Positions 1 through 64,000 of a stretch of DNA of 64,000 nt are shown here, in pieces (positions within the stretch are counted from its first letter, which is position 1; the number at the start of each line of letters is the position of its first letter). This DNA is from Escherichia virus TH58. Location of the stretch: sequence record MT446423.1. One strand, given 5' to 3'. The position numbers and the translations under genes are program-made. Under the pieces are notes generated by a model. It saw only the letters and a program-made list of their open reading frames with translations, searched no databases and was not told where the DNA came from.

Positions 1-348
1 GTTCTCGTTAATATGGTAAAGAATTTGGTCTCCACCAGCATTTGCATATTTCTGAATAGACGCTTGATACGCTGCTTCCTGAGATGTAATCCAACCATAA
101 TACGGGTCATAGTTATCGTTACACATCAAAAGGACCCAGTATAATTGAGGGTTGCCATAAATTATGTTTGATAGTTCTTCAGGACGTGGAGAGCCTTTAA
201 TGTAATAAGAACGTAATCTATAATTGGCAGCCACACGCTTAAAGTACTCTTTATAGTTACGAAATATGTCTGTCATAGGAATAGTAGGTGCATTCTTATC
301 AACTGTTTTAGCACTATATCCTATTGGGTCGAAGAATGTAAATAACAA
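1..348 (-). CDS. 53: Baseplate wedge protein gp53, N-terminal 116 codons; gene continues beyond window start
   Basis: Minus-strand frame open from TTG at 348 (AAGGAG RBS upstream) to position 1; reads MLFTFFDPIGYSAKTVDKNAPTIPMTDIF...; matches T4 gp53 N-terminus from memory; divergent to gene 4 as in T4. Absent from ORF track because partial. Confidence 0.75.
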   Translation of the reverse strand, partial: MLFTFFDPIGYSAKTVDKNAPTIPMTDIFRNYKEYFKRVAANYRLRSYYIKGSPRPEELSNIIYGNPQLYWVLLMCNDNYDPYYGWITSQEAAYQASIQKYANAGGDQILYHINEN

Positions 349-375
349 AATAGTCTCCTTCCAATATTAAATTGG

Positions 376-383
376 TATAAATA
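376..383 (+). promoter_or_regulatory. T4-type late promoter TATAAATA upstream of gene 4
   Basis: Exact TATAAATA about 27 nt upstream of the gene 4 start codon. Confidence 0.5.
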
Positions 384-409
384 ATAATACTATTTATAAG
401 GAGGACAAC

Positions 410-859
410 ATGGCCTACTCTGGTAAATGGGTCCCGAAAAATTTAAAAAAATACCGTGGAGACCATACCAAAATAACGTATCGTTCAAACTGGGAAAAAT
501 TCTTTTTCGAATGGTTGGATAAAAATCCGGAAATTATTGCATGGGGTAGTGAAACAGCAGTAATTCCATATTTTTGTAATGCTGAAGGTAAGAAACGTCG
601 ATACTATATGGACGTATGGATGAAAGATGCATCAGGTCAAGAGTTCTTTGTAGAAATAAAACCAAAGAAAGAAACTCAACCGCCTATTAAGCCTGCAAAT
701 CTTACTACCGCAGCAAAGAAACGTTATATGAATGAAATATACACCTGGTCTGTGAACTGCGACAAATGGAAAGCTGCTTCTGCTGTCGCAGAAAAGAGAA
801 ATATAAAATTTCGAGTTCTAACCGAAGACGGACTTAGGAAACTCGGATACAAGGGGTAA
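410..859 (+). CDS. 4: Head completion protein gp4
   Basis: 149 aa, AGGAGG RBS; size and position (53 | 4-2-3-1) as in T4. Confidence 0.75.
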
Positions 860-861
860 TT

Positions 862-1683
862 ATGAGCATATTCCAAATTATATCTGAAGGCGTACAAGCC
901 ACTAAGATTGCTCAGTCTATGAATGAAAGAAAATGGATTGAGATAGGATTAGAGTACAAGAAAGCTAAAGAGAAAGGAATCACTGCAAAAGCATTTGCAG
1001 AATCAAAAGGAATAAAATACTCGTCGTTTACATCTGCAATGTCTAGATATGCATCATCTATTAAGATTGCACAGAAAATTGAAACGCTTGAATCTAAACC
1101 TAAAAATAAACTCAATAAGCAAGAACGTCAACTTCTGATGATAAACTCGTTTCGCAGTTCAATACGAGAAAAGATTAGAAATGAAGGCGCAGCAGTAAAC
1201 AACAAATCATCTAAGTGGTTTGTTGAAACAATTAAGAAAAGTGTAAAAGGTCATAAAGTAGTCAAGCCTATGCCAGGCAAAATTTATACTTACGTGTATG
1301 ATGCTAAACATAAAGATACTCTACCATACTGGGACCGATATCCTTTGATTATTTATTTAGGATTAGGTAAACATAATTTGATGTATGGGTTAAACTTGCA
1401 CTATATCCCACCTAAAGCACGACAACAGTTTCTTGAAGAATTGCTGAAGCAATATGCTAGCACAACTACTATTACTAATAACACAAAGTTGAAGATAGAC
1501 TGGAGCAAGGTGAAAGGATTTCAAGGTGCTGACAAAATGATTAAAGCATACCTGCCAGGCCACATTAGAGGAACAATAACAGAAATCGCTCCTAAAGACT
1601 GGGCTAACATAATCATGTTACCTACTCAGCAATTTATGTCAAAAGGAAAACGTTTCTCTGCGAATACTGTTTGGAAATCTTAA
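862..1683 (+). CDS. 2: DNA end protector protein gp2
   Basis: 273 aa (T4 gp2 274 aa), synteny between gene 4 and gene 3. Confidence 0.75.
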
Positions 1684-1785
1684 TTCTATTCTCTTCCGTT
1701 CTTCTGATATTCTGTTAAACCGGATTAATGGAAGAGACCTAAAACCATTATACTGCATTTTTATTAAAGCGTTTTTGAGGTGCTT

Positions 1786-2370
1786 ATGACTCGTCCAGCG
1801 AGACAGATTTTTAACCAAACAAATATAACAAACTTTGTTGTGGATATCCCGGATAGTACACGAACTTCAGGTTTTGTGCTCAATGCCCAAACGGCTCCAT
1901 TACCTGGTGTGAGAATTCCTGTTGTTGAAACTGTGACGGGCACAATGGGGTTAGGACGTGCAATGCGCGCAGGCACTACATTTGAATATGACCCTTTTAT
2001 TGTACGATTTATAGTTGATGAAGACATGACGTCCTGGATGAACATGTATAAATGGATGCTCAGCACTAATAACTATATAACCGGTCATAATACAGCCCAT
2101 GCTGATGGTCCTGAGTTTGTTACTTTGCACATTTTAAACAACAATAAGACTGAAGTAGTTTTGACGGCGAATTTCTATAAACCATGGATTTCTGATTTGA
2201 GTGAAATTGAATTTAGTTACACCGAAGACTCTGACCCTGCCGTTACGTGCGTAGCAACTATTCACTATGCGTATATGACGATAGAAAAGGATGGTGAAGT
2301 CATTGTATCTCAACAACCACGTCAAGCAGTCGAATCTAAATCCATTTCTAGACACCCTTCCTTGCGTTAA
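1786..2370 (+). CDS. 3: Tail completion / sheath stabilizer gp3 (by synteny)
   Basis: ATG at 1786 preceded by GAGG; track ORF begins at in-frame GTG 1780; position between genes 2 and 1. Confidence 0.55.
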   Translation: MTRPARQIFNQTNITNFVVDIPDSTRTSGFVLNAQTAPLPGVRIPVVETVTGTMGLGRAMRAGTTFEYDPFIVRFIVDEDMTSWMNMYKWMLSTNNYITGHNTAHADGPEFVTLHILNNNKTEVVLTANFYKPWISDLSEIEFSYTEDSDPAVTCVATIHYAYMTIEKDGEVIVSQQPRQAVESKSISRHPSLR

Positions 2371-2423
2371 TCGCTTCTAGCTCCGTATGTTATAATCACT
2401 CATAAATTATATGAGGAAAACCT

Positions 2424-3158
2424 ATGGAGCTAATCTTTTTAAGTGGCATCAAACGTAGCGGTAAAGACACTACTGCTGATTACATCAATTCAAACTTTAA
2501 GTCCGTAAAATACCAATTGGCATATCCGATTAAAGACGCTCTAGCAATAGCCTGGGGACGTAAACATGCTGAAAACCCTGATGTATTCACAGAGTTGAAA
2601 TACGAATACTTTGAAGGTGTTGGATACGACCGTGAAACACCATTAAATCTCAATAAGTTGGATGTTATTGAATTATTGGAAGAAGCGCTAATTTATTTAC
2701 AAAGTCAATATTTACCAATTAATAATGTTAAAGTATTATCATCATTAGAAGGTGGGTATTCATATCTAGATATTAAACCATATGAAGCCCTGCGTGAAGC
2801 TATAAATAATATCAACGACACATGGTCAATCCGCCGTCTTATGCAAGCCCTCGGTACGGATGTTGTCGTTAATTTATTTGACCGTATGTATTGGGTTAAA
2901 CTTTTTGCATTAAACTATATGGATTATATTGGAAGTGATTTCGATTACTATGTTGTAACCGATACACGCCAAGTCCATGAAATGGAAACCGCTAGAGCGA
3001 TGGGTGCTACAGTTATTCATGTGGTTCGCTCTGGTACGGAATCCACCGATAAACATATTACAGAAGCTGGGTTGCCTATTGAAGAAGGCGATTTAGTTAT
3101 TACAAACGACGGCTCTTTAGAAGAGCTTTATTCTAAAATTGAAACAATCTTAAGGTAA
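2424..3158 (+). CDS. 1: Deoxynucleoside monophosphate kinase gp1
   Basis: N-terminal P-loop LIFLSGIKRSGKDTTADYI; 244 aa; T4 gp1-like. Confidence 0.85.
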   Translation: MELIFLSGIKRSGKDTTADYINSNFKSVKYQLAYPIKDALAIAWGRKHAENPDVFTELKYEYFEGVGYDRETPLNLNKLDVIELLEEALIYLQSQYLPINNVKVLSSLEGGYSYLDIKPYEALREAINNINDTWSIRRLMQALGTDVVVNLFDRMYWVKLFALNYMDYIGSDFDYYVVTDTRQVHEMETARAMGATVIHVVRSGTESTDKHITEAGLPIEEGDLVITNDGSLEELYSKIETILR

Positions 3159-3162
3159 TAAA

Positions 3163-3848
<686 letters not shown>

Positions 3849-3862
3849 TTTTCACAAAACAG

Positions 3863-3891
3863 TTTACATAAGGATGATGGTGTGTTACTAT
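3863..3891 (+). promoter_or_regulatory. Early promoter (GTTTAC -35, TACTAT -10) inside inverted repeat AGGATGA/TCATCCT
   Basis: GTTTAC at 3863-3868, 17-nt spacer, TACTAT at 3886-3891; inverted repeat flanks the -10 element. Confidence 0.5.
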
Positions 3892-3926
3892 CATCCTATC
3901 AAATAAACAACCAAATGGAACCTAAA

Positions 3927-4190
3927 ATGAAAACTTTCAACGAATTCATCTCAGAATCGTCTGGTGTGAAAATTAACAAAGCGGTTAATCAGGTTATTGC
4001 TGATATTCTTAATTTGTATAACATTGACTTAACTCCGCATATCACGCTTGGTAACAAACGAAACTTTTTTATATTTGACACATCCGAACTTGATGAAAAC
4101 CAGTTCAATAACATTCAACGTTTTGCGAATGATAAAGGTCTTCGACACGAGCCTGGCGGCTATAAAAAATACGCAATATATTTGAAATAA
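3927..4190 (+). CDS. Internal-protein-like ORF with capsid targeting sequence (IPI position)
   Basis: Starts MKTFNEFISE, matching the T4 IP capsid targeting signature MKTYQEFIAE; sits at the ipI position between 57B and the tRNAs. Confidence 0.55.
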   Translation: MKTFNEFISESSGVKINKAVNQVIADILNLYNIDLTPHITLGNKRNFFIFDTSELDENQFNNIQRFANDKGLRHEPGGYKKYAIYLK

Positions 4191-4192
4191 AG

Positions 4193-4222
4193 GTATACAA
4201 ACCTATAGGGATATGTTATAGT
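4193..4222 (+). promoter_or_regulatory. Early promoter variant (GTATAC -35, TATAGT -10) with flanking inverted repeat
   Basis: Motif ...GGGATATGTTATAGTAGTCCTATC, shared with several other intergenic sites. Confidence 0.45.
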
Positions 4223-4259
4223 AGTCCTATCAAAACAAATGAGTAAATGGAGAAATAAA

Positions 4260-4445
4260 ATGAAACGCGCTGAACTGATTCGTAATGTTGCTGTAGTAAT
4301 TGCTTCAGTAGCTTTTAGTTTTTCGATGTTTGTAGGATTCATTTGTGGACTACTGACAACAACAGAAAATTCTATCTCATTGGTAGTAGCATTTCTAATC
4401 GGCTTAATCGCTATCGTTATGGATAAAATTGCAAAAGGTGAGTAA
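4260..4445 (+). CDS. Small membrane protein
   Basis: ATG 4260 with GGAG RBS; hydrophobic stretch VAVVIASVAFSFSMFVGFICGLL. Confidence 0.45.
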   Translation: MKRAELIRNVAVVIASVAFSFSMFVGFICGLLTTTENSISLVVAFLIGLIAIVMDKIAKGE

Positions 4446-4446
4446 A

Positions 4447-4809
4447 ATGAAATATCATGTATATGCGGATTTTGAAGCAAATCCTTCTAAAGACCCTGAT
4501 TGTCGTTTGATACGCGAACCATTTGATTCAGCAGCTCAAGCATGGGCTTGGATTAAATCTAAATCGCCTGGTTATATGTTCTTTGAAGTAGTCGATGACA
4601 ATGGTACACTGCATCCAGAACCTACAGAAACTATTAATTTCCTTCTGTTTGCTGGTTACGACTGTTATCCTCTTGGTGGTATTGACGACCTTGTTGCTAC
4701 AGGAAAAACCGTTGAGGCTCTTCGCGAAATTTATAAAAACGCAGAAGAAAATTTTGACTGGTATCATATTGTTGATGCTCACACCTTTGAAGTGGTGGAA
4801 CACTCATGA
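4447..4809 (+). CDS. Hypothetical protein
   Basis: ATG 4447 after AAGGTGAG; 120 aa. Confidence 0.55.
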   Translation: MKYHVYADFEANPSKDPDCRLIREPFDSAAQAWAWIKSKSPGYMFFEVVDDNGTLHPEPTETINFLLFAGYDCYPLGGIDDLVATGKTVEALREIYKNAEENFDWYHIVDAHTFEVVEHS

Positions 4810-5096
4810 TTCTTTATGCTAAAGTAAAATCTGTTGAGAATGGATATGAAAGCGATCGACGTGCAGCTAAAGCACTAGTCGATGACTATGGTATTTTGAC
4901 CCACTTTGAGGTTGAAAAGGTTTACGTCGACCGTTCATCTTCACAGGTTAAATTACTTTGGGAAGACCGCAAATTTAATAGTGTGAACTTTGATTTCTTT
5001 ATTGAAACAGAAAAAGGCCCTCTTGAATATGATATTTTCAAGAATCCTTTGAAATTACGTTGCATTGAATATAATTACATTAATATGGTACGGTGA
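4806..5096 (+). CDS. Hypothetical protein
   Basis: Start overlaps upstream stop (ATGA coupling); 96 aa. Confidence 0.5.
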   Translation: MILYAKVKSVENGYESDRRAAKALVDDYGILTHFEVEKVYVDRSSSQVKLLWEDRKFNSVNFDFFIETEKGPLEYDIFKNPLKLRCIEYNYINMVR

Positions 5097-5100
5097 GTAA

Positions 5101-5616
5101 ATGAATATTTGTTTAGGCAGTACAATTCCTAAAGGTTACGTAATTGATGTCACTACTTGGGAAAATGATGGCGACAATTATAAAACCAAAACATTATTTG
5201 GTGTAGAAGAGCATGAGCTCCAACAGTTTAAATATCTCTTGAAGAAATTTAAGAGTCGCCATTCTAGCACTAAAGCTGAACGTTACTGTGGTAATACACC
5301 ATTCAGTGATTGCTCGCTTTTAATCTATGAATACTTGGTTGAAGGACTGTTCTCAGACCAGCTTTATCCAGAATTCATTAAAAAGGTCTTTGATATTGAA
5401 GTCGACCTCGGTAATAAATCTGAAGAAGACGAATCACGTGTATTTGACCTGTTCCGTGAGAATGGATATTTGGTATCAGAAGGTCTCACTGATATTCTTG
5501 GCCATGCTTCTGAATATTATGATTATGATTTCTTGCGTGTAGTTGAACGTGTTGAATTCGCTTATATTGAAGAAGAAATTGTTTTGCCGACTGTTAAAAT
5601 GATTGATTTGCTTTAA
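5101..5616 (+). CDS. Hypothetical acidic protein
   Basis: 171 aa ORF in the operon frame series. Confidence 0.55.
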   Translation: MNICLGSTIPKGYVIDVTTWENDGDNYKTKTLFGVEEHELQQFKYLLKKFKSRHSSTKAERYCGNTPFSDCSLLIYEYLVEGLFSDQLYPEFIKKVFDIEVDLGNKSEEDESRVFDLFRENGYLVSEGLTDILGHASEYYDYDFLRVVERVEFAYIEEEIVLPTVKMIDLL

Positions 5617-5695
5617 GAATTATGTGTTATTATTAATTCATACCCTCTATTACCAAAGGTGCTCTAAAGTGCCTTTCATAATAGAAAGTTATTTA

Positions 5696-5769
5696 GGCCC
5701 TGTAGCTCAATGGTTAGCAGCAGTCCCCTCATAAGGGAAAGGTTACCAGTTCGAATCTGGTCTGGGCCA
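5696..5769 (+). tRNA. tRNA with CAU anticodon (Met or Ile-type)
   Basis: Hand-folded cloverleaf: acceptor GGCCCTG/CTGGGCC (one T-T mismatch), T-arm ACCAG-TTCGAATC-TGGT, anticodon loop CTCATAA; no encoded CCA. Confidence 0.65.
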
Positions 5770-5775
5770 TATATT

Positions 5776-5852
<77 letters not shown>

Positions 5853-5870
5853 ACTTCAAATGAGGAAAAT

Positions 5871-6215
5871 ATGAAAGGCAATATTTATTTGGTAGTTCAT
5901 GATTTAACGTTTTATTTTAACGAACAGGATACAGTTATTTCCGACCGGTTGATTAATTCGTTATATCAACACGCTGATTACGTTTATTTTAAAAATGAAT
6001 TCGGACATTGGAAGTTTCTTAAAAACCGTTCCGGGTTAACTAGTTTTGAATACTTTGACCGTAAAGACCTTTTAAACGAAATCCCATTGCAACATCGGTT
6101 CCAGAAACGCGAATCATTATATTATTGCCGTCATATACCAAACGCAGAATGTGCTTATGAAGCGATTAATCTATGGCGTCGGCGTCGAGAACAAATTGAT
6201 GATATGCCAAAATAA
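5871..6215 (+). CDS. Hypothetical protein
   Basis: ATG 5871 with GAGGA RBS; the upstream part of track ORF 5823..6215 overlaps tRNA-Arg and is discounted. Confidence 0.5.
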   Translation: MKGNIYLVVHDLTFYFNEQDTVISDRLINSLYQHADYVYFKNEFGHWKFLKNRSGLTSFEYFDRKDLLNEIPLQHRFQKRESLYYCRHIPNAECAYEAINLWRRRREQIDDMPK

Positions 6216-6522
6216 GAAACCGGGTCGCTACCGGTAAGTCGTCGGACTGATGTTCCCTGGAGTATAGTTCCTCCCACAGTTTTACTGTGTTCTGGTTCTT
6301 TACTATCACAGCTGAAACGGCGCACAGAATTATCGATTCGAGGAAATATCTTTGCCGTAAGCCGAGTAGCGTTTTTGACGGAACGTTCGGATATGGTCGA
6401 GATATGGCCTTTTAAAAATATTGAGTAGCGTCAACTGCTTAATAACCGGGTTCGAATCCCGGCGTTTCGTACAAACACTTGCCTTAGCAGGTGGAACCCC
6501 GACAAGGTTGCCGCAAGGCATA
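6216..6522 (+). ncRNA. Candidate structured small RNA region (positional analog of T4 tRNA-associated stable RNAs)
   Basis: About 300 nt with no credible + strand ORF, GC-richer than surroundings, tRNA-like T-arm CCGGG-TTCGAAT-CCCGG at 6446-6462, ends at a strong terminator. Confidence 0.3.
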
Positions 6523-6554
6523 GCCCCTTCCGAAAGGTTGGGGCTTTTTTTTTT
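6523..6554 (+). terminator. Rho-independent terminator
   Basis: GCCCCTTCCGAAAGGTTGGGGC hairpin followed by T10. Confidence 0.8.
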
Positions 6555-6596
6555 GGCATAATAAATAGATAAGTTAATTAACTTAGGAAAAGCAAC

Positions 6597-7061
6597 ATGA
6601 AATCATACGCTGAATTTTTGACTGAACAATCTAGTTCAGATGTAAAAGCCGCTGCGATTGCAGCAATTCGAGCAGGTAAATATTCTTACAAAGACGCCTC
6701 TGATGAAGAACGTTTCCGTTTTATTAGAGATTTTAAAGCCGAAGGTTTTACTAATGCTAATACTGTTAGCCGAGTTTTTAAAAGCCTAGCTGCATCAGGT
6801 GAATTGTTCCAGAAAGCTACAGGTAAAGCACCTGCGCCAAAAGCGGACCCTAAAGCCGCTCAAGAAAAAAATATCGCCAAAGGAATTATTTCTAAGTATG
6901 AAGCAATTCTTAAAGAGCTTTTAGTAATCAAATCAGAAGGCCAGAAACTGGCACGAGCACATAGCTTCAAAGATAATCCTCACGCTCATAGCCTTGAGTA
7001 TGTTGAAGATATCCAAAAACTTATTAAAGACCGTATCTGGTCTGCTAAACAAATTAAATAA
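6597..7061 (+). CDS. Internal-protein-like ORF with capsid targeting sequence
   Basis: Starts MKSYAEFLTE (CTS-like); 154 aa; terminator directly downstream. Confidence 0.5.
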   Translation: MKSYAEFLTEQSSSDVKAAAIAAIRAGKYSYKDASDEERFRFIRDFKAEGFTNANTVSRVFKSLAASGELFQKATGKAPAPKADPKAAQEKNIAKGIISKYEAILKELLVIKSEGQKLARAHSFKDNPHAHSLEYVEDIQKLIKDRIWSAKQIK

Positions 7062-7067
7062 TAGAAT

Positions 7068-7095
7068 GCCCCTTCCTTACGGTTGGGGCTTTTTG
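7068..7095 (+). terminator. Rho-independent terminator
   Basis: GCCCCTTCCTTACGGTTGGGGC hairpin plus T5. Confidence 0.7.
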
Positions 7096-7184
7096 GTATC
7101 TAGGGCATAAAAATATTTCATAAAGATGTTTACTTCTTCTAAGGACATGATACTATAGACTTATCAACCACATAGGAAAATGTT

Positions 7185-7688
7185 ATGAGTCTTTATACTG
7201 AACTGAATAAAAAATCTGAAGAATCTGCTGAAACTATTTTTAAAAACGTGCAAAAACGTATTTTAGAAAAGATGTATAACGCTGCATCTAAAGGTGAAAA
7301 ATCTTGCCGGTTCCCGATGAGGTGTTCCTCCGATTTATGCGCAAATACTATTGAATGGCTGGAAAGTGAAGGTCTTACGGTAGAGAAAAACCCGGCGACT
7401 TCTATTGACAGCGAATCATATATTAGTATTTCTTGGGATAAATCAAGGGTAGAAGAGAAAGATGGTGATTGGGTTGTAGATGTTAAAACTTCTGATGGTG
7501 GACGTTCTGTTGAAGTTTCAGCTGTAGTTAAAGGTACCCACGAACAAAGGACTTGGGGTTGGGGTGGTGAAGAAAAAGAAATTGTTCTTAGTGTGATTGC
7601 CAGGTCAACTAGTAATAAAATTGCACAAAGCATCATTGACGCTGCAATTGCTGAAGCAGAAAAAATTTGCAAAATTAAAAATAAATGA
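7185..7688 (+). CDS. Hypothetical protein
   Basis: 167 aa, RBS AGGAAAA; bracketed by a terminator upstream and a promoter downstream. Confidence 0.55.
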   Translation: MSLYTELNKKSEESAETIFKNVQKRILEKMYNAASKGEKSCRFPMRCSSDLCANTIEWLESEGLTVEKNPATSIDSESYISISWDKSRVEEKDGDWVVDVKTSDGGRSVEVSAVVKGTHEQRTWGWGGEEKEIVLSVIARSTSNKIAQSIIDAAIAEAEKICKIKNK

Positions 7689-7745
7689 TGTACAAACGCC
7701 AAGGATGGTGATATGATTACTCCACCAACAAATGAGGAAAACAAA

Positions 7746-7994
7746 ATGTTTAAGTCTGATATCGAACAAGCTAAAGAAATCGCCTCAGAATACTTTGGTT
7801 CATTCTTACGTCTTTTTGGAGAAATTCCTGAATTTAATTCTGCATCAGAATCTGCGGAAGCTTTAAAGGCCATTGAAAATATTATTTTGGAAGACCTTAA
7901 ATCTTTCGACGGTTCTAATCTTTCGGCACTTCCTCGTATAATCGATATCCATGTTCTGGATAAAATGGAAGAGATTATTAATTCGTACAAATAA
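7746..7994 (+). CDS. Hypothetical acidic protein
   Basis: ATG 7746 with GAGGAAA RBS; the track start at 7713 lies inside the promoter-like cassette. Confidence 0.45.
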   Translation: MFKSDIEQAKEIASEYFGSFLRLFGEIPEFNSASESAEALKAIENIILEDLKSFDGSNLSALPRIIDIHVLDKMEEIINSYK

Positions 7995-8024
7995 GTGTAC
8001 AAACTCTTGAGAGCAGAGTATAAT
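7995..8024 (+). promoter_or_regulatory. Early promoter inside hairpin GAGAGC...GCTCTC (cassette repeated at 40344)
   Basis: ACAAACTCTTGAGAGCAGAGTATAATGCTCTC; near-identical copy at 40344-40380. Confidence 0.5.
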
Positions 8025-8066
8025 GCTCTCGTTGGATAATAAAACCACCAATTGAAAGGTAATAAT

Positions 8067-8660
8067 ATGAACACACTAAAGAAACTTGTTGAATTCATCC
8101 GCACTAAACTGGGTACTGCTATGGCTAAAAATCTGACTGTCGAAGAACAGTATAACGCAGCCGCAGATAAGTTGATTACCCAAATCAAAGAACTAAAAAC
8201 GGCTTCTGTTAAATCTATTAATGAAGAAAAACGTATTCGCGAACTTGCTAATGAAAAGAACAAGCAAGCTGCTTCTAAGGAACGTGAAATTCGTAAGCTC
8301 CTGGCTGAAGGACAAGATGTTACCATGCATGCTAAGCTTGGTCTTCTGTATCGTCGAACTGCCGAACAACTTAATACAAAAGCTGCCGGGTATGCCGCTA
8401 TGCGAATTGAAATTGCTCGTAAGGTGGTTGAACTTGATGATGCTCGTCAGAATCTGGCAATCAAACTCGAATACATTCGTGAAACTCGAGCAGCTAATGC
8501 CCTTGGTATCTCTACGGCTGATGATGTAATTGAAATCGCTGCACTGACTAAGGTTGATATCGAAGACACTCTGACTCGTGTTGAAACGTTCAATGGCACT
8601 CCAACCGGTGTCGAAACCACTTCTGCTGATGTACAAGAATATATTAACTCTTTGAAATAA
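8067..8660 (+). CDS. Coiled-coil protein, function unknown
   Basis: ATG 8067 after AAAGG; heptad-rich, K/E-rich sequence; 197 aa. Confidence 0.5.
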
Positions 8661-8709
8661 AATAATACGGAGGACTCCGGTCCTCCTTTTGGATAATAAA
8701 GGAGTTAAC

Positions 8710-9306
8710 ATGCGAAACCAAAATAATGATATTGACTCGATGTTCGAAGAGTTCCGAAATAAGGTAAATCCACCTACGTCTTTAGTTGATTCATTACGAT
8801 ATATTGCAACTGGACGTAAATGGTACTGGTCGTCTTCTTATGAGACAACTGAATATGCAAATAACCGAAAATCTTTATTAGCCCCAGGTATTATGATTCA
8901 TGATATCGGAGCTATTGCTAAACTAGTTGCAGACCATGATATTAGATTCACTGATTTCGTTGCTCCTACGTGGTCTGTTTGTTGTTTAAACACTGAATGG
9001 GACTATATCAGTGAACGCTCTGAAGATTATTATGGTTTTAGAGATAAGCTCTTAAGGTCTAACATGTTTTATATCGATACTGAAGTCCTAGTCGATAATA
9101 AAAAATATTACTTTACGTTAATCGTCGATTCTGAAACTATGTATGAAGGCAAGCCTTTGCTTAAAAGAGTTGATGCTTTAAGTGCTATTGATGCGCTTTA
9201 TGAAACTATGGTTGTTAGTCCTAATTTCACTAACAATTTAATCCTTGAGCAATTTATTATGGAATGTAGAGAATATGTCAAAGCCAACCCTATACATGCC
9301 AAGTAA
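8710..9306 (+). CDS. Hypothetical protein with C-terminal QFIMECR motif
   Basis: ATG 8710 after AAGGAG; C-terminal region shares the motif of the junction-cassette family. Confidence 0.55.
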   Translation: MRNQNNDIDSMFEEFRNKVNPPTSLVDSLRYIATGRKWYWSSSYETTEYANNRKSLLAPGIMIHDIGAIAKLVADHDIRFTDFVAPTWSVCCLNTEWDYISERSEDYYGFRDKLLRSNMFYIDTEVLVDNKKYYFTLIVDSETMYEGKPLLKRVDALSAIDALYETMVVSPNFTNNLILEQFIMECREYVKANPIHAK

Positions 9307-9670
9307 GCCCTGGGCATACGAATACAAACGTAAATTAATTCCTAATGAAGTGTTGTTTGGTCCTATTTTAGCTTTAGCATTTTTAATCTTTATGATTATA
9401 GGAGCTATTTTAGATTCCAATAAAGTTATATCGTCTGATGCAGTGTTTTTACTTATTATAGTCGGGTCGTTTATTGTACCATTTTTATTAATGCCTATTA
9501 ACTGGGTGGGATATTGGTACCAAGGACGTCATCATAGAGCCCGATTAAGAGAATGGAAAGTTCAGTGCGCAAAAGCCCAAGCTCAGTATGACGAAGCTGT
9601 TAAAAAGTATGAATATGAAGAAGCTATGGAATTCGTTAAGGAAATAAGATGCAAAAGCCTCAACTCTTAA
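9275..9670 (+). CDS. Small membrane protein with C-terminal EFVKEIRCK motif
   Basis: Two predicted TM helices; start assignment uncertain (ATG 9275 chosen). Confidence 0.45.
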   Translation: MSKPTLYMPSKPWAYEYKRKLIPNEVLFGPILALAFLIFMIIGAILDSNKVISSDAVFLLIIVGSFIVPFLLMPINWVGYWYQGRHHRARLREWKVQCAKAQAQYDEAVKKYEYEEAMEFVKEIRCKSLNS

Positions 9671-10008
9671 CCGTATGGCCTTCTCTTGGTGAGAACATTC
9701 TAATTTTTATTATGAGTATTGGCATGGGATTTGCCTTTGGACTAGTTGGATTTCTTATTGACGGTGTTGTGTTAGGATTTATAGGGAACACCGGTGGATT
9801 CACAGACCAATGGCAGGACTTACGGTATACCCAAGCCTTTGCATCCATCGCATCCTTTTGTACTGTAGTCTATTTTTACTATGATTTTATAAGCCATAAC
9901 AAGAAAAATAAAAAGGTTTACGCTTCTCAAATGATTAGTTATAATGAACTCCTAGCTAGACGTGAAAATGAAACAATAGAAAACTTTATTAAGGAATGTA
10001 GAAAATGA
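9649..10008 (+). CDS. Small membrane protein ending ENFIKECRK
   Basis: AAGGA RBS; two hydrophobic helices; conserved C-terminal tail. Confidence 0.55.
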   Translation: MQKPQLLTVWPSLGENILIFIMSIGMGFAFGLVGFLIDGVVLGFIGNTGGFTDQWQDLRYTQAFASIASFCTVVYFYYDFISHNKKNKKVYASQMISYNELLARRENETIENFIKECRK

Positions 10009-10310
10009 GTAAGATTATTGAAATTAAAGTACCAGAGTTTAATGATGCCAAATCCGCTTCAGATGCAATTTATAAACTTCTGAATCAAGCTGAACGTATC
10101 GAAGAAGAGGCAACAAAGATCGCAGACCAATACGCCGTATCATTTTCTGTAGGTGATTATGGTAGCGGTCGTACTTATTATCCTAAGGGTGAAATCGTAT
10201 CCCAGTGGATGAAAGATGAAATTGAAAATAATGGTGGCGATGTTAAGCGTGAAGGTAATGGTTACGTTATTACTGAAGGTGCTTGGGTTTCGTCTTCTGC
10301 GTTGTGCTAA
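10005..10310 (+). CDS. Small acidic protein, paralog 1 of 3 (C-terminal GAWVSSSALC)
   Basis: Start overlaps upstream stop; shared C-terminal motif with the next two ORFs. Confidence 0.55.
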   Translation: MSKIIEIKVPEFNDAKSASDAIYKLLNQAERIEEEATKIADQYAVSFSVGDYGSGRTYYPKGEIVSQWMKDEIENNGGDVKREGNGYVITEGAWVSSSALC

Positions 10311-10321
10311 GGGGAATCATT

Positions 10322-10594
10322 ATGTCTAAAGAACAAACCGAACTGGCTGAAGCTGTAGCAAAAATCTATGCAGCTATTGAGGCTGCCAAAGAAATTGCTG
10401 ATAAACAAAACACAACATTCGACTTGTGTCCAGCTTATGGTATGGGCGGAACCTATCATTCACCCGGACAACTTAAAGCCGATCTTGAACGTTGTACAAA
10501 AAACGGCTATGCTGAATGGGCTGACGTTTACCAATACGACTACAATCTGAGCCTCGAAACTGGTGGTTGGATTGCATCTTCTCACACTTGTTAA
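10322..10594 (+). CDS. Small acidic protein, paralog 2 of 3 (C-terminal GGWIASSHTC)
   Basis: ATG 10322 after AAGGGG RBS. Confidence 0.55.
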   Translation: MSKEQTELAEAVAKIYAAIEAAKEIADKQNTTFDLCPAYGMGGTYHSPGQLKADLERCTKNGYAEWADVYQYDYNLSLETGGWIASSHTC

Positions 10595-10603
10595 GGAAAC
10601 CAT

Positions 10604-10801
10604 ATGTCTCGTGAATTAGATTGTGCTGTACGTACGGCAGTAGCTGCTCTGGAAAACCTGTTCCAAATTGCAACAGAAGAACGCGAAGAAGTTACATTAT
10701 GGATTGAAGATAACGCAGGTCTGAATCTCCAGAACGCAATCTCGGTATCAAATAATAGTATTACTGTTCAAGGCTGGGTATCATCTAGTTATTCTTGCTA
10801 A
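10604..10801 (+). CDS. Small acidic protein, paralog 3 of 3 (C-terminal QGWVSSSYSC)
   Basis: AAGGAAA RBS; same C-terminal signature. Confidence 0.55.
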   Translation: MSRELDCAVRTAVAALENLFQIATEEREEVTLWIEDNAGLNLQNAISVSNNSITVQGWVSSSYSC

Positions 10802-10805
10802 AACA

Positions 10806-10835
10806 GTTTACAACAAGATAGGGCTATGTTATAGT
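10806..10835 (+). promoter_or_regulatory. Early promoter GTTTAC / TATAGT with inverted repeat GGACTAT...TAGTCC
   Basis: GTTTAC 10806-10811, 18-nt spacer, TATAGT. Confidence 0.5.
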
Positions 10836-10863
10836 AGTCCTATCAAATTAAATGGAGTCCACA

Positions 10864-11103
10864 ATGATTTATTACGAAAGTGTTGGAACCAAAGTGGTTG
10901 GTAAAACCATTACTCGTGAAAAGTTTGCTAAGATATTCGATATGCGTTATAAAAAATCTGAACACAAAGGCATTCGATTCGAAGATGCGCACTGTACAAT
11001 TTGCCCTTATAATGAAGACATAAATGGTACAATCGTTCCATTGGTAGAGGCTTCACACGATGACCTCTGGGATGAATATGATATCGCATGTCGTGAAATT
11101 TAA
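10864..11103 (+). CDS. Hypothetical protein
   Basis: ATG 10864 after GGAG; 79 aa. Confidence 0.45.
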   Translation: MIYYESVGTKVVGKTITREKFAKIFDMRYKKSEHKGIRFEDAHCTICPYNEDINGTIVPLVEASHDDLWDEYDIACREI

Positions 11104-11131
11104 GTTAATGAATTAATCCGAGGAAAATATT

Positions 11132-12088
11132 ATGATGTTAGTTATTGGTTCTCGTGCACTTCACTATCACGGTCTTATTGATTCTAATGCTATCAAAAAT
11201 AGTGACTGGGACTTTATTGCAGACCAAGGTTCTTGGAATGCATTTAAAAATCAAATGATGGGTGTATATGTTCATCAAGATAACCCTGATGTCCAAGTTT
11301 TCAAATGCTTCCATAACGGACGCGAAACTCATTTTGAAGCATATATTGTTCCGGCAATCACTAATGTCCGTGAATTAGTAGGTGAACTCACTCCTGAAGA
11401 TTTCACGTCTTCTTATGACCTTTTAAAATACGCCAAGAAAAATTTGTCTAAAGATCATTTGAACGGGTTTTACTGGGCAACTCCTGAGATGTGTCTTGCA
11501 ATTAAGATGTCTCATCGTTTCAAGAAAAATAATCCATTCTTTTTAAAGACTATGAACCATATTCAGTATCTTCGTGGTAAAGGTGTTACACTGAACGATG
11601 AACTTACTGAAATTATGCTGAAACGCCAGAAAGAAACCTTGAACTATGCTCACCCAGTTCTTGACACTTCTAAAAGTGCGTTCTTTAAAGATGACATCTA
11701 TACTTATGACCATGATACTATTCATGAAGCCATTGCACTAACAGACCGTCCAGCGTATACATTTTATATGAAAGACGGTTCTGAAGTCATGACCTCACGT
11801 GAGAAGTTCGAATCATTACCAGAAATGGTCAAATTGGCCGGTGTATATGAAGAATCATGTGTACTAGCATTAGAACGTTCTCAGATTCCTAATGACTTTA
11901 AAATTAACCCTGAAGCCAGTTTTATGATGGCATTGGAAAAAGTCTGTACAAGCATCACCTCCGGTTGGTTCCGTGAGTACGCATACGAGAACTATTATGA
12001 AGTAGTGGCTATGTATCATAAGCTCGGCAAAAATGATTACGTCAAACGTTTCAAACAAAATTTCCATATGGTAAAACCTTTCAAATAG
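11132..12088 (+). CDS. Putative nucleotidyltransferase-fold protein
   Basis: N-terminal VIGSRALHYHGL...SDWDF resembles the GS-x(n)-DhDh signature of pol-beta-superfamily nucleotidyltransferases; GAGGA RBS; 318 aa. Confidence 0.45.
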   Translation: MMLVIGSRALHYHGLIDSNAIKNSDWDFIADQGSWNAFKNQMMGVYVHQDNPDVQVFKCFHNGRETHFEAYIVPAITNVRELVGELTPEDFTSSYDLLKYAKKNLSKDHLNGFYWATPEMCLAIKMSHRFKKNNPFFLKTMNHIQYLRGKGVTLNDELTEIMLKRQKETLNYAHPVLDTSKSAFFKDDIYTYDHDTIHEAIALTDRPAYTFYMKDGSEVMTSREKFESLPEMVKLAGVYEESCVLALERSQIPNDFKINPEASFMMALEKVCTSITSGWFREYAYENYYEVVAMYHKLGKNDYVKRFKQNFHMVKPFK

Positions 12089-12100
12089 TTTCGCAAAGCT

Positions 12101-12130
12101 GTTTACAACATGATAGGACTATGTTATAGT
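12101..12130 (+). promoter_or_regulatory. Early promoter GTTTAC / TATAGT with inverted repeat
   Basis: GTTTACAACATGATAGGACTATGTTATAGTAGTCCTAT. Confidence 0.5.
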
Positions 12131-12158
12131 AGTCCTATTAAAACATGAGGAGAATATT

Positions 12159-12464
12159 ATGAAATTAGGCGAAACCAACCGAATTGGTCTTTTAACAATA
12201 TTTGCATCACCTTTTTACGCAGCTCTTTCTGTTGCAGTATTACAAAAGGCTTACGATATGGATGGTGTTCCTGGTTTTGTATTCTTATCGCCGTTTTTGC
12301 TATTCGTTGGAGCATTGTTATTATATGCCACGACTAGTTTCGACCATAATGTCTGGGTCAATTATAAATGTAAATTGTCTGAAGAAGAACACGCGGAAGC
12401 TCGTAAAAAAGCTATTGAATCTACCAATCTAGAAAATTTCATTAAAGAATGTCGAGGAAAATAA
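12159..12464 (+). CDS. Small membrane protein ending ENFIKECRGK
   Basis: Two TM helices; conserved C-terminal tail. Confidence 0.55.
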   Translation: MKLGETNRIGLLTIFASPFYAALSVAVLQKAYDMDGVPGFVFLSPFLLFVGALLLYATTSFDHNVWVNYKCKLSEEEHAEARKKAIESTNLENFIKECRGK

Positions 12465-12465
12465 T

Positions 12466-13152
12466 ATGAATAGTTCTAAAGTGTTTAATAGTCAAGCTCG
12501 TGCAGTAGGTGGTTTTGCTCATGCGATTAAAAACGACCAGATTAAAAACGAGCCTATGTTCTTTAACTGTGATTTGAATTTTGCTTTTGATAATGGCGGC
12601 CCAATTACTCGTAGCTTTATCCAAAATCTTCCCGACGATTGGAAAGACTCGGATGTAGTATTTGATTCACGAGTTCACATGCTGATGCCTGGTTGGTATC
12701 CTGCTATTCCTGGATATCACCATGATGATGTTCCTCGCCCTGATATTCCAGTTGGTCAACACTTTATTACTGCAGGACAACCTGATTATGACAACCCTCG
12801 TTACCATTCTGAACATATTCTTGGTCTTGTTAACGCTGATGTGTGTCCTACTCATTTTGCAACAGGAACTGCAGAGTTCAGTCAGATTCCTGATGGCGAA
12901 CTTATCTATCGCCAGTGGCACAAAGAAGTCCTCGAAAAAATCGAAAAAGGCGAACTAGAGAAATGGGAAGCTCCAGATCATACTCTTCTTCAGTTTGATT
13001 GGCAAACATGGCACACTGGTTCTCGTGCAATTAGTAATGGATGGCGTTGGTTCGGCCGTGTATCTCGTAATACAGACCGAGTTAAAAAGATTACCAATGA
13101 AATTCGTGTCAACGCTCAAGTTTATCTGGAATTCCCTATGGAAGGCTGGTAA
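12466..13152 (+). CDS. Hypothetical protein
   Basis: 228 aa, start 2 nt after upstream stop. Confidence 0.55.
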   Translation: MNSSKVFNSQARAVGGFAHAIKNDQIKNEPMFFNCDLNFAFDNGGPITRSFIQNLPDDWKDSDVVFDSRVHMLMPGWYPAIPGYHHDDVPRPDIPVGQHFITAGQPDYDNPRYHSEHILGLVNADVCPTHFATGTAEFSQIPDGELIYRQWHKEVLEKIEKGELEKWEAPDHTLLQFDWQTWHTGSRAISNGWRWFGRVSRNTDRVKKITNEIRVNAQVYLEFPMEGW

Positions 13153-13631
13153 TGATTAACAATAATATAGACGATGGCAATGAAGGTATTTCATACTATT
13201 CAGTAGATTGGACAGGATGTCCATCCTACTTAGTGAAACATATTTGCCAAGAATTTAAAATCGACCAGCCAGCAGGTATTATCGTGAACAGATACATTAA
13301 TGGATATCAACCTATCGATGAAGTAATACGAACAACTCAAGCTGAGCTTGAAAGGTTTTTCAATAAGTGCCAATGGATAACAGGATGGATTATATTTGTA
13401 CCATCTATATGGTTTTTCAGTACTAAGGTGAGTTCTTTCGGTTTTGTTGATATTATTGCTATCTTATTAGCATCTAGTATCATAAGTGTTGTTGGTGGCA
13501 TCATCGGCGGCGGTACCGCCGCCATCATTATTAATCTTATTAAAAGTAGTTTACAAGAACATAAAGACAAGATAAAGGCCAAGAATAATGAAGTTGAACG
13601 TTTTATTACCGAATGCAGGAATTTGAGATGA
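13152..13631 (+). CDS. Membrane protein ending ERFITECRNLR
   Basis: Hydrophobic and Gly-rich TM region; conserved C-terminal tail. Confidence 0.55.
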   Translation: MINNNIDDGNEGISYYSVDWTGCPSYLVKHICQEFKIDQPAGIIVNRYINGYQPIDEVIRTTQAELERFFNKCQWITGWIIFVPSIWFFSTKVSSFGFVDIIAILLASSIISVVGGIIGGGTAAIIINLIKSSLQEHKDKIKAKNNEVERFITECRNLR

Positions 13632-13864
13632 GTATAGCAATTTACATTAAATCAGAATCATGTGATTCTTATCTGTATTCCTATGATACCGGAACGTCAG
13701 AAGAGAAAATCAAAGAAGATTTAGAAAGCGACTTGGATATGTTCCGACCTATTTCTGATTATATGGTCCAAATATCTGATAGTGAAAGTCCGTCAACAGA
13801 AACATGTGTTGAAATTATTATACGAGATATCTTTAAACGATCATGGGACCGAGATGATGAGTAA
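13628..13864 (+). CDS. Small acidic hypothetical protein
   Basis: ATG overlapping upstream stop; 78 aa. Confidence 0.4.
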   Translation: MSIAIYIKSESCDSYLYSYDTGTSEEKIKEDLESDLDMFRPISDYMVQISDSESPSTETCVEIIIRDIFKRSWDRDDE

Positions 13865-14312
13865 GAAAAATAAAGTGAAAGAACTATCAGCCGGTATTAT
13901 TTTCCTTACCGAAGATAAAGAATTATTCATGGGGCGTGTAACTGGTTCTCGTCCTAAAGGTTCTTTAGCTCATCGGTGGGATATTCCTAAAGGTCATGTC
14001 GAGCCCGGCGAATCTCCTATTGAAGCCGCTATTCGTGAATGCGAAGAAGAAACTGGGTTTACACAATATGACCCTGCCTTCCTGAAAGACCTAGGTGAAC
14101 ATCGTTACTCAGACAATAAGAATATTCATCTGTTCCTATATACCATCCCTGTAGAGCACGAGCAATTCAGAAACAGTGTTTGTAATTCCTATCATACGTT
14201 CCCAGATGGTCGACAGATTCCTGAATTTGATGCATTCGCTTTAATTAAACCTTCTCAATGGGAATATGTAATGGGCAAATCATTATATAAGGTGCTCACT
14301 ACCATCCTATAA
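13857..14312 (+). CDS. nudE: Nudix hydrolase NudE
   Basis: Nudix box GHVEPGESPIEAAIRECEEETGF; 151 aa; adjacent to e as in T4. Confidence 0.8.
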   Translation: MSKKNKVKELSAGIIFLTEDKELFMGRVTGSRPKGSLAHRWDIPKGHVEPGESPIEAAIRECEEETGFTQYDPAFLKDLGEHRYSDNKNIHLFLYTIPVEHEQFRNSVCNSYHTFPDGRQIPEFDAFALIKPSQWEYVMGKSLYKVLTTIL

Positions 14313-14346
14313 GTAATAAATACCTCCTATAAACGTGGGAGGTATT

Positions 14347-14835
14347 ATGAATATATTTGAAATGCTTCGTAATGACGAAGGTCTTAGACTGTCTTTATAC
14401 AAAGACACTGAAGGCTTTTGGACGATTGGCATAGGTCATTTAGTAACAAAGAACCCGTCTTTAGCCGTAGCTAAAGCTGAACTTGACAGAATGATCGGAC
14501 GTAAATGCAATGGTACAATTACCCTTGATGAGGCTGAAAAGCTATTTAATGAAGACGTTGATAAAGCCGTTCGCGGAATCTTGGGTAATGCTAAACTTAA
14601 ACCGGTATATGATTCTTTAGATGCAGTTCGTCGATGTGCATTGGTCAATATGGTCTTCCAAATGGGTGTAGCAGGCGTCGCTGGTTTTACTAATTCTCTT
14701 CGTATGCTTCAACAGAAACGTTGGGACGAAGCGGCAGTAAATCTAGCCCAATCTAAATGGTATCGTCAGACACCTAATCGCGCGAAACGCGTAATCTCAA
14801 CATTTAAAACAGGAACTTGGAAAGCGTATATATGA
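14347..14835 (+). CDS. e: Endolysin (T4 lysozyme)
   Basis: [32 protein letters not shown]... is the T4 lysozyme N-terminus; 162 aa; GGGAGG RBS. Confidence 0.9.
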
Positions 14836-15113
14836 AAACATATAGTGAATTTTTATCAGAATCTATTCTTAACGAAGCTACTGACACATTTGCAACTAAG
14901 CTAGGTGCAGCTTTGGTTGAAGCTGAAAGTCTATTAGCACGTATTTCTGAACTTGCTAGTAAGATAGATACTCGCAAATTTGAGCGCACCAGTGATATCG
15001 TTAAGCTTGAAGCCTTGTTGCGTATGTGCGATAAACCGGAAGAAATCGCTAAGAACGGCTCGCTGATGAAACAACGTCTTGAAAAATATATTTCAGGCGC
15101 TTCAGAAAAATAG
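14832..15113 (+). CDS. Internal-protein-like ORF with capsid targeting sequence
   Basis: Starts [11 protein letters not shown]; 93 aa; ATGA overlap with e stop. Confidence 0.5.
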
Positions 15114-15114
15114 T

Positions 15115-15144
15115 GTTTACTTCCTCCAAGGACTTTGATACTAT
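15115..15144 (+). promoter_or_regulatory. Early promoter upstream of denV
   Basis: GTTTAC 15115-15120, TACTAT about 18 nt downstream. Confidence 0.45.
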
Positions 15145-15171
15145 ACATTCATCAACTACTTGGAGGAAATT

Positions 15172-15585
15172 ATGACTCGTATCAATTTAACACTTGTTTC
15201 TGAACTGTCCGACCAACATCTTATGGCTGAGTATCGTGAATTACCACGCGTATTTGGTGCAGTCCGTAAACATGTTCAAAACGGTAAATGTGTAAAGGAT
15301 TTTAAAATCTCCCCGACATTTATCTTAGGCACAGGTCATGTAACATTCTTTTACGACAAACTCGAATTTTTACGTTTACGTCAAATCGAGCTAATCGCTG
15401 AATGCTTGAAACGTGGTTTCAAAATCAAGGACACGACTGTCCAAGATATTTCCGACATCCCTGCCGAATTTCGTAATAATTATGTCCCGACCGAAGCGTC
15501 CATTGCGATAAGTCAAGCTCGTTTAGATGAAAAAATTGCTCAACGTCCTACTTGGTACAAATACTATGGTAAATCAATTTACTAA
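15172..15585 (+). CDS. denV: Endonuclease V (pyrimidine dimer DNA glycosylase)
   Basis: [34 protein letters not shown]... matches T4 endonuclease V; 137 aa. Confidence 0.9.
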
Positions 15586-15616
15586 GGAAAAAGGTTGCGA
15601 TGGTAAAGCTTAAACA

Positions 15617-15646
15617 GTTTACGCTTAAGTATTAATATGGTATAAT
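15617..15646 (+). promoter_or_regulatory. Early promoter (GTTTAC, TATAAT)
   Basis: GTTTAC 15617-15622, 18-nt spacer, TATAAT 15641-15646. Confidence 0.55.
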
Positions 15647-15676
15647 TACTCTATCAAAACAAACAAGGAAACAAAA

Positions 15677-15979
15677 ATGAAAACATATCAAGAATTTATT
15701 ACTGAAGCGCGAGTGAGTGCAGGTAAATTAGAAGCCGCTATAAATAAAAAGGCCTATTCATTTCACGATTTGTCCGATAAAGACCGTAAGAAACTTGTAA
15801 GCCTTTATATTGACAAAGAGCGTATTCTCGCTCTTCCTGGCGCTAATGAAGGTAAACAGGCCAAGCCTTTGAATGCTGTCGAAAAGAAAATTGATAACTT
15901 TGCTTCTAAATTCGGTATGTCTATGGATGACCTTCAGCAAGCGGCTATCGAAGCAGCTAAAGTAATTAAAGGTAAATAA
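15677..15979 (+). CDS. ipII: Internal protein II-like
   Basis: Starts MKTYQEFITEA (capsid targeting sequence); 100 aa as T4 IPII; follows denV. Confidence 0.65.
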   Translation: MKTYQEFITEARVSAGKLEAAINKKAYSFHDLSDKDRKKLVSLYIDKERILALPGANEGKQAKPLNAVEKKIDNFASKFGMSMDDLQQAAIEAAKVIKGK

Positions 15980-16061
15980 CAGTTTACTTTCTCCTAGAAT
16001 TGTGATAGTATATTCATAATTACTTGGATGGGTAAAATGACTCAATGAAAAAATTTTAATG

Positions 16062-16100
16062 AAGCCACACTGGTATAAGTATTACGGCAAAAATATTTAC
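16062..16100 (+). pseudogene. Remnant of a denV-like 3' end
   Basis: Encodes KPHWYKYYGKNIY, similar to the denV C-terminus [12 protein letters not shown]; no upstream coding body. Confidence 0.3.
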
Positions 16101-16153
16101 ATTCAAATAACATGGGAACAACCTGGACCTCATGATTCTATGAGGGATTCCCG

Positions 16154-16250
16154 CCAACCTGTAATAAGGTCGAGCCCAAGTGCGGTAATGGGTAAATACA
16201 GAAATGGACAATTCATGTGCCATGGAATGGCCCAAACCTAGAGAGAACAA
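16154..16250 (+). repeat. Copy A of a roughly 100 bp intergenic direct repeat
   Basis: Blocks CCAACCTGTAATAAGGTCGAGC..TGCGGTAATGGGT and ATGTGCCAYGGAATGGCCCAAACCT shared with 16651-16750. Confidence 0.6.
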
Positions 16251-16251
16251 A

Positions 16252-16581
16252 ATGAAAACATATCAAGAGTTTATCACTGAAGTTACATTATCTGCGGAAC
16301 AGAAAGCTGCTATCGAAGAAGCTAAAAATCCCAAAGTAACATATAAAGTAAATAGTAAAGGCGTTTTTGATGACTTGGTTCAAGACCCTGAATTGAAAAA
16401 AGCTCTTTCTAAAACTAATGCGTACTTTGCTCCTAAATTTAACACAGCCGGCGTACTTATTGGATTGGATGTATTCAACTCTAAAGGTGTTCTATCTAGT
16501 GCCTTTGGTTATGCCGCTAACAAAATTACCAAAGCCGCATGGGAATCCAATACCAAACAAGCTCAAAAGCCTAGAGTATAA
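16252..16581 (+). CDS. Internal-protein-like ORF with capsid targeting sequence (ipIII position)
   Basis: Starts MKTYQEFITEV; 109 aa. Confidence 0.55.
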   Translation: MKTYQEFITEVTLSAEQKAAIEEAKNPKVTYKVNSKGVFDDLVQDPELKKALSKTNAYFAPKFNTAGVLIGLDVFNSKGVLSSAFGYAANKITKAAWESNTKQAQKPRV

Positions 16582-16650
16582 TTCTTGCCTAATAAAGGGA
16601 AACGCAACCTCTCCTTATGAACGTCGAGTCCTCTAAGTGATGTACCTTTT

Positions 16651-16750
16651 CCAACCTGTAATAAGGTCGAGCGCAATGCGGTAATGGGTTTACATAGCGA
16701 GTCGAAGGACCTAACATGTGCCACGGAATGGCCCAAACCTTAAGAGAAAT
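16651..16750 (+). repeat. Copy B of the roughly 100 bp intergenic direct repeat
   Basis: See copy A; ends immediately upstream of the ATG at 16754. Confidence 0.6.
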
Positions 16751-16753
16751 AAT

Positions 16754-17293
16754 ATGAGAACATTTTTAACTGGACCTTATCTATCCCTGATGAATGCTTT
16801 TACACACCATTCTGATGCTAGAGTAGAAGAAATTTGTAAGAACGGTTATGTCCCGCCGTTTGAAGACGTACTCAAGCAGTACTGTACACTTCGTTTAGAC
16901 GGCGGCCGACAATCAGGTAAATCAATTGCTGTGACTAACTTTGCTGCTAATTGGCTGTATGACGGTGGAACAGTTATTGTTCTTTCTAATACTTCAGCTT
17001 ATTCTAAAATTTCTGCCTGCAACATTAAAAAAGAATTTTCTCGTTATTCTAGCGATGATATTCGATTCCGTTTATTTACTGATTCTGTCCGTAGTTTTAT
17101 TGGCAATGAAGGTTCTAAATTCCGTGGATTAACGCTTTCTCGTATTCTGTATATAATTGACGAGCCTATTAAAGCTCCTGATATGGATAAGATTTACAAT
17201 GTCCATATTAAATCAGTACAGCACTGCTGCAAAAGCAAATATTGCATCGGCGGTAATGCTCGTCCTCAATTTTTTGTGATTGGAATGCAATGA
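16754..17293 (+). CDS. Small P-loop NTPase
   Basis: Walker A LDGGRQSGKS and Walker B-like ILYIIDE; 179 aa. Confidence 0.5.
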   Translation: MRTFLTGPYLSLMNAFTHHSDARVEEICKNGYVPPFEDVLKQYCTLRLDGGRQSGKSIAVTNFAANWLYDGGTVIVLSNTSAYSKISACNIKKEFSRYSSDDIRFRLFTDSVRSFIGNEGSKFRGLTLSRILYIIDEPIKAPDMDKIYNVHIKSVQHCCKSKYCIGGNARPQFFVIGMQ

Positions 17294-17598
17294 TGACAAC
17301 TATTGAAGTTTTTGAATATTGTTATAATAGCCCAGTATGCAATAAAAGGGCCCTTGTAGAAAATTACGAGATTTACCATTTTAAACCTAAACGATATCGT
17401 TTGACTAAAGGCCCGTTCGCAGGGCAGCAGGTTCTTTGTACTGCTCCTAATGAGCGGTTGATGACTAGTATTCCGCATTTCAAAATGGAATTTATTGATG
17501 GGCCATTTAAGGGATTAATCACTCAAAGTTTAATGGCGTTTAATTCCGACCCATTTTTGATTAAAGAAAAAACTTGGATAAATTTATTTTCTAATTGA
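17290..17598 (+). CDS. Hypothetical protein
   Basis: 102 aa; ATGA overlap. Confidence 0.45.
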   Translation: MMTTIEVFEYCYNSPVCNKRALVENYEIYHFKPKRYRLTKGPFAGQQVLCTAPNERLMTSIPHFKMEFIDGPFKGLITQSLMAFNSDPFLIKEKTWINLFSN

Positions 17599-17604
17599 GG
17601 TTAT

Positions 17605-17967
17605 ATGAAAGCATATCAAATTCTTGAAGGTGCACATAAAGGCACTATTTATTTTGAAGACGGTACTCAAGCCCGGATTATCGTCTCTAAGACTTTTAAA
17701 GAAGACGCTATTGTAGACCCGGAAATTTTCTACGGTTTGAATGCCCGTGAAATTGAAATTGAACATCAACCTAAAGTTAAAATTGAAGGTGGTCAACACC
17801 TGAACGTTAACGTTCTGCGTCGTGAAACTCTGGAAGATGCAGTTAAGCATCCAGAAAAATATCCGCAGCTGACCATCCGTGTATCCGGTTATGCGGTTCG
17901 CTTTAACTCTCTGACTCCAGAACAGCAGCGCGACGTTATCGCTCGTACCTTTACTGAGAGTCTATAG
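17605..17967 (+). CDS. Autonomous glycyl radical cofactor (GrcA/YfiD-like; T4 Y06I-type)
   Basis: C-terminal glycyl-radical motif [29 protein letters not shown]; 120 aa. Confidence 0.85.
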
Positions 17968-18191
17968 TGGCTAAATTGATTATAGAAGGGTCTGAAGATG
18001 TTTTAAAATGTTTTGCCGCCTGGTTTAGTTGCTCAGGCGAGCAATCATTCACTGAAGCATTTAGAATGGGTGATATTACTGGAAACTATCCGACAACTGA
18101 TATCACTGTACGTGGATATGGTATTAATGAGCCTATCCAATTGGTCGAATATGACCTTGCCACCGATGAGGAAATTCCTTATGTCGATTGA
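17967..18191 (+). CDS. Hypothetical protein
   Basis: 74 aa; overlapping start. Confidence 0.45.
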   Translation: MAKLIIEGSEDVLKCFAAWFSCSGEQSFTEAFRMGDITGNYPTTDITVRGYGINEPIQLVEYDLATDEEIPYVD

Positions 18192-18447
18192 AGATATTAA
18201 AGGTTACAAACCGCTCACCGATGACAAAATCGGCAAAGTGAACGCTATTAAAGATGCAGAAGTCCGTCTTGGATTGATGTTTGATGCTCTGATTGAAGAA
18301 GCATATATCTTGAAAGAAAATGAATCAGAGCAACAAACCAAAGAAGATATGGATGCAGTGCAGGCTCTTAAGTATGCTAAGCAACATCTAAAAGAAGCCA
18401 GTATGTGGGCATGTCGTGCAGTATTTCGACCTGAGGAAAAATACTAA
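18181..18447 (+). CDS. Hypothetical protein
   Basis: ATG 18181 after GAGGAA; in frame with track ORF 18013..18447. Confidence 0.4.
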   Translation: MSIEDIKGYKPLTDDKIGKVNAIKDAEVRLGLMFDALIEEAYILKENESEQQTKEDMDAVQALKYAKQHLKEASMWACRAVFRPEEKY

Positions 18448-18662
18448 TGGCTTCTACTATTACTGGGTTATTGGACTTTCAAGAAAAGGTCAACAAAATT
18501 TGTAGTGAATACTTAAAGTATCTTGAAGAAGACCTTGAAGATTGTAAGGAAGAAGGCGAAGAAGACTATGCTGACCAGCGTCGTCGCCAAATCGAAGAGA
18601 TGAGGCATTTCACCGATATAGTATCTAAAGAATCTTGGGCTTTAACTCCATTTTATCAATAA
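18447..18662 (+). CDS. Hypothetical acidic protein
   Basis: 71 aa; ATGA-type overlap. Confidence 0.45.
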   Translation: MASTITGLLDFQEKVNKICSEYLKYLEEDLEDCKEEGEEDYADQRRRQIEEMRHFTDIVSKESWALTPFYQ

Positions 18663-18666
18663 AGTA

Positions 18667-18695
18667 GTTTACTTCTCCTCTAGTTGTGTTACTAT
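18667..18695 (+). promoter_or_regulatory. Early promoter inside 10-bp inverted repeat CCTCTAGTTG/CAACTAGAGG
   Basis: GTTTAC 18667-18672, TACTAT 18690-18695; palindrome flanks the -10. Confidence 0.5.
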
Positions 18696-18723
18696 AGAAC
18701 TGTCAACTAGAGGAGAAATCAAA

Positions 18724-19182
18724 ATGACTATCAATTCAGACGTTTTTATCCGCCGTAATAAACTCCGTCGAATCTTTGAAACGGAGTTCCGCAAAATAAA
18801 TGCCGGTATAAAAGATGCTGCAAAGTCTCTTGGACTACCAGGCTTTCATATCAAGTATTCTCAACATCTCTTAGATCGTGCCATCCAGAGAGAAATAGAT
18901 GAGAACTACGTTTTTGAATTATTTCATAAAGTAAAAAATCATGTTAAAGAAGTTGCAGAATTTTTATCAATGCCGGCACGTCCGGATGTTGATGAAGATT
19001 TTGACGAAGGTGTCGAATATCGCCCAGGCCGTTTAGAAATAACTGATGGAAATCTTTGGTTAGGACTTACAGTTTGTCGCGAAAATCCGGCATTCAAAAT
19101 GAAGACTCTTCAATGCAGAATGGCTATTATTAACAGTAAACGATTACCAGGAAAAGCTTCTAAAGCAGTGATTAAAATCTAG
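18724..19182 (+). CDS. regB: RegB endoribonuclease
   Basis: MTINSDVFIRRNKLRR...SQHLLDRAIQREIDE...LPGKASKAVIK matches T4 RegB; 152 aa. Confidence 0.9.
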   Translation: MTINSDVFIRRNKLRRIFETEFRKINAGIKDAAKSLGLPGFHIKYSQHLLDRAIQREIDENYVFELFHKVKNHVKEVAEFLSMPARPDVDEDFDEGVEYRPGRLEITDGNLWLGLTVCRENPAFKMKTLQCRMAIINSKRLPGKASKAVIKI

Positions 19183-19190
19183 AGGTAAAC

Positions 19191-19733
19191 ATGAGAAAAG
19201 CACTACTCGCTGGTCTATTTGCTCTTTCATTATCAGCACATAGCTCCGAGCATACTTTTAGTAATGTCCAACTCGATAACTTGAATTATGCTTATCAGTT
19301 TGGGGAACAGTTTTCTAAGGACGGAAAATTTAAAACGCATGAAAATATGCATAAGAAAGGACTTGGATACATAATGGCCGCAATACTATGGCAGGAATCA
19401 TCTGCCGGTATTAATCTTAAAGATAAGAAAGGTCACCATGCGTATGGAATGTTCCAAAATTATCTACCAACAATGAGGGCAAGAATTAACCAGCTTGGTT
19501 ATAATATGTCTGATGCCCAAATTAAGAAAATGCTATCTAAGCGGTCTAATTCAGCCAGATGGGCTTATATCGAATTTTCTTATTGGTTAAATATACATAA
19601 CGGGGATATAAGAAAAGCTATATCCTCATATAATGCGGGATGGAAGACAAGTGCTGGAAGTAAATATGCTTCTGAAGTCCTAGAAAAGGCTAATTACCTT
19701 AAATCAAATAAACTACTGGAAATAAAAGAATGA
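19191..19733 (+). CDS. Secreted lytic transglycosylase-like protein (SLT domain)
   Basis: N-terminal signal peptide; SLT-like motifs WQESS, AYGMFQ, SYNAGW. Confidence 0.55.
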   Translation: MRKALLAGLFALSLSAHSSEHTFSNVQLDNLNYAYQFGEQFSKDGKFKTHENMHKKGLGYIMAAILWQESSAGINLKDKKGHHAYGMFQNYLPTMRARINQLGYNMSDAQIKKMLSKRSNSARWAYIEFSYWLNIHNGDIRKAISSYNAGWKTSAGSKYASEVLEKANYLKSNKLLEIKE

Positions 19734-20077
19734 CCAAAATGTTGGCTTTAATAGTTGGCTTGGTTTCATTTAACGCTCTTGCTAATACTACATATACTGA
19801 TGTAACGGAGTATACAAACAGAACGGCGTCTGATTATTGTGGTCAAAGTCAAGAGTGTAAAGTAGATTTTTCACAAAAATTGTTATATGCGTATAAAGAC
19901 GGAGAAAAAGATGGGGCGTCTAGTAGGTTCAAGGCGTCTACCTTAATTAAAAGATACTATAAAAAATGGCAAATATTAGAATGCTCGGTGGCGGAACCTA
20001 AAGATAAGGCAGCATGCAATTCTATGGTGGACCGTCTAGTTGACTCTTATACTAGAGGACTTGCAGCAAGTGATTAA
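19730..20077 (+). CDS. Secreted protein, function unknown
   Basis: Signal peptide MTKMLALIVGLVSFNALA; 115 aa. Confidence 0.5.
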   Translation: MTKMLALIVGLVSFNALANTTYTDVTEYTNRTASDYCGQSQECKVDFSQKLLYAYKDGEKDGASSRFKASTLIKRYYKKWQILECSVAEPKDKAACNSMVDRLVDSYTRGLAASD

Positions 20078-20537
20078 AAACTATATCAAGGGCGATATTG
20101 TCGCCCTGTTTTCTAAAGGTAATAATATTGCTCATGGGTGTAATTGTTTTCATACAATGGGCGCCGGCGTGGCAGGACAATTAGCAAAGGCTTATCCAAA
20201 AATTTTAGAAGCCGATAAACTTCAAACCGAATTCGGAGACGAGTCTAAACTCGGGACTTATTCGGTTTATGAAAAATATTTTAAGACACATAAAGCTTAT
20301 TGCTTTAATCTTTATACACAGTTTGAGCCGGGACCTAATTTTGAGTACTCTGCTTTAATGAATTGTATAATAGAATTAAATGAATTCGGAAAGAATAAGA
20401 TAACAAAGCCTGTAATTTATATGCCAAGAATTGGTGCAGGTATCGGTGGTGGAAACTGGGATGTCATCGAAGAGATTTTAGATACGTATTCCACTAAACT
20501 AGAAATTGTGATTGTTGATTGGGAACCATTATTATGA
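20070..20537 (+). CDS. Macro-domain protein (ADP-ribose binding or processing)
   Basis: Motifs NIAHGCNCFHTMGAGVAGQLAKAYP and MPRIGAGIGGGNW resemble macrodomain glycine-rich loops; start uncertain (GTG 20070 or TTG 20040). Confidence 0.5.
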   Translation: MIKNYIKGDIVALFSKGNNIAHGCNCFHTMGAGVAGQLAKAYPKILEADKLQTEFGDESKLGTYSVYEKYFKTHKAYCFNLYTQFEPGPNFEYSALMNCIIELNEFGKNKITKPVIYMPRIGAGIGGGNWDVIEEILDTYSTKLEIVIVDWEPLL

Positions 20538-20746
20538 ATATACATTATCCGCATCCATATGACCCAAAGAATAAGGCAGTAATTATTCGACAATGGGAAC
20601 GCATTTGTCGTACCAAATGTCCAATTAATAGTCCACATGATGTAGATAAAGACTACATCGGAACATTCGTTGAATATACCTTTATTGATAAGAAAGGTCG
20701 TAAACAGCATGTAGAAGAATACTGCTTAAAGGTGACATGGTTATGA
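20534..20746 (+). CDS. Hypothetical protein
   Basis: ATG 20534; 70 aa. Confidence 0.4.
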   Translation: MNIHYPHPYDPKNKAVIIRQWERICRTKCPINSPHDVDKDYIGTFVEYTFIDKKGRKQHVEEYCLKVTWL

Positions 20747-20928
20747 GTTTAAGCAAAGAACAAAAAGACAAACTCTTTTCTCTTATCCACGAAGTTATGG
20801 ATAAAAACAGTGAATTGGAAAAAGTTTGTGATGAATGCGGTCCTTTTAATGCAAACGAGTACGAAGAACTTTCTAAAGAATTCGATAATAAAGAACAAGA
20901 ACTTATTAATTATATAAATTCCTTATGA
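20737..20928 (+). CDS. Small acidic protein (tandem paralog A)
   Basis: 63 aa; similar in size and charge to the next ORF. Confidence 0.45.
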   Translation: MVMSLSKEQKDKLFSLIHEVMDKNSELEKVCDECGPFNANEYEELSKEFDNKEQELINYINSL

Positions 20929-21122
20929 TTACTCGCGAACAAAAGAACGAAATATTATTTTTAGTTGGTGAAATTATTAGTTTAGAAAAGGATTTGTCTT
21001 TTGAATTATCTTCTGATTATGGAGATGCCGAAACATATTACGAATTAGTAAAATCTATCGATAAAGCTGAAAATGATTTAGAAACATATTTAGAAAATTT
21101 AACTAAGGACTCTTATGGCTAG
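20925..21122 (+). CDS. Small acidic protein (tandem paralog B)
   Basis: 65 aa; REQK..L...E motif shared with 20737..20928. Confidence 0.45.
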   Translation: MITREQKNEILFLVGEIISLEKDLSFELSSDYGDAETYYELVKSIDKAENDLETYLENLTKDSYG

Positions 21123-21696
21123 TTTAATTTTTACATATGCCGCTATGAATGCTGGTAAGTCTGCTTCATTACTTACTGCCGCACATAACTATAAAGAACG
21201 TGGCATGGGTGTATTAGTTCTTAAACCGGCTATTGATACTCGCGATTCAAAAGGTGAAATAGTCTCTCGTATTGGTATTCGTCAAGACGCCAATATAATT
21301 ACAAAAGACATGGATATCTTTGAATTCTATAAATGGGCTGCAGCACAAAAGGATATTCATTGTGTATTTGTTGACGAAGCTCAATTCTTAACTACTGAAA
21401 AGGTGTATCAACTTAGTCGTATTGTTGACGTATACAATGTGCCGGTAATGGCATATGGACTACGAACAGATTTTAAAGGTAATCTATTTGAAGGTTCTCA
21501 AGCATTAATGGCTATTGCCGATAAGCTTGTTGAACTTAAAGGTGTCTGTCATTGTGGTAAAAAGGCCACAATGGTAGCTAGAGTCACGGAAGACGGACTT
21601 CCAATTACAGATGGCAGTCAAATTGAAATTGGTGATACTGATAGATATGTGTCATTATGCCGGAAGCATTGGAATGATTTGACAGGGTTGTTATAA
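21115..21696 (+). CDS. tk: Thymidine kinase
   Basis: P-loop AMNAGKS, zinc-ribbon CHCGKKA...CRKH; 193 aa. Confidence 0.9.
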   Translation: MASLIFTYAAMNAGKSASLLTAAHNYKERGMGVLVLKPAIDTRDSKGEIVSRIGIRQDANIITKDMDIFEFYKWAAAQKDIHCVFVDEAQFLTTEKVYQLSRIVDVYNVPVMAYGLRTDFKGNLFEGSQALMAIADKLVELKGVCHCGKKATMVARVTEDGLPITDGSQIEIGDTDRYVSLCRKHWNDLTGLL

Positions 21697-21723
21697 ATAC
21701 TAATATCTAACCAAGAGGTATAT

Positions 21724-21936
21724 ATGCAGCAATTAAACGAAAGACAACTTCGTAATCTTACTGTAACCCAATTGGATGAAATCCGAAGAGAATTAGGACA
21801 TTCTATTTCTCATTTAAACGAGGATATCCGTCAAACTGGTTCTAAAGCTGATTATACACGCAAGCGCAAGCTGGAAAAATACCTCACAGATGTTAAGGCC
21901 GTCCAAAGGCGAAAAATAAATACTGGCCAAAATTAA
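21724..21936 (+). CDS. Hypothetical basic protein (rI.-1 position)
   Basis: 70 aa; AAGAGG RBS. Confidence 0.5.
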
Positions 21937-21948
21937 CAGGAGGCCTAT

Positions 21949-22252
21949 ATGGCCTTAAGAGCGATAGCTGTCATGGCGATGCTGGGGTTTTTTTGCAGCA
22001 ACAACTCCTATCGTTGGTACTGCACATATTGACCCATATTTTGATAACTTTATGGAATCAGGGATTAAAAACGTATATACTTTGTTTGAAATTCAAAATG
22101 TCGAGAATTCTGAAAAATTCTATAAGTATATGGCAAAGCATTACAAAAATAGCCCCTGTGATGATGCATTTGAATGTCATGAACAAGGCATAAAAACTGC
22201 CAGACAATTTGCCGAGTTCATGAAAATAAAATTAGAGCCTACATCTATCTAA
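21949..22252 (+). pseudogene. rI: rI lysis-inhibition regulator (antiholin), reading frame broken at a T7 tract
   Basis: AGGAGG-ATG at 21949 encodes signal-anchor MALRAIAVMAMLGFF, then stops at 22030; frame +1 from 21995 continues AATTPIVGTAHIDPYFDNFMESGIK...KIKLEPTSI, which matches T4 RI; frames join if the T run 21988-21994 had 6 rather than 7 T. Confidence 0.6.
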
Positions 22253-22259
22253 TTTACCT

Positions 22260-22287
22260 GCCCCTTCCGAAAGGTTGGGGCTTTTTG
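22260..22287 (+). terminator. Rho-independent terminator
   Basis: GCCCCTTCCGAAAGGTTGGGGC plus T5. Confidence 0.75.
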
Positions 22288-22295
22288 TATAAATA
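22288..22295 (+). promoter_or_regulatory. Late promoter TATAAATA
   Basis: Exact TATAAATA 25 nt upstream of the ATG at 22320. Confidence 0.5.
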
Positions 22296-22319
22296 TCCTT
22301 GTAAACTAAGAGAGGATAT

Positions 22320-22877
22320 ATGAAATTTTTAAAATATGTAAGTTGGGTTGTTCTTGTTCCTATAGATTGGATCGCAGCGATTTTAGCAATTATTCTAGCG
22401 CCATTTGTAGTTCCATTCCATAGTGAAAAAACCGGTAAACTACCTTATGGCTTTAACTGGATGATGACTTACGATAATCCTATCGATGGTGACCGCGGCC
22501 ATGTTGAACGTTGGTCTAAAATACGTAAAATTCCTGTTATAGGTAAATATGCTCAACGCGTAGCTTGGCTATGGCGCAACAAAGCATATAATTTTTCGTA
22601 TCATGTTTTAGGTCGCGAAGCTTCATCAGAATGGCATTATAAAGGCAACGCCGAAACTAAATCTGGATCTCCTGATCCAGCACATCATGGATATCTTTTA
22701 GTTTGGAACGAGTCGGCATGGGGATTATTCGCTGCTATACCTTATCTTAAGGTTGGTGGTATTACATTTTATCTGCGTGTTTACTGTGGTTGGAAACTTA
22801 AGAGTCTTTTGAGTCGTCCTATTCCACGCGCAATGCTTTCATTCCATATCAACCCTTTACGATATTACAAAAACTAA
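22320..22877 (+). CDS. Membrane protein, likely late-expressed (rI.1 position)
   Basis: N-terminal TM helices; 185 aa; flanked by two terminators and preceded by a late promoter. Confidence 0.55.
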   Translation: MKFLKYVSWVVLVPIDWIAAILAIILAPFVVPFHSEKTGKLPYGFNWMMTYDNPIDGDRGHVERWSKIRKIPVIGKYAQRVAWLWRNKAYNFSYHVLGREASSEWHYKGNAETKSGSPDPAHHGYLLVWNESAWGLFAAIPYLKVGGITFYLRVYCGWKLKSLLSRPIPRAMLSFHINPLRYYKN

Positions 22878-22882
22878 TCAAA

Positions 22883-22910
22883 GCCCCTTCCGAAAGGTTG
22901 GGGCTTTTTG
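22883..22910 (+). terminator. Rho-independent terminator
   Basis: Same hairpin GCCCCTTCCGAAAGGTTGGGGC plus T5. Confidence 0.75.
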
Positions 22911-22920
22911 GCATCTATCA

Positions 22921-22950
22921 GTTTACTTCTCCTCAGGTTGTGTTATAGTA
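22921..22950 (+). promoter_or_regulatory. Early promoter GTTTAC / TATAGT
   Basis: GTTTAC 22921-22926, 18-nt spacer, TATAGT 22945-22950. Confidence 0.5.
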
Positions 22951-22976
22951 GTCCTTACTTAATAGAGGAGAATGTT

Positions 22977-23156
22977 ATGACACGTAAAGAAAAAATTTCT
23001 AAGTTAATGTTTTTGATTGAAGAGTATGCTAATGCGGTGTCTGATTGGGAAAATGCTCATGGTTGTGAAGATGGAGACATCGACATTAACAGAGCTATGA
23101 AAAAGATGGCTGAAGCCCACACCGAATTGCAAATGTATGTTAACGAGATTATGTGA
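22977..23156 (+). CDS. Small hypothetical protein
   Basis: ATG 22977 after AGAGGAG; 59 aa. Confidence 0.45.
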   Translation: MTRKEKISKLMFLIEEYANAVSDWENAHGCEDGDIDINRAMKKMAEAHTELQMYVNEIM

Positions 23157-23163
23157 GGATATT

Positions 23164-23328
23164 ATGCTTTACGATTATACTGGAAAATCTGAAGACGGTG
23201 TACTTGAACTTTTACCTGAAAGCGCTGAAGATGATATGGTGGTGATATATTGTGTTGGTTGTCAATCAATGCATGATGAAATTTTTAAACGTGAACCAAG
23301 AAACTGTTGGCACAGGAGCATGAGATGA
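23164..23328 (+). CDS. Small Cys-containing protein (paralog A; MLYDYTGKSEDGVLEL)
   Basis: GAGGA RBS; CVGC motif. Confidence 0.45.
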   Translation: MLYDYTGKSEDGVLELLPESAEDDMVVIYCVGCQSMHDEIFKREPRNCWHRSMR

Positions 23329-23419
23329 TTTATTATCTTGAACCTTGGGCTTGGTTAACAATGGCTGTAGGACCTGTTTTAATTGGTTTATTCTTTTCAT
23401 GGTTAGCGAGGAAACTGTA

Positions 23420-23635
23420 ATGTTATATGACCCAAGCGGTTGTTCTGAAGATGGTGTGATTGTTCTGGAGCCTGAGCATCCAGTTGGTGATGTATATCGC
23501 ACCGTTGAAGTATGCGAATGTAATTTCGTTGAAGGTAATACTGGCGGAATTTCCATTGAGCAAGATGATGATGTTATTTACCTGGATGCAAGCCAAGTTG
23601 AAGAGCTTTATCAACATTTAAAACACAATCGGTAG
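23420..23635 (+). CDS. Small protein (paralog B; MLYDPSGCSEDGVIVL)
   Basis: GAGGAAA RBS; N-terminus homologous to 23164 ORF. Confidence 0.5.
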   Translation: MLYDPSGCSEDGVIVLEPEHPVGDVYRTVEVCECNFVEGNTGGISIEQDDDVIYLDASQVEELYQHLKHNR

Positions 23636-23664
23636 TTTACGTTTTGGTAGGACTATGATATAGT
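23635..23664 (+). promoter_or_regulatory. Early promoter GTTTAC / TATAGT with inverted repeat TAGGACTAT...TAATCCTA
   Basis: GTTTAC 23635-23640; TATAGT 23659-23664. Confidence 0.5.
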
Positions 23665-23692
23665 AATCCTACCAAAACAAATGGAGAACAAA

Positions 23693-23803
23693 ATGAAACT
23701 TTTGCTTATCGCTTATGTTGTAGTACAATACAATTATCCGATGTTTACTTATAACATGGTAAACGGCATAGTGAATCTTATTGAAACGAGTATGGTAAAA
23801 TGA
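23693..23803 (+). CDS. Small hydrophobic peptide (36 aa)
   Basis: GGAG RBS then ATG; MKLLLIAYVVVQYNYPMF...; below the track length cut-off. Confidence 0.3.
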   Translation: MKLLLIAYVVVQYNYPMFTYNMVNGIVNLIETSMVK

Positions 23804-23979
23804 CCCGTGAACAAGCTAATAAATTGATGGACCTTATCCATGACTTACGTGAAGCTGATTCAGATTTGAATGATGTAGCTTATCATGCGGTAAATGATAA
23901 CGGAGATTTTTATGAAAATCAGGTTGATGCTTGCCAGAATGCTTTGGTGAATTTTGTTGAAACTTTAATTGGTGAATAA
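23800..23979 (+). CDS. Small acidic protein (59 aa)
   Basis: ATGA overlap with preceding peptide; below the track length cut-off. Confidence 0.3.
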   Translation: MTREQANKLMDLIHDLREADSDLNDVAYHAVNDNGDFYENQVDACQNALVNFVETLIGE

Positions 23980-23980
23980 T

Positions 23981-24511
23981 ATGAAAACTGTAATTGAAAC
24001 AACCGAGTTGTTTGGTGATTTATGTATCGAAAAACGTGGTTATGTGTATGTTCTAACACAAGAAGATGATGCTGCTACTATTCTTCCTATGGAACTGGAC
24101 AAGATTTTGAAACTCAATCCACCAGGTCATGCATCTGTAATTAACATCGGTGAAGACCTCCAAGTTCGTTTTTATCATGGACTTTATAGTGGGGTTAATA
24201 TCGAAACTGAAGACGAATGTTTTTCTATTAATAATTGGAAAACATTCGTCACTAAGGTGAAAGAATTAATGGAATCTGAAACAGCCAAAAAGGCCAAACT
24301 TCAATGGGCTAAATGCCGTAATGCTTTTATTACAAATCAGGACCGCCCTGACTATACAACAGTCCTAGGCGTTAATCCTTCTTATGAAGATGGTGATGTC
24401 GTAGTTATTCGTCAAATTGATGACCTTCGTCAACATATCATTACATTAGACAAAGATGAAGCAGTTGCTCTTAAAGCTTATCTTGATTCTATTATCCCGA
24501 CTTTGAAATAA
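23981..24511 (+). CDS. Hypothetical protein
   Basis: ATG 23981; 176 aa. Confidence 0.5.
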   Translation: MKTVIETTELFGDLCIEKRGYVYVLTQEDDAATILPMELDKILKLNPPGHASVINIGEDLQVRFYHGLYSGVNIETEDECFSINNWKTFVTKVKELMESETAKKAKLQWAKCRNAFITNQDRPDYTTVLGVNPSYEDGDVVVIRQIDDLRQHIITLDKDEAVALKAYLDSIIPTLK

Positions 24512-24520
24512 GGAATTATT

Positions 24521-24994
24521 ATGATTATCAATGAAAACTCTTGGCACTTTAAAATTTATGCCGCGTTCAATAGTACATGGAATCGCCCTAAAACATTATG
24601 TGCTTATTTTTGGAAAACGTTAATCCCGGTATTGTCTGTTTCAATTATCGGATTTGCGATTTTAGCAGCAGTAACAATCATTGGCCAGGAAATTTTAACT
24701 AAATTCTTTGTTTTTAGCAGTCTATGGACATTAGTTCCAGCCTCAATTGGCGTAGGCATTTTAATGACATCGGTCATGGCTTTTATTTCTGCCGGGTTGA
24801 TAATTGGTCCGTCTTGGTTGTTAGACAAATATAACGACAGAAAATATTATAAAGAAATTGAGTTCATTGCGAAAAACCAAGAACGAATTAAAAATGGACT
24901 TGAGCCTATTGAACGTAAGAAATCATTAATAGGTGAATACCTTAAAGCTCGTAAAGAAAAAGTCTGTCCTACTCTTGAATATAAGGCTAAATGA
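24521..24994 (+). CDS. Membrane protein
   Basis: Three predicted TM helices; 157 aa. Confidence 0.55.
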   Translation: MIINENSWHFKIYAAFNSTWNRPKTLCAYFWKTLIPVLSVSIIGFAILAAVTIIGQEILTKFFVFSSLWTLVPASIGVGILMTSVMAFISAGLIIGPSWLLDKYNDRKYYKEIEFIAKNQERIKNGLEPIERKKSLIGEYLKARKEKVCPTLEYKAK

Positions 24995-26004
24995 TGAAAA
25001 CAATTGTGAAAACTTATTTTGGTAGCCACCTTTATGGAACGTCTACCCCAGAATCTGACGTCGATTTTAAAGAAATTTATGTCCCTCATGCTCGTGATAT
25101 CTTGACCGGTAACGTTAAAGAACACATGAGCAAGAACACGAATAACACATCTTCTAAGAACACAAAAGACGACGTGGACCATGAGTTGTATAGTCTCAAA
25201 TATTTCTTTAAACTAGCTGCTGAAGGCGAAACCGTTGCTCTGGACATGATTCACACACCGGCTGAAATGGTGGTTAAATCTGATTTACCTGATGTATGGA
25301 AATTTATCCAAGACAATCGTTCACGCTTCTATACAACTAACATGAAAGCCTATTTAGGGTACGTCCGTAAGCAAGCTTCTAAATATGGTGTTAAGGGTTC
25401 TCGTCTGGCTGCTCTGCGTGGTGTACTGGCTATCGTTAACCAGATTCCTGAACAATGGGTTGATTATCAAGAAGGAATCCCTGATAGACTTCGTCGTACT
25501 AAAGTAGAAGATATCAAACACAGACTCCCTGAAAACGAGTTCTGTGAATGGGTATTCCATAACCATGAGAAAACAGGCCCACAAACGTTCTATACTGTTC
25601 TCGGACGTAAGTACCAAACAACGTTATCAATTACAGAGCTCAAGCAATCTCTGAATAAGCTTGATGCTGAATATGGTGAACGTGCTCGTAAGGCAGAAGC
25701 TAACGAAGGTATTGACTGGAAAGCATTGAGTCATGCATGTCGTGGTGGACTTCAACTATTAGAAATTTACAAAACCGGCGACCTGGTTTACCCACTTCAG
25801 GATGCTCCATTTATTCTCGATGTTAAGCTTGGTAAACATACGTTTAAAACTGTACAAGAATTCCTAGAAGATATCGTTGACCAAGTTGAACATGCGTCAG
25901 AACAAGCTGCCAAGAATGGTATGCAGCAAAAAGTAGATATGAGTTTCTGGGATGACTTCCTTGAACAAGTTTACTTAGAAAACCACAATTCGTACTATAA
26001 ATGA
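24991..26004 (+). CDS. Putative nucleotidyltransferase-fold protein
   Basis: N-terminal YFGSHLYGTSTPESDVDF (GS...DhD signature); 337 aa; hairpin GGGCCTTCGGGCCC downstream. Confidence 0.5.
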   Translation: MMKTIVKTYFGSHLYGTSTPESDVDFKEIYVPHARDILTGNVKEHMSKNTNNTSSKNTKDDVDHELYSLKYFFKLAAEGETVALDMIHTPAEMVVKSDLPDVWKFIQDNRSRFYTTNMKAYLGYVRKQASKYGVKGSRLAALRGVLAIVNQIPEQWVDYQEGIPDRLRRTKVEDIKHRLPENEFCEWVFHNHEKTGPQTFYTVLGRKYQTTLSITELKQSLNKLDAEYGERARKAEANEGIDWKALSHACRGGLQLLEIYKTGDLVYPLQDAPFILDVKLGKHTFKTVQEFLEDIVDQVEHASEQAAKNGMQQKVDMSFWDDFLEQVYLENHNSYYK

Positions 26005-26051
26005 TAAGGGCCTTCGGGCCCTTTAGGGGGTCAAAATATTTTTAAAAAGTA

Positions 26052-26080
26052 GTGTACATGCTTTTAGGATATGTTATTAT
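26052..26080 (+). promoter_or_regulatory. Early promoter variant (GTGTAC, TATTAT) with AGGTCTAT-type hairpin
   Basis: GTGTAC 26052-26057, TATTAT 26075-26080. Confidence 0.4.
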
Positions 26081-26118
26081 AGACCTATCGAAACGAAATG
26101 AGTAAATTGGAGAATAAA

Positions 26119-27099
26119 ATGTTCAACGTTCAAATCAAAAAAGGTATCTATCGTAATAACGAAATCTCTGGTTCTTATGTTGCCACAAAGACATGGTTCC
26201 CGGCAAAGCTTAATCCTGAATGTTCCCACTTAGGTGACGGTAAAATTTTCGTTATGATCGATGGTTCTGAACGTGGAGTATGGGTCTTCAAATCAGACAT
26301 CGTAATGGAAGGAGTTGAGACGTCACCAGTTGCAGTTGTTGAAAGCACTGAAGATATGAAAACTCGTATCAACAAACGCTTTAAAGTAATGAACATGATG
26401 ACGAACGGCATTATCGATGGCAAAATTCGTTCACTCATTATTTCAGGTGCAGCTGGTATTGGTAAGACGTATTCTCTGGATAAAGCACTTAATAATGCTA
26501 ATGATAATGGTTTCATCAAATACAAAAGCATTAATGGTAAAATCTCCGGTATTGGCCTTTACGAACAACTTTGGCTCAACCGTGATGCAGACAGCGTTCT
26601 CTTAATCGACGACGTTGACGTATTCTCGGATATGGACATCTTGAACCTTCTTAAAGCAGCATTAGATACCGGTGATAAACGCAAAGTTTGTTGGAGCACT
26701 GCGTCATCTTATCTCGATGATAAGGGTATTGATAAAGAATTTGAGTTTGAAGGTACTATCGTTTTCATTACAAACGTTGATATCGATAAAGAGTTAGAAC
26801 GTGGTTCGAAACTTGCTCCACACCTTCAAGCTTTAGTATCTCGTTCAGTGTATCTCGACCTTGGAGTACACTCTAATGAAGAGATTATGGTTCGAGTTGA
26901 AGATGTAATATTATCTACTGACATGATGCAGAAACGTGGTCTGACGGATGCAGAAACGTATAAAGCATTGTCCTGGATGAAGGCTAACGTATCTCGTCTT
27001 CGCAATGTATCATTACGTACGGCTCTTTATGTAGCAGATTTTATTTCAACTGATAAAGATGGTTGGGAAGAAATCTCGGAAGTTACTTTACTGAAATAA
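26119..27099 (+). CDS. AAA-type ATPase
   Basis: Walker A GAAGIGKT, Walker B VLLIDDVD; ATG 26119 after GGAG. Confidence 0.6.
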   Translation: MFNVQIKKGIYRNNEISGSYVATKTWFPAKLNPECSHLGDGKIFVMIDGSERGVWVFKSDIVMEGVETSPVAVVESTEDMKTRINKRFKVMNMMTNGIIDGKIRSLIISGAAGIGKTYSLDKALNNANDNGFIKYKSINGKISGIGLYEQLWLNRDADSVLLIDDVDVFSDMDILNLLKAALDTGDKRKVCWSTASSYLDDKGIDKEFEFEGTIVFITNVDIDKELERGSKLAPHLQALVSRSVYLDLGVHSNEEIMVRVEDVILSTDMMQKRGLTDAETYKALSWMKANVSRLRNVSLRTALYVADFISTDKDGWEEISEVTLLK

Positions 27100-27237
27100 G
27101 CTTATAGGAAGTTCTGAGGTAACAAAAGCCATAAAGATGAATAATCATATGGCTTACCTCAAAGAAGGACACCAGGAACCTACTGAGGGCATAGAAATAT
27201 TTAAAAATAATGATGTACAAATCAAAGAGGATATGTT

Positions 27238-27525
27238 ATGGATTTTATGCAAAAAATTAAAGCCGCAGTCGAACTGTATGCTCATCGTATGGTTAGTTCT
27301 ACGATGCAATATAGCGAGGATGTTCGCCAGGACTCTTCCTTGAAAGGAAAAACTAAAGCCTTAATTACCTTAGATCGTTTGCAAAAGAATGCCATAGAGA
27401 TGCTCCAGTACGACAAGGATGCATATAAGAAAGAACAGGAAGAGAAACTTAAATCTGAAAAATTACAGAAAATTCCGAAATCGGTTTGGTTCAGTGGAAA
27501 AAATACCGAAAAAAGTTTCTTTTAG
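27238..27525 (+). CDS. Hypothetical basic protein
   Basis: AGAGGA RBS; 95 aa. Confidence 0.5.
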   Translation: MDFMQKIKAAVELYAHRMVSSTMQYSEDVRQDSSLKGKTKALITLDRLQKNAIEMLQYDKDAYKKEQEEKLKSEKLQKIPKSVWFSGKNTEKSFF

Positions 27526-27527
27526 TT

Positions 27528-27556
27528 GTTTACAAGGTCTATGGTTATGTTATTAT
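27528..27556 (+). promoter_or_regulatory. Early promoter GTTTAC / TATTAT with hairpin AGGTCTAT...ATAGACCT
   Basis: GTTTAC 27528-27533, 17-nt spacer, TATTAT 27551-27556. Confidence 0.5.
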
Positions 27557-27583
27557 AGACCTATCAACTACTGGAGGTAAAAC

Positions 27584-28112
27584 ATGAACGCTAAAGATAT
27601 TTTCAACCTGGTAAATTATAACGACGGTAAATTTAAATCTGAAGCACAAAGCAAGTTCTTTAACGACGTTGCTTATGGTAACGAGATTACCGTGGACGGA
27701 GGTCAGATTTTCAAATCTCGCTGGAATTGGATTGCTATCATCGATTCAGTTGGAATTGTGGAAGTCTACAAAAACACTAGCAAAAAAACGTACATTATTC
27801 TGGTCTCGTGAAACTAACGAGCAGTACAAAAAGGATAAAGCATCTCGTTTATCCAAAGTAACCCAGGAAGATATCGAGTTTATCAAGAAAGATATCGAGA
27901 TGTACGAAAATTTAATCGCTGAAGACCAGGCAGTACTCGATAAGTTTGATGAAATTAAAGCTTCTCGTGAAATCCCTGACTTCATGAAAGAAACAGTAAA
28001 CGAACGATACGCTCTCACTTCAGAACGTATTGCAAACTATACAAAACAGAAAGCAGAACGTATTAGTACTCTTCGGAAATTTGAAGAACGTTTAAAGACG
28101 GTTCACGCATAA
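27584..28112 (+). CDS. Hypothetical protein, apparently split by a +1 frame change at an A7 tract
   Basis: ORF 27584..27811 (GGAGG RBS) and ORF continuing to 28112 overlap across the A run 27782-27788; the downstream segment has no credible own start. Confidence 0.4.
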
Positions 28113-28174
28113 ACGCTTTACCCAAGGACGGGTTATAATGGTTTTGAGTTCCAATTCAATCTGAGGAAATAGTT

Positions 28175-29170
28175 ATGAGCATTACATCTGATGCGGTAAA
28201 ACATGAAATTAACGGTTTATGTGCTTCACAGATTAAAGTGTGGTTTAAAGACCATAATGATCGCAGAGCACTTAATTATGAGCAAATTGCTATCCAAGTT
28301 CATCAATTACTGACTAGTAAATTTGATTTTCATATGCCATCTGAAATCTATACTAATCTACCGCGAGCGCTTATTAAAGCGTGTAAAGGTTACGGAAAAT
28401 CAATGGCCGATGGAATCTTCAGCGCGCTGAATAAACTTAACGTTCTATCGATGATTAACTCTAACAACATCCTGCGTAATCTAGGACGTACTGATTTGTT
28501 CGGTCGTGAACAGTGTAAAATGCCTTTGAAATGGATTGTTGCTCATCTTAACGAGAACCAAACACGTTTTCTGGCCGTATCAGCACGCTTACAAATGGGC
28601 CTAGATCGTCAGATGAACTTTAAAACTCATCCACGTTATTCAGGTTCAACAGACTTTTATAAATGTGAGCTTCAAAAGGTTGCAGGTAAAACTGTCTTAG
28701 TAGTTCGTGTAACGTTTGAAGGACGACGTCAAGGATATTTTGACCTAATCGGCTCCGGTCTTAAACATTGTGGATTTATTGTCGAAGTTGATATCAAGCG
28801 AGACGGCATTGGATACCGTATTGGATATGTTTGTACTCTTAAAGAAGAGATTTCAGGACCAGCACCAGGACTAAAAGACGTTAGATATAAAGACGAGCTC
28901 GTTGAAGAAATAAAAGAAGTTGAATATGATATCAACCAAGAAGATGCTCTTAAAGACCTTATTGATGAACTAAACCAAGACGTTATTCCGGTTCAGAAAT
29001 TTGAATCAAAACATGCTGAGCAAATCAAATACTTTGAAGCTTTGATTAACGAACTTAATGTAACTATTCAACAGACTGACGACGAAATCTCACGATTAGC
29101 AGGCTTAAACGGTAAAAATAAAACAGAACGAGCTAATCTTATTCAAGTAGTAAAACTTCTTAAGGAATGA
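28175..29170 (+). CDS. Hypothetical protein
   Basis: 331 aa; GAGGAAA RBS. Confidence 0.55.
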   Translation: MSITSDAVKHEINGLCASQIKVWFKDHNDRRALNYEQIAIQVHQLLTSKFDFHMPSEIYTNLPRALIKACKGYGKSMADGIFSALNKLNVLSMINSNNILRNLGRTDLFGREQCKMPLKWIVAHLNENQTRFLAVSARLQMGLDRQMNFKTHPRYSGSTDFYKCELQKVAGKTVLVVRVTFEGRRQGYFDLIGSGLKHCGFIVEVDIKRDGIGYRIGYVCTLKEEISGPAPGLKDVRYKDELVEEIKEVEYDINQEDALKDLIDELNQDVIPVQKFESKHAEQIKYFEALINELNVTIQQTDDEISRLAGLNGKNKTERANLIQVVKLLKE

Positions 29171-29199
29171 TGTACAACCAAGGATGGTTGGAGTATAAT
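29171..29199 (+). promoter_or_regulatory. Early promoter cassette ACAACCAAGGATGGTTGGAGTATAAT (hairpin CCAACC/GGTTGG)
   Basis: Near-identical cassette repeated at 30163 and in variant form at 7690. Confidence 0.5.
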
Positions 29200-29225
29200 A
29201 AATTTTTCAACATGAGGAATATAAA

Positions 29226-30158
29226 ATGGCTTCTATTACACGTAGAGAACTTATCAAAGAATTTACCTCGAACGCATATACCCCAGGTCCTAATCCTATC
29301 CGTATGCCTGTAAAGACTCCTGAAGAGATTGAGGAAGTCTGTTCATATTATGGGATTACTTCTCGTAAGTTTACTCAATTTGAATGCGTTACTAACACAC
29401 CCGTTAAAGAGTTCATTAAAAATGGTGAGTTCAGCCGTTTATTAGCCAAACAGAAACTTCGTAATTTTTGTATCGGCGGCTACGGACAATATTTTGCTAA
29501 ACAGTTCAGAAATAACCTTAACAATCTGATGGCCATTGCTTCTCGTATTCGTCCTCAAGCAATTAACATGAAACATTTGAAATATACTTACGATAAGTTA
29601 GAAATCATGGTTATCAGTGAGAATGAGTTCACTCTTACGTATAAACCTAAGAATGATAACGTTGCTCGTGTATTCCACCAAGCGTTGGAAGTTTTAGGTG
29701 ATAATATCCACCAGATTAAAGCAATTTATTCTCGTGAGCTTAATATTATCGACCCTATCAAGAATAAGGGCCATATCGCTATCCAGGCTCGTGTATCTGT
29801 TGGTAAAAAGGTTCCTGCTCCATGGTGGCACAAAGACTCTGAATACTATCAAAATCTTAAAAAGGAAAATGCAACGTTCGAAGCGTCAATTATTGTTGCC
29901 CCAACTATCGGTAAGATTAATGCAGCTTCAGCACAACCTGTTATGTTTAATGGCACGCCGTCGACTAAACTGGAAATCTCTAATGGTCTTCTTCCTGCCG
30001 AAGATTACTATTATAATCAAATCAAAGCCACTGTGGACCAACTGTCTGTTGAACTTGACAAAGCACAAGCTAAACTTCGTGATGCTCAACAAGTAGTTAC
30101 CAAGCTCCAGTTGCAGTACTCTAAACTTTTTACCGCAATGAATGCGTTAAAATCATAA
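29226..30158 (+). CDS. Hypothetical protein with C-terminal coiled coil
   Basis: 310 aa; GAGGAA RBS. Confidence 0.55.
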   Translation: MASITRRELIKEFTSNAYTPGPNPIRMPVKTPEEIEEVCSYYGITSRKFTQFECVTNTPVKEFIKNGEFSRLLAKQKLRNFCIGGYGQYFAKQFRNNLNNLMAIASRIRPQAINMKHLKYTYDKLEIMVISENEFTLTYKPKNDNVARVFHQALEVLGDNIHQIKAIYSRELNIIDPIKNKGHIAIQARVSVGKKVPAPWWHKDSEYYQNLKKENATFEASIIVAPTIGKINAASAQPVMFNGTPSTKLEISNGLLPAEDYYYNQIKATVDQLSVELDKAQAKLRDAQQVVTKLQLQYSKLFTAMNALKS

Positions 30159-30162
30159 ATCA

Positions 30163-30192
30163 GTTTACAACCAAGGATGGTTGGAGTATAAT
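30163..30192 (+). promoter_or_regulatory. Early promoter cassette (GTTTAC...TATAAT), repeat of 29171 cassette
   Basis: GTTTACAACCAAGGATGGTTGGAGTATAAT. Confidence 0.55.
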
Positions 30193-30220
30193 CTTTCTAT
30201 CTTAACGAGAGGAAAATATT

Positions 30221-31171
30221 ATGACACGTTCACATTACATTGATTATTTTGCAGGTCTTATCGCTAACGTTCATGCCCAACGTGCTTCTGGTTCATTAGG
30301 ATTTGATGTTCCACACCGAGTTGTAGTAAGTGGTATTCTTCGCGATTTTTGTACATACACAGGCCAAGAAAATCATATCTGTAAAGATACTCAGAATGCG
30401 TATTCTCATTCATTAGGGACACTGCTTCAATGGTTCAAACGTTCTCGTTTATTATCTTCTACTGTAGCTCGCGATAACATTAAAAACTTTATGAAGCCTA
30501 GCTTTATTAAATCTGTGACATCTAAAACCGATTTGGTTGAATTCACTATTGTTAATGATGTTAAAAAGACTCATTTGGCTGATTGGTTATCTACCATTCC
30601 TGAAACTAAATTCGCTGATAAATTTGCTTGTGAATTCAATAACCAAGTGAATATGCTTTTTAAACATTCTCGTAAATTATTCACTGGCGGTGATGGCCGT
30701 ACAAATAAAGTTCATGTTAAAGATTGGGTTACTGCAGTATTCAAACCAACTGGTAATGGTAACGCATCATTGTCAATTGATATCCAGGTTCCTTATTACT
30801 ACTCACGTAATCTCGGTACCATGAAAGCCGAAGAAATTAATAAGCACAACAAAACCGTTCGTTCGCTGTCTTATAAACTTCGTATGATGTTACAGACTAT
30901 GGATGTTGTTGAAATGTTCAGCGAAACCGAAGATAACGGTTCAATGTTATTCAGTTCTCGTATTCAAATTAAGCTGAAGAACCCTAACGAGTATAAGCCT
31001 AAGCCTATTAAAGAGCCTAAAGCAGAAAAAGTTGATAACTTAAGAGAAGAACGCGAATATCTCAAATCTCGTCTGAAAGAAGTCGAAGCCCAGATTGCAG
31101 AACAAACTAAATCATTAAAAGCTCTGAATGCAAAAGCTGATGGTTTACGAAATGCCATTGAGGTGTTATAA
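30221..31171 (+). CDS. Hypothetical protein with C-terminal coiled coil
   Basis: 316 aa; GAGAGGAAA RBS. Confidence 0.55.
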   Translation: MTRSHYIDYFAGLIANVHAQRASGSLGFDVPHRVVVSGILRDFCTYTGQENHICKDTQNAYSHSLGTLLQWFKRSRLLSSTVARDNIKNFMKPSFIKSVTSKTDLVEFTIVNDVKKTHLADWLSTIPETKFADKFACEFNNQVNMLFKHSRKLFTGGDGRTNKVHVKDWVTAVFKPTGNGNASLSIDIQVPYYYSRNLGTMKAEEINKHNKTVRSLSYKLRMMLQTMDVVEMFSETEDNGSMLFSSRIQIKLKNPNEYKPKPIKEPKAEKVDNLREEREYLKSRLKEVEAQIAEQTKSLKALNAKADGLRNAIEVL

Positions 31172-31476
31172 TGAAACTACGTCTTTTAGAGGATATTGAC
31201 ATGAGCACTAATCACAGCTTGGTTAAGTTTATTGACTATAGTTCAAAGATTGAATTTGTTCAGCGAGATAAAATCCACGGTGAAGAAGAGTTCGTTCCTC
31301 CGGCATGGAACGAAATAATGAAAATGGTTGAACGACGTGAAAATGCTGCCAAATCGGCAGCAAAACATCCATGTCCGGAATGTGGAACTATCCAAGTCCA
31401 ACTGGTTAACTGGACCACTGATAACTTGAAATTGAAATGCCGTAAATGCTTCCACAAATTTGAGAGAACATTATAA
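31171..31476 (+). CDS. Zinc-ribbon protein
   Basis: CPEC...CRKC four-cysteine motif; 101 aa. Confidence 0.5.
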   Translation: MKLRLLEDIDMSTNHSLVKFIDYSSKIEFVQRDKIHGEEEFVPPAWNEIMKMVERRENAAKSAAKHPCPECGTIQVQLVNWTTDNLKLKCRKCFHKFERTL

Positions 31477-31889
31477 TGAGATATAGCCTTCGTTGTTTTA
31501 TTGCAGCTTTAGTTTTTGCCATAATTCCATTCATTTGGAATAGCCAGAATACTTACATGGAAACTAAAGTAATTCCTGTGGAGGTAGTGGAATTAATCTC
31601 AGGCCAATCTACAGGAAAATATTCTAAATTAGAATTTATTGCCGTCTATAAAGATGAGCAAGGACGAGTTTTTGACAGGCATGTATCACCGTCGTTTTAT
31701 ACGCTTCTGAATAAAGGTGATACGATAGCTATAGAAATTCGTGAGATGGATATCAAACAAACTACTAAAGATAACTTGATTTGGTTCTTTGGTACAGTGT
31801 TGTTGGTTTCTATCTGTATCACAGGTTTTATTACATGTATTGTATTTGGCGTTGCATATTTAATCGATGAAAGGAAAAATAATGTTTAA
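31476..31889 (+). CDS. Membrane protein
   Basis: N- and C-terminal TM helices; 137 aa. Confidence 0.5.
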   Translation: MRYSLRCFIAALVFAIIPFIWNSQNTYMETKVIPVEVVELISGQSTGKYSKLEFIAVYKDEQGRVFDRHVSPSFYTLLNKGDTIAIEIREMDIKQTTKDNLIWFFGTVLLVSICITGFITCIVFGVAYLIDERKNNV

Positions 31890-32145
31890 AGTGTACGGGT
31901 ATGACTCTACTATTCATAAATGCATTTATTGCGATAATGCGAAACGATTGCTGACTGTTAAGAAACAGCCATTTGAATTCATTAATGTTATGCCAGAAAA
32001 AGGTGTGTTCGACGATGAGAAAATTACTGAGCTTCTGGTTAAGCTTGGTCGTGAATCACAAGTCGGATTGACTATGCCTCAAGTGTTTGCTCCTGATGGA
32101 ACTTCGATCGGTGGCTTTGACCAACTACGAGAATATTTTAAATGA
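31882..32145 (+). CDS. nrdC: Glutaredoxin NrdC
   Basis: MFKVYGYDSTIHKCIYCDNAKRLL... with CxxC active site; 87 aa as T4 NrdC. Confidence 0.85.
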   Translation: MFKVYGYDSTIHKCIYCDNAKRLLTVKKQPFEFINVMPEKGVFDDEKITELLVKLGRESQVGLTMPQVFAPDGTSIGGFDQLREYFK

Positions 32146-32489
32146 CATATTCATTAAATCTTAAAGATTTCCAAGATGTATACGAAGTTTGTGCCAATGA
32201 ACTTGGTCCTGATGCTCCAACTATTATTGAAGTTTTAAATGTGCTCCCTTCATCATTAGCTTACGAAGCCAAATCATGGGGTTGGAACGACACTGTCGTT
32301 CGTGATGACCTTTACGTCCTGATGAACGATATGATGGTTAAAAAGCCTGAAACAATGGTTACTATTACTGTTGAAGAATATAATCGCCTGCAAGCCATTG
32401 AAGAGCTTCTGTGGAACATTGAATGTGACCTGCCGTCAGGGCTAGAATCCTGGATTGATTATGAAGAGCTCAATAAACTCCGGGGCTAA
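32142..32489 (+). CDS. Hypothetical acidic protein
   Basis: 115 aa; ATGA overlap. Confidence 0.5.
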   Translation: MTYSLNLKDFQDVYEVCANELGPDAPTIIEVLNVLPSSLAYEAKSWGWNDTVVRDDLYVLMNDMMVKKPETMVTITVEEYNRLQAIEELLWNIECDLPSGLESWIDYEELNKLRG

Positions 32490-32617
32490 ACCGTGGTATT
32501 CGGCTCGATGGGAGACAGTCGAGCCAGACGTCGAAACAGTTTACAATGACGAAGAAACGTGTTATGATGAACCTTCAATAAATGAATTAATTGATATGGA
32601 AATGGGAAGAGATTATT

Positions 32618-32788
32618 ATGCAAGTTAAATTATTGTACCGTTTATTAAAAAATGGCAAGCATGATTGGTATTTGCTTATTAAAACCGATCCGAATTTTTT
32701 CTCTGGACAACCATTTACAGTTCGTCCTACTAAACGTCAGCTTCGCAAAGCTAAACGTTCTCATCGTAACTTTTATAGAGAATATTGA
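32618..32788 (+). CDS. Small basic protein
   Basis: ATG 32618 after GGGAAGAG; 56 aa. Confidence 0.4.
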   Translation: MQVKLLYRLLKNGKHDWYLLIKTDPNFFSGQPFTVRPTKRQLRKAKRSHRNFYREY

Positions 32789-32789
32789 T

Positions 32790-33215
32790 ATGAATATTTC
32801 TGAAACTCGCGGTAAATGGTTCAAGATTGTTAAAGAAGACGAAGAACTCCAATATAAGTTTCCTGAATTAAAGAAAGATACGATCATCAAGGTAATTGGT
32901 ACTACTGCCGAAGATGGTTATGGCGACCATGGAATTATCGAAGTGATGTTGAACACAGGTGAGAAACTTTGCATCTATGACCGTGATACTTCTCTTTGGT
33001 GCTTCTGGGAATCCCATTCAATAGATGAACTCGAAGAAATTGATTCGGCTGATATTGCTGGTGTGCTAGGTAGTAAACTTGGCGAATTCGAAGGTGAACG
33101 TATTTCTTATGCATTAGCTAAATTAGCCGGACAAGAAAATAACGACGGCTATGAAGGTAATCTGATGCAAGCCGCAGCGGAATACATTGAATATTTAGAA
33201 AGACGTTTAAGTTAA
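32790..33215 (+). CDS. Hypothetical acidic protein (at the T4 pin position)
   Basis: 141 aa immediately upstream of gene 49; identification by position only. Confidence 0.45.
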   Translation: MNISETRGKWFKIVKEDEELQYKFPELKKDTIIKVIGTTAEDGYGDHGIIEVMLNTGEKLCIYDRDTSLWCFWESHSIDELEEIDSADIAGVLGSKLGEFEGERISYALAKLAGQENNDGYEGNLMQAAAEYIEYLERRLS

Positions 33216-33250
33216 TAAATACCCTTATCTATTTAAGGTAAGGGTTTATC

Positions 33251-33724
33251 ATGTTATTATCAGGCGCAAAATATAAAGAAGAAAAACAAAAATTTTATGA
33301 TGCACAGAATGGTAAGTGTCCTATTTGCCACCGTGAATTAGACCCTGATGTTCAAGGTAACCATCTTGACCACGACCACGAATTAAACGGGCCAAAAGCA
33401 GGTAGAGTTCGTGGGTTACTCTGTAATCTGTGCAACGCAGCAGAAGGTCAAATGAAGCATAAGTTCAACCGTTCCGGTCTTAAAGGACGTGATGTTGACT
33501 ACCTCGAATGGCTTGAAGCTCTTCTTGCTTATTTGAAACAAGATTATTCTGATAATAATATCCATCCTAATTTTGTTCCAGACAAAACTAAAGAGTTCTC
33601 AAGACTAGGTAAAGAGGAAATGATGGCTGAGATGCTTCAAAGAGGATTTGAATATAATGAATCTGATACCAAAACACAATTAATAGCTTCATTCAAAAAG
33701 CAGCTTAGAAAGAGTTTAAAATGA
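33251..33724 (+). CDS. 49: Endonuclease VII (Holliday junction resolvase gp49)
   Basis: CPICHREL...HLDHDHELNGPKAGRVRGLLCNLCN zinc and HNH-like motif of T4 endo VII; 157 aa. Confidence 0.9.
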   Translation: MLLSGAKYKEEKQKFYDAQNGKCPICHRELDPDVQGNHLDHDHELNGPKAGRVRGLLCNLCNAAEGQMKHKFNRSGLKGRDVDYLEWLEALLAYLKQDYSDNNIHPNFVPDKTKEFSRLGKEEMMAEMLQRGFEYNESDTKTQLIASFKKQLRKSLK

Positions 33725-34258
33725 AAATTGAAAAAGAAATTGAAGGATTAATTCATAAAACTAATAAAGATCTTTTGAACGAGAATGCTAATAAAGATTC
33801 TCGTGTTTTTCCAACTCAACGGGACCTTATGGCTGGTATTGTGTCTAAGCACATTGCTAGAAATATGGTCCCGTCTTTTATTATGAAAGCACATGAAAGC
33901 GGAATTATCCATTTCCATGATATTGATTATTCCCCTGCTCTTCCGTTTACTAATTGCTGTTTAGTAGATTTAAAAGGAATGCTTGAGAATGGATTTAAAT
34001 TAGGCAATGCTCAAATTGAAACGCCTAAATCTATTGGCGTTGCTACTGCAATTATGGCACAAATTACTGCACAAGTTGCTTCACATCAGTACGGCGGAAC
34101 GACTTTTGCTAATGTAGATAAAGTACTTTCTCCTTATGTTAAACGCACCTATGCAAAACATATTGAGGATGCAGAAAAATGGCAAATCGCTGATGCGTTG
34201 AATTATGCCCAATCTAAAACAGAAAAAGACGTATACGATGCATTCCAAGCTTATGAGT
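33721..34258 (+). CDS. nrdD: Anaerobic ribonucleotide reductase NrdD, exon 1
   Basis: Frame continues to predicted 5' splice site after T34258 (P1: exon ATGAGT pairs with intron GCTCAT 34272-34277, U-G at splice site); in-frame TAA follows in intron. Confidence 0.75.
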
Positions 34259-34469
34259 TAATTTAATTCAGGCTCATGTAAAACCGGTCTAAACGGGGAA
34301 CCTCTCTAGTAGACAATCCCGTGCTAAATGTTCTTTTGAACTAAATGCCTAACGACTAACCGTGATGAATGTAGCGGTGTAGAATAGAAGCTAATGCTAT
34401 TCGAAACGGCCGGCATCGAAAGATGAAGATATAGTCTAATCTGCATGGCGACATGCAGCAGTCATCTTG

Positions 34470-34477
34470 TATAAATA
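34470..34477 (+). promoter_or_regulatory. Late promoter TATAAATA inside the intron, upstream of the homing endonuclease ORF
   Basis: Exact TATAAATA about 30 nt before the ATG at 34507. Confidence 0.45.
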
Positions 34478-34506
34478 AGATTATCTTATGAATACGAGGT
34501 GAAACA

Positions 34507-35277
34507 ATGAAATGGATAAAAAGACGTTGTACTAAAATAAAAGATAAAGACGCATTTACATACTTAGTTAAGTTTTCTAATGGCGACATTTATATCGGTT
34601 ATAAAAAATTTAGAACAATTAAAAACAAGCCCACAAACTGGAAAACTTACACAACGTCATCTAAGTATATAAATGAACGCTTAAAAACTGATACACCTAC
34701 TAAATGGATAATTTTAAAAACATTTGATAGTTATAAAGACGCATTAAAACATGAAGAAGAGGTCATACGTAAATATTTTTATAACAAAAAATGTTTAAAT
34801 AAATCCATAGGCGGTAAAAAGTTTTATAAGCATCCGGATACTGAAGAACATATTCAAAAATTAAGAGATGCTCATAAGGGTAAAGTGTTATCCGAATCTC
34901 ATAAAAACAATATAAAATCTTCTGTAGCTGAATATTATGCTAAAAACGGAAGATCTAAGGAACATGTGCAAAATAATATCAATAGTCGAAAAAGTAAAAA
35001 ACAAGTATCGATAAAGCTTAAAAATAAAACTTTTAGAAGTTTTAAAAAAGCGGCGGAATATTTAAATTGCACTGAAAGTGAAGTCGAAACTCATCCTCTT
35101 GTTTTGAGTATTAAGACTACTATTCATAAAGTTCCTGAATATGTGGTTGTTGACGGTATTAAGTATACGTCTTATATAGAAGCAGCTAAAGCGCTAAATT
35201 TTCATCCTAGCACTATAAAAGAACGTTGCATATCTATGGACTATCCAAATTTTGTTGTTTCATATAAACGGGCATGA
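34507..35277 (+). CDS. Intron-encoded GIY-YIG homing endonuclease (I-TevII-like)
   Basis: N-terminal FTYLVKFSNGDIYIGYKK (GIY-YIG), NUMOD-like repeats, C-terminal HTH-like tail; 256 aa; GAGGTGA RBS. Confidence 0.75.
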   Translation: MKWIKRRCTKIKDKDAFTYLVKFSNGDIYIGYKKFRTIKNKPTNWKTYTTSSKYINERLKTDTPTKWIILKTFDSYKDALKHEEEVIRKYFYNKKCLNKSIGGKKFYKHPDTEEHIQKLRDAHKGKVLSESHKNNIKSSVAEYYAKNGRSKEHVQNNINSRKSKKQVSIKLKNKTFRSFKKAAEYLNCTESEVETHPLVLSIKTTIHKVPEYVVVDGIKYTSYIEAAKALNFHPSTIKERCISMDYPNFVVSYKRA

Positions 35278-35291
35278 ATTTGCGACTCATG

Positions 35292-36583
35292 CTGAATATA
35301 ATGATGAAGTAAATACACTTTTCAGCTCTAATGGACAAACGCCTTTTGTAACAATTACATTTGGAACAGGAACTGACTGGACTGAACGAATGATTCAAAA
35401 AGCAATTCTGAAAAATCGTATTAAAGGTCTTGGACGTGACGGGATAACTCCTATTTTCCCTAAACTTGTTATGTTCGTTGAAGAAGGTGTTAATCTTTAT
35501 AAAGACGACCCGAACTACGATATTAAGCAGCTTGCTCTAGAGTGTGCAAGCAAAAGAATGTATCCTGATATTATTTCGGTTAAGAATAATAAAACTATCA
35601 CCGGTTCTTCAGTTCCTGTTTCTCCAATGGGCTGCCGTAGTTTCTTGAGCGTATGGAAAGATTCGACTGGTAATGAAATTCTTGATGGACGTAATAATCT
35701 TGGCGTTGTAACACTGAATCTTCCTCGTATTGCATTAGATTCTTATATTGGAACACAATTCAATGAACAGAAATTTGTTGAGTTATTTAATGAACGAATG
35801 GATCTGTGTTTTGAAGCCTTGATGTGTAGAATTAGTTCCTTAAAAGGAGTTAAAGCGACTGTTGCTCCTATTCTTTATCAAGAAGGTGCATTTGGGGTTC
35901 GTCTTAAACCTGATGATGACATAATTGAGTTATTTAAAAACGGTAGAAGTTCGGTGTCTTTAGGATACATTGGTATTCATGAATTGAATATTCTTGTCGG
36001 ACGTGATATTGGGCAAGAAATTTTAACTAAAATGAATGCTCGTCTTAAGCAGTGGACTGAAAGAACTGGTTTTGCTTTTAGCTTGTATTCTACTCCCGCT
36101 GAAAACCTTTGTTATCGCTTCTGTAAACTTGATACCGAGAAATATGGAAGTGTAAAAGATGTTACTGATAAAGGCTGGTACACTAATAGTTTCCATGTTT
36201 CAGTAGAAGAAAATATCACTCCGTTTGAAAAGATTTCTCGCGAAGCACCATATCATTTCATTGCGACCGGCGGACACATTTCTTATGTTGAACTTCCTGA
36301 TATGAAAAATAACTTAAAAGGACTTGAGGCTGTATGGGATTATGCCGCACAACATTTAGATTATTTTGGTGTTAATATGCCAGTAGATAAATGTTTTACA
36401 TGTGGAAGTACCCATGAAATGACTCCTACCGAAAACGGATTTGTTTGTTCTATTTGTGGAGAAACTGATCCTAAAAAGATGAACACAATAAGAAGAACAT
36501 GCGGTTATCTCGGAACTCCTAGCGTTGTTCCGTGGAATTTAGGTAAAATGAAAGAAATGGTAAAACGAGTAAAACATGCATAG
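35292..36583 (+). CDS. nrdD: Anaerobic ribonucleotide reductase NrdD, exon 2
   Basis: Contains C-terminal glycyl-radical motif RRTCGYLG and Cys-rich zinc site CFTCGSTHEMTPTENGFVCSICG; spliced product about 609 aa. Confidence 0.8.
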
Positions 36584-37406
36584 GTATTATATAATTTATA
36601 AAATAACAAATATAATTAATTCAAAGGAATATATCGGTGCGCATAGCACCGATAACATAAATGACGGTTATATGGGGTCAGGAACATTGATTCGTGCCGC
36701 TTTATTAAAATATGGTAGAAAAAATTTTAATAAAGAAATTTTACATGTTTTTGATAATGAAAAACAAATGTATGATAAAGAAGCTGAACTTGTAACCGAA
36801 GAGTATTGTCTAAAAGAAAATACATATAATATTAAACCTGGTGGAAAAGGTGGAACTGCCTATGAACAGACACTTGAACATCGCCGCAAAAATAGTTTAG
36901 CAAATAAAGGTAAAAAGAGAACAGAAGAAACTAAAATAGCTATTTCACGTGCTTTAAAGAAATATAAACGTACGCCAGAGCATCAAGCAAATTTAAATAA
37001 AGCCGTAAGCATAGCTATGAAGCGAAAAGATGTTAGAAGTAAATTAGCTGGAGAGCGGTCTGAGAAAGATAAATTATCTATATCAAACGGTGTTAAAAAA
37101 TATTACAATTCTTTGAGTGAAGAAGAACGCGAACTTCATCGCAAGCGAATTATTGAAGGTAAAAAGAATTCTCCCATGTCATTGGAATCTAGACAAAAGC
37201 TTTCAAAAGCTTTAAAAGGACTTCAAGTTGGTTCAAAAAATCCAATGTATGGAAAAATTTCTCCGACTAGCAAAACCGTTTCAGTTGACGGTATTAAATA
37301 TGATTCAATTAAAAAGTGCTCAAATGCCATAAAAGTTTCTAGACATCTTATACTAAAACGCTGTAATTCTACTGATGAAGCTTGGAAAAATTGGGTATTA
37401 TTATGA
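36576..37406 (+). CDS. Free-standing GIY-YIG homing endonuclease (seg-like)
   Basis: YYIIYKITNIINSKEYIGAHS...YMGSGTLIRAALLKYGRKNF; NUMOD3-like repeats; overlaps nrdD stop and nrdG start (ATGA at both ends). Confidence 0.75.
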   Translation: MHRYYIIYKITNIINSKEYIGAHSTDNINDGYMGSGTLIRAALLKYGRKNFNKEILHVFDNEKQMYDKEAELVTEEYCLKENTYNIKPGGKGGTAYEQTLEHRRKNSLANKGKKRTEETKIAISRALKKYKRTPEHQANLNKAVSIAMKRKDVRSKLAGERSEKDKLSISNGVKKYYNSLSEEERELHRKRIIEGKKNSPMSLESRQKLSKALKGLQVGSKNPMYGKISPTSKTVSVDGIKYDSIKKCSNAIKVSRHLILKRCNSTDEAWKNWVLL

Positions 37407-37873
37407 ATTATGATAGATTTTATCCTTGCGATTTTGTGAATGGTCCTGGTTGCAGGGTTGTTCTTTTCGTTACAGGGTGTTTGCATAAATGCGAAGGGTG
37501 TTATAATAAATCAACATGGAATGCTAGAAATGGTATTCCATTCACTGGTGAAACACTAGAGCAATTAATTGAATGTTTGAATAATGATTATATAGAAGGA
37601 TTAACTATAACTGGAGGAGACCCTCTCTATCCTGATAACCGAGATGTTGTTCATTGCATCGTTCAAACAGTAAAAAATCTTTGTCCCAATAAAAGCATTT
37701 GGTTATGGACAGGATATAAGTTTGAAGATATTAAACAACTAGAAATGCTTAAATATGTTGATGTTATTATTGATGGGAAGTATGAGAAAAATCTTCCGAC
37801 CAAAAAACTGTGGCGAGGATCAGATAATCAGCGACTTTGGTCAAATACCGATGGGGTGTGGAAACATGATTAA
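37403..37873 (+). CDS. nrdG: Anaerobic ribonucleotide reductase activating protein NrdG
   Basis: Radical-SAM-like CxxxCxxC (CLHKCEGC) near the N-terminus; 156 aa. Confidence 0.85.
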   Translation: MNYDRFYPCDFVNGPGCRVVLFVTGCLHKCEGCYNKSTWNARNGIPFTGETLEQLIECLNNDYIEGLTITGGDPLYPDNRDVVHCIVQTVKNLCPNKSIWLWTGYKFEDIKQLEMLKYVDVIIDGKYEKNLPTKKLWRGSDNQRLWSNTDGVWKHD

Positions 37874-37987
37874 ATTGAATTATATTATGGATACTATAAA
37901 TGATATGATTTTTCATTTTGGTCCAGAATTTTATTCGCAGTATAGTTTGGTGTTTATCAATGTTTGGTTAATCAATTAAGGGTAAAT

Positions 37988-38203
37988 ATGTATAAATTTC
38001 GTAAAGGTTTAGCTGATTTTCTTACAACTGTAACGTTCTTTTTGTTTATGGCAGTTGGAGCTATTTTTCTTATTCCTTTTACTGTTGTATTTTTCGTGAT
38101 TAGTTTAATTTCTCCTGAAAAGGGTTTATCCTCCAGCGAATTCAATGAACGTTTGGACAAAATTACTAATAAACTGAATTCTGTTCTTGATAAAAAGGCT
38201 TAA
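37988..38203 (+). CDS. Small membrane protein
   Basis: ATG 37988 after AAGGG; single long TM segment. Confidence 0.5.
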   Translation: MYKFRKGLADFLTTVTFFLFMAVGAIFLIPFTVVFFVISLISPEKGLSSSEFNERLDKITNKLNSVLDKKA

Positions 38204-38205
38204 TT

Positions 38206-38517
38206 ATGATTAGATTTGAAGAATATGTTGTAACAAAATGGAATGAATGGGACAAGTTCGGTGATGAATGGTATTTCCATGATTGTGACCTGAACCCAGA
38301 GTTCTTTGTCGGTAAAGAAGACGACCTTAAAGACATCTATGCGTTGTCTGAGATTCATGGTATTAAGCCTACGGTTTATTTCAGCTTCGACGATACCGGA
38401 TTCCTTATCCAGGTTTATGTTCCTTATGAAACCGTTGATGAAGAAGCTGTTTGCGAAGAAGTTCTAAAAACCTGGAACTATCAAGGGGTAATTTCCTGTG
38501 GGTCAAAACTTAATTGA
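38206..38517 (+). CDS. Hypothetical acidic protein
   Basis: 103 aa. Confidence 0.5.
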   Translation: MIRFEEYVVTKWNEWDKFGDEWYFHDCDLNPEFFVGKEDDLKDIYALSEIHGIKPTVYFSFDDTGFLIQVYVPYETVDEEAVCEEVLKTWNYQGVISCGSKLN

Positions 38518-38806
38518 AATTTATGGCATCCCTGAAGAAGTAGGACGTTGTCCAGGATGTTATACTGTTACAAAACTTTTAAAGGAGCTCAATGCTCCTT
38601 ATACATTTTATAAAGTCCTCACTAATAATGGTAAGATTGAATATGACCGTCCTTTAATCGTATCTCTTGCTAAACGTGCAGGATTCACTTCACTTAATAT
38701 TCGTTATCCTGTCATATTTTTAAATGGTAAGAAACAAAAGAATATTGCAGAGTTTAAAAAGTCCTTGATTTCATTAGGATACGACTCTGATATCATAGAA
38801 GATTGA
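38498..38806 (+). CDS. Glutaredoxin-like protein (NrdH-like)
   Basis: GTG start after AAGGGG; CPGC redox motif near the N-terminus; 102 aa. Confidence 0.5.
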   Translation: MGQNLIEIYGIPEEVGRCPGCYTVTKLLKELNAPYTFYKVLTNNGKIEYDRPLIVSLAKRAGFTSLNIRYPVIFLNGKKQKNIAEFKKSLISLGYDSDIIED

Positions 38807-38830
38807 CCAGGTGCCGCCTGGTCTTCTTTA
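38807..38830 (+). terminator. Putative terminator hairpin
   Basis: CCAGGTGCCGCCTGG followed by T-rich TCTTCTTT. Confidence 0.4.
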
Positions 38831-38971
38831 TCCCATTTCTAATATAATCCATTGGAATCTTCATTTCACTATCTCCTTGTGCCCCTCTCAAATCAAAAAT
38901 ATTTTCATAAAACAGTTTACATCCTCAATAGATGTGTTAAGATTAAACCATCTACTATAGAGGAAAACAAA

Positions 38972-39154
38972 ATGACAATTGAAGATAAAGAAATTAAGGT
39001 CGACCAGTACTATTCTGTCAACGGTAATGCAGTACAGATAACCAGAGTTTCAAGCCTGGATGTTTGGTACCGTTCGATCAAACATCCAGAAATTGGTGAA
39101 ATGCTTTGTGACCGTAGTATCTTCTGTTCAATTGCGAAGGAAATTAAGCCATGA
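38972..39154 (+). CDS. Small hypothetical protein
   Basis: ATG 38972 after AGAGGAAA; upstream GTTTAC promoter at 38915. Confidence 0.45.
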   Translation: MTIEDKEIKVDQYYSVNGNAVQITRVSSLDVWYRSIKHPEIGEMLCDRSIFCSIAKEIKP

Positions 39155-39399
39155 CTAGTTTAGATTCAAAGAAAGTTGTTCTAACTCTTAATGTAAACAA
39201 CGAACGTCTGATATTCATTACCATTTCCGATTTGAACGTTGAAATTGCTAATGGCGTCCGTACTTATCAAACGTCTAAAACACAATGGGACTATATCCCA
39301 ATGTTGACGCTTACTCAGCGTTTAGAATCAATCGGTCTTAAAGACCTTTCAGTAAGTGAAGTGAATTTTATCAAACGCATTGTATCAATCAACCTCTGA
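39151..39399 (+). CDS. Hypothetical protein
   Basis: 82 aa; ATGA overlap. Confidence 0.5.
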   Translation: MTSLDSKKVVLTLNVNNERLIFITISDLNVEIANGVRTYQTSKTQWDYIPMLTLTQRLESIGLKDLSVSEVNFIKRIVSINL

Positions 39400-39406
39400 G
39401 GTACTT

Positions 39407-39700
39407 ATGGGTAAAACGTATCGTCGTAAAGATTTGAAAGTTCGTGATTACGACTATTTTGGTAAACGTAAAGCTCCTGACGGTGTTAGCCACAAAGACA
39501 TGGTTGAAAATATTTTCCGCTCAGATAAATGGAAACGTATGAAAGGTGTTGATTCTGAAGTCAAGAACGAAATGAATCGACAACTTCGCAAAGAAGTTCG
39601 TAAGTTGAAAAAAGATGTTTACAGTAAAGAAGAGTATGATTATAATACTTCTCATACTGAAGCCAAACGTAAAGCTAACGAATGTTATCGTTACAGTTGA
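39407..39700 (+). CDS. Small highly basic protein
   Basis: ATG 39407 after GAGG; K/R-rich. Confidence 0.5.
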   Translation: MGKTYRRKDLKVRDYDYFGKRKAPDGVSHKDMVENIFRSDKWKRMKGVDSEVKNEMNRQLRKEVRKLKKDVYSKEEYDYNTSHTEAKRKANECYRYS

Positions 39701-39707
39701 GGAAATT

Positions 39708-39842
39708 ATGAATATCAAACGAATGCTTTTTAAGCAGGGATTATATACTTTAAATGTTAATCCAAAGGGTGATACAACTAAATGGTCTGTAAATGACTGG
39801 ATTAAGTTCATCGATGAAAATGGGGCGTGGAACACAAAATGA
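39708..39842 (+). CDS. Small protein (44 aa)
   Basis: ATG 39708 after GAGGAAA. Confidence 0.35.
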   Translation: MNIKRMLFKQGLYTLNVNPKGDTTKWSVNDWIKFIDENGAWNTK

Positions 39843-40039
39843 ATCCTGAAAATATTGTGTCATGGCAACTTCGTGAAGAACGTGCCGAATTCTTTGCCAA
39901 TATGAAACTCAACGGCGTTGAGGACGAAGACTTCTTACGCTGGTTCTGGATTTACAAATACAAAGAATGCCAGCACGCTGTACTACTGACTTGTGCAGTT
40001 ATGTATGAAGGCTGGAAAGGCGCTAAAAAGTTCGGTTAA
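39839..40039 (+). CDS. Small hypothetical protein
   Basis: ATG 39839 overlapping upstream stop. Confidence 0.4.
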   Translation: MNPENIVSWQLREERAEFFANMKLNGVEDEDFLRWFWIYKYKECQHAVLLTCAVMYEGWKGAKKFG

Positions 40040-40102
40040 TAATGTACAACGATAGGAAGATAATAACATGTCTTCCTATCGTCTTAAAATGAGGAAAATA
40101 TC

Positions 40103-40342
40103 ATGACCCAAGAATTAGATTTTATCAAATTCAAAAAACACCTCGACGTTAAAATTGGGGATTCAAATGTTAGGATTGAGTATGACATTTTAACAGATGC
40201 TATTACTGTTAGTTGTGATGGAAATAGTTTCAGCTTCGATACAACCGAAAACAAATACCCAATCTATAAAGGCATCTTTGATATGGGTGTTGATATTACT
40301 CCACGTGATACAAATTACTTACTTTTCATGCTTAAAAAATAG
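40103..40342 (+). CDS. Hypothetical protein
   Basis: GAGGAAA RBS; upstream hairpin ATAGGAAGA...TCTTCCTAT. Confidence 0.5.
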   Translation: MTQELDFIKFKKHLDVKIGDSNVRIEYDILTDAITVSCDGNSFSFDTTENKYPIYKGIFDMGVDITPRDTNYLLFMLKK

Positions 40343-40343
40343 T

Positions 40344-40372
40344 ATAACAAACTCTTGAGAGCAGAGTATAAT
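40344..40372 (+). promoter_or_regulatory. Early promoter cassette, repeat of the 7995 cassette
   Basis: ACAAACTCTTGAGAGCAGAGTATAAT identical to 7998-8024. Confidence 0.5.
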
Positions 40373-40411
40373 TCTCTCTCATTGGATAATAAAATAACCG
40401 AGGAAAATAAT

Positions 40412-40744
40412 ATGTCTACTAAAATCAAAAACGTAGTTAATTCTTTCGCTTTCGATAAAGTTGTTGCTCTTCTGGAATCCGGCAATATTGTTACTCCTCA
40501 AGTTCTTGACGCGTGGGAATTCCGTCTTTATGAAAACATGCAAAAACACGATCAGAAAATTGGACGTAATTCTATTCGTGAAATTCTAGTACAATATATT
40601 CTTTCTGAATTTGACGTTGCTGCATTTGGTGTTGAATCTAAAGCTTATCAGAAACATGAAATCTCTGAAAAGACTATCCGTCGTATGAAAAATCAACGTA
40701 AGAAAAAATTCGTTGACCTGAAAATTGTTAAGGCGGTAAAATGA
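40412..40744 (+). CDS. Hypothetical protein
   Basis: ATG 40412 after GAGGAAAA; 110 aa. Confidence 0.5.
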   Translation: MSTKIKNVVNSFAFDKVVALLESGNIVTPQVLDAWEFRLYENMQKHDQKIGRNSIREILVQYILSEFDVAAFGVESKAYQKHEISEKTIRRMKNQRKKKFVDLKIVKAVK

Positions 40745-40968
40745 GCGTATTAACAGAAGCTTTGATTAATGACCTGCGTCTAGCTGGTTACGAAGTTGGT
40801 ACAAATAGCCTAGGTCTTCCTCAGATTGAAGGTCCTGGATTTATCCTAGAATATGAATTCAAACAATGGTGGTTATATGCTACGGTTGACGATGCGTTGA
40901 ATATTGATTTCGTTGACCAATTTGATTCGCTGGATGCTGCTCTTGAAGCAGCAAAGGAACTAGAATGA
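40741..40968 (+). CDS. Small acidic protein
   Basis: 75 aa; ATGA overlap. Confidence 0.5.
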   Translation: MSVLTEALINDLRLAGYEVGTNSLGLPQIEGPGFILEYEFKQWWLYATVDDALNIDFVDQFDSLDAALEAAKELE

Positions 40969-41059
40969 AACCATCTCGAATCACTATAACCGAATAAAAG
41001 TTTAGGTGAATTTTAAGTCGTCAACTTTATGAAAGTTACGTATCTTTGATAGTATCTCG

Positions 41060-41096
41060 TGCTTTAAGATAGGTCTCTAAATATTATGATATAATA
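41060..41096 (+). promoter_or_regulatory. Candidate MotA-dependent middle promoter upstream of gene 55
   Basis: MotA-box-like TGCTTTA at 41060-41066 followed by an AT-rich -10 region. Confidence 0.3.
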
Positions 41097-41124
41097 GACC
41101 TATGAATTGAGCTAAGAGGTACTT

Positions 41125-41682
41125 ATGACTGAACAAAAACCTAAAAATAATTATGTGAATAATAAAGAGCTTCTCGCCGCTATAATCGAGTGGAAAAAGG
41201 AGCTCTTAAATAATAAAGACCCAAACAAAATTATTCGTCAGAATGATACCATCGGTTTAGCAATTATGCTTATCGCCGAAGGCCTGTCCAAACGTTTCAA
41301 CTTTTCAGGATATACCCAGTCTTGGAAGCAGGAGATGATTGCAGATGGGATTGAAGCCTCTATTAAGGGACTTCATAATTTCGACGAAACTAAGTACAAT
41401 AACCCACATGCATACATAACTCGAGCTTGTTTTAATGCTTTTGTCCAACGTATCAAAAAAGAACGTAAGGAAGTTGCAAAGAAATATAGTTACTTCGTTC
41501 ATAATGTCTACGACAGTCATGACGATGATATGGTAGCGTTGGTAGATGAAACGTTTATTCAAGACATCTACGATAAAATGACGCATTATGAAGAATCCGC
41601 TTATAAAGCTCCTGGGGCTGAAAAGAAGGAAGTTGTTAGCGATTCGCCTAGTTTGGATTTTTTATATGAGGATGACAATTGA
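41125..41682 (+). CDS. 55: Late transcription sigma factor gp55
   Basis: 185 aa; [26 protein letters not shown]... matches T4 gp55 from memory. Confidence 0.85.
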
Positions 41683-41881
41683 CATCTCTAACTACTTAGA
41701 AGAACCTTTTGACGAAGCAATCCCTTATTTGGTAAAACTGTTGGGTCGTGAATTTAAAATTAATTTTGACATCGACCCTTTGAACCCACATGACGTGTCA
41801 TTTTCGATAAATGGGACTCCAGTTGAGTATGAGTTCCGTATTGAAGAGGATGGACGTTTTTATTTTAATTTAATGAGATAA
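41666..41881 (+). CDS. Small hypothetical protein
   Basis: Overlaps the end of gene 55; start uncertain. Confidence 0.35.
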
Positions 41882-41882
41882 T

Positions 41883-42206
41883 ATGACTACCGAGATTATT
41901 GAAAATAAAGAAGCAGAAGATGCAGTAGCTAAAATGCTACAAGAAATCCAAAAGAAAAATGAAGCTGAAGCACGTAAAAAATCTGAAAAGATTCTTAAAA
42001 AGAATCGTTTTGAACTAAACCGTCTTTATGCTCATGCTCAAGAAGCAGCAATTCAAAACAACTTCGAAGCTTACGAATATGCTATTAAGAAATCTCGGGA
42101 TATTCTACGACAACCATATAATGACAAGTTAATTAAAATCCAGTGGATTACTACTCGTCAGGCTATTGAGGACATCATTAATGGCGCTAGTTCAAACAAA
42201 GTTTAA
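41883..42206 (+). CDS. Hypothetical coiled-coil protein
   Basis: 107 aa. Confidence 0.5.
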   Translation: MTTEIIENKEAEDAVAKMLQEIQKKNEAEARKKSEKILKKNRFELNRLYAHAQEAAIQNNFEAYEYAIKKSRDILRQPYNDKLIKIQWITTRQAIEDIINGASSNKV

Positions 42207-42387
42207 ACGTCTTAATCTGAACGCAGGATTCTCCCTTAAATTGGGAGGTCCTCTTTGTGTTAAAATCTCTGAAAAGGAATATCACGACGGTTCTATTACA
42301 GAAATTTGTCCGCCTATTGTAAAGGCAGACCCAAAACAACTCGTGTGGGTTGATTCATTTCAAGTTAAGAAATGGTGGAAACGATGA
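42181..42387 (+). CDS. Small hypothetical protein
   Basis: ATG 42181; 68 aa. Confidence 0.4.
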   Translation: MALVQTKFKRLNLNAGFSLKLGGPLCVKISEKEYHDGSITEICPPIVKADPKQLVWVDSFQVKKWWKR

Positions 42388-42426
42388 GAGAAATCGATTT
42401 AGGTATTTTCTGAGAGGTGATTATGC

Positions 42427-42600
42427 ATGACGAACGACCTGACCTCTGAAAATTTCGATAAAATCCGTAAAGGCAAAGCAGAAAGAATGAGACGTTTTAA
42501 AGAGTCTTATGATAAAGCTAAAGCCGAAGGAACTATTACATACAAGCCTATTCGATTTAAAAGTTCAAATGAGCCTCTGTATGGTGTACTATGTGGATAG
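42427..42600 (+). CDS. Small basic protein (57 aa)
   Basis: GAGAGGTGA RBS; followed directly by a strong terminator. Confidence 0.4.
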   Translation: MTNDLTSENFDKIRKGKAERMRRFKESYDKAKAEGTITYKPIRFKSSNEPLYGVLCG

Positions 42601-42627
42601 GAACTCTTCGGAGTTCCTTTTTTTTTG
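42600..42627 (+). terminator. Rho-independent terminator
   Basis: GGAACTCTTCGGAGTTCC hairpin plus T9. Confidence 0.75.
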
Positions 42628-42673
42628 CTTTATATTTGGGATGATAAAATGAACCAACTAATGAGGAAAACAT

Positions 42674-42817
42674 ATGATTATATTTTTAGGTGTGACTATA
42701 TTGATATTAGCCTTCTATCTATTCACTAGGGCGTGTTGGATAGGTTTCTTTAGTACCCCAGATGGATTAATTTCTATGGTTTTATTTTGCATTGCGATAA
42801 TGGCGTTAGACTTATGA
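42674..42817 (+). CDS. Small membrane peptide (47 aa) coupled to gene 47
   Basis: GAGGAAAA RBS; two hydrophobic segments; ATGA overlap with gene 47 start. Confidence 0.4.
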   Translation: MIIFLGVTILILAFYLFTRACWIGFFSTPDGLISMVLFCIAIMALDL

Positions 42818-43833
42818 AAATTTTGCACTTAGGCGACTTCCATATCGGAGTCAAACAAGACGACCCATGGGTTCAAGATATTCAACGTGATGGTATTCGT
42901 CAAGCAATTGAATACTCTAAGAAACATGGGATTAAAACTTGGATTCAGTACGGTGATTGGTTTGACGTCCGTAAAGCAATAACACATCGTACAATGGAAT
43001 TCAATCGTGAAATCGTTGATATGATTTCTAAAGCAGGCATTCACGTTCATGTCACGATAGGAAACCATGACATGGCGTTTAAGAATACAATAACACCTAA
43101 CACTGTTTCTGAATTGTTAACTCAATTTGAAAACTTTACTATTTACGAGCATCCAACTACTGTAGATTTTGACGGATGTCTGATTGATATCGTTCCATGG
43201 ATGTGTGAAGAAAATACAGGTGAAATCTTAGAGCACATCAAGACTTCTTCCGCAGCGTATTGTGTTGGGCACTGGGAACTGAATGGCTTTTATTTCTATA
43301 AAGGAATGAAGTCTCATGGGCTTGAACCTGATTTCTTAAAGACCTATAAACAAGTCTGGTCCGGCCACTTCCACACAATCTCTGAAGCTGCTAACGTCAA
43401 ATATATTGGGACACCATGGACCCTTACTGCAGGCGATGAGAACGACCCTCGAGGATTCTGGGTATTTGACACTGATGTTGAACGTATGGAATTTATTCCT
43501 AATGAAACAACATGGCATCGACGAATCACTTATCCGTTTAAAGGCAAAATCAATTATTCTGATTATACTAATCTAGCCATACGTGTTATAGTATCAGAAA
43601 TTGATTCAGAGTTGACTAAGTTTGAATCTGAACTTGAAAAAGTAGTTCACTCTCTTCGTATGGTTTCTAAAGTTGATAACAGTGTTGAATCTGATGATGA
43701 CCAGGAAATCGAGATTAAATCACTTCAAGATATCATTAAAGAATATATTGACGCGATTCCAGATATCTCAGATGAAGATAGAGAAGCGCTGGTCAAATAT
43801 TCCAACGAACTTTATATTGAGGCAACACAATGA
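42814..43833 (+). CDS. 47: Recombination endonuclease subunit gp47 (Mre11/SbcD-like)
   Basis: MKILHLGDFHIGV... phosphoesterase motifs; 339 aa as T4 gp47. Confidence 0.9.
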   Translation: MKILHLGDFHIGVKQDDPWVQDIQRDGIRQAIEYSKKHGIKTWIQYGDWFDVRKAITHRTMEFNREIVDMISKAGIHVHVTIGNHDMAFKNTITPNTVSELLTQFENFTIYEHPTTVDFDGCLIDIVPWMCEENTGEILEHIKTSSAAYCVGHWELNGFYFYKGMKSHGLEPDFLKTYKQVWSGHFHTISEAANVKYIGTPWTLTAGDENDPRGFWVFDTDVERMEFIPNETTWHRRITYPFKGKINYSDYTNLAIRVIVSEIDSELTKFESELEKVVHSLRMVSKVDNSVESDDDQEIEIKSLQDIIKEYIDAIPDISDEDREALVKYSNELYIEATQ

Positions 43834-44087
43834 CTTTAGATGAATTTAACAATGCTGGTCTCAGGCTTGAAGTCGAAATGGACGTTAAAGATGATGATGG
43901 ATTCGAGAACACTATCAAGTATTGGATTGAGCCGTTACGCGTTGAAGGCAATGAAGTTAAAGCAGTTCATGTCTGCACCGACTGGGCTATTGAATTTAGC
44001 TTTAATATAATGGACAACGATACTCCTGGCTCTATTCTTAAAATGGCTGAAGCATGTATTGAGGACGCGTATAATGACGAAGACTGA
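43830..44087 (+). CDS. Small acidic protein
   Basis: 85 aa; between genes 47 and 46. Confidence 0.5.
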   Translation: MTLDEFNNAGLRLEVEMDVKDDDGFENTIKYWIEPLRVEGNEVKAVHVCTDWAIEFSFNIMDNDTPGSILKMAEACIEDAYNDED

Positions 44088-44313
44088 TTATGAAATCCAT
44101 CGTCATGAATTTAGTATTGGTGACGGTTATATTGGTGTCGTTGAATGGACTGAGAATTACGAGGAATCAACTCCTCGTTTCTTTGGAACAATGTATGTTA
44201 CCTGTGAGTACGCACCGGGTGTTGTTATGTATGCAGAACTAGATGAATATTTTGCTGATAGAGATGTCATGTTAAAATATGTAGAGGACTTCATTCGAAG
44301 AGAATACATATGA
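44074..44313 (+). CDS. Small hypothetical protein
   Basis: ATG 44074; 79 aa. Confidence 0.45.
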   Translation: MTKTDYEIHRHEFSIGDGYIGVVEWTENYEESTPRFFGTMYVTCEYAPGVVMYAELDEYFADRDVMLKYVEDFIRREYI

Positions 44314-45998
44314 AATCATTTAAATTAAATCGTGTTCGTTATCAAAACATCATGTCGGTAGGTGGGAATCCTATTGATATCCAATTAGATAAAGTCCAAA
44401 AGACATTAATCACTGGTAAAAATGGCGGTGGTAAATCTACGATGTTAGAAGCCATTACTTTCGGACTTTTCGGTAAACCATTTCGTGATGTTAAGAAAGG
44501 GCAAATCATTAATAGCACGAACAAGAAAGAGCTCTTAGTTGAGCTTTGGATGGAATTCGATGGTAAAAAATACTTCATTAAACGTGGCCAAAAGCCCAAT
44601 ATTTTCGAAATCTCCGTTGACGGTGTTCGTCTTGATGAATCTGCCAGCAGTCGTGACTTCCAAGAAGAATTTGAACGTAGCATCGGAATGTCATACGCGT
44701 CTTTTAAACAAATCGTTGTGCTTGGGACGGCAGGGTATACCCCTTTCATGGCTCTTAGCACCCCTGCTCGCAGAAAACTGGTCGAAGACCTTTTAGAAGT
44801 CGGCACACTCGCTGAAATGGATAAAATCAATAAGTCTCTAGTTCGAGAACTTAATTCCCAGGGACAAGTTCTCGATGCCAAGAAAGATGGTGTTATCCAA
44901 CAAATTAAGATTTATAACGAGAATATCGAACGTCAAAAGAAATTATCTGGTGATAATGTAGCGCGTCTACAGAATATGTATGACGACCTAGCCAAAGAAG
45001 CTCGTTCATTAAAAGCAGAAATCGAAGAAGCTAATGAGCGACTACTTAATATCGTTCTTGATGAAGACCCTACTGAGGCATTCAACAAGATCGGACAAGA
45101 AGCATTCTTGATTAAATCTAAAATCGACTCATATAACAAAGTTATTAAGATGTATCATGATGGTGGCACATGTCCTACTTGTGCATCACAGTTGCACCAG
45201 GGTGATCCTATTGTCTCTAAGATTACCGATAAGCTTCACGAATGTAATCACTCATTCGAGCAACTTACATGTCACAGAGATAATCTGAGTGTCCTAGTGG
45301 ACGAATATAGAGCTAATGTTAAGACTAAACATGACCTTGCATCCGATATTCGTACCAAGAAACAAGCAATGATTGCCACTATTGATAAAGCTAAGAAAGT
45401 TAAAGCTGCAATAGAACAAGCCTCAGCTGAATTTATCGACCATGCCGATGAGATAGCTTTGCTTCAAAAAGAACTTGATAAAATCATTAAAACAAAATCT
45501 GATATCGTTCTTGAAAAATACCATCGTGGTATTATCACAGATATGTTAAAAGATTCTGGTATTAAAGGTGCTATCATTAAAAAATATGTGCCTCTGTTCA
45601 ACAAGCAGATTAACCATTATCTTAAAATCATGGAAGCTGATTATGTGTTTTCTATTGACGAAGAATTCAATGAATCTATAAAATCACGTGGTCGTGAAGA
45701 TTTTAGTTATGCTTCATTTAGTCAAGGTGAAAAGGCACGTATCGATATCGCATTGTTGTTTACATGGCGAGATATTGCTGAAAAGGTCTCTGGTGTTAGA
45801 ATCAATACATTAATTATGGACGAAGTCATGGATTCCGCTACTGATTCTGAAGGTATTAAAGCTATTTCAACAATTCTTAACTCTCTAACCGATGCAAACG
45901 TGTTTATAATTAGTCATAGAGACCATGACCCACAAGCTTATGGACAACATCTTCAAATGAGCAAAGTTGGACGATTTACAGTAATGACTGTTTCATAA
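44310..45998 (+). CDS. 46: Recombination endonuclease subunit gp46 (Rad50/SbcC-like ATPase)
   Basis: Walker A GKNGGGKST, zinc-hook CPTC, signature and Walker B (LIMDEV); 562 aa. Confidence 0.9.
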   Translation: MKSFKLNRVRYQNIMSVGGNPIDIQLDKVQKTLITGKNGGGKSTMLEAITFGLFGKPFRDVKKGQIINSTNKKELLVELWMEFDGKKYFIKRGQKPNIFEISVDGVRLDESASSRDFQEEFERSIGMSYASFKQIVVLGTAGYTPFMALSTPARRKLVEDLLEVGTLAEMDKINKSLVRELNSQGQVLDAKKDGVIQQIKIYNENIERQKKLSGDNVARLQNMYDDLAKEARSLKAEIEEANERLLNIVLDEDPTEAFNKIGQEAFLIKSKIDSYNKVIKMYHDGGTCPTCASQLHQGDPIVSKITDKLHECNHSFEQLTCHRDNLSVLVDEYRANVKTKHDLASDIRTKKQAMIATIDKAKKVKAAIEQASAEFIDHADEIALLQKELDKIIKTKSDIVLEKYHRGIITDMLKDSGIKGAIIKKYVPLFNKQINHYLKIMEADYVFSIDEEFNESIKSRGREDFSYASFSQGEKARIDIALLFTWRDIAEKVSGVRINTLIMDEVMDSATDSEGIKAISTILNSLTDANVFIISHRDHDPQAYGQHLQMSKVGRFTVMTVS

Positions 45999-46000
45999 AC

Positions 46001-46024
46001 GCTTTAACACGATGTGGTTATAAT
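46001..46024 (+). promoter_or_regulatory. Promoter with hairpin GTGGTTATAATGACCAC
   Basis: GCTTTA...TATAAT with inverted repeat flanking the -10. Confidence 0.45.
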
Positions 46025-46052
46025 GACCACATCAAATTAAATGGAGAACAAC

Positions 46053-46241
46053 ATGGAGTATTCAACCGGCCAACATCTTCTCGTTGTCCCTGAAATTAAA
46101 AAATATGTTTTGACCAATACTTTTTCAGGTGAAGAACATATTGTTACTGAACAAATGCTCAAATCTGCTTTTAAAGATGAGTATAATAAAATAATGTCTA
46201 ATCGCAATTCCGCATGGACAGTTACCGACTTCTACGAATAA
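46053..46241 (+). CDS. Small hypothetical protein
   Basis: ATG 46053 after GGAG; 62 aa. Confidence 0.45.
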   Translation: MEYSTGQHLLVVPEIKKYVLTNTFSGEEHIVTEQMLKSAFKDEYNKIMSNRNSAWTVTDFYE

Positions 46242-46253
46242 GAGAGAAATAAT

Positions 46254-46670
46254 ATGTTTACTACTGCTAAAGGTTTCACTGCTGCTGATCTGAAAGTTAC
46301 TTCTATCCGTACTGACGCTAACCCACATAACCATAATCGTGTTCGTAAAGCATGGGTCCTGCATTGTGATGACGCAAGTGCTAAAAAACTCCAATCTTTG
46401 CCACAAGAAACTCGTTTTATGATTTATGGTTTTATTGATAACGATGTATCTGATATGTGGATTCATCTGATGCGTAAGCACTATAAAGATTCTATTGAAG
46501 CCGGCGGAAAAATCGTTCTTGATAAAGATGGTTCTGAGCGTCTGGAAGATTTCTACTGTGTTGATGCAGACGAACAACTAATTGCAGCCGGCGAAATTGT
46601 TGCTTCTAAAATTCCAGAATATATTGAATCACTGCCTGAAGCTATTAAAAAGCAGATGGTTTCTGCTTAA
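46254..46670 (+). CDS. Hypothetical protein at the T4 rpbA position
   Basis: 138 aa immediately upstream of gene 45; assignment by position only. Confidence 0.45.
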   Translation: MFTTAKGFTAADLKVTSIRTDANPHNHNRVRKAWVLHCDDASAKKLQSLPQETRFMIYGFIDNDVSDMWIHLMRKHYKDSIEAGGKIVLDKDGSERLEDFYCVDADEQLIAAGEIVASKIPEYIESLPEAIKKQMVSA

Positions 46671-46712
46671 TAAATTTGTTATAAACTTTGAATTGTCTTG
46701 AAAGGAAATAAA

Positions 46713-47399
46713 ATGAAACTGTCTAAAGATACTATCGCTATTCTGAAAAACTTTGCCTCTATTAACTCCGGCATTCTGCTGAGTCAAGGTAAATTTATTA
46801 TGACTCGTGCAGTTAATGGCACCACTTATGCGGAAGCAAATATCTCTGATGAAATTGATTTTGACGTAGCACTTTATGATTTGAATAGCTTCTTAAGCAT
46901 TTTGAGTCTAGTGTCTGATGATGCTGAAATTTCAATGCACACCGATGGCAATATTAAAATTGCAGATACACGTTCCACGGTTTATTGGCCTGCCGCTGAC
47001 AAGAGCACCATTGTTTTTCCTAATAAGCCAATTCAATTCCCAGTGGCTTCTGTGATTACTGAAATTAAAGCTGAAGACCTTCAACAATTGCTTCGAGTTT
47101 CACGTGGACTTCAGATTGATACAATTGCTATTACAAATAAAGATGGCAAAATTGTTATCAATGGTTATAATAAAGTTGAAGATTCTGGACTAACTCGTCC
47201 TAAGTATTCTTTGACTCTTACCGATTATGATGGTTCTAACAATTTTAACTTCGTAATCAATATGGCTAATATGAAAATCCAGCCAGGTAACTATAAAGTA
47301 ATGTTGTGGGGAGCTGGTGATAAAGTTGCAGCCAAGTTTGAAAGCTCTCAAGTAAGTTATGTTATTGCGATGGAAGCTGATTCTACTCACGACTTCTAA
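46713..47399 (+). CDS. 45: Sliding clamp gp45
   Basis: ATG 46713 after AAAGGAAA; MKLSKDTIAILKNFASINSGILL...; 228 aa as T4 gp45. Confidence 0.9.
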   Translation: MKLSKDTIAILKNFASINSGILLSQGKFIMTRAVNGTTYAEANISDEIDFDVALYDLNSFLSILSLVSDDAEISMHTDGNIKIADTRSTVYWPAADKSTIVFPNKPIQFPVASVITEIKAEDLQQLLRVSRGLQIDTIAITNKDGKIVINGYNKVEDSGLTRPKYSLTLTDYDGSNNFNFVINMANMKIQPGNYKVMLWGAGDKVAAKFESSQVSYVIAMEADSTHDF

Positions 47400-47474
47400 G
47401 TCAAAGCTTTACGTTTAATGTAGTACTATTATGGAGGAGAAATCCTCCAGTTTAATGATAATGAGGAAAATTAC

Positions 47475-48437
47475 ATGATTACTATCAATTCCAAAGAACA
47501 CATTCTAGAACAGAAATATCGTCCTTCTTCCATTGACGAATGTATTCTGCCTGCGTATGACCATGAAACATTCAAGTCTTTAGTATCTAAAGGAAAACTT
47601 CCTCATATTATTTTACACTCTCCATCTCCTGGTACAGGTAAAACAACCGTAGCAAAAGCATTATGTAACGATATCAACGCCGAAATGATGTTCGTCAACG
47701 GTTCTGATTGTAAAATTGATTTTGTACGCGGCCCGTTAACCGCATTCGCTCGTTCAGTCTCAATGGAAGGCAAGCCGAAAGTTATCGTTATCGATGAATT
47801 TGACCGTAGTGGCCTTGCTGAATCACAACGGCACCTTCGTACATTCATGGAAGAATTCTCTAGTAACTGTTCTATTATTATTACTGCTAACAACATCGAT
47901 GGAATTATTGAACCATTACGTAGTCGTTGTCGAGTTATCGAATTCGGACGTCCAACCGAAGAAGATAAAATCTCGATGATGAAGAAGATGATTCATCGTA
48001 TGGTTGAAATCTGTAAGAACGAAAATATCGAAATCGCTGATATGAAAGTTGTTGCAGCTCTGGTTAAAAAGAACTTCCCGGACTTTCGTCGTACAATTGG
48101 TCAATTAGACCGGTACTCGTCTAAAGGTGTTCTTGATGCAGGTATTTTGTCGATTGTAACCAATGATCGTGGCACGGTAGATGATGTCATAGAAGCAATG
48201 AAAAATAAAGATATCAAACAGCTTCGTGCATTAGCTCCAAAATACGCCGCAGATTATTCATGGTTCATCGATAAATTAGTTTCAGAATGTTATGACAAAG
48301 TTGCACCTGGTAAAAGTATTATTTCACTTTACGAAATTGCAGGCGAAAACAATAAGTTTCATGGATTAGCAAGTAATATTGAATTACATGTTATGTATAT
48401 GCTTCTTCAACTAACCTGCGAACTGACTTGGAAATAA
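47475..48437 (+). CDS. 44: Clamp loader large subunit gp44
   Basis: Walker [14 protein letters not shown] box, SRC motif; 320 aa. Confidence 0.9.
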
Positions 48438-48438
48438 T

Positions 48439-49002
48439 ATGAACTTATTCGATGATGACGTCCGGCTTAACGAGCACCAAATTGCATGGAAGTCTAATGA
48501 CGCTGATGCGATTCAAAAATGTGCTGATATGTTTAAAGAAAAACCTGAGAATGAATTCTTTAAAATCATTAATGCTATTAATGAAAAGAAATCTATGTCA
48601 ATTGCTCAGGTCGACTACTCAAAATTTATGGTTGAGAACTCATTATCCCAGTTCCCAGAATGTATGCCAGCTGTTTACATGATGAACTTAGTCGGTTCTG
48701 AATTAAGTGATGAAGCGCACTTCAACTATATGATGGCGGCAATTCCGCGTGGTCGTCGATTCTCTAAATGGGCTAAACTAGTCGAAGACACTTCAGAGTT
48801 ACTAGTTATCAAACTGTTGATGAAACATTACACAATCAACATGAATGATGCTACCGAGTATAAGCGGCTCCTTGAAAAAAATAACAAGTTGCCAATAGTC
48901 CTTAAAGAACTGAAGGCCATGGTCACTGATGAGTTTCTCAAAGAAGTTACAAAAAATGTGAAAGAACAAAAACAATTTAAAAAAATAGCATTGGAATGGT
49001 AA
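48439..49002 (+). CDS. 62: Clamp loader small subunit gp62
   Basis: 187 aa directly after gene 44. Confidence 0.85.
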
Positions 49003-49004
49003 AA

Positions 49005-49373
49005 ATGATTGAAATTAAATTGAAGAACCCTGAAGATTTTCTGAAAGTCAAAGAGACTTTGACCCGTATGGGCATCGCTAATAACAAGGATAAAGTCCTT
49101 TACCAGTCTTGTCATATCCTCCAAAAGCAAGGTAAGTACTATATCGTCCACTTTAAAGAAATGTTGCGTATGGATGGACGTCAGGTTGATATTGACGGTG
49201 AAGATTATCAGAGACGTGATTCGATTGCCCAGTTGCTTGAAGACTGGGGATTGATTGTTATTGAAGACTCTGCTCGTGAAGATCTATTTAGCCTGACTAA
49301 TAACTTCCGAGTTATCTCTTTTAAACAGAAAGATGTCTGGACTTTGAAAGCAAAATATACAATTGGTAATTAA
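49005..49373 (+). CDS. regA: Translational repressor RegA
   Basis: MIEIKLKNPEDFLKVKETLTRMGIANNKDKVLYQSCHILQK... matches T4 RegA; 122 aa. Confidence 0.9.
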   Translation: MIEIKLKNPEDFLKVKETLTRMGIANNKDKVLYQSCHILQKQGKYYIVHFKEMLRMDGRQVDIDGEDYQRRDSIAQLLEDWGLIVIEDSAREDLFSLTNNFRVISFKQKDVWTLKAKYTIGN

Positions 49374-49455
49374 AGCAATGGGACTTCGGTCCCATTTGGA
49401 GTATAATAAGTTCCATCAACAAACAAAAGACAATAACTCGTCTAAAGGAAATTAA

Positions 49456-52167
49456 ATGAAAGAATTTTACCTAACGGTTGAACAGATTGGTGATTCAATT
49501 TTTGAACGTTACATCGATTCTAATGGCTGTGAACGTACTCGTGAAGTAGAGTATAAGCCATCATTGTTTGCACATTGTCCTGAAAGTCAGGCCACGAAAT
49601 ATTTTGATATCTACGGTAAACCTTGTACTCGTAAACTGTTCGCTAACATGCGTGATGCCTCCCAATGGATTAAACGCATGGAAGATATCGGACTTGAAGC
49701 ACTTGGTATGGACGATTTCAAATTGGCGTATTTGTCTGACACTTATAACTATGAAATCAAATACGACCATACAAAAATTCGTGTGGCTAACTTCGACATC
49801 GAAGTAACATCTCCGGATGGGTTCCCTGAGCCGTCGCAAGCAAAACATCCGATTGATGCTATCACCCATTATGACTCAATTGACGACAGGTTCTACGTAT
49901 TTGATCTATTGAATTCTCCATATGGTAATGTGGAAGAATGGTCTATCGAAATTGCAGCTAAGCTTCAAGAACAAGGTGGTGATGAAGTTCCATCCGAAAT
50001 TATCGACAAAATCGTTTATATGCCGTTCGATAACGAAAAAGAATTGTTGATGGAATATCTCAACTTCTGGCAACAGAAAACTCCTGTCATTTTGACTGGA
50101 TGGAACGTTGAGTCATTTGATATTCCATATGTGTATAACCGAATCAAGAATATTTTTGGCGAATCTACTGCGAAACGTTTATCACCACATCGTAAAACTC
50201 GTGTTAAAGTTATCGAAAACATGTATGGTTCTCGTGAAATCATTACATTGTTCGGTATCTCTGTTCTTGATTACATTGACCTTTACAAAAAATTCTCTTT
50301 TACCAATCAACCGTCGTATTCTCTGGATTACATTTCAGAATTTGAATTGAACGTTGGTAAACTGAAATATGACGGCCCTATTTCTAAGCTTCGTGAAAGC
50401 AATCACCAACGATATATTTCTTATAACATTATCGACGTGTATCGTGTATTGCAAATTGATGCTAAGCGTCAGTTCATCAACTTGAGTTTGGACATGGGTT
50501 ATTATGCTAAGATACAGATTCAATCTGTGTTTAGTCCAATTAAAACATGGGATGCTATTATTTTTAATAGCCTTAAAGAGCAGAACAAGGTGATTCCACA
50601 AGGTCGTTCTCATCCGGTTCAACCTTATCCTGGCGCTTTTGTTAAGGAACCTATTCCAAATCGATACAAATATGTAATGAGTTTCGACCTTACATCTCTG
50701 TATCCAAGTATTATTCGCCAAGTGAATATTAGCCCAGAAACAATAGCAGGAACGTTTAAAGTAGCTCCATTGCATGATTATATTAACGCTGTTGCTGAAC
50801 GTCCTTCTGATGTGTACAGTTGTTCTCCTAACGGCATGATGTATTATAAAGACCGTGATGGTGTAGTTCCAACTGAAATCACTAAAGTCTTTAATCAACG
50901 TAAAGAACATAAAGGTTACATGCTTGCAGCTCAACGTAATGGTGAAATAATTAAAGAGGCATTGCATAATCCTAATCTTTCTGTCGACGAACCATTAGAT
51001 GTTGATTATCGTTTCGACTTCAGTGATGAGATTAAAGAAAAGATTAAAAAGTTGTCTGCTAAATCTCTTAATGAAATGTTGTTTAGAGCTCAACGTACTG
51101 AAGTTGCAGGTATGACTGCCCAAATTAACCGTAAATTGCTTATCAACTCACTTTATGGTGCACTTGGCAACGTTTGGTTCCGTTATTATGATTTGCGTAA
51201 TGCTACCGCAATCACAACATTTGGTCAAATGGCTTTACAGTGGATTGAACGTAAAGTTAATGAATATCTGAATGAAGTTTGTGGTACAGAAGGTGAAGCT
51301 TTCGTTCTATATGGTGATACAGACTCTATTTACGTATCTGCTGATAAAATTATCGATAAGGTTGGTGAATCTAAATTCCGTGATACCAACCATTGGGTAG
51401 ACTTCTTAGATAAGTTTGCACGTGAACGTATGGAACCAGCTATTGATAGAGGTTTCCGTGAAATGTGTGAATACATGAACAATAAACAACACTTAATGTT
51501 CATGGACCGAGAAGCTATCGCTGGTCCTCCGCTCGGTTCTAAAGGTATTGGTGGATTCTGGACTGGTAAGAAACGTTATGCATTAAACGTGTGGGACATG
51601 GAAGGTACTCGTTACGCTGAGCCTAAACTCAAAATAATGGGTCTAGAGACTCAGAAATCTTCGACTCCTAAAGCAGTACAGAAAGCTCTTAAAGAATGTA
51701 TTCGTCGTATGCTTCAAGAAGGTGAAGAATCATTACAAGAATATTTTAAAGAGTTTGAAAAAGAATTCCGTCAATTGAATTATATTAGCATCGCGTCGGT
51801 ATCTTCTGCGAATAACATTGCTAAATATGAAGTAGGTGGATTCCCGGGTCCTAAATGCCCGTTCCATATTCGTGGAATTCTGACGTATAACCGGGCTATC
51901 AAAGGTAATATCGATGCACCGCAAGTTGTAGAAGGTGAAAAAGTATATGTTCTGCCTTTACGTGAAGGAAACCCATTCGGTGATAAATGTATCGCATGGC
52001 CTTCTGGTACTGAAATCACAGATTTAATTAAAGACGACGTACTTCATTGGATGGACTACACTGTTCTCCTTGAGAAGACATTTATTAAACCACTTGAAGG
52101 ATTCACATCAGCAGCGAAACTCGATTACGAGAAGAAAGCATCTCTGTTCGATATGTTCGATTTTTGA
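49456..52167 (+). CDS. 43: DNA polymerase gp43 (family B)
   Basis: 903 aa; exonuclease motifs FDIEV and YNIIDV, polymerase motifs DLTSLYPSII, KILINSLYGALG, YGDTDS; N-terminus RB69-like from memory. Confidence 0.95.
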   Translation: MKEFYLTVEQIGDSIFERYIDSNGCERTREVEYKPSLFAHCPESQATKYFDIYGKPCTRKLFANMRDASQWIKRMEDIGLEALGMDDFKLAYLSDTYNYEIKYDHTKIRVANFDIEVTSPDGFPEPSQAKHPIDAITHYDSIDDRFYVFDLLNSPYGNVEEWSIEIAAKLQEQGGDEVPSEIIDKIVYMPFDNEKELLMEYLNFWQQKTPVILTGWNVESFDIPYVYNRIKNIFGESTAKRLSPHRKTRVKVIENMYGSREIITLFGISVLDYIDLYKKFSFTNQPSYSLDYISEFELNVGKLKYDGPISKLRESNHQRYISYNIIDVYRVLQIDAKRQFINLSLDMGYYAKIQIQSVFSPIKTWDAIIFNSLKEQNKVIPQGRSHPVQPYPGAFVKEPIPNRYKYVMSFDLTSLYPSIIRQVNISPETIAGTFKVAPLHDYINAVAERPSDVYSCSPNGMMYYKDRDGVVPTEITKVFNQRKEHKGYMLAAQRNGEIIKEALHNPNLSVDEPLDVDYRFDFSDEIKEKIKKLSAKSLNEMLFRAQRTEVAGMTAQINRKLLINSLYGALGNVWFRYYDLRNATAITTFGQMALQWIERKVNEYLNEVCGTEGEAFVLYGDTDSIYVSADKIIDKVGESKFRDTNHWVDFLDKFARERMEPAIDRGFREMCEYMNNKQHLMFMDREAIAGPPLGSKGIGGFWTGKKRYALNVWDMEGTRYAEPKLKIMGLETQKSSTPKAVQKALKECIRRMLQEGEESLQEYFKEFEKEFRQLNYISIASVSSANNIAKYEVGGFPGPKCPFHIRGILTYNRAIKGNIDAPQVVEGEKVYVLPLREGNPFGDKCIAWPSGTEITDLIKDDVLHWMDYTVLLEKTFIKPLEGFTSAAKLDYEKKASLFDMFDF

Positions 52168-52207
52168 TATAATGACATGGACGGTAAACTAATTAAATGA
52201 GAGAAAT

Positions 52208-52843
52208 ATGAAAACTACTCCTATTACTATCGCTATTGACGCAATCATAAAACAAGCTTCTTCTTTGGCCGCTATGGCCAAAGTAATTAGTCAAAACCCT
52301 GCTCGTTATAATGCTATTCTAGAAACTCTTCGACGCCCAGGACTTAGTAATTATGAAAGTCGTGTAATTATTACAGGTGTTGGTAAGAACGCTAATATCG
52401 CAACTAAAGCTTCTGAGACTTTTGCTTCATTAGGTATTCCTAGCATGTATTTGAACACCGGGCATTATTCTCACGGCGATGCAGGATTCATTGCGCCTAA
52501 TGATGTGTTGATTCATATTAGTCGTTCTGGTAAAACTGAAGAAATGATAGGCGTGGCTAAGCATCTTAAAATGATTCGTCCGAACGTCAAACAGATTCTG
52601 TTGCATTGTAACCCAGACATTCCACAAGAAAATGAAGCCCTTTTTGATTACTCTTTCTGTACAGGCATCGCAGTAGAGGTTGATGAGAATTCTCTGGCTC
52701 CGACTATGTCCACTACATTGTTGTTAGCGCTTATCGATACGTTTGCTATCAACCTTTCGTCTGAACGTGGATTTACCTCTAATGACTTCCTTAAGTTCCA
52801 CCCTGGTGGTGCACTAGGTGCCATGTTACGAGGCGAACAATGA
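52208..52843 (+). CDS. SIS-domain sugar-phosphate isomerase (KdsD/GutQ-like, probable arabinose-5-phosphate isomerase)
   Basis: ITGVGKNANIATKASETFASLGIPSMYLNTGHYSHGDAGF...HISRSGKTEE...HPGGALG follows the KdsD SIS pattern; 211 aa, no CBS domains. Confidence 0.65.
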   Translation: MKTTPITIAIDAIIKQASSLAAMAKVISQNPARYNAILETLRRPGLSNYESRVIITGVGKNANIATKASETFASLGIPSMYLNTGHYSHGDAGFIAPNDVLIHISRSGKTEEMIGVAKHLKMIRPNVKQILLHCNPDIPQENEALFDYSFCTGIAVEVDENSLAPTMSTTLLLALIDTFAINLSSERGFTSNDFLKFHPGGALGAMLRGEQ

Positions 52844-52983
52844 AAGCAATAACAATAGGACTTTTACTATTGATGCTTGTCATGACTATCTACTGGAGCT
52901 TAACGGCTCCAGTAATGATTCCAACACTTGTAATCGGATGGATTATGATTGGACTACAAGCAAAGTATGAATGCTTTAACTAG
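52840..52983 (+). CDS. Small membrane peptide (47 aa)
   Basis: ATGA overlap with SIS gene stop; GAGG RBS; two hydrophobic segments. Confidence 0.35.
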   Translation: MKAITIGLLLLMLVMTIYWSLTAPVMIPTLVIGWIMIGLQAKYECFN

Positions 52984-52996
52984 AATAGTGTACAAT
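52972..52996 (+). promoter_or_regulatory. Candidate MotA-dependent middle promoter
   Basis: TGCTTTA at 52972-52978, 12-nt spacer, TACAAT 52991-52996; upstream of ATG 53025. Confidence 0.45.
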
Positions 52997-53024
52997 ACTC
53001 CTACTTACCAATGAGGACCACAAC

Positions 53025-54710
53025 ATGAAAAAAGCTGTTATTCTTGGTGCTGGACTGGCAACTCGTTTGTATCCAATAACGCATCATATTCCTAAGGTGC
53101 TTGTTAACTATAAACAAGACACTATTCTGAGCAATTTGTATACAATTTATTCTGACCTTGGCGCAGATGAAATTATTGTAGTAGTTCATTCAAAATTTGC
53201 TGAAACCGTTCGAGCTTATTGTGAGCAAGAAGGGTTCAATGTGACTATTCGTACAGTTGATGAAGCATATGGTTCTGCTTATGCTCTTGCTAAATTGCAC
53301 AAAGATTTAGACGGTCATAATGTAATTGTTAACTGGTGTGATATTATTCCCGATTTTGGTTCATGGTCTTGGAATGTTAACGCAATCTATGTTAAGGGTG
53401 ACGAATGTCGATATAATTTCGACGGTGAAAATATCACTAACGTAGGTTCAACAGGTGGTAATGTTGTAGGAATTTATCAGTTCAAAGACTGGGAATTCTA
53501 TATGGGTTCTACTGATGAGGAAATTCATGAATACTGCAAAGGACGTGATTTCGTAGAATTCCTTTACGGCAGCGCATTCAATAAATCAGAGCTTATGAAT
53601 CTAATTGATTTAGGTGATATGCCTAAACTTGAAAAGGCTCATGAAGTTCGTGAACTTAATCGTAGTTTTAATGCGGTTGAAATTGGTGAAGAAACTGTAA
53701 CTAAATTCGCATTAACCGAACAGGGCCGATCTCTTCAGAAAGATGAGATTTCATGGTATCTTAAAGTGAAATCAGATTCAGTTCCTCAGTTAGTTTCTGT
53801 TAATGAAAATAACTTTGAAATGGAACGCATTAAAGGTAAGCCGGCATTTGAATATATTAAATCCAAATCGAGTCTTGCTCGTCCACAAATTGTTGATGCA
53901 ATTTTAGATGCACTGAAATTCAGCACAGACACTTATTTTGTAAGTCCTGAAACTGTTCGTCGTGATTTCACTAAAGAATTCTATACTAAAGTCATCGATC
54001 GTTGTGAAAGTATTCAACCATTGATTGATTCATTTGGTAAAATCACACATGTGAACTACACTAAGATTGGACGTCTGAAGCCAATGTTGAAACAAGCTTT
54101 AGAACACCTTATTCGTTATCATAACCGTTCTCAGGGACAGTACTCTGTTATTCATGGTGACCCGAACTTCAGTAATACTATGATTACTGATAATGGTGAA
54201 GTAAAGTTTATCGACCCTCGTGGATATTTTGGTGAAACCAAGATTTACGGGCCAAAATTGTATGACGAAGCTAAAGTGCTTTACGCTGTTTCAGGTTATG
54301 ATGAATTCAACGCCAATCCGACCTGGGGACAGTTTACTATTGATGAAATAACCTGTAATGTGACTATTAACATCAATCCATTAGTTTACAAATATGGAAA
54401 GATGAGTTCGTTTAACGTGTATCATCATTTGGCAGTGGCAATTATCTGGATTGCATTAGGTGGTTATTTCAAGAATAATCCACTTAAAGCGGTAGCCGCA
54501 TATTATAAAGGTATGGAACTTCTGACTAAGCAATTACGTAACATGGGCCGTGTACTTCAGGACGGCACTATTAGTTATGATGTAGCAGAACCTGTAACGG
54601 CTACTCTGATTACAAAAAATCCTGGTAAATGGGTACTAACTGATAAAGAAACTGGTGTTTCTTATCGTCCAATCGGTGGCGATAACACTCATCAATGGGA
54701 ACGAATCTAA
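53025..54710 (+). CDS. Bifunctional sugar-1-phosphate nucleotidyltransferase / sugar kinase
   Basis: N-terminal MKKAVILGAGLATRLYPIT (NDP-sugar pyrophosphorylase G-loop); C-terminal HGDPNFSN and FIDPRG (APH/choline-kinase-like motifs); 561 aa. Confidence 0.65.
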   Translation: MKKAVILGAGLATRLYPITHHIPKVLVNYKQDTILSNLYTIYSDLGADEIIVVVHSKFAETVRAYCEQEGFNVTIRTVDEAYGSAYALAKLHKDLDGHNVIVNWCDIIPDFGSWSWNVNAIYVKGDECRYNFDGENITNVGSTGGNVVGIYQFKDWEFYMGSTDEEIHEYCKGRDFVEFLYGSAFNKSELMNLIDLGDMPKLEKAHEVRELNRSFNAVEIGEETVTKFALTEQGRSLQKDEISWYLKVKSDSVPQLVSVNENNFEMERIKGKPAFEYIKSKSSLARPQIVDAILDALKFSTDTYFVSPETVRRDFTKEFYTKVIDRCESIQPLIDSFGKITHVNYTKIGRLKPMLKQALEHLIRYHNRSQGQYSVIHGDPNFSNTMITDNGEVKFIDPRGYFGETKIYGPKLYDEAKVLYAVSGYDEFNANPTWGQFTIDEITCNVTININPLVYKYGKMSSFNVYHHLAVAIIWIALGGYFKNNPLKAVAAYYKGMELLTKQLRNMGRVLQDGTISYDVAEPVTATLITKNPGKWVLTDKETGVSYRPIGGDNTHQWERI

Positions 54711-55096
54711 TGCACCGTGTAAAAAACATGCTTAATCTTTGTTTTGACGTCGATGATTGTATAACAGAGTGGAATAACAATCGTGATTACGTGAACTTCA
54801 AACCGGACGTCGAAATGGTGTCTGCCATTAATGCCCTGTATGATGCAGGGCATACCATAACGCTTTACACTGCTCGCGGTATGAAGTCAGTCGGTCCTGG
54901 TCGTATAGCAATTGACATTCTCCCAAGTCTGATTCAGAACTTGGCAAACATTGGATTGAAGTACCATAATTTGCTAACACATAAACCAGTATATGATTGG
55001 ATTATCGACGACAAAGCTATGCGTCCTGACGAATTCAAAGCTCTTATGAATAAAGGCGAATTCGAAACATTTAAATCATATAAACCGAATCTATAA
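54710..55096 (+). CDS. Small HAD-superfamily phosphatase
   Basis: Motif I LCFDVDDCIT, motif II TLYTARG, motif IV WIIDDK; 128 aa. Confidence 0.55.
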   Translation: MHRVKNMLNLCFDVDDCITEWNNNRDYVNFKPDVEMVSAINALYDAGHTITLYTARGMKSVGPGRIAIDILPSLIQNLANIGLKYHNLLTHKPVYDWIIDDKAMRPDEFKALMNKGEFETFKSYKPNL

Positions 55097-55150
55097 TAAT
55101 TTAAGTAAGACCTGCAAAAACCATCGCAACAATTAACGCGAGATGCAAAA

Positions 55151-56311
55151 ATGAATACCTTTAAAATCGGAACGAATTTTGATTTAGCTCTTCTTGATAA
55201 AATCGTAGAGCTCAATAAAACTTATCCTAATAGCTTGATAAACGAAGTATACGGCTCTACAAGAGAAATGGCTTTTGTAGCAGCCAGACCTGATTTTAGG
55301 CTTCCTGACGTTGACAAAAAGATGTTAGAAGATTACGTTAAACGTTGTAACGAATTAGGTATTTGCTTTAACTATACACTCAACACGATAAATCCTGGTT
55401 CAAAAAGAGAACTAGTTGAGTGGAAGAAGAAAGCTATTCAGGATTATGTTCAGTATCTTTGGTCAATAGGTGTATGGCGTATTACTATCGCTAACCCTGT
55501 TGTTATGGAAATTGTTCGTGAAGTCAATAAAGACATTGAGATTGAAGTTTCAACAATTCTACATGTCGATGCTGTAACTCAAATCAAATACTTGCATGAC
55601 CAATATAATATCAAAAAGGTCTGCTGTGGAATTCACAAGAACCGTTCAGTTTCTTTCCTGAAGCGTGCAGCAGAGTTTTGCAATAAGAACAATATAATAT
55701 TTGAAGTTCTTGTAAATGAGTTCTGTTCTAATGCTGGTAAAGGGTATACAACACATTGTAGTTATCGTGACTCTTGCTATATTTTCCATAGCACCGATGT
55801 TACAGTAGATGATGCCAAATCCTTAAATGGATATCCAATGCAACACTGTATTAAAGCTCGTGATACAGATCCATTTAACTGGTTGAGAACTCGTTTTGTT
55901 CGTCCTCAAGATTTGAAACTTTATAATGATATTGGTATCACTCAATTCAAAGTTTCAGGACGTACAGGTAGCACAGACTACATTTTGAAAGTTCTTGAAG
56001 CATACGCTTCTGAAAAGTTTGAAGGTAATTTGTTAGAACTGTGGAAGCCTTTAGAGACTATTTTCACTCTTGAAAACGAAACTGAGTTTTCACATACAGT
56101 AAATATTGAAACCTCTTTGTTAGATGGCTTTTTAGAAAAAAGGTGGTTCAAACATCCAGATTTCGATTGTGCTAATGAAATCTGCGGGACGACGTGTACA
56201 TATTGTGAAAGATATTATAAACGTCAGTTATCTAAAAATGGGTTATCAGAAAACTCTATATCTATTATTGATATAACTAACTCTGACGACGCTTTGAGGT
56301 ACCCAGAATGA
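55151..56311 (+). CDS. Uncharacterised protein with C-terminal 4-Cys cluster (possible metal or Fe-S site); weak U32-family resemblance
   Basis: C-terminal CANEICGTTCTYC (C-x4-C-x3-C-x2-C); GITQFKVSGR resembles a U32-family K-I-E-G-R segment; the U32 signature itself is not matched; 386 aa. Confidence 0.35.
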   Translation: MNTFKIGTNFDLALLDKIVELNKTYPNSLINEVYGSTREMAFVAARPDFRLPDVDKKMLEDYVKRCNELGICFNYTLNTINPGSKRELVEWKKKAIQDYVQYLWSIGVWRITIANPVVMEIVREVNKDIEIEVSTILHVDAVTQIKYLHDQYNIKKVCCGIHKNRSVSFLKRAAEFCNKNNIIFEVLVNEFCSNAGKGYTTHCSYRDSCYIFHSTDVTVDDAKSLNGYPMQHCIKARDTDPFNWLRTRFVRPQDLKLYNDIGITQFKVSGRTGSTDYILKVLEAYASEKFEGNLLELWKPLETIFTLENETEFSHTVNIETSLLDGFLEKRWFKHPDFDCANEICGTTCTYCERYYKRQLSKNGLSENSISIIDITNSDDALRYPE

Positions 56312-56457
56312 TTTCTAGAAAAACTTTTAACCACCAACTTAATGAAGAGATTTTGACTACGAAAATTAACAGCAACGAACAAATTCTTAAAAAGGCCCTT
56401 ATTGGCCTGTTTGAAACTAAAGCGGCTAAAGTGATTAAAGAACCTGTTCAATTGTAA
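56308..56457 (+). CDS. Small ORF (49 aa) ending at an in-frame TAA followed by 30 more open codons
   Basis: ATGA overlap with upstream gene; frame stays open after the TAA at 56455-56457 until 56546. Confidence 0.3.
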   Translation: MISRKTFNHQLNEEILTTKINSNEQILKKALIGLFETKAAKVIKEPVQL

Positions 56458-56589
56458 TACTACGCTGATGCATTTCTTCATAGTGTTCTTGGAAATATCG
56501 ATGCTGAAGCTTTACGTTATATCAACACCGCTAAGAAATTCAAATAAGCTTTATGAATTGAGTATATAATAAATTGTATTGAGGTAAAC

Positions 56590-57306
56590 ATGGGAAAACA
56601 TAACACAATGAAATATATTAAAGCCGCAGATTTTCAATCCGCATTTAAAGCTGTCAATCGTGAAATTTTAGAAAACCCGGAATTCGTTACTGATTCTCGT
56701 ATTGGACGTTGTAATGAAATTGGGTCTATGACAGTAGTTGTTGACACTCCATCATCATTCAAAATGACCGACCCACGTATTAACCGCATCTCTTATGAAT
56801 ATGCTGAAGATTTCTGGAAGTTTATGATTTCTGGCGGTACCGACGCAGAAGAAGCATTTAAGGCATATCCTAATGTCGCTAAATTTATTTCTAAACCAAA
56901 ATCAGATGCTTTGCCTGCGAACTTCAACACTTTCTATGGTCCACGAATTGCGGCCCAGTTACCAGCTCTTCTCAAAGAACTTAAAGAGAAACCTAATTCA
57001 CGAAGAGTTGTGTTCCAAATTCTAGAAAGTTCAGATCAGGCTTTGCTTGATTCGGACGAAACACTTGAATATCCATGTACTGACTCAGTGACTTATTATA
57101 TTCGTGATGGTAAGCTTTATACCCACTGTCATATGCGTTCTCAGAACTGTGCTGTTGTTATGCAGTTGGATTTTTATCTCCAAGGAAAATTACTTCATTA
57201 TATCGCTAACGAATGTGGTGTAGAAGTTGGTGATTATACTCATACCATGGTAAGTGCCCATGTGTTTGAACGTGATTTTGATTATGTTAAAGGATTCCTT
57301 GACTAA
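56590..57306 (+). CDS. Thymidylate-synthase-fold pyrimidine hydroxymethylase (divergent gp42 analog)
   Basis: Catalytic-Cys region EYPCTDSVTYYIRDGKLYTHCHMRSQN parallels TS and dCMP hydroxymethylase; downstream Asp (MQLDF) at the specificity position; 238 aa. Confidence 0.6.
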   Translation: MGKHNTMKYIKAADFQSAFKAVNREILENPEFVTDSRIGRCNEIGSMTVVVDTPSSFKMTDPRINRISYEYAEDFWKFMISGGTDAEEAFKAYPNVAKFISKPKSDALPANFNTFYGPRIAAQLPALLKELKEKPNSRRVVFQILESSDQALLDSDETLEYPCTDSVTYYIRDGKLYTHCHMRSQNCAVVMQLDFYLQGKLLHYIANECGVEVGDYTHTMVSAHVFERDFDYVKGFLD

Positions 57307-58205
57307 TGGCTATTTTCCGCGTACCTATCTTGAGTATGCGGTCTTATGAAACTGGTCAGTATGCTATCCTTAAGGATGGTAACTTCCAACTTCATTTGCA
57401 CCGTGCTAATCCAGGTGATGTGATTACATATCCACGTAATGCATCTGATATTAAAGAATGTGAACGTCTTTTCCCAGAATTTAAGTTTGTTCCATTATGG
57501 TATAAAGATAACGCGTATAACACTCGTAAATATTTCTGGTCTGAAAATGAATTTGTGGTTGATTCATTAATTGCTTATTATGATTGTGATTTTCTAATCA
57601 CAGATATCACTGGATATGACGGCGCTTTTGATGTGGAATTCAATTTCAATATCACTGCAGACCCTAATAAACCGCGTTTTTATATTGACGAATTCTTAAA
57701 AACCGACATGTTGTCGGTTAATCGTTCACTTCAAACTACTGTGTTGAATGAACGTCAAAAGGAAGTGCTGGTTAACGCTGGTGCGGATGGTAATAAGATT
57801 ATCGTAACGCAGAAAGTTATACGTCCTTCCATCATGCAGCGTCTTGTAGGTGATTTGGCTCCTATTCATCTAGATGGTATTTTTCATCCATTTCGAATTA
57901 GTGACCCGTGCTATCGTTTTGAACAAGTGGTTGAATGTGCAATTCAATTAGGTCAACCGCTTTATATAACCGATCCAAATAATAGCTTCGACAGAAATAA
58001 GTATCCTGAAGAAGCGCTGATTCGAATTTTTAAACCAACTAAAACTGAGTACTATCAAATTCTTAAAGGTCGGCCGAAGATTCAATATTTCGAAAATCCT
58101 GAAGAAGTATTCCATCCAGGTCTTGGCGAGTTCATCTACTTTAACGCTTTAATTTCTTCGCCGTATAATATACCTAAATATGAAGATGTCGTAATCGAGG
58201 AATAA
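57306..58205 (+). CDS. Uncharacterised protein (candidate DNA sugar transferase by context)
   Basis: 299 aa; no motif recognised; sits between the hydroxymethylase and a kinase where T4 has beta-gt. Confidence 0.4.
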   Translation: MAIFRVPILSMRSYETGQYAILKDGNFQLHLHRANPGDVITYPRNASDIKECERLFPEFKFVPLWYKDNAYNTRKYFWSENEFVVDSLIAYYDCDFLITDITGYDGAFDVEFNFNITADPNKPRFYIDEFLKTDMLSVNRSLQTTVLNERQKEVLVNAGADGNKIIVTQKVIRPSIMQRLVGDLAPIHLDGIFHPFRISDPCYRFEQVVECAIQLGQPLYITDPNNSFDRNKYPEEALIRIFKPTKTEYYQILKGRPKIQYFENPEEVFHPGLGEFIYFNALISSPYNIPKYEDVVIEE

Positions 58206-58206
58206 A

Positions 58207-58755
58207 ATGGCTAAAATTATTTTAGTAGATGGCCCGGATAATGCTGGTAAAACAACTTTCATTAATGACATAATGGAAATTAGTGAAAGATATGTAAAGA
58301 TTGATTTCCCTAAACGAACAGTTGACGGACGTTTCGATGTTAAGTCTCGAAATGAAGTTGGTTGTTTCGAAACGATGTTGAATTATTTAGATCCTACTAA
58401 GATTTATCTGTTAGACCGTGGATATATTAGTAACTGGGTTTATGGACGTATTCGTCAAGATGCTGACTCGGTTCTTGACGTTTATGAACAGGATTATGTT
58501 CGTCTTTGCCAAAACCACGATGTGTTCACAATTATTTTAACACGTAACGAAATGACTGAAAGTTTTGAAGACGACCTTATTACTTTGTCTTCATTCGGTT
58601 TTAATACAGTAATTTCATATTTTGAAGAGTTTGCAATCCATAACGAAATCCAAACGTATCAATTACTTAATCATGATGGTGCTAACAAAGTTATAGGATT
58701 TAATGCAAGCGAACGTAATAATTTGATTACAGAAATTATCAAATGGGCTCGTTAA
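58207..58755 (+). CDS. P-loop nucleoside/nucleotide kinase-like protein
   Basis: Walker A ILVDGPDNAGKTT and LLDRGYIS (dNK/TMPK-like DR(Y/S) motif); 182 aa. Confidence 0.5.
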   Translation: MAKIILVDGPDNAGKTTFINDIMEISERYVKIDFPKRTVDGRFDVKSRNEVGCFETMLNYLDPTKIYLLDRGYISNWVYGRIRQDADSVLDVYEQDYVRLCQNHDVFTIILTRNEMTESFEDDLITLSSFGFNTVISYFEEFAIHNEIQTYQLLNHDGANKVIGFNASERNNLITEIIKWAR

Positions 58756-58777
58756 GAGCCTGTTTAAAGTTTTAAAT

Positions 58778-58802
58778 GCTGTATAACCCTTAGTATATAA
58801 TC
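58778..58802 (+). promoter_or_regulatory. Candidate MotA-dependent middle promoter for uvsX
   Basis: TGCTGTA (MotA-box-like) 58778-58784, 12-nt spacer, TATAAT 58797-58802. Confidence 0.45.
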
Positions 58803-58854
58803 GTCTTATCTTTTAAACATGAGTAAAATATAATGATGCCTATGGAAAAATACA

Positions 58855-60027
58855 ATGTCTGATTTAAAATCTCGTCTGATTAAAGCTTCTACTTCTAAAA
58901 TGACTGCAGACTTGACTAAGTCTAAGTTGTTTAATAATCGTGATGAAGTCCCTACTCGTATTCCGATGTTGAATATTGCATTAGGTGGTGCACTGAATGC
59001 TGGGTTGCAATCAGGCTTAACTATTTTTGCTGCTCCTTCTAAACACTTTAAAACGTTGTTTGGACTGACCATGGTTGCAGCATATATGAAGAAATATAAA
59101 GATGCAATTTGTTTGTTCTATGATTCAGAATTTGGTGCTTCAGAATCTTATTTTCGTTCAATGGGTGTTGATTTAGACCGTGTAGTTCATACTCCTATTC
59201 AATCTGTCGAACAACTTAAAGTTGATATGACTAATCAGCTTGACGCGATTGAACGCGGTGATAAAGTTATTATCTTTATCGATTCAATCGGTAATACTGC
59301 ATCTAAGAAAGAAACTGAAGATGCATTGAACGAGAAAGTCGTAGGTGATATGTCTCGTGCTAAGGCACTTAAATCTCTTTTCCGCATTGTGACTCCTTAT
59401 CTGACTATTAAAGATATTCCGTGTGTTGCAATTAACCATACCGCAATGGAAATCGGTGGATTGTATCCTAAAGAGATTATGGGTGGTGGTACAGGTATTC
59501 TTTACTCTGCTAACACTGTATTCTTTATCTCTAAACGTCAGGTTAAAGAAGGTACAGAATTGACGGGTTATGACTTCACGTTGAAAGCAGAAAAATCTCG
59601 CACCGTTAAAGAAAAATCTACTTTCCCAATCACGGTTAATTTTGATGGCGGTATTGACCCATTCAGTGGCTTGTTAGAAATGGCAACTGAAATTGGTTTT
59701 GTAGTTAAGCCTAAAGCTGGTTGGTATGCTCGTGAATTCCTTGACGAAGAAACAGGCGAAATGATTCGTGAAGAGAAATCGTGGCGTGCTAAAGCTACTG
59801 ATTGTGTAGAATTCTGGGGACCATTGTTTAAACACAAACCTTTCCGAGATGCAATTGAAACTAAATATAAACTAGGTGCTATCTCTTCTATTAAAGAAGT
59901 TGATGATGCTGTTAACGACCTTATTAATTGCAAAGCAACAACTAAAGTTCCGGTTAAAACTTCTGATGCTCCGTCTGCAGCAGATATTGAAAACGACCTT
60001 GACGAAATGGAAGATTTCGATGAATAA
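58855..60027 (+). CDS. uvsX: RecA-like recombinase UvsX
   Basis: Walker A region and RecA core; 390 aa. Confidence 0.9.
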   Translation: MSDLKSRLIKASTSKMTADLTKSKLFNNRDEVPTRIPMLNIALGGALNAGLQSGLTIFAAPSKHFKTLFGLTMVAAYMKKYKDAICLFYDSEFGASESYFRSMGVDLDRVVHTPIQSVEQLKVDMTNQLDAIERGDKVIIFIDSIGNTASKKETEDALNEKVVGDMSRAKALKSLFRIVTPYLTIKDIPCVAINHTAMEIGGLYPKEIMGGGTGILYSANTVFFISKRQVKEGTELTGYDFTLKAEKSRTVKEKSTFPITVNFDGGIDPFSGLLEMATEIGFVVKPKAGWYAREFLDEETGEMIREEKSWRAKATDCVEFWGPLFKHKPFRDAIETKYKLGAISSIKEVDDAVNDLINCKATTKVPVKTSDAPSAADIENDLDEMEDFDE

Positions 60028-60361
60028 TCTCGATGATTTGAATCTAGAAATCGTTGATGAATCCCCTTCTTCGGAAGGGGAAGACATTCGCAAAGAACGA
60101 GTGTTTAATGAATCTCTTAAAATTATCCGTTCAGCAATGGAAAATGTCATTCAAGAGATTCTGATTACACTTGAAGACGGTTCCCATCATATAGTCTATA
60201 TTACAAAACTAGACTGGGTTGATGGTAAAATCGTAATGGACTTTGCAGTTCTTGACCAGGACAGAAAAGCAGAACTTGCACCACATGTTGAAAAATGTGT
60301 TACAATGCAAGTACAACAAGCTTTTAATGAACGGACCAAGAAAAAATTTAAATTCTTTTAA
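60020..60361 (+). CDS. Hypothetical protein at the T4 gene 40 position
   Basis: ATG 60020 overlapping uvsX stop; 113 aa; assignment by synteny only. Confidence 0.45.
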   Translation: MNNLDDLNLEIVDESPSSEGEDIRKERVFNESLKIIRSAMENVIQEILITLEDGSHHIVYITKLDWVDGKIVMDFAVLDQDRKAELAPHVEKCVTMQVQQAFNERTKKKFKFF

Positions 60362-60370
60362 GGAGTTATC

Positions 60371-61813
60371 GTGGTAGAAATTATTTTGTCTCATCTAGTA
60401 TATGACCAGGCTTATTTTTCTAAGGTCTGGCCTTATATGGATTCTGAGTATTTTGAGCGTGGACCGGCAAAAAATGTCTTTAAAATTATAAAGAGCCACG
60501 TTAACGAATATAATGCAATGCCATCTATTAATGCGTTAAAGGTGGCTTTAGATAACAGTTCTTTAACTGAAGCCGAATACAAAGGAACTTCAGACCTAAT
60601 TGAAAAATTGGCTGATACTCCTGAAGACCACGAATGGTTGGTTAAAGAAACTGAGAAATATGTCCAGCAAAAAGCGATGTATAATGCTACATCCAAAATC
60701 ATTGAGATTCAGTCTAATGCTGAACTACCTCCAGAACAACGTAACAAGAAAATGCCTGACGTAGGAGCTATTCCTGATATTATGCGTCAAGCACTTTCAA
60801 TTTCGTTTGATAGTTATGTTGGGCATGACTGGATGGAAGACTACGAAGCACGCTGGCTTTCTTATCTAAATAAAGCACGTAAGGTCCCGTTCAAATTAAA
60901 CATTCTGAATAAAATCACTAAAGGTGGTGCTGAAACCGGTACGCTGAATGTTTTAATGGCCGGTGTTAACGTTGGTAAATCTTTAGGCCTTTGTTCACTT
61001 GCTGCAGATTATCTTCAAACAGGTCATAATGTTCTTTATATTTCCATGGAAATGGCCGAAGAAGTTTGTGCTAAGCGTATAGATGCAAACATGCTTGACG
61101 TATCACTCGATGATATCGATGATGGTAACGTATCTTATGCTGAATATAAAGCTAAGATGGAAAAATGGCGTTCAAAATCCACATTAGGACGTTTAGTAGT
61201 TAAACAGTATCCTACTGGCGGAGCTAATGCTAATACATTCCGTGCGTTGCTTAATGAATTGAAACTCAAGAAGAACTTTGTGCCATCTGTAATCATGGTT
61301 GATTACTTAGGTATTTGTGGGTCTTGTCGTATCAGAGTTTACACTGAAAATAGCTACACATTAGTTAAAGCTATCGCAGAAGAACTTCGTGCATTAGCAG
61401 TAGAATCTGAAACAGTTCTATGGACTGCAGCTCAAGTAGGACGTGCAGCATGGGATGCTTCAGACATGAACATGAGCGATATTGCAGAATCAGCAGGTTT
61501 ACCAGCAACTGCAGATTTCATGTTGGCCGTAATTGAAACCGAAGAACTTGCACAAGCTGAACAACAACTTATCAAACAAATCAAATCACGATACGGTGAT
61601 AAGAATAAGTGGAATAAATTCCTGATGGGTGTACGCAAAGGCAACCAGAAATGGGTTGAGATTGAGCAAGAAGGCATGAACACACCTAACACAGTAAATG
61701 AAAACGCAGGTGCTCAGATGCGTCAGGCAGAGGTGAATCGTACGGAACGCGTAGGTAAAGCCAAAGCAACACGTGCTGACCTAGATAGCTTAGCCAATGA
61801 GTTAAAATTTTAA
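60371..61813 (+). CDS. 41: Replicative DNA helicase gp41 (DnaB family)
   Basis: GTG start after AAGGAG; Walker A GVNVGKS; 480 aa. Confidence 0.9.
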   Translation: MVEIILSHLVYDQAYFSKVWPYMDSEYFERGPAKNVFKIIKSHVNEYNAMPSINALKVALDNSSLTEAEYKGTSDLIEKLADTPEDHEWLVKETEKYVQQKAMYNATSKIIEIQSNAELPPEQRNKKMPDVGAIPDIMRQALSISFDSYVGHDWMEDYEARWLSYLNKARKVPFKLNILNKITKGGAETGTLNVLMAGVNVGKSLGLCSLAADYLQTGHNVLYISMEMAEEVCAKRIDANMLDVSLDDIDDGNVSYAEYKAKMEKWRSKSTLGRLVVKQYPTGGANANTFRALLNELKLKKNFVPSVIMVDYLGICGSCRIRVYTENSYTLVKAIAEELRALAVESETVLWTAAQVGRAAWDASDMNMSDIAESAGLPATADFMLAVIETEELAQAEQQLIKQIKSRYGDKNKWNKFLMGVRKGNQKWVEIEQEGMNTPNTVNENAGAQMRQAEVNRTERVGKAKATRADLDSLANELKF

Positions 61814-61819
61814 TAAAAA

Positions 61820-61838
61820 GGAGACTTCGGTCTCCTTT
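61820..61838 (+). terminator. Putative terminator hairpin
   Basis: GGAGACTTCGGTCTCC followed by TTT. Confidence 0.4.
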
Positions 61839-61842
61839 CGGG

Positions 61843-61872
61843 GTTTACATCTTCCTCTAGGCATGGTATGAT
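61843..61872 (+). promoter_or_regulatory. Early promoter GTTTAC / TATGAT
   Basis: GTTTAC 61843-61848, 18-nt spacer, TATGAT 61867-61872. Confidence 0.5.
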
Positions 61873-61901
61873 AGACTTACACCAACCAAGAGGAGAACAA
61901 A

Positions 61902-62219
61902 ATGAAAACCATCGATTGTAAAGCAGAATTTAAGATTTTTTATCACGGTTCAAGTAGTTCAGCTAACATCGAAAACATGCTTTGCCCTCCTGAAGAAACA
62001 GGAGTTCTGTCTGAAACTGGACGTAAGAAAAACTTGGATCGTGTATTCTTTACTGAAGATATCGGTTTAGCAAAGATTTATGCAGGACGAGCAGCACGCT
62101 CTTATGGAGGTGAACCACGTCTCTATCGAGTAATTTCTCCGGTGGACGTAGTTCAAATGAATAATACTAAAGGTGCTACAGTTTATCACGCTGAATGGGC
62201 ATTTTGCGAGGAAATATGA
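61902..62219 (+). CDS. Hypothetical protein with F-Y-H-G-S motif
   Basis: 105 aa; AAGAGGAG RBS; FYHGSSSS is reminiscent of H-Y-E class ADP-ribosyltransferases but the protein is short. Confidence 0.45.
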   Translation: MKTIDCKAEFKIFYHGSSSSANIENMLCPPEETGVLSETGRKKNLDRVFFTEDIGLAKIYAGRAARSYGGEPRLYRVISPVDVVQMNNTKGATVYHAEWAFCEEI

Positions 62220-62407
62220 GCAAATTAACTAAAGTTACTTTTATCGGTTGGTTTAAAAGCGGCGAGATGTTCACTAAAGATATCATGTTATCAGGTGATC
62301 GCGAAGAAATCGAGTGGGTTGCGGTACAACTTGCTGAAGTGAACAACGCATTAGTTAAAGCATTTGTTAATGACGAGAAAGTTTTTGAAGCTGATTTCAG
62401 AGGATAA
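62216..62407 (+). CDS. dmd: Dmd (discriminator of mRNA degradation; antitoxin against RnlA/LsoA)
   Basis: MSKLTKVTFIGWFKSGEMFTKDIM...EVNNALVKAFVNDEKVFEADFRG resembles T4 Dmd from memory; 63 aa. Confidence 0.65.
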   Translation: MSKLTKVTFIGWFKSGEMFTKDIMLSGDREEIEWVAVQLAEVNNALVKAFVNDEKVFEADFRG

Positions 62408-62408
62408 T

Positions 62409-62621
62409 ATGTATTCAACTGTGTTTAAACCATCAACATACGAATTTGCATCAACTACACAATGGAAAGCTCTTATTCTGGAAGGATGGGAACTAATGAT
62501 GGACTGTGAAGCATCTGAAAAGTTTCCACACGGCAAAGTGGACTTCGTTAAATTTGCTGTACGTCCGACTAAACGACAGATTCGTCAAGAAAAACGCAAA
62601 TTTCGCAAAAGTTTAAAATAA
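62409..62621 (+). CDS. Small hypothetical protein with basic tail
   Basis: ATG 62409 after AGAGGA; 70 aa. Confidence 0.45.
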   Translation: MYSTVFKPSTYEFASTTQWKALILEGWELMMDCEASEKFPHGKVDFVKFAVRPTKRQIRQEKRKFRKSLK

Positions 62622-62623
62622 CT

Positions 62624-62653
62624 GTTTACAAGCATCGCATACTGTGTTACTAT
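62624..62653 (+). promoter_or_regulatory. Early promoter GTTTAC / TACTAT
   Basis: GTTTAC 62624-62629, TACTAT about 18 nt downstream. Confidence 0.45.
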
Positions 62654-62681
62654 CTTTCTATCAACTACAGAGGAAATTGAA

Positions 62682-63050
62682 ATGAAAAAATTAATCGCTT
62701 TAGCAATGGTATTTGGATTAACCGGATGTGGTGCCCATGGCTTTATCCCTAATAACGTTGGCCAACTGATTTACAATCCGAATGTTAAACAGTATGACCA
62801 ACCTAAAGTTGAAGTGGAAGACCCGGTTACTGTAGGTAATCGAATGATTCAAGCTGATGCTCATGCTCAACGTTATCGTGACTCTGATACTGTAGCATTG
62901 TCAAAAGAACAACGCGTTAAAGAACATTGTCTACAGGCTACTGAAATCGCATTCATTCGCTATGTTGAAACAACTGGTAAAGAGCCTACCCAGAAACAAA
63001 TCGCGAATAACTACGTCCAGTGTATTGAACGTTTAAACAAATTTAATTAA
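62682..63050 (+). CDS. Lipoprotein
   Basis: Signal peptide with lipobox LTGC; 122 aa. Confidence 0.55.
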   Translation: MKKLIALAMVFGLTGCGAHGFIPNNVGQLIYNPNVKQYDQPKVEVEDPVTVGNRMIQADAHAQRYRDSDTVALSKEQRVKEHCLQATEIAFIRYVETTGKEPTQKQIANNYVQCIERLNKFN

Positions 63051-63111
63051 TTGGTTTACACCAAAGTTAAAATAAGATATTATAAACATAACAAATCAAG
63101 AGGAAATTAAC

Positions 63112-63360
63112 ATGGAATTATTCGTAGCTAGTTCAGTAGCAGTTTTAATCGCAGGTATTGGTTCAATCATCATTTACATGTTGCCTTGGGTAATCGCACT
63201 TATTCGTGGCACAAAAAGCACAACAGCAATCTTCTTTGTATCTTTACTCTTTAACTGGACGATGATTGGTTGGATTGGAACTTTAATTTGGTCTATCGTT
63301 GCCGAAAAGAAATCTGCTCAGCAGCCTCAACAAGTAATTATTATTCGCGAAAAAGAATAA
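63112..63360 (+). CDS. Small two-TM membrane protein (possible superinfection-immunity-like)
   Basis: 82 aa; two long hydrophobic helices; AAGAGGAAA RBS. Confidence 0.5.
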   Translation: MELFVASSVAVLIAGIGSIIIYMLPWVIALIRGTKSTTAIFFVSLLFNWTMIGWIGTLIWSIVAEKKSAQQPQQVIIIREKE

Positions 63361-63364
63361 ACTT

Positions 63365-63394
63365 GTTTACATTATAGATGGACTATGGTATAGT
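63365..63394 (+). promoter_or_regulatory. Early promoter GTTTAC / TATAGT with GGACTAT...TAGTCC hairpin
   Basis: GTTTACATTATAGATGGACTATGGTATAGTAGTCCTATC. Confidence 0.5.
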
Positions 63395-63423
63395 AGTCCT
63401 ATCAAATCAACTAAGGAGTTAAA

Positions 63424-63717
63424 ATGAAAAAGTTATCATTGGCAGCAATCTTACTTGCAGTATCATGTGCACCAGCTCCAGTTACGGCAGGTTATGATAA
63501 AGACCTCTGTGAGTGGTCAATGACTGCAAATCAAGAAGATGTTGAACAACAAATCTTCTCTGATATCATGAACATCACTAAACGAGACCGTCCTAATATG
63601 GTTAATAAAGTTGTTGGACAACTTAAGTCTGGCGGTATCATGCAGTACAACTATGTTTTGTATTGTGACCCTAATTTCGATAACAAAGATATCGTAACCG
63701 AAATCACAGGTGAATAA
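63424..63717 (+). CDS. sp: Spackle-like periplasmic protein (superinfection exclusion; T4 gene 61.3)
   Basis: Signal peptide; 97 aa, same length as T4 Sp; ...GYDKDLCEWSM...YNYVLYCD... resembles T4 Sp from memory. Confidence 0.5.
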   Translation: MKKLSLAAILLAVSCAPAPVTAGYDKDLCEWSMTANQEDVEQQIFSDIMNITKRDRPNMVNKVVGQLKSGGIMQYNYVLYCDPNFDNKDIVTEITGE

Positions 63718-63718
63718 T

Positions 63719-64000
63719 ATGATTTATTATATGCACAAAAATGCACCGTTTAAATATGGTAAATTTCCTAATGCACAATGTTATAATATAACGCCGAATG
63801 AAAATAATAACGGATATCATATTGGTGTAATTTTTGTAATTGTTAAAGATAACGAAATCGTTGCCTGGGCAGATTTTAAAGGTACAACATATGATGTTAA
63901 TCCTGTGCCTTTCACATATTACAATATAATGGATTTGGCATATGATTATAATTGGTTTACTCATGACACGTTGGATCATATTGAAGGTGTAGGATTTGAC
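63719..64000 (+). CDS. Hypothetical protein, 5' part (continues beyond window end)
   Basis: ATG 63719; frame open to the last base of the window. Confidence 0.45.
   Translation, partial: MIYYMHKNAPFKYGKFPNAQCYNITPNENNNGYHIGVIFVIVKDNEIVAWADFKGTTYDVNPVPFTYYNIMDLAYDYNWFTHDTLDHIEGVGFD

What the first reader, a model, noticed from the sequence alone, without database searches (positions are those of the whole stretch)
20070..20537. Macro-domain protein in the regB-tk early region
Glycine-rich motifs match macrodomain ADP-ribose-binding loops. Phage macrodomains can reverse ADP-ribosylation (for example of DNA by DarT-like toxins) or degrade ADP-ribose-derived immune signals. The start codon is ambiguous (GTG or TTG).
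Basis: partly seen in the sequence, partly recalled or inferred. Interest (0 to 1): 0.55.

Follow-up and report, generated by a model that had tools for sequence, protein, structure and literature searches.

The report
Known T4 anti-DarT macrodomain gene (tk.4/adfM)

Summary

tk.4 orthologs were matched to the A1pp/macro domain in 2006. A 2025 preprint showed that deleting tk.4 sensitises T4 to DarTG2 and renamed the gene adfM. Hydrolysis of thymidine-linked ADP-ribose on phage DNA is inferred there, not demonstrated.

One point I add: the protein is not a DarG. It lacks the DarT-binding domain, scores 31.9 bits against a cut-off of 250, and carries an invariant Gln84 where DarG has Lys80 and TARG1 has Lys84. 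That matches Streptomyces SCO6735, a lysine-less thymidine-ADPr DNA hydrolase. Its bacterial relatives sit among housekeeping genes, not in DarT operons. PhiKZ "AdfM" belongs to a different, Lys-type lineage.

Verdict: interpretation supported, already known, low interest.

The parts
20070..20537 (+). tk.4/adfM coding sequence: 155-aa stand-alone macrodomain, GTG start, TGA stop
20055..20072 (+). Translation start: GAGGA Shine-Dalgarno (20055-20059) and GTG start (20070-20072). The start overlaps the end of vs by 8 nt (vs stop TAA at 20075-20077).
   Evidence: Sequence. T4 has GAGGA followed by ATG at the homologous position, with an in-frame TAG just before it. Sf24 and IME281 also start with ATG there.
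20133..20177 (+). ADP-ribose-binding loop 1 and active-site residues: H22, N25 and M30-G-A-G33-V-A-G36
   Evidence: H22, N25 and G33 are invariant or nearly so in 67 homologs and in 80 bacterial homologs. However, H22, N25 and M30 lie in the peptide pattern used to find the bacterial loci, so their invariance there is partly built in. N25 aligns with PhiKZ AdfM N23 (N23A reduces activity) and with SCO6735 N27 (N27S is nearly inactive).
20307..20321 (+). N80-L-Y-T-Q84 motif. Gln84 occupies the position of the catalytic Lys80 of DarG and Lys84 of TARG1.
   Evidence: hhalign of the family against DarG macrodomains (probability 98.8%). HMM alignments to TARG1 and BT1257. Q84, N80 and Y82 are invariant in 67 of 67 homologs and 80 of 80 bacterial homologs, and these columns were not part of the search patterns. 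SCO6735 Gln85 is at the equivalent position and Q85A/E abolish activity (PMC9411070).
20424..20459 (+). Phosphate-binding loop 2: P119-R-I-G122-A-G124-I-G-G-G-N-W130. G126 sits where TARG1 has the catalytic Asp125.
   Evidence: Alignments. SCO6735 G126 and G128 correspond to window G122 and G124. The SCO6735 G128E mutant loses activity.
19730..20077 (+). Upstream gene vs (valyl-tRNA synthetase modifier), translationally overlapping tk.4
   Evidence: 66% identity to T4 Vs. T4 annotation.
20534..20746 (+). Downstream gene tk.3. Its ATG overlaps the tk.4 stop (ATGA), implying translational coupling.
   Evidence: 100% aa identity to T4 Tk.3 when read from the ATG at 20534. Sequence.

Best explanation
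The ORF is the ortholog of phage T4 tk.4 (adfM). It encodes an early-expressed, stand-alone macrodomain of the ALC1/TARG1-like class. Its most likely job is to strip the ADP-ribose that the host toxin DarT2 attaches to thymidines in single-stranded phage DNA. That would restore replication and make the phage resistant to the DarTG2 defence system. The chemistry is probably that of the lysine-less bacterial enzyme SCO6735 rather than that of DarG. In that scheme an invariant Gln84, held in place by Asn25, positions the distal ribose, and a water-mediated step releases ADP-ribose. What is shown: domain identity, orthology, synteny and residue equivalences (shown here), and the anti-DarTG2 phenotype of T4 tk.4 (shown in a preprint). 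What is inferred: that this allele has the same phenotype, that the protein hydrolyses dT-ADPr DNA, and that Gln84 is essential.

For: Orthology: 83-84% identity over the full length to T4 Tk.4, with the same gene order regB-vs.1-vs-tk.4-tk.3-tk.2-tk.1-tk-rI.1-rI.

Function of the T4 ortholog: tk.4 was the only significant HIDEN-SEQ hit on a DarTG2 host, and the knockout was sensitised (10.1101/2025.11.20.689424).

Against: No biochemistry exists for Tk.4 or for this allele. The preprint itself says only that enzymatic removal 'seems likely', and it is not peer reviewed. The protein lacks both lysines that SCO6735 uses to hold DNA: K34 corresponds to A32 and K89 to G88. DNA binding would therefore have to be achieved differently, perhaps through the clade-conserved K60. 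Catalytically dead SCO6735, DarG and TARG1 also inhibit DarT by binding, so hydrolysis need not be the whole mechanism. I could not inspect model coordinates, so active-site geometry is inferred from alignments only. Plain MAFFT and BLASTP alignments misplace the Gln region by a few residues; the equivalence rests on profile methods.
Confidence: 0.7

Rival explanations
1. The protein neutralises DarT2 mainly by binding and inhibiting the toxin (stoichiometric inhibition), not by hydrolysing the DNA adduct.
For: Catalytically dead SCO6735 (Q85A), DarG (K80A) and TARG1 (K84A) all inhibit DarT in vitro, and SCO6735 does so most strongly (PMC9411070). The T4 genetic data do not distinguish binding from hydrolysis.
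Against: The protein has no DarG-like C-terminal DarT-binding domain; it is 155 aa. All ADP-ribose-binding and active-site residues are invariant across phage and bacterial homologs that have no DarT partner, which points to selection for catalysis.
Confidence: 0.12
2. It is an ADP-ribose-1''-phosphate phosphatase or another hydrolase of small soluble ADP-ribose derivatives (Poa1p-like), as the database label 'phosphatase' implies. Such an enzyme would clean up by-products of RNA repair or toxic ADPr metabolites.
For: PHROG 335 is labelled 'phosphatase'. Poa1p is among the best sequence and structure hits. [quoted passage not shown]
Against: Poa1p has Ser, not Gln, at the key position (alignment). 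The label is inherited from the 2006-era A1pp domain name, not from an assay. The only phenotype known for the T4 gene is DarTG2 sensitivity.
Confidence: 0.08
3. It erases ADP-ribosylation or RNAylation written by the phage's own transferases (Alt, ModA, ModB) or by other host ADP-ribosyltransferase defences acting on protein or RNA.
For: T4-type phages encode three ADP-ribosyltransferases (established knowledge; mentioned). SCO6735 also acts on ADP-ribosylated protein.
Against: No genetic link to these systems has been reported. tk.4 is dispensable on plain E. coli K-12 and scored only with DarTG2 among the defences reported in the passages I read.
Confidence: 0.06
4. It destroys ADP-ribose-derived immune second messengers, for example Thoeris gcADPR.
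Against: No evidence from sequence, context or literature. The nearest structural relatives are de-ADP-ribosylating enzymes of macromolecules.
Confidence: 0.03

Closest known systems
Phage T4 Tk.4 = AdfM (anti-DarT factor Macrodomain; bioRxiv 10.1101/2025.11.20.689424)
   Same: Same length (155 aa), 83-84% identity, same position between vs and tk.3, same start position, and all conserved residues retained.
   Different: GTG instead of ATG start. An 8-nt rather than 4-nt overlap with vs. G127 where T4 has K127 in loop 2. The phenotype has not been tested for this allele.
Streptomyces coelicolor SCO6735 (PDB 5e3b) and its Bacteroides homolog BT1257 (PDB 2fg1/2afc)
   Different: Only about 23-29% identity. 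The window protein lacks the DNA-positioning lysines K34 and K89, has a shorter loop after the Gln, and has its own conserved D49 and K60. SCO6735 is a chromosomal, DNA-damage-inducible gene, not a phage gene.
DarG antitoxin macrodomain (DarTG2; PDB 5m31, 5m3i, 7omu)
   Different: No C-terminal DarT-binding domain and no adjacent darT. Catalytic Lys80 is replaced by Gln84. The NCBIfam DarG score is 31.9 bits against a cut-off of 250.
PhiKZ gp104, also named AdfM (Cell Rep 2026, PMC13309987)
   Same: A phage-encoded stand-alone macrodomain that counters DarTG2. The conserved Asn (N23 there, N25 here) is present.
   Different: A different lineage. gp104 is a close DarG homolog (E 9e-25 to Mtb DarG) with the FPTK catalytic lysine. 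It shares only a 23-residue local match with the window protein (23.9 bits). Its in vitro activity is demonstrated, whereas that of the Tk.4 type is not.
Human TARG1/OARD1 and yeast Poa1p
   Different: The TARG1 catalytic dyad K84/D125 corresponds to Q84/G126 here. Poa1p has Ser at the Gln position and a long insertion.

Membership tests
Macro domain superfamily (Pfam PF01661) | Profile score above the curated gathering threshold | tested here: met
   28.3 bits against 22, E 1.9e-6, covering profile positions 2-117 of 118.
Macro domain superfamily (Pfam PF01661) | Three-layer alpha/beta/alpha macro fold | tested here: met
Macro domain superfamily (Pfam PF01661) | ADP-ribose-binding loops (GxG after strand 2; glycine-rich phosphate loop) and the conserved Asn | tested here: met
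   N25, G31-A-G33 and G122-A-G124-I-G-G-G are present and conserved.
Macro domain superfamily (Pfam PF01661) | Binds ADP-ribose | not testable with these tools
   Requires ITC, DSF or a crystal structure.
T4 Tk.4/AdfM orthologous group | Full-length high identity and conserved synteny (vs - tk.4 - tk.3) | tested here: met
   83-84% identity over 155 of 155 aa. The neighbouring genes match T4 one for one.
T4 Tk.4/AdfM orthologous group | Required for plating on DarTG2-expressing hosts | not testable with these tools
   Shown only for T4 itself, in a preprint.
DarG antitoxin (NCBIfam NF048014; DarTG2) | Equivalog score at or above 250 bits, with the two-domain architecture (macro plus C-terminal DarT-binding domain, about 340 aa) | tested here: not met
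   31.9 bits, matching only profile positions 4-146 of 338. The protein is 155 aa. PADLOC DarG gives 33.2 bits over positions 4-145 of 329.
DarG antitoxin (NCBIfam NF048014; DarTG2) | Catalytic lysine (Taq DarG K80) | tested here: not met
   An invariant Gln84 is at that column.
DarG antitoxin (NCBIfam NF048014; DarTG2) | Encoded next to darT | tested here: not met
   The flanking genes are vs and tk.3. In 80 bacterial homolog loci there was no DarT2 by tblastn, and no DarT family in the neighbour Pfam census, of which only the top 25 families are shown.
SCO6735-type (lysine-less, Gln-type) ALC1-like macrodomain hydrolases | Gln at the DarG-K80/TARG1-K84 position, supported by the conserved Asn (SCO6735 Q85 and N27) | tested here: met
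   Q84 and N25.
SCO6735-type (lysine-less, Gln-type) ALC1-like macrodomain hydrolases | DNA-positioning lysines K34 and K89 | tested here: not met
   A32 and G88 are at those positions, from the window-SCO6735 BLASTP alignment for K34/A32 and, for K89/G88, from the profile alignment to BT1257 combined with the BT1257-SCO6735 alignment.
SCO6735-type (lysine-less, Gln-type) ALC1-like macrodomain hydrolases | Hydrolyses thymidine-linked ADP-ribose on ssDNA | not testable with these tools
   A biochemical assay is needed.
Poa1p-type ADP-ribose-1''-phosphate phosphatase | Close homology to Poa1p, including its mutagenised residues (PDB mutants H23A, S30A) | tested here: inconclusive
   The His is conserved (H22), but S30 corresponds to M30 and the Gln position is Ser in Poa1p. 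Sequence E is 1e-8 over the N-terminal half only. Activity was not tested.

The most novel reading that the evidence does not exclude
'AdfM' may be polyphyletic. The T-even Tk.4 type may be a lysine-less, Gln-dependent (SCO6735-like) macrodomain captured from housekeeping bacterial DNA-ADP-ribose repair genes, not from a DarG antitoxin. The PhiKZ type is a DarG-derived Lys enzyme. On this reading, phages recruited two mechanistically different erasers against the same toxin. The Tk.4 type, which lacks SCO6735's DNA-binding lysines, might then have a different or broader substrate range.
Probability: 0.5. Interest if true: 0.3.

Novelty: already known. Interest (0 to 1): 0.15.

Why it matters
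DarTG systems stop phages by ADP-ribosylating their DNA, and erasers such as this one explain why T-even phages resist them. For this window the value is confirmatory. The gene can be annotated confidently as tk.4/adfM with a GTG start. The one point beyond the literature I read is that the T-even enzyme resembles the lysine-less SCO6735 rather than DarG. That tells experimenters which residues to mutate (Q84 and N25, not a lysine). It also warns against treating T4 AdfM and PhiKZ AdfM as one family.

Tried and rejected
1. The TTG at 20040 as the start was rejected. T4 has an in-frame stop at that place, and homologs start at the position of the GTG.

2. Plain MAFFT of seven macrodomains and pairwise BLASTP against SCO6735 shift the Gln region by one to five residues. 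I relied instead on hhalign and HMM alignments and on the close BT1257-SCO6735 alignment.

3. A half-length PDB query meant to expose the SCO6735 Gln region aligned only the C-terminal loop.

4. A literature search for the Poa1p structure paper found nothing useful.

5. Membership in DarG was rejected.

6. I looked for DarT next to 80 bacterial homologs. tblastn with P. aeruginosa DarT2 gave only noise (E 0.78 or worse). A Pfam census of 136 flanking ORFs showed heterogeneous, largely housekeeping-type neighbours such as semialdehyde dehydrogenase, isoleucyl-tRNA ligase and ABC transporters, and an NCBIfam scan identified rpoC and ileS directly upstream in four loci. The limits are that a single DarT query was used and only the 25 commonest families are reported.

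7. I checked whether the terminator-like hairpin inside the 5' end of the gene is under nucleotide-level selection. It is identical in T4, Sf24 and IME281, but the run of identical codons is only marginally unusual (about 0.03-0.06) and it is absent from more distant homologs. This was left unresolved.

8. I could not read model coordinates, so no active-site distances were measured.

Full report
**The observation**

The window carries an ORF on the + strand that ends at the TGA at 20535-20537. Read from the GTG at 20070 it encodes 155 aa.

- Pfam Macro (PF01661) matches over almost the whole profile at 28.3 bits, above the gathering score of 22.
- PHROG 335 matches at E 4.7e-67.
- An AlphaFold2 model built on 67 homologs has mean pLDDT 95.6 and pTM 0.91.

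**Start codon**

T4, Sf24 and IME281 begin the homologous gene with ATG at exactly the position of the window's GTG. In T4 the codon just upstream in frame is TAG. A GAGGA lies 10 nt upstream at 20055-20059. The GTG at 20070 is therefore the start, and the TTG at 20040 is not. The gene overlaps the end of vs by 8 nt. Its stop overlaps the ATG of tk.3 (ATGA), which is typical translational coupling.

**Identity**

Over 18000-23000 the window is 97.6% identical in DNA to Tequatrovirus phages. Each ORF from 18724 to 22252 matches a T4 protein, in the T4 order regB, vs.1, vs, tk.4, tk.3, tk.2, tk.1, tk, rI.1, rI. The macrodomain ORF is 83-84% identical over its full length to T4 Tk.4.

Relatives at E of 1e-5 or better occur in 2,799 of 50,697 phage records. 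Many of those records already label the gene 'macro domain protein' or 'phosphatase'.

**What is already known**

- tk.4 orthologs were matched to the A1pp (macro) domain in 2006 (PMC1524935).
- A 2025 preprint (10.1101/2025.11.20.689424) found tk.4 as the single significant transposon-sequencing hit when T4 was grown on a DarTG2 host.
- The same preprint showed that a clean deletion sensitises T4 and renamed the gene adfM. It proposes, without an assay, that the protein removes ADP-ribose from DNA.
- A 2026 paper gave the same name, AdfM, to PhiKZ gp104 and showed in vitro removal of DarT2-made thymidine-ADP-ribose, which was reduced by N23A (PMC13309987).

**Which kind of macrodomain**

- It is not a DarG. 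The NCBIfam equivalog scores 31.9 bits against a cut-off of 250 and covers only the macro half. There is no C-terminal DarT-binding domain and no darT neighbour.
- Profile-profile alignment to DarG macrodomains (probability 98.8%) and HMM alignment to TARG1 place Gln84 at the position of the catalytic DarG K80 and TARG1 K84.
- TARG1 D125 corresponds to G126 in the window protein.
- Gln84, together with N80 and Y82, is invariant in 67 mostly phage homologs and in 80 of 80 bacterial homologs. These columns were not used to find the bacterial loci.

**The SCO6735 parallel**

This is the arrangement described for Streptomyces SCO6735. That enzyme lacks the lysine and has Gln85 at the equivalent position. 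It is inactivated by Q85A/E and nearly so by N27S. It hydrolyses thymidine-linked ADP-ribose on DNA and protects cells from DarT. The proposed mechanism is water-mediated, with the Gln positioning the distal ribose (PMC9411070).

BT1257, my best hit, is a close SCO6735 homolog (E 1e-50). The window protein keeps the counterparts of H24, N27, Q85, G126 and G128. It lacks the DNA-positioning K34 and K89, which correspond to A32 and G88. It has clade-specific conserved D49 and K60.

By contrast, PhiKZ AdfM is a close DarG relative (E 9e-25) with the FPTK lysine. It shares only a 23-residue local match with the window protein. The two 'AdfM' proteins are different lineages.

**Origin**

A scan of species-representative bacterial genomes found 364 loci encoding relatives. 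The best 80 are 35-45% identical.

- All 80 encode stand-alone proteins of about 150 aa.
- None has a DarT2 homolog within 4 kb by tblastn.
- Their immediate neighbours are heterogeneous and largely housekeeping-type, including semialdehyde dehydrogenase, ABC transporters, ileS and rpoC.

The clade therefore looks like a chromosomal housekeeping eraser rather than a toxin-antitoxin component. The caveats are that a single DarT query was used and that the census shows only the commonest families.

**Mechanism and confidence**

The best-supported explanation is that this early gene product removes DarT2-written ADP-ribose from thymidines in phage ssDNA using Gln84/Asn25-dependent chemistry, giving resistance to DarTG2. 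My confidence is 0.7.

- Shown here: domain, fold, orthology, synteny and residue equivalences.
- Shown elsewhere: the T4 phenotype (preprint), and the SCO6735 and PhiKZ biochemistry.
- Inferred: the activity of this protein and the role of Gln84.

The rivals are inhibition of DarT2 by binding (0.12), small-molecule ADPr or Appr-1''-p processing (0.08), erasing marks written by Alt/ModA/ModB or by other transferases (0.06), and degradation of immune signals (0.03).

**Verdict**

The residual point of interest is modest: the T-even enzyme is SCO6735-like rather than DarG-like, so 'AdfM' covers two independent recruitments.

- Interest: 0.15
- Novelty: already known

Noticed in passing
window 21949-22252 (rI); T-run at 21988-21994: The lysis-inhibition gene rI appears frameshifted. 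A run of 7 T sits where an intact reading frame, as in phage ESh15, needs 6. The gene is split into MALRAIAVMAMLGFF... (N-terminal part) and ...AATTPIVGTAHIDPYFDNFMESGIK... in the next frame. The closest relatives span 317 nt where the window spans 318, and several of them annotate an intact rI (WFbE185 also spans 318 nt and is labelled 'hypothetical protein'). This is either a genuine rapid-lysis (r) mutation or a homopolymer sequencing error.
   Followed up: partly
window 20089-20107 (+), inside the first 40 nt of tk.4: There is a terminator-like hairpin, AGGGCGAT-ATT-GTCGCCCT (-13 kcal/mol), followed by a U-rich tract. It is identical in T4, Sf24 and IME281 although the proteins are only about 58% identical. 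It is absent from the Klebsiella, Erwinia, Acinetobacter and RB43 homologs. The run of identical codons is only marginally unusual (about 0.03-0.06), so the function (attenuator, RNA-stability element or chance) is open.
   Followed up: partly
window 19730-21122 compared with T4 (L001): Conservation relative to T4 is strongly mosaic. tk.3 is 100% identical, tk.1 97% and tk.2 93% at the protein level. The adjacent vs is 66%, regB 77%, tk 82% and rI.1 64%. This suggests a recent recombinational exchange of the tk.3-tk.1 block.
   Followed up: no
L010, L026, L042 (about 640-3960) and L013 (8-3853): In Hyphomicrobiaceae the bacterial homolog of this macrodomain lies directly downstream of isoleucyl-tRNA synthetase (ileS). 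In Ruegeria it lies directly downstream of rpoC. These are core-gene neighbourhoods rather than defence islands. The phage gene also follows a tRNA-synthetase-related gene (vs), which is probably coincidence.
   Followed up: partly
Literature (PMC13309987 versus bioRxiv 10.1101/2025.11.20.689424): Two unrelated macrodomain lineages, PhiKZ gp104 (DarG-like, Lys-type) and T4 Tk.4 (SCO6735-like, Gln-type), were independently given the same name, AdfM. This could mislead annotation transfer.
   Followed up: yes
window 20519-20746: The mechanical ORF list starts tk.3 at the TTG at 20519. Homology to T4 Tk.3 (100% over 70 aa) shows the real start is the ATG at 20534, which overlaps the tk.4 stop.
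   Followed up: yes

What the first reader, a model, noticed from the sequence alone, without database searches (positions are those of the whole stretch)
21949..22252. rI (lysis-inhibition antiholin) is split by one extra T in a T7 homopolymer
A strong AGGAGG-ATG start at 21949 encodes a signal-anchor (MALRAIAVMAMLGFF) and terminates after 27 codons, while the RI periplasmic domain is in the +1 frame from 21995 with no start codon or RBS of its own. Removing one T from the run at 21988-21994 fuses them into an RI-like protein of about 100 aa. This is either an r-type (rapid lysis) mutation, a homopolymer sequencing error, or slippage-dependent expression.
Basis: seen in the sequence. Interest (0 to 1): 0.6.

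Follow-up and report, generated by a model that had tools for sequence, protein, structure and literature searches.

The report
Frameshifted lysis-inhibition gene rI in phage
This T4-like coliphage (genus Mosigvirus) has one extra T in a run of six T's inside rI, the gene that delays lysis, so the gene is almost certainly switched off; this is an ordinary "rapid-lysis" type mutation at a slippage-prone site, and it has arisen at least three separate times.

Summary
An AGGAGG-ATG start at 21949 opens a 27-codon ORF. A T7 run lies at 21988-21994, and the rest of RI (85 codons) is in the +1 frame up to 22252. Deleting one T gives a 100-aa protein identical to an RI allele found on 50 public contigs (Pfam Antiholin, 85 bits; T4 RI structures 6PSK/6PSH).

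T6 is the wild type. It is present in every other phage record tested except one, and in 6 of 6 metagenome and IMG/VR contigs. This rules out a conserved programmed frameshift.

T7 recurs on three different haplotypes: this window, phage WFbE185, and a Logan contig from run ERR14207008. In each case the closest relatives carry T6.

A random sequencing error is unlikely. An independent Logan assembly of run SRR11772947 matches 10.6 kb of the window exactly, T7 included. Among about 130-147 comparable homopolymers per genome, almost none differ in length.

Best reading: a real +1 replication-slippage mutation that inactivates rI, probably enriched during laboratory isolation or propagation. Laboratory passage is documented to select rI mutants in the related phage RB69.

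The kind of event is textbook; only this particular hotspot appears to be undescribed. Interest is low to moderate. A second frameshift, in the nrdC.8-like gene, was found in passing.

The parts
21679..21706 (+). Sigma-70-like promoter (TTGACA-16-TAATAT) just upstream of rI.1; a candidate early promoter for the rI.1-rI pair
   Evidence: Consensus scan, 10 of 12 matches. This is a consensus match only, and the number of such sites in the region is no higher than in shuffled sequence.
21724..21936 (+). rI.1 homologue (70 aa), the conserved upstream neighbour of rI; intact
   Evidence: ORF. It matches phrog_1826 over its full length. Relatives annotate it as rI.1 (SQ17, JS09, RB69). The pre-computed Pfam hit in relatives is PF26904 Phage_T4_Y05Q.
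21938..21943 (+). Shine-Dalgarno AGGAGG, 5 nt upstream of the rI start codon
   Evidence: Read from the sequence. It is identical in all relatives aligned.
21949..22032 (+). Truncated rI reading frame of 27 codons. Residues 1-15 (MALRAIAVMAMLGFF) are the first part of the RI N-terminal membrane (signal-anchor-release) domain. Residues 16-27 (CSNNSYRWYCTY) are out-of-frame junk, followed by TGA.
   Evidence: The apolar stretch is cut from 19 residues (AIAVMAMLGFFAATTPIVG in the T6 form) to 11, read directly from the sequence.
21988..21994 (+). T7 homopolymer: the lesion. Wild type is T6 (GGG TTT TTT GCA = Gly-Phe-Phe-Ala).
   Evidence: T7 is present in the window, WFbE185 and the ERR14207008 contig. 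T6 is present in all 12 other relatives read. In the top 60 phage records, 59 span one base fewer than the query. Only WFbE185 among 146 records carries the frameshift peptide in a single piece.
21995..22252 (+). Remainder of rI in the +1 frame: the end of the membrane domain plus the whole periplasmic antiholin domain (85 codons and TAA). It cannot be reached from the rI start codon.
   Evidence: Translation. It aligns to the soluble domain of T4 RI in PDB 6PSK/6PSH over query residues 26-96/97 (E about 4e-23), and both Cys residues of the PC...FEC motif are conserved.
22052..22252 (+). Internal ATG ORF (66 aa, from Met35 of RI). This is what gene callers report in T7 genomes. It has no RBS and no export signal, so it is not expected to act in the periplasm.
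   Evidence: It scores 62 bits against Pfam Antiholin. In WFbE185 it is annotated as hypothetical protein QBQ77611.1.
22260..22286 (+). Terminator-like hairpin (GCCCCTTCC-GAAA-GGTTGGGGC) followed by TTTTT, directly after rI
   Evidence: Read from the sequence. The simple scanner did not report it because of a 2x2 internal mismatch.

Best explanation
The window comes from a Mosigvirus, a T4-like coliphage in the RB69/JS09 group. Its rI antiholin gene carries a real single-base insertion (T6 to T7) inside codons 14-15, within the N-terminal membrane domain.

How the mutation arises: it is the classic product of strand slippage by the phage DNA polymerase on a mononucleotide run.

What it does to the protein: translation from the only usable start (AGGAGG-ATG at 21949) ends after 27 codons. 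The periplasmic domain that binds the holin is therefore never made with an export signal. The allele should be null.

Expected phenotype: loss of RI-dependent lysis delay, meaning rapid lysis, a shorter latent period, and larger, clearer plaques.

Why it recurs: the same change has arisen independently at least three times. The T6 run is a mutational hotspot, and loss of rI is favoured or unwittingly picked during enrichment, plaque picking and high-host-density propagation. A further slip back to T6 would reverse it.

Shown here: the lesion, the wild-type state, the recurrence on different haplotypes, and the cleanliness of the assemblies.

Inferred, not shown: that the change is in the DNA rather than in base calls, the null phenotype, and the role of selection.
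For: 1. Identity of the gene. The T6-corrected ORF is RI: Pfam PF24205 at 85 bits over the full length, PHROG 1246 'lysis inhibition', and the T4 RI structures 6PSK/6PSH. It sits in the tk - rI.1 - rI order seen in SQ17, JS09 and RB69.

2. The change is recent. The corrected protein is identical to an allele on 50 contigs, so it is one base away from a common wild type with no further decay.

3. T6 is the wild type. It is found in all 12 other relatives read directly, including RB69. Of the top 60 phage records, 59 span one base fewer than the query. Among 146 records, only WFbE185 carries the frameshift peptide in one piece. A pattern scan allowing T5-T9 found only T6 in 3 IMG/VR and 3 metagenome contigs. 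The RI cluster is dominated by 100-aa members, with a single 66-aa form among those listed.

4. Independent origins. T7 occurs in the window, in WFbE185 (MK373778.1) and in Logan contig ERR14207008_20330. Over 544 nt of rI.1-rI, the nearest neighbours of each carrier are T6 genomes (3, 6 and 5 differences). The carriers differ from one another by 7-15 substitutions.

5. Not a sloppy assembly.
- Logan contig SRR11772947_294 matches window 19584-30190 at 100.000% over 10,607 nt, including T7.
- Of 143, 114 and 108 homopolymers of 5 or more bases comparable with SQ17, JS09 and LF82-1, only the rI run differs from all three.
- WFbE185 has no private homopolymer length among 141 comparable runs.
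- An ORF audit against three relatives finds only rI and nrdC.8 truly frameshifted in 64 kb.

6. Selection is plausible. According to Abedon's review (PMC6832632), r mutants appear at 1e-3 to 1e-4 in T-even stocks and give larger, clearer plaques. In serial transfer of RB69, the type Mosigvirus, six of six sequenced short-latent-period mutants carried rI mutations.

7. Slippage at such runs is documented. Homopolymers of 6 or more bases in T2/T4, including A6 in rIIA, give reversible frameshifts at rates far above base substitutions (preprint 10.1101/2025.10.21.683753).
Against: - No reads were available. The sequencing platform of SRR11772947 is unknown, and the window may have been assembled from that same run. 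The two assemblies therefore share any systematic base-calling error.
- The same genome has a second +1 change in an A run (nrdC.8, 27782-27788). This could also be read as a sign of homopolymer over-calling.
- WFbE185 was sequenced by either PacBio RSII or MiSeq. The paper does not say which was used for this phage.
- No phenotype data exist for any of the three T7 carriers.
- RB69 is reported not to show classical lysis inhibition even with an intact rI. The phenotype in a Mosigvirus may therefore be a shorter latent period rather than the textbook r plaque.
- Three carriers among several hundred assemblies is a small number.
Confidence: 0.75

Rival explanations
1. Homopolymer sequencing or assembly artefact: the phage really has T6 and an intact rI, and the extra T is a consensus error.
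For: The change is a +1 in a homopolymer, the commonest error class for several platforms. The same genome shows a second +1 in an A6 run. The reads could not be inspected, and WFbE185 may be a PacBio RSII assembly.
Against: - A k-mer-based Logan assembly from the reads of SRR11772947 reproduces 10.6 kb of the window with no difference, T7 and A7 included. A long, error-free de Bruijn contig implies accurate reads (inference).
- Homopolymer lengths otherwise agree with relatives at about 130-147 comparable runs per genome, in both the window and WFbE185. Random errors would not strike the same run in three assemblies from different sources.
- Hundreds of other assemblies, presumably made on various platforms, report T6, so the sequence context does not systematically cause a miscall.
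- The nrdC.8 change comes with an adjacent A-to-G substitution, which is not a typical homopolymer miscall.
Confidence: 0.12
2. Slippage-dependent expression: full-length RI is still made from the T7 allele in useful amounts. This could happen by +1 ribosomal re-pairing of tRNA-Phe on UUU-UUU-U, or by RNA polymerase dropping a U, so the split gene would be functional or regulated.
For: - A +1 shift on UUU UUU U re-pairs perfectly and would give exactly the wild-type protein, which follows from the sequence.
- A G-rich, Shine-Dalgarno-like GGGG ends 3 nt before the shift codon. From my own knowledge, this spacing resembles the prfB +1 frameshift site.
- The downstream domain has no additional damage in any of the three carriers.
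Against: - The out-of-frame layout is not conserved. About 99% of relatives encode RI in one frame with T6, so nothing suggests a selected recoding signal.
- The 0-frame A-site codon is an ordinary sense codon (UGC), not a stop or a known hungry codon.
- From established knowledge, a run of 7 is below the length (about 9 or more) at which E. coli RNA polymerase slips efficiently.
- RI inhibits the holin stoichiometrically, 1:1 (review), so a yield of a few percent should not restore function.
- The lack of decay is equally well explained by a very recent origin.
Confidence: 0.05
3. Adaptive contingency locus: the T6 run in Mosigvirus rI is maintained because it switches rI off and on at high frequency. 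Every population would then hold both rapid-lysing and lysis-delaying phages (bet-hedging), and the window is simply an OFF-phase genome.
For: - The run meets the operational definition used for T2/T4 contingency loci: a homopolymer of 6 or more bases inside an ORF (preprint 10.1101/2025.10.21.683753).
- Both lengths are seen in nature, on several haplotypes.
- The phenotype has opposing fitness effects depending on host density (review).
Against: - TTT is the expected Phe codon in an AT-rich genome, so Phe-Phe encoded as T6 needs no special explanation.
- The window holds 55 other runs of 6 bases and 5 other runs of 7, so this run is not exceptional.
- Conservation of the run among relatives that are 96-99% identical says little.
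- No within-population frequencies or switching rates are available.
- Only about 1% of assemblies are in the OFF state.
Confidence: 0.08

Closest known systems
Bacteriophage T4 RI antiholin (gene rI; Pfam PF24205; PDB 6PSH, 6PSK, 6PX4)
   Same: - The T6-corrected protein matches the family profile end to end (85 bits).
- It aligns to the T4 RI soluble domain (E about 4e-23), with both cysteines conserved.
- It has the same N-terminal apolar domain layout and the same position next to tk and rI.1.
   Different: In this genome the gene is interrupted at codon 15/16, so the membrane domain and the periplasmic domain are in different frames. As encoded, it is a pseudogene or null allele rather than a working family member. 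RB69, the type Mosigvirus, is also reported not to show classical lysis inhibition, so the role of RI in this genus may be a constitutive lysis delay.
Spontaneous r (rapid-lysis) mutants of T-even phages and homopolymer frameshift hotspots (Hershey's r mutants; Benzer/Streisinger rII hotspots; the rI mutational spectra of Burch et al. 2011, cited from the review and from my own knowledge because the paper was not held)
   Same: It is a loss-of-function change in an r gene caused by a +1 change in a mononucleotide run. It recurs at the same site in independent lineages. It lies in a gene whose loss gives a visible, selectable laboratory phenotype.
   Different: The site is specific to Mosigvirus. 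From my recollection of the T4 RI sequence, T4 has no Phe-Phe/T6 at this position. No plaque or lysis data exist for these isolates, so the r phenotype is inferred.
Phage 'contingency loci' (Gomez, Barrick and Waters, bioRxiv 10.1101/2025.10.21.683753), for example A6 in T4 rIIA
   Same: It is a homopolymer of 6 or more bases inside a lysis-timing gene. A +1 frameshift knocks the gene out and can revert by a second slip. ON and OFF alleles are both seen.
   Different: That work measured switching rates and fitness effects. Here only static genomes are available, and nothing shows that the run is maintained for switching.
Programmed +1 frameshifting (E. coli prfB) and transcriptional slippage genes (for example dnaX in Thermus, IS element transposases)
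   Same: A slippery run lies at the junction of two overlapping frames that together encode one protein. There is also a G-rich element 3 nt upstream.
   Different: Those arrangements are conserved across species and have defined stimulators, such as a stop codon in the A site or runs of 9 or more. Here the split is absent from about 99% of relatives.

Membership tests
T4-type RI antiholin (PF24205 / PHROG 1246) | Full-length sequence match to the family profile | tested here: met
   After removing one T: PF24205 at 85.1 bits (cut-off 27), residues 1-98 against profile positions 1-94 of 96; phrog_1246 at 106 bits. The 66-aa fragment alone scores 62 bits.
T4-type RI antiholin (PF24205 / PHROG 1246) | N-terminal membrane (signal-anchor-release) domain and periplasmic domain encoded in one continuous reading frame | tested here: not met
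   The frame breaks at the T7 run 21988-21994. The start-codon frame stops at 22030-22032, and the periplasmic domain is in the +1 frame.
T4-type RI antiholin (PF24205 / PHROG 1246) | Periplasmic domain homologous to the solved T4 RI domain, including the conserved cysteine pair | tested here: met
   Alignment to 6PSK_R and 6PSH_A over residues 26-96/97 (E about 4e-23). PC...FEC is conserved.
T4-type RI antiholin (PF24205 / PHROG 1246) | Conserved genomic position (tk - rI.1 - rI) | tested here: met
   tk is at 21115..21696, rI.1 at 21724..21936 and rI starts at 21949. SQ17, JS09, RB69, LF82-1 and WFbE185 have the same order.
T4-type RI antiholin (PF24205 / PHROG 1246) | Binds the periplasmic domain of holin T and delays lysis on superinfection | not testable with these tools
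   This needs lysis curves or binding assays. The holin gene t is not in the window.
Spontaneous homopolymer frameshift (r-type) mutation | Differs from the wild type by +/-1 base in a mononucleotide run, and the wild type predominates among relatives | tested here: met
   The window has T7. T6 is found in all 12 other relatives read, in 59 of the top 60 records, in 145 of 146 records by the frameshift-peptide test, and in 6 of 6 environmental contigs.
Spontaneous homopolymer frameshift (r-type) mutation | Recurs independently at the same site (hotspot) | tested here: met
   There are three carriers on three haplotypes, and each is closest to T6 genomes.
Spontaneous homopolymer frameshift (r-type) mutation | Present in the DNA of the stock rather than only in base calls | tested here: inconclusive
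   An independent assembly from reads agrees, and the assemblies are otherwise clean at homopolymers. The reads and the platform could not be examined.
Spontaneous homopolymer frameshift (r-type) mutation | Rapid-lysis or short-latent-period phenotype | not testable with these tools
   No phenotype data. Expected from the T4 and RB69 literature.
Programmed frameshift / transcriptional slippage gene | The two-frame arrangement is conserved among homologues | tested here: not met
   Relatives encode RI in a single frame; only 3 assemblies have the split.
Programmed frameshift / transcriptional slippage gene | Slippery sequence plus a recognised stimulator | tested here: inconclusive
   UUU UUU U allows perfect +1 re-pairing, and GGGG lies 3 nt upstream. 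The A-site codon is an ordinary UGC, and a run of 7 is short for RNA polymerase slippage (own knowledge).
Phage contingency locus (as defined by Gomez et al. 2025) | Homopolymer of 6 or more bases within an ORF, with both lengths observed | tested here: met
   T6 and T7 are both present in rI among Mosigvirus assemblies. Definition taken from the preprint.
Phage contingency locus (as defined by Gomez et al. 2025) | Measured high-rate, reversible switching within a population, with a fitness trade-off | not testable with these tools
   This needs deep sequencing of clonal stocks and competition assays.

The most novel reading that the evidence does not exclude
The T6 run in the signal-anchor domain of Mosigvirus rI could act as a genuine phase-variation switch for lysis timing. 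Replication slippage would keep seeding every population with rI-OFF (fast-lysing) and rI-ON (lysis-delaying) phages. Low-level +1 ribosomal re-pairing on UUU-UUU-U, helped by the upstream GGGG, might make the OFF state leaky rather than null. The three T7 genomes would then be OFF-phase snapshots of a bet-hedging system, not dead-end laboratory mutants.
Probability: 0.08. Interest if true: 0.6.

Novelty: new member of a known kind. Interest (0 to 1): 0.25.

Why it matters
- Annotation: in T7 genomes rI is missed or called as a 66-aa hypothetical protein, as in WFbE185. This window should carry an rI pseudogene or frameshift note.
- Using the phage: an rI-null Mosigvirus is expected to lyse faster, give smaller bursts at high phage density and make larger, clearer plaques. 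That affects production yields, one-step-growth parameters and behaviour in therapy or biocontrol cocktails.
- Isolation bias: recurrence of the same lesion in independently isolated phages suggests that routine isolation practice may enrich lysis-timing mutants. Deposited 'wild-type' genomes would then not always be wild type.
- Research use: it gives a concrete, easily assayed site for testing the recently proposed idea of contingency loci in phages.
- It does not reveal a new mechanism.

Tried and rejected
- Programmed frameshift as a conserved feature: rejected, because T6 in a single frame is the rule.
- The ERR14207008 carrier as a laboratory RB69 derivative, which would have shown de novo origin directly: rejected. 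It is only 98.4% identical to RB69 over the 938 nt compared and closest (98.8%) to phage ChristianSchoenbein.
- Search for T5 (-1) alleles with the predicted out-of-frame peptide: tblastn returned nothing at all, probably because of low-complexity masking, so it is uninformative. The DNA pattern scan allowing T5-T9 found only T6 in environmental contigs.
- ORF-merging heuristic at all runs of 6 or more bases: too noisy because neighbouring genes abut. It was replaced by the relative-based ORF audit and the homopolymer audits.
- Literature look-ups: Burch et al. 2011, Krieger et al. 2020 and Abedon et al. 2003 are not held. SRR11772947 and ERR14207008 appear in no held paper. The supplements of the contingency-locus preprint gave nothing on rI homopolymers.
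- Source of the window: the genome is not in the phage collection. The best match is about 96-97% over 20 kb. Only the Logan contig of SRR11772947 matches exactly.

Full report
**What the window is**

A 20-kb piece of the window matches Mosigvirus phages at about 96-97% identity. These are T4-like Straboviridae such as SQ17, JS09, NHEP29 and the LF82 series. No record is identical. The finding lies in the conserved tk - rI.1 - rI segment.

- AGGAGG (21938-21943) precedes ATG at 21949. That frame reads MALRAIAVMAMLGFFCSNNSYRWYCTY and stops at 22030-22032.
- The homopolymer is exactly seven T's, at 21988-21994.
- From 21995 the +1 frame reads AATTPIVGTAHIDPYFDNFMESGIKNVY...KLEPTSI, ending at 22252.
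- That frame opens at 21968 and has no start codon until ATG 22052 (Met35). This ATG lacks a ribosome-binding site. It gives the 66-aa ORF that gene callers report.
- Deleting one T gives a 100-aa protein. It matches Pfam PF24205 'Antiholin' end to end (85 bits) and PHROG 1246 'lysis inhibition'. It also aligns to the solved T4 RI periplasmic domain (6PSK, 6PSH) with both cysteines conserved.
- The corrected protein is identical, residue for residue, to an RI allele recorded on 50 public contigs, for example phage ATK47. The window is therefore one base away from a common wild-type allele and shows no further decay.

**Which state is normal**

- T6 was read directly in LF82-1, FL18, PECP20, SQ17, JS09, RB69, three IMG/VR contigs and three metagenome contigs.
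- In a 92-nt megablast, 59 of the 60 best phage records span one base fewer than the query; only WFbE185 spans all 92.
- A tblastn search with the 27-aa frameshift product finds it as a single uninterrupted match in only one of 146 records, again WFbE185.
- A pattern scan allowing T5 to T9 found only T6 in IMG/VR and in the metagenome collection.
- Among the members of the 90%-identity RI cluster that were listed, almost all are 100 aa and sit on hundreds of contigs. There is a single 66-aa form.
- The split arrangement is therefore not a conserved design, which removes the case for a programmed frameshift.

**T7 is recurrent**

- Looking up the exact 66-aa product gave two other contigs with T7: WFbE185 (MK373778.1, sewage, Germany) and Logan contig ERR14207008_20330. 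A third contig only appeared truncated because it ends just before the ORF.
- The three carriers sit on different haplotypes. Over 544 nt of rI.1-rI, the window is closest to PECP20 (3 differences) and JS09 (4). WFbE185 is closest to PECP20 (6). The ERR14207008 contig is closest to metagenome contig OBCQ01000004 (5). All of these neighbours carry T6.
- The carriers differ from each other by 7-15 substitutions. Independent origin is the simplest reading.
- The ERR14207008 contig is not an RB69 laboratory derivative.

**Real mutation or sequencing error?**

I could not see reads, but several results bear on this.

- Looking up the truncated nrdC.8 product led to Logan contig SRR11772947_294. It is 100.000% identical to window 19584-30190 over 10,607 nt and includes the T7. 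A separate k-mer assembly from reads therefore gives the same answer. A long, error-free de Bruijn contig implies accurate reads; this last step is an inference.
- The assembly is not error-prone at homopolymers. Of 143, 114 and 108 runs of 5 or more bases that could be compared with SQ17, JS09 and LF82-1, only the rI run differs from all three.
- WFbE185 has no private homopolymer length among 141 comparable runs.
- An ORF-by-ORF comparison with three relatives finds only two truly frameshifted genes in 64 kb: rI and the nrdC.8-like gene.
- Random errors would not hit the same one of about 60 six-base runs in three assemblies. A context-specific systematic error is hard to square with hundreds of assemblies reporting T6.
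- Caveats remain. The window and the Logan contig may derive from the same run. The platform is unknown. Korf et al. do not say whether WFbE185 was sequenced by PacBio RSII or MiSeq. The second +1 in an A run could be read as over-calling, although it comes with an adjacent A-to-G substitution, which is not typical of such errors.

**Mechanism and consequence**

- The T6 run encodes Phe14-Phe15 in the middle of the N-terminal apolar segment. In the T6 form this segment is AIAVMAMLGFFAATTPIVG, 19 residues. In the T7 product only 11 apolar residues remain, followed by polar junk.
- In T4, RI is first tethered to the inner membrane by this domain and then released into the periplasm. There it binds the holin T 1:1 and blocks hole formation when superinfection stabilises it (review PMC6832632).
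- Without a contiguous export domain the periplasmic domain cannot reach its site of action. The internal-ATG fragment would be cytoplasmic and lacks an RBS. I therefore expect a null allele. This is an inference.
- The same review reports that r mutants arise at 1e-3 to 1e-4 in T-even stocks and make larger, clearer plaques.
- It also reports that RB69, the type Mosigvirus, does not show classical lysis inhibition. Even so, when RB69 was evolved by serial transfer, six of six sequenced short-latent-period mutants had rI mutations. Loss of rI is thus a known, readily selected outcome of laboratory propagation in this genus.
- Replication slippage at runs of 6 or more bases in T2/T4, including A6 in rIIA, has recently been shown to give reversible frameshifts at rates orders of magnitude above substitutions (preprint 10.1101/2025.10.21.683753).

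**Rivals**

- Sequencing artefact remains possible (about 0.12) for the reasons above.
- Functional slippage-dependent expression is unlikely (about 0.05). A +1 re-pairing on UUU-UUU-U would give exactly wild-type RI, and a GGGG lies 3 nt upstream. Against this, the arrangement is not conserved, the A-site codon is an ordinary UGC, a run of seven is short for RNA polymerase slippage (own knowledge), and RI acts stoichiometrically.
- An adaptively maintained contingency switch (about 0.08) cannot be excluded. However, TTT-TTT for Phe-Phe is what an AT-rich genome would use anyway, and the window has 55 other six-base runs.

**Novelty**

The kind of event is textbook: a spontaneous frameshift in an r gene at a mononucleotide run. 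The specific hotspot in Mosigvirus rI, and its recurrence in deposited genomes, is to my knowledge not described. No held paper mentions it. I file it as a new member of a known kind, of low to moderate interest. It is useful mainly for annotation and for anyone using these phages.

Noticed in passing
window 27584-28112 (lesion at 27780-27788): A second frameshifted gene. The nrdC.8-like gene (PF26901 Phage_T4_Y05D, phrog_2274) is 175 aa in SQ17, JS09 and LF82-1. Here it is split into a 75-aa ORF (27584..27811) and a remainder running to 28112. The cause is an A-to-G substitution at 27780 plus one extra A in the run 27782-27788 (ACTAACAAAAAACG becomes ACTAGCAAAAAAACG). All 60 listed records of 149 matching phage records span one base fewer than the query, and 148 of the 149 fall in the same identity band. 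The change is reproduced in Logan contig SRR11772947_294.
   Followed up: partly
window 33721-36583: The anaerobic ribonucleotide reductase gene nrdD is split into two ORFs (33721..34266 and 35252..36583) by a 256-aa ORF at 34507..35277. SQ17 annotates a GIY-YIG homing endonuclease at the same place, while JS09, LF82-1 and WFbE185 have an uninterrupted nrdD.
   Followed up: partly
window 22320-22877: A 185-aa predicted membrane protein (Pfam DUF7338, phrog_2143) lies directly downstream of rI and is an insertion/deletion polymorphism. It is present here, in the LF82 phages and in FL18. It is absent from PECP20, WFbE185, JS09 and RB69, where a mobD.2a-like gene follows rI instead.
   Followed up: partly
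L021 (JS09) 23131-23409; L023 (RB69) 631-903: The rI start codon is annotated inconsistently in public records: JS09 has 92 aa, RB69 has 90 aa, and most others have 100 aa. In RB69, which was read here, the upstream AGGAGG-ATG and a full 100-aa frame are present, so its shorter call drops part of the membrane domain; JS09 aligns across the same start.
   Followed up: partly
window 22288-22295 and 21679-21706: TATAAATA, the T4 late-promoter consensus (own knowledge), sits just after the rI terminator hairpin and 25 nt before the DUF7338 gene. A sigma-70-like TTGACA-16-TAATAT sits just before rI.1.
   Followed up: no
L008/L009 (SQ17, MW882907.1): Homopolymer lengths are very stable across Mosigvirus assemblies. 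In the five-genome audit SQ17 has two private differences (an A7 against A6 and a T5 against T4) and the window has one (A5 against A6, at 15673). Their sequence contexts look intergenic or RBS-like, but this was not checked against the annotation.
   Followed up: no

What the first reader, a model, noticed from the sequence alone, without database searches (positions are those of the whole stretch)
22260..22910. Late-promoter membrane protein gene insulated by two identical terminators next to rI
The 185-aa membrane protein gene has an exact TATAAATA late promoter and is bracketed by two copies of the same terminator hairpin (a third copy is at 6523 and a variant at 7068). This is an autonomous late transcription unit inside an otherwise early region, adjacent to the lysis-inhibition gene, suggesting a lysis-timing or envelope function.
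Basis: seen in the sequence. Interest (0 to 1): 0.4.

Follow-up and report, generated by a model that had tools for sequence, protein, structure and literature searches.

The report
Mobile late-gene cassette beside rI
A 623-bp gene cassette (terminator hairpin, late promoter, membrane-protein gene of unknown function) has been recombined into the terminator hairpin behind the lysis-inhibition gene rI of a T4-like phage, duplicating the hairpin; this is a clear example of an already described way these phages shuffle accessory genes, so the position next to rI says nothing about function.

Summary
Two exact 28-nt hairpin+T-tract copies (22260-22287, 22883-22910) bracket a 185-aa ORF (22320-22877). 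An exact TATAAATA lies 32 nt upstream of its ATG. Related copies sit at 6523 and 7068.

The window is a Mosigvirus (RB69-like T-even phage). About 130 of ~154 related genomes, including RB69, have one copy of the same hairpin at this site and no gene. So the filled site equals the empty site plus a 623-bp insert with the hairpin duplicated.

In Dhakavirus the same gene (74% nt identity) sits in the internal-protein/tRNA locus. There it is again flanked by two identical hairpins carrying a compensatory G/C swap, and the ATAAATA core is conserved. This matches PeSL-type modular shuffling (Arbiol 2010, Comeau 2014), except that a late promoter replaces the early one on the left element.

The protein is a full-length DUF7338/phrog_2143 member with one N-terminal TM helix. 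The AF2 model is confident, but no PDB fold matches and no function is known. Adjacency to rI is an accident of insertion. In several unrelated phages, however, homologs lie between tail-fibre and endolysin genes, which is a weak envelope/lysis hint. The window's rI is itself frameshifted.

Interest is low to moderate.

The parts
21692..21699 (+). Exact TATAAATA late-promoter motif upstream of rI.1-rI. It shows that the neighbouring unit is also late-transcribable.
   Evidence: 32 nt upstream of the SD+ATG of ORF 21724
21949..22252 (+). rI (antiholin) homolog, frameshifted. The T7 run at 21988-21994 compares with T6 in six relatives. The ATG frame stops after 28 codons and the rest of RI is in another frame.
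   Evidence: the C-terminal part matches phrog_1246 'lysis inhibition' at positions 35-96 only
22260..22287 (+). Hairpin copy A: stem-loop 22260-22281, then T5 and G. It is the rI terminator and the left direct repeat of the cassette.
   Evidence: (-15.1 kcal/mol)
22288..22295 (+). TATAAATA, a T4-type late promoter -10 element. The inferred transcript start is near 22301.
   Evidence: ATAAATA is invariant in 10 of 10 cassettes
22320..22877 (+). 185-aa DUF7338 / phrog_2143 gene. It has an N-terminal TM helix and a basic, Trp/Tyr-rich alpha/beta domain.
   Evidence: (E 7e-62, 208.7 bits against a cut-off of 27)
22883..22910 (+). Hairpin copy B, identical to A. It is the cassette terminator and the right direct repeat. 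Together with the promoter below it forms a T-even-type PeSL.
   Evidence: (-17.9 kcal/mol)
22922..22949 (+). T4-type early promoter (TTTACT, 16 nt, TATAGT with upstream TG) that drives the next gene.
   Evidence: identical in empty-site relatives; member of the repeated early-promoter families D1/D2
22977..23156 (+). 59-aa mobD.2a-like gene (DUF7438). In empty-site genomes it is the gene immediately downstream of rI.
6523..7095 (+). Sister cassette in the IP/tRNA locus. It comprises hairpin (6523-6550), AATAAATA (6560-6567), an internal-protein-type gene (6597-7061, leader MKSYAEFLTEQ) and a hairpin variant (7068-7095), followed by an early promoter.
   Evidence: D3 and D4

Best explanation
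The feature is a 623-bp mobile gene cassette of the T-even stem-loop/promoter kind.

**How the cassette got there**
- Its unit is [G+C hairpin with T-tract]-[late promoter TATAAATA]-[SD]-[DUF7338 gene].
- It lies in the single terminator hairpin that normally separates rI from the next early gene, so the hairpin is now present twice as a 28-bp direct repeat.
- The same hairpin family punctuates the internal-protein (IP)/tRNA locus. There it heads late-promoter cassettes, and when followed by an early promoter it closes them.
- T4-type recombination needs only short homologies. The shared hairpin therefore acts as portable homology through which cassettes are inserted, excised (as a mini-circle in the Arbiol model) or swapped between loci and between phages.
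- Status: the architecture, the empty/filled polymorphism and the relocation are shown. The recombination pathway and its direction (gain here versus loss elsewhere) are inferred.

**How the unit is transcribed (inferred from motifs and their conservation)**
- Hairpin A terminates rI transcripts.
- gp55-dependent late transcription starts near 22301.
- Hairpin B terminates this transcript.
- The early promoter at 22922-22949 restarts transcription for the downstream early genes.

**What the product is**
- It is a single-pass membrane protein of the large phage family DUF7338, with no recognisable fold relative in the PDB.
- My committed but low-confidence guess: a non-essential accessory factor, made late and anchored in the inner membrane, that binds or modifies a conserved anionic envelope component at the end of infection.
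- Rough split of probabilities: lysis-related about 0.25, exclusion or envelope modification about 0.3, something else about 0.45.
- It is not a partner of RI by virtue of its position.
For: **Repeat and structure**
- Exact 28-nt repeat spaced 623 bp, with none expected by chance. The hairpins are stable.

**Empty versus filled site**
- RB69 and phiC120 have one copy of the identical hairpin. Both junctions match the window...taatttactaGCCCCTTCCGAAAGGTTGGGGCTTTTTGGCATCTATCAGTTTACTT.
- About 154 Mosigvirus records hold the site and about 22 are filled.
- Filled and empty states occur with both right-flank haplotypes (GGCATCTATCAG and TGCATTTAGCAG) within 12 bp of the hairpin. All four combinations exist, so exchange at the hairpin has recurred.

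**Relocation and shuffling**
- Dhakavirus MX01, L006 and L007 carry the gene (74% nt identity) in the IP/tRNA locus.
- There it lies between two identical hairpins, GGCCC...GGGCC, a compensatory change that preserves pairing, and TATAAATA is conserved.
- Cassette order permutes: DUF7338 then IP in L006/L007, IP then DUF7338 in L005/L040.

**Promoters**
- Across the loci, 13 hairpins are followed by ATAAATA and 12 by an early promoter.
- The ATAAATA core is invariant in 10 of 10 cassettes.

**Window context**
- The window's own IP locus holds the same hairpin around an IP-type gene.

**Literature**
- PeSLs flank indel genes, terminate transcription, and form mini-circles (PMC2839356).
- T-even-type PeSLs have the consensus TTTACW-N17-TAYWAT, and PmSL variants exist (PMC4122927).
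- GCCC/GGGC inverted repeats lie at T4 deletion endpoints.

**Protein**
- Pfam DUF7338 over the full length.
- 731 clusters at 50% identity, all stand-alone proteins of 160-200 aa.
- AF2 pLDDT 93.9.
- The gene is autonomous in other phage groups, as a lone opposite-strand gene.
Against: - There are no transcript data. Promoter and terminator activity are inferred from motifs.
- TATAAATA is not enriched in the window overall.
- Some homologous copies lack a late promoter (L005/L040 and the RB16/Klebsiella group). Autonomy is therefore not a fixed property of the gene.
- The direction of the event is unresolved. Insertion here, or repeated deletion between the two hairpins in other lineages, gives the same pattern.
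- Cassette composition does not differ from the genome (GC 0.387 against 0.368), so there is no sign of recent foreign origin.
- Arbiol et al. described the T-even IP-associated elements as having weaker, AT-rich stems. This hairpin is G+C-rich, so it is not the same element they referred to.
- Protein function is a guess. Topology is ambiguous: the N-flank is more positive in 62% of members, yet the domain has a mean net charge of +7.
Confidence: 0.75

Rival explanations
1. First reader's reading. The gene is a functional partner of rI, a lysis-timing or lysis-inhibition component. It is placed next to rI because the two act together, and it is insulated so that it is made only late.
For: - It is adjacent to rI, has a late promoter, and has one N-terminal TM helix like RI and holin T.
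- In unrelated phages, homologs lie directly upstream of lysis genes. In L052 and L053 the next gene is a SAR GH24 endolysin. In L056, L057 and L078 the order is homolog, small TM protein, lysozyme. In L073 the order is homolog, 135-aa protein, GH19 endolysin.
- One database record calls a Felix-O1-like member 'holin'.
Against: - Adjacency to rI is confined to about 22 of 154 Mosigvirus genomes. The other genomes, including RB69, keep rI without it.
- T4 has the unrelated rI.-1 in that slot.
- Homologs in other T-even genera sit in the IP/tRNA locus.
- There is no sequence or fold similarity to any solved structure, including those of holin T and RI to the extent that they are in the libraries searched.
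- In the tail-fibre/lysis contexts the constant neighbour is the upstream tail-fibre gene. In L054 two other genes separate it from the endolysin, and in L072 no lysis gene follows.
- The 'holin' label has no experimental backing in the literature searched.
- rI is frameshifted in this window, so no RI partnership could operate here if the sequence is correct.
Confidence: 0.2
2. It is a moron-type exclusion or envelope-modification gene. The late-made membrane protein alters a conserved envelope component. This would block superinfecting phages or prevent progeny from adsorbing to debris.
For: - It has its own promoter and terminator, and presence is patchy among close relatives.
- It occurs as a lone opposite-strand gene in two unrelated phage groups.
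- It is consistently downstream of tail-fibre genes in other groups.
- The invariant residues are polar, basic and aromatic (D52, H61, R64, W65, WLWRNKAYN, R153, GWK). This suggests a conserved ligand rather than a variable protein target.
- Identity is about 60% between T4-like and Felix-O1-like phages.
Against: - There is no match in PADLOC or NCBIfam, no similarity to Imm, Sp, Cor or Llp was detected, and there are no experimental data.
- Late expression is an odd time for exclusion, because the T4 genes imm and sp are early (from memory).
- Topology is unresolved.
Confidence: 0.3
3. The two hairpins are ordinary, independently evolved terminators, and the identity is coincidental or driven by selection for a good terminator. 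No mobility is involved.
For: Terminator hairpins with stable tetraloops are common in T-even intergenic regions. Other family members have UUCG-loop hairpins upstream.
Against: - Identity is 28 of 28, including the T-tract and the following G, with 0 expected by chance.
- Empty sites hold exactly one copy, and both junctions match.
- The gene travels with the same hairpins and leader to another locus in another genus.
Confidence: 0.03
4. The cassette moved by an enzyme-driven route, such as a homing endonuclease or transposase with target-site duplication, rather than by homologous recombination at the hairpin.
For: T-even genomes carry many free-standing homing endonucleases (the mob and seg genes). 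The T4 counterpart of this region is named after mobD.
Against: - The 623-bp insert contains only the 185-aa ORF, and that ORF has no nuclease or transposase domain.
- The 'duplication' is a pre-existing 28-bp functional hairpin also present at other loci.
- Breakpoints coincide with the hairpin in two genera.
Confidence: 0.05

Closest known systems
PeSL (promoter-early stem-loop) cassettes of T4-type phages, including the PmSL variant (Arbiol et al. 2010, PMC2839356; Comeau et al. 2014, PMC4122927)
   Same: - A repeated intergenic stem-loop acts as terminator next to a promoter.
- It flanks a small accessory gene that is present or absent between close relatives.
- There is one element at the empty site and two at the filled site.
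- The inferred movement is by recombination between the elements.
- Hairpin B plus its promoter fits the T-even PeSL consensus.
   Different: - The left element carries a late promoter (TATAAATA), not an early or middle one.
- Only the 28-bp hairpin is shared by the two flanks, rather than a roughly 100-bp promoter+stem-loop block.
- No mini-circle has been shown.
Polymorphic internal-protein (IP) loci of T-even phages (Repoila et al. 1994, as summarised in PMC2839356)
   Same: - The same hairpin and late-promoter leader head IP-type genes in the window (6523-7095) and in Dhakavirus.
- The DUF7338 gene sits among them in Dhakavirus.
- Cassette order permutes between relatives.
   Different: - The DUF7338 protein has no IP capsid-targeting leader.
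- Here the cassette lies outside the IP loci. Arbiol et al. thought the IP-associated elements might prevent this.
- They also described those elements as AT-rich with weak stems, unlike this G+C stem.
Morons of lambdoid phages (own promoter and terminator, inserted between genes)
   Same: An autonomous transcription unit with patchy distribution, and a membrane-protein product. In two other phage groups it is a lone opposite-strand gene.
   Different: It uses a phage late promoter and is not expressed from a prophage. There is no compositional difference from the host genome of the cassette.
T4 lysis-control proteins RI, RIII and holin T
   Same: It is late-expressed, has a single N-terminal hydrophobic segment plus a domain of about 150 aa (as in holin T), and neighbours rI.
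   Different: - No sequence or fold similarity was found.
- The TM segment is strongly hydrophobic, not SAR-like.
- It is non-essential and patchily distributed.

Membership tests
PeSL (Arbiol 2010 / Comeau 2014) | Intergenic stem-loop able to act as a terminator or attenuator | tested here: met
   The fold is -15 to -18 kcal/mol, z about -3, followed by a T5-T10 tract. A compensatory G/C swap occurs in Dhakavirus copies. Termination itself was not assayed.
PeSL (Arbiol 2010 / Comeau 2014) | Early (sigma-70-like or T4-early) promoter joined to the stem-loop | tested here: not met
   Met for hairpin B (TTTACT-16-TATAGT with TG, 22922-22949) and for the 7068 copy. Not met for hairpin A or the 6523 copy, which are followed by (T/A)ATAAATA instead. 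So the left element works like a PeSL but is not one.
PeSL (Arbiol 2010 / Comeau 2014) | Repeated in the genome and associated with indels between close relatives (one element at the empty site, two at the filled site) | tested here: met
   There are four copies in the window. RB69 and phiC120 hold one identical copy. About 22 of 154 sites are filled.
PeSL (Arbiol 2010 / Comeau 2014) | Formation of excised mini-circles | not testable with these tools
   This needs inverse PCR on infected cells or virions.
T4 late promoter (gp55/gp33-dependent) | TATAAATA at -10, with no -35 element, placed upstream of a late gene | tested here: met
   An exact motif lies 32 nt before the ATG. The ATAAATA core is invariant in 10 of 10 cassettes.
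T4 late promoter (gp55/gp33-dependent) | Late, gp55-dependent transcript start | not testable with these tools
   No transcript data are available.
Pfam DUF7338 (PF24027) / phrog_2143 | Score above the curated gathering threshold over the full length | tested here: met
   208.7 bits against a cut-off of 27, covering residues 1-184 of 185. phrog_2143 E 4e-79.
T-even internal proteins (IP) | N-terminal capsid-targeting leader MKTYQEFIAE-like | tested here: not met
   The DUF7338 protein starts MKFLKYVSW and continues into a TM helix. The leader is present in the sister-cassette ORF 6597 and in four other ORFs (family D3).
Holin / antiholin | Homology or fold similarity to a known holin or antiholin family | tested here: not met
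Holin / antiholin | Encoded next to the endolysin; membrane lesion formation or its inhibition | tested here: inconclusive
   It is next to or near endolysin genes in L052-L059, L073 and L078. It is not so in T-even, Felix-O1-like or five other contexts. Activity is not testable here.
Moron | Own promoter and terminator; present or absent between related phages; atypical composition | tested here: inconclusive
   The first two features are met. Composition is not atypical.

The most novel reading that the evidence does not exclude
DUF7338 could be a previously unrecognised class of phage envelope or lysis effector with a new fold. It is a late-made, membrane-anchored protein that acts on a conserved envelope lipid or glycan. 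It has been recruited repeatedly beside tail-fibre and endolysin genes. It spreads between unrelated phage families (T4-like, Felix-O1-like and others) as a self-contained unit. In T-evens it would ride a 'late-promoter stem-loop' element whose hairpin serves as a portable attachment site, letting IP-locus cassettes escape to other terminators such as the one behind rI.
Probability: 0.2. Interest if true: 0.55.

Novelty: new variant of a known kind. Interest (0 to 1): 0.32.

Why it matters
This locus gives an unusually clean natural example of hairpin-mediated cassette shuffling in T-even phages. The filled site, the empty site and a relocated copy all have nucleotide-exact junctions.

It also extends the PeSL idea in two ways. 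The cassette is headed by a late promoter, and it has exchanged between the internal-protein locus and an unrelated terminator.

Practically, it warns against guilt-by-association annotation in these hyperplastic regions.

Finally, it flags DUF7338 as a sensible target for a deletion and expression study. The family has 731 clusters at 50% identity, a confident model with no known fold relative, and recurrent placement near tail-fibre and lysis genes.

Tried and rejected
**Function searches that gave nothing usable**
- Pfam, PHROGs, NCBIfam and PADLOC give only DUF7338 and phrog_2143.
- The PDB profile search has no significant hit.
- BFVD returns only family members.
- The afdb50 library was unavailable.
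- The deep profile search found no domain fusions.
- Literature searches for DUF7338 and for a Felix-O1 'holin' basis found nothing relevant. Repoila 1994 is not held.

**Hypotheses rejected**
- Homology to T4 rI.-1: rejected.
- Foreign composition of the cassette: rejected.
- Coincidental terminators and transposase or homing-endonuclease insertion: considered and rejected (see rival explanations).

**Left unsettled**
- Topology from the positive-inside rule is inconclusive.
- No model coordinates were available for checking how the TM helix packs against the domain.

Full report
**1. What the window is**

The region is T-even-like. On the + strand it reads tk (21115-21696), an rI.1 homolog (21724-21936), rI (21949-22252), the flagged ORF (22320-22877), and then a string of small mobD.x-like genes. 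Megablast places it in Mosigvirus, the RB69 group, at 97-98% nucleotide identity to phages PHB12, LF82-1 and others.

**2. The observation**

- *Repeats.* The 28-mer GCCCCTTCCGAAAGGTTGGGGCTTTTTG is present exactly at 22260-22287 and 22883-22910. It occurs with one mismatch at 6523-6550 and with three mismatches at 7068-7095. None is expected by chance.
- *Fold.* All copies fold into the same structure: a 5-bp G:C stem, a UU/UU internal loop, two C:G pairs and a tetraloop. Free energy is -15 to -18 kcal/mol and a T-run follows. The generic terminator scan missed them only because of the internal loop.
- *Late promoter.* TATAAATA lies at 22288-22295, immediately after the T-tract. It is 32 nt before the ATG, and a GAGAGGA Shine-Dalgarno sequence lies between them.
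- *Statistics.* The octamer is not over-represented in the window (7 found against 8.3 expected). Four of the seven exact copies sit 32-37 nt upstream of an SD+ATG.

One correction applies. The rI.1-rI unit just upstream also has an exact TATAAATA at 21692. A T4-type early promoter (TTTACT-16-TATAGT with TG, 22922-22949) follows hairpin B. The cassette therefore sits between a late/early rI unit and an early unit, not inside a purely early region.

**3. The duplicated hairpin is an insertion/excision footprint**

Counts:
- About 154 Mosigvirus records contain this site.
- In about 22 of them the two flanks are separated by roughly 620 extra bases (filled).
- In the rest, including RB69 and JS09, the flanks are contiguous.

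Junctions:
- I read eight sites. RB69 and phiC120 have a single copy of exactly the same GAAA-loop hairpin.
- The empty-site sequence is ...ctaatttactaGCCCCTTCCGAAAGGTTGGGGCTTTTTGGCATCTATCAGTTTACTT....
- This equals the window's left junction up to the hairpin and its right junction from the hairpin on.
- So the filled site equals the empty site plus 623 bp, with the 28-bp hairpin+T-tract as a direct repeat.
- Other empty sites (ZQ3, LF82-41, Mizar) carry a TTAT-loop variant of the hairpin.

Recurrent exchange:
- Filled and empty states both occur with each of the two right-flank haplotypes lying within 12 bp of the hairpin (GGCATCTATCAG and TGCATTTAGCAG).
- All four combinations exist, which indicates repeated exchange at the hairpin.

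The slot in T4:
- T4 has an unrelated gene, rI.-1, in this slot.

**4. The cassette moves as a unit**

- *Dhakavirus.* In MX01 the homolog (74% nt, 75% aa identity) lies in the internal-protein/tRNA locus, between a conserved non-coding stretch after the tRNAs and e.8. It is flanked by two identical hairpins, GGCCCTTCCGAAAGGTTGGGCC. This is a compensatory G/C swap relative to the window that keeps the stem paired. The first hairpin is followed by TATAAATA and a homologous leader, and the second by an early promoter.
- *Wider survey.* In 60 IMG/VR loci the hairpin family is followed 13 times by (T/C/A)ATAAATA and 12 times by an early promoter.
- *Permuted order.* L006 and L007 have tandem late cassettes, DUF7338 then an IP gene (MKTYNEFLNES). 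L005 and L040 have the reverse order.
- *Promoter conservation.* The ATAAATA core is invariant in 10 of 10 aligned cassettes from three genera and two unrelated genes.
- *The window's own IP locus.* It has the same architecture around ORF 6597-7061. That ORF's leader, MKSYAEFLTEQ, belongs to a five-member repeat family of IP leaders in the window.

**5. Comparison with what is known**

This matches the PeSL model.
- Stem-loop/promoter modules are repeated in hyperplastic regions.
- They flank genes that differ between close relatives, with one module at the empty site.
- They terminate transcription and recombine to give mini-circles (PMC2839356).
- T-even-type PeSLs have the consensus TTTACW-N17-TAYWAT, and a middle-promoter variant (PmSL) exists (PMC4122927).
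- GCCC/GGGC inverted repeats were noted at T4 deletion endpoints.

Hairpin B plus its promoter is a T-even PeSL. Hairpin A is not, because a late promoter replaces the early one. It works like a PeSL and is best called a late-promoter variant.

Arbiol et al. suggested that the IP-associated elements might confine IP shuffling to the IP loci. Here an IP-locus-type cassette sits behind rI, evidently because the rI terminator is the same hairpin.

**6. The protein**

Family and structure:
- It is a full-length DUF7338/phrog_2143 member.
- It has one strongly hydrophobic N-terminal helix, about residues 7-33, usually containing an acidic residue.
- The remaining 150 aa form a basic, Trp/Tyr-rich domain.
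- Invariant residues include D52, G57, H61, R64, W65, the WLWRNKAYN motif, R153 and G157-W-K.
- The family has 731 clusters at 50% identity, essentially all stand-alone proteins of 160-200 aa.
- The AF2 model is confident (pLDDT 93.9, pTM 0.83).
- It has no significant PDB relative and only family members in BFVD.
- PADLOC and NCBIfam are silent, and no literature was found.
- Topology is unresolved.

Distribution:
- a minority of Mosigvirus;
- Dhakavirus and relatives, about 75% aa identity;
- Karamvirus, 68%;
- RB16 and the Klebsiella T4-likes, 62-65%;
- Felix-O1-like phages, about 60%, among tRNA genes;
- Aeromonas and Vibrio phages, about 32%.

**7. Functional clues from context**

- In L052-L059 and L078 the homolog follows tail-fibre or fibre-assembly genes. 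It precedes a lysis cassette, with 0-2 intervening genes. The cassette comprises a SAR GH24 endolysin and an Rz-like spanin.
- In L073 the order is GpJ-type tail genes, the homolog, a 135-aa protein, then a GH19 endolysin.
- In L072 it ends a tail-fibre operon.
- In L075 and L077 it is a lone gene on the opposite strand to all its neighbours.
- In L079 it lies in a replication region.

The gene is thus an autonomous accessory unit with a modest tendency to sit at the tail-fibre/lysis boundary. This is a weak, independent hint of an envelope or end-of-infection role. It does not support a specific partnership with RI.

**8. Verdict**

"Autonomous late unit" and "membrane protein" hold, but "function implied by rI adjacency" does not.
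- The feature is a PeSL-type mobile cassette with a late-promoter left element, inserted in (or not yet deleted from) the rI terminator.
- Confidence is about 0.75 for the anatomy and origin. It is low for any specific protein function.
- Interest is about 0.3. It is a clean instance and small extension of a described mechanism, carrying a widespread protein of unknown function and unmatched fold.

Noticed in passing
window 21949-22252 (T-run 21988-21994): rI is frameshifted. The run is T7 here, against T6 in six relatives and T5 in phiC120. The ATG frame stops after 28 codons, and only the C-terminal two-thirds of RI is readable in another frame. This is either a genuine rapid-lysis (r) mutant or a homopolymer sequencing error.
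   Followed up: partly
window 29173-29199 and 30166-30192: There is another exact 27-nt direct repeat, TACAACCAAGGATGGTTGGAGTATAAT. Its stem-loop (CCAACC/GGTTGG) lies between a -35 and a TATAAT -10, making it a classical PeSL. The pair brackets a 310-aa ORF (29226-30158), which sits in a row of three ORFs of similar size (28175-31171).
   Followed up: partly
window 3924, 6594, 14829, 15674, 16249: Five copies of the internal-protein leader (MKTYQEF...-type) mark five IP-type genes in two loci. A roughly 500-bp tandem duplication lies at 16154-16748 within the second locus.
   Followed up: no
window 6215-6520; L003 2260-2498: A non-coding stretch after tRNA-Met and tRNA-Arg (5696-5852) is conserved with Dhakavirus MX01 and ends at the 6523 hairpin. 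It has no Rfam match. From memory, it may correspond to the small stable RNAs (rnaC/rnaD) of the T4 tRNA region.
   Followed up: partly
L052-L059, L078: In this clade of roughly 40-60-kb phage contigs, start and stop codons overlap (ATGA) along a late operon. The order is tail-fibre assembly gene, DUF7338-like gene, a one-TM coiled-coil protein, then a SAR endolysin. No canonical multi-TM holin was evident.
   Followed up: partly
window 4175-4234, 7109-7165, 10800-10847, 12095-12142, 26033-26089, 27509-27565: These are families of near-identical T4-type early promoters (GTTTAC...TATAGTAGTCCTATC) repeated through the window. They provide further portable homology in the hyperplastic regions.
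   Followed up: no
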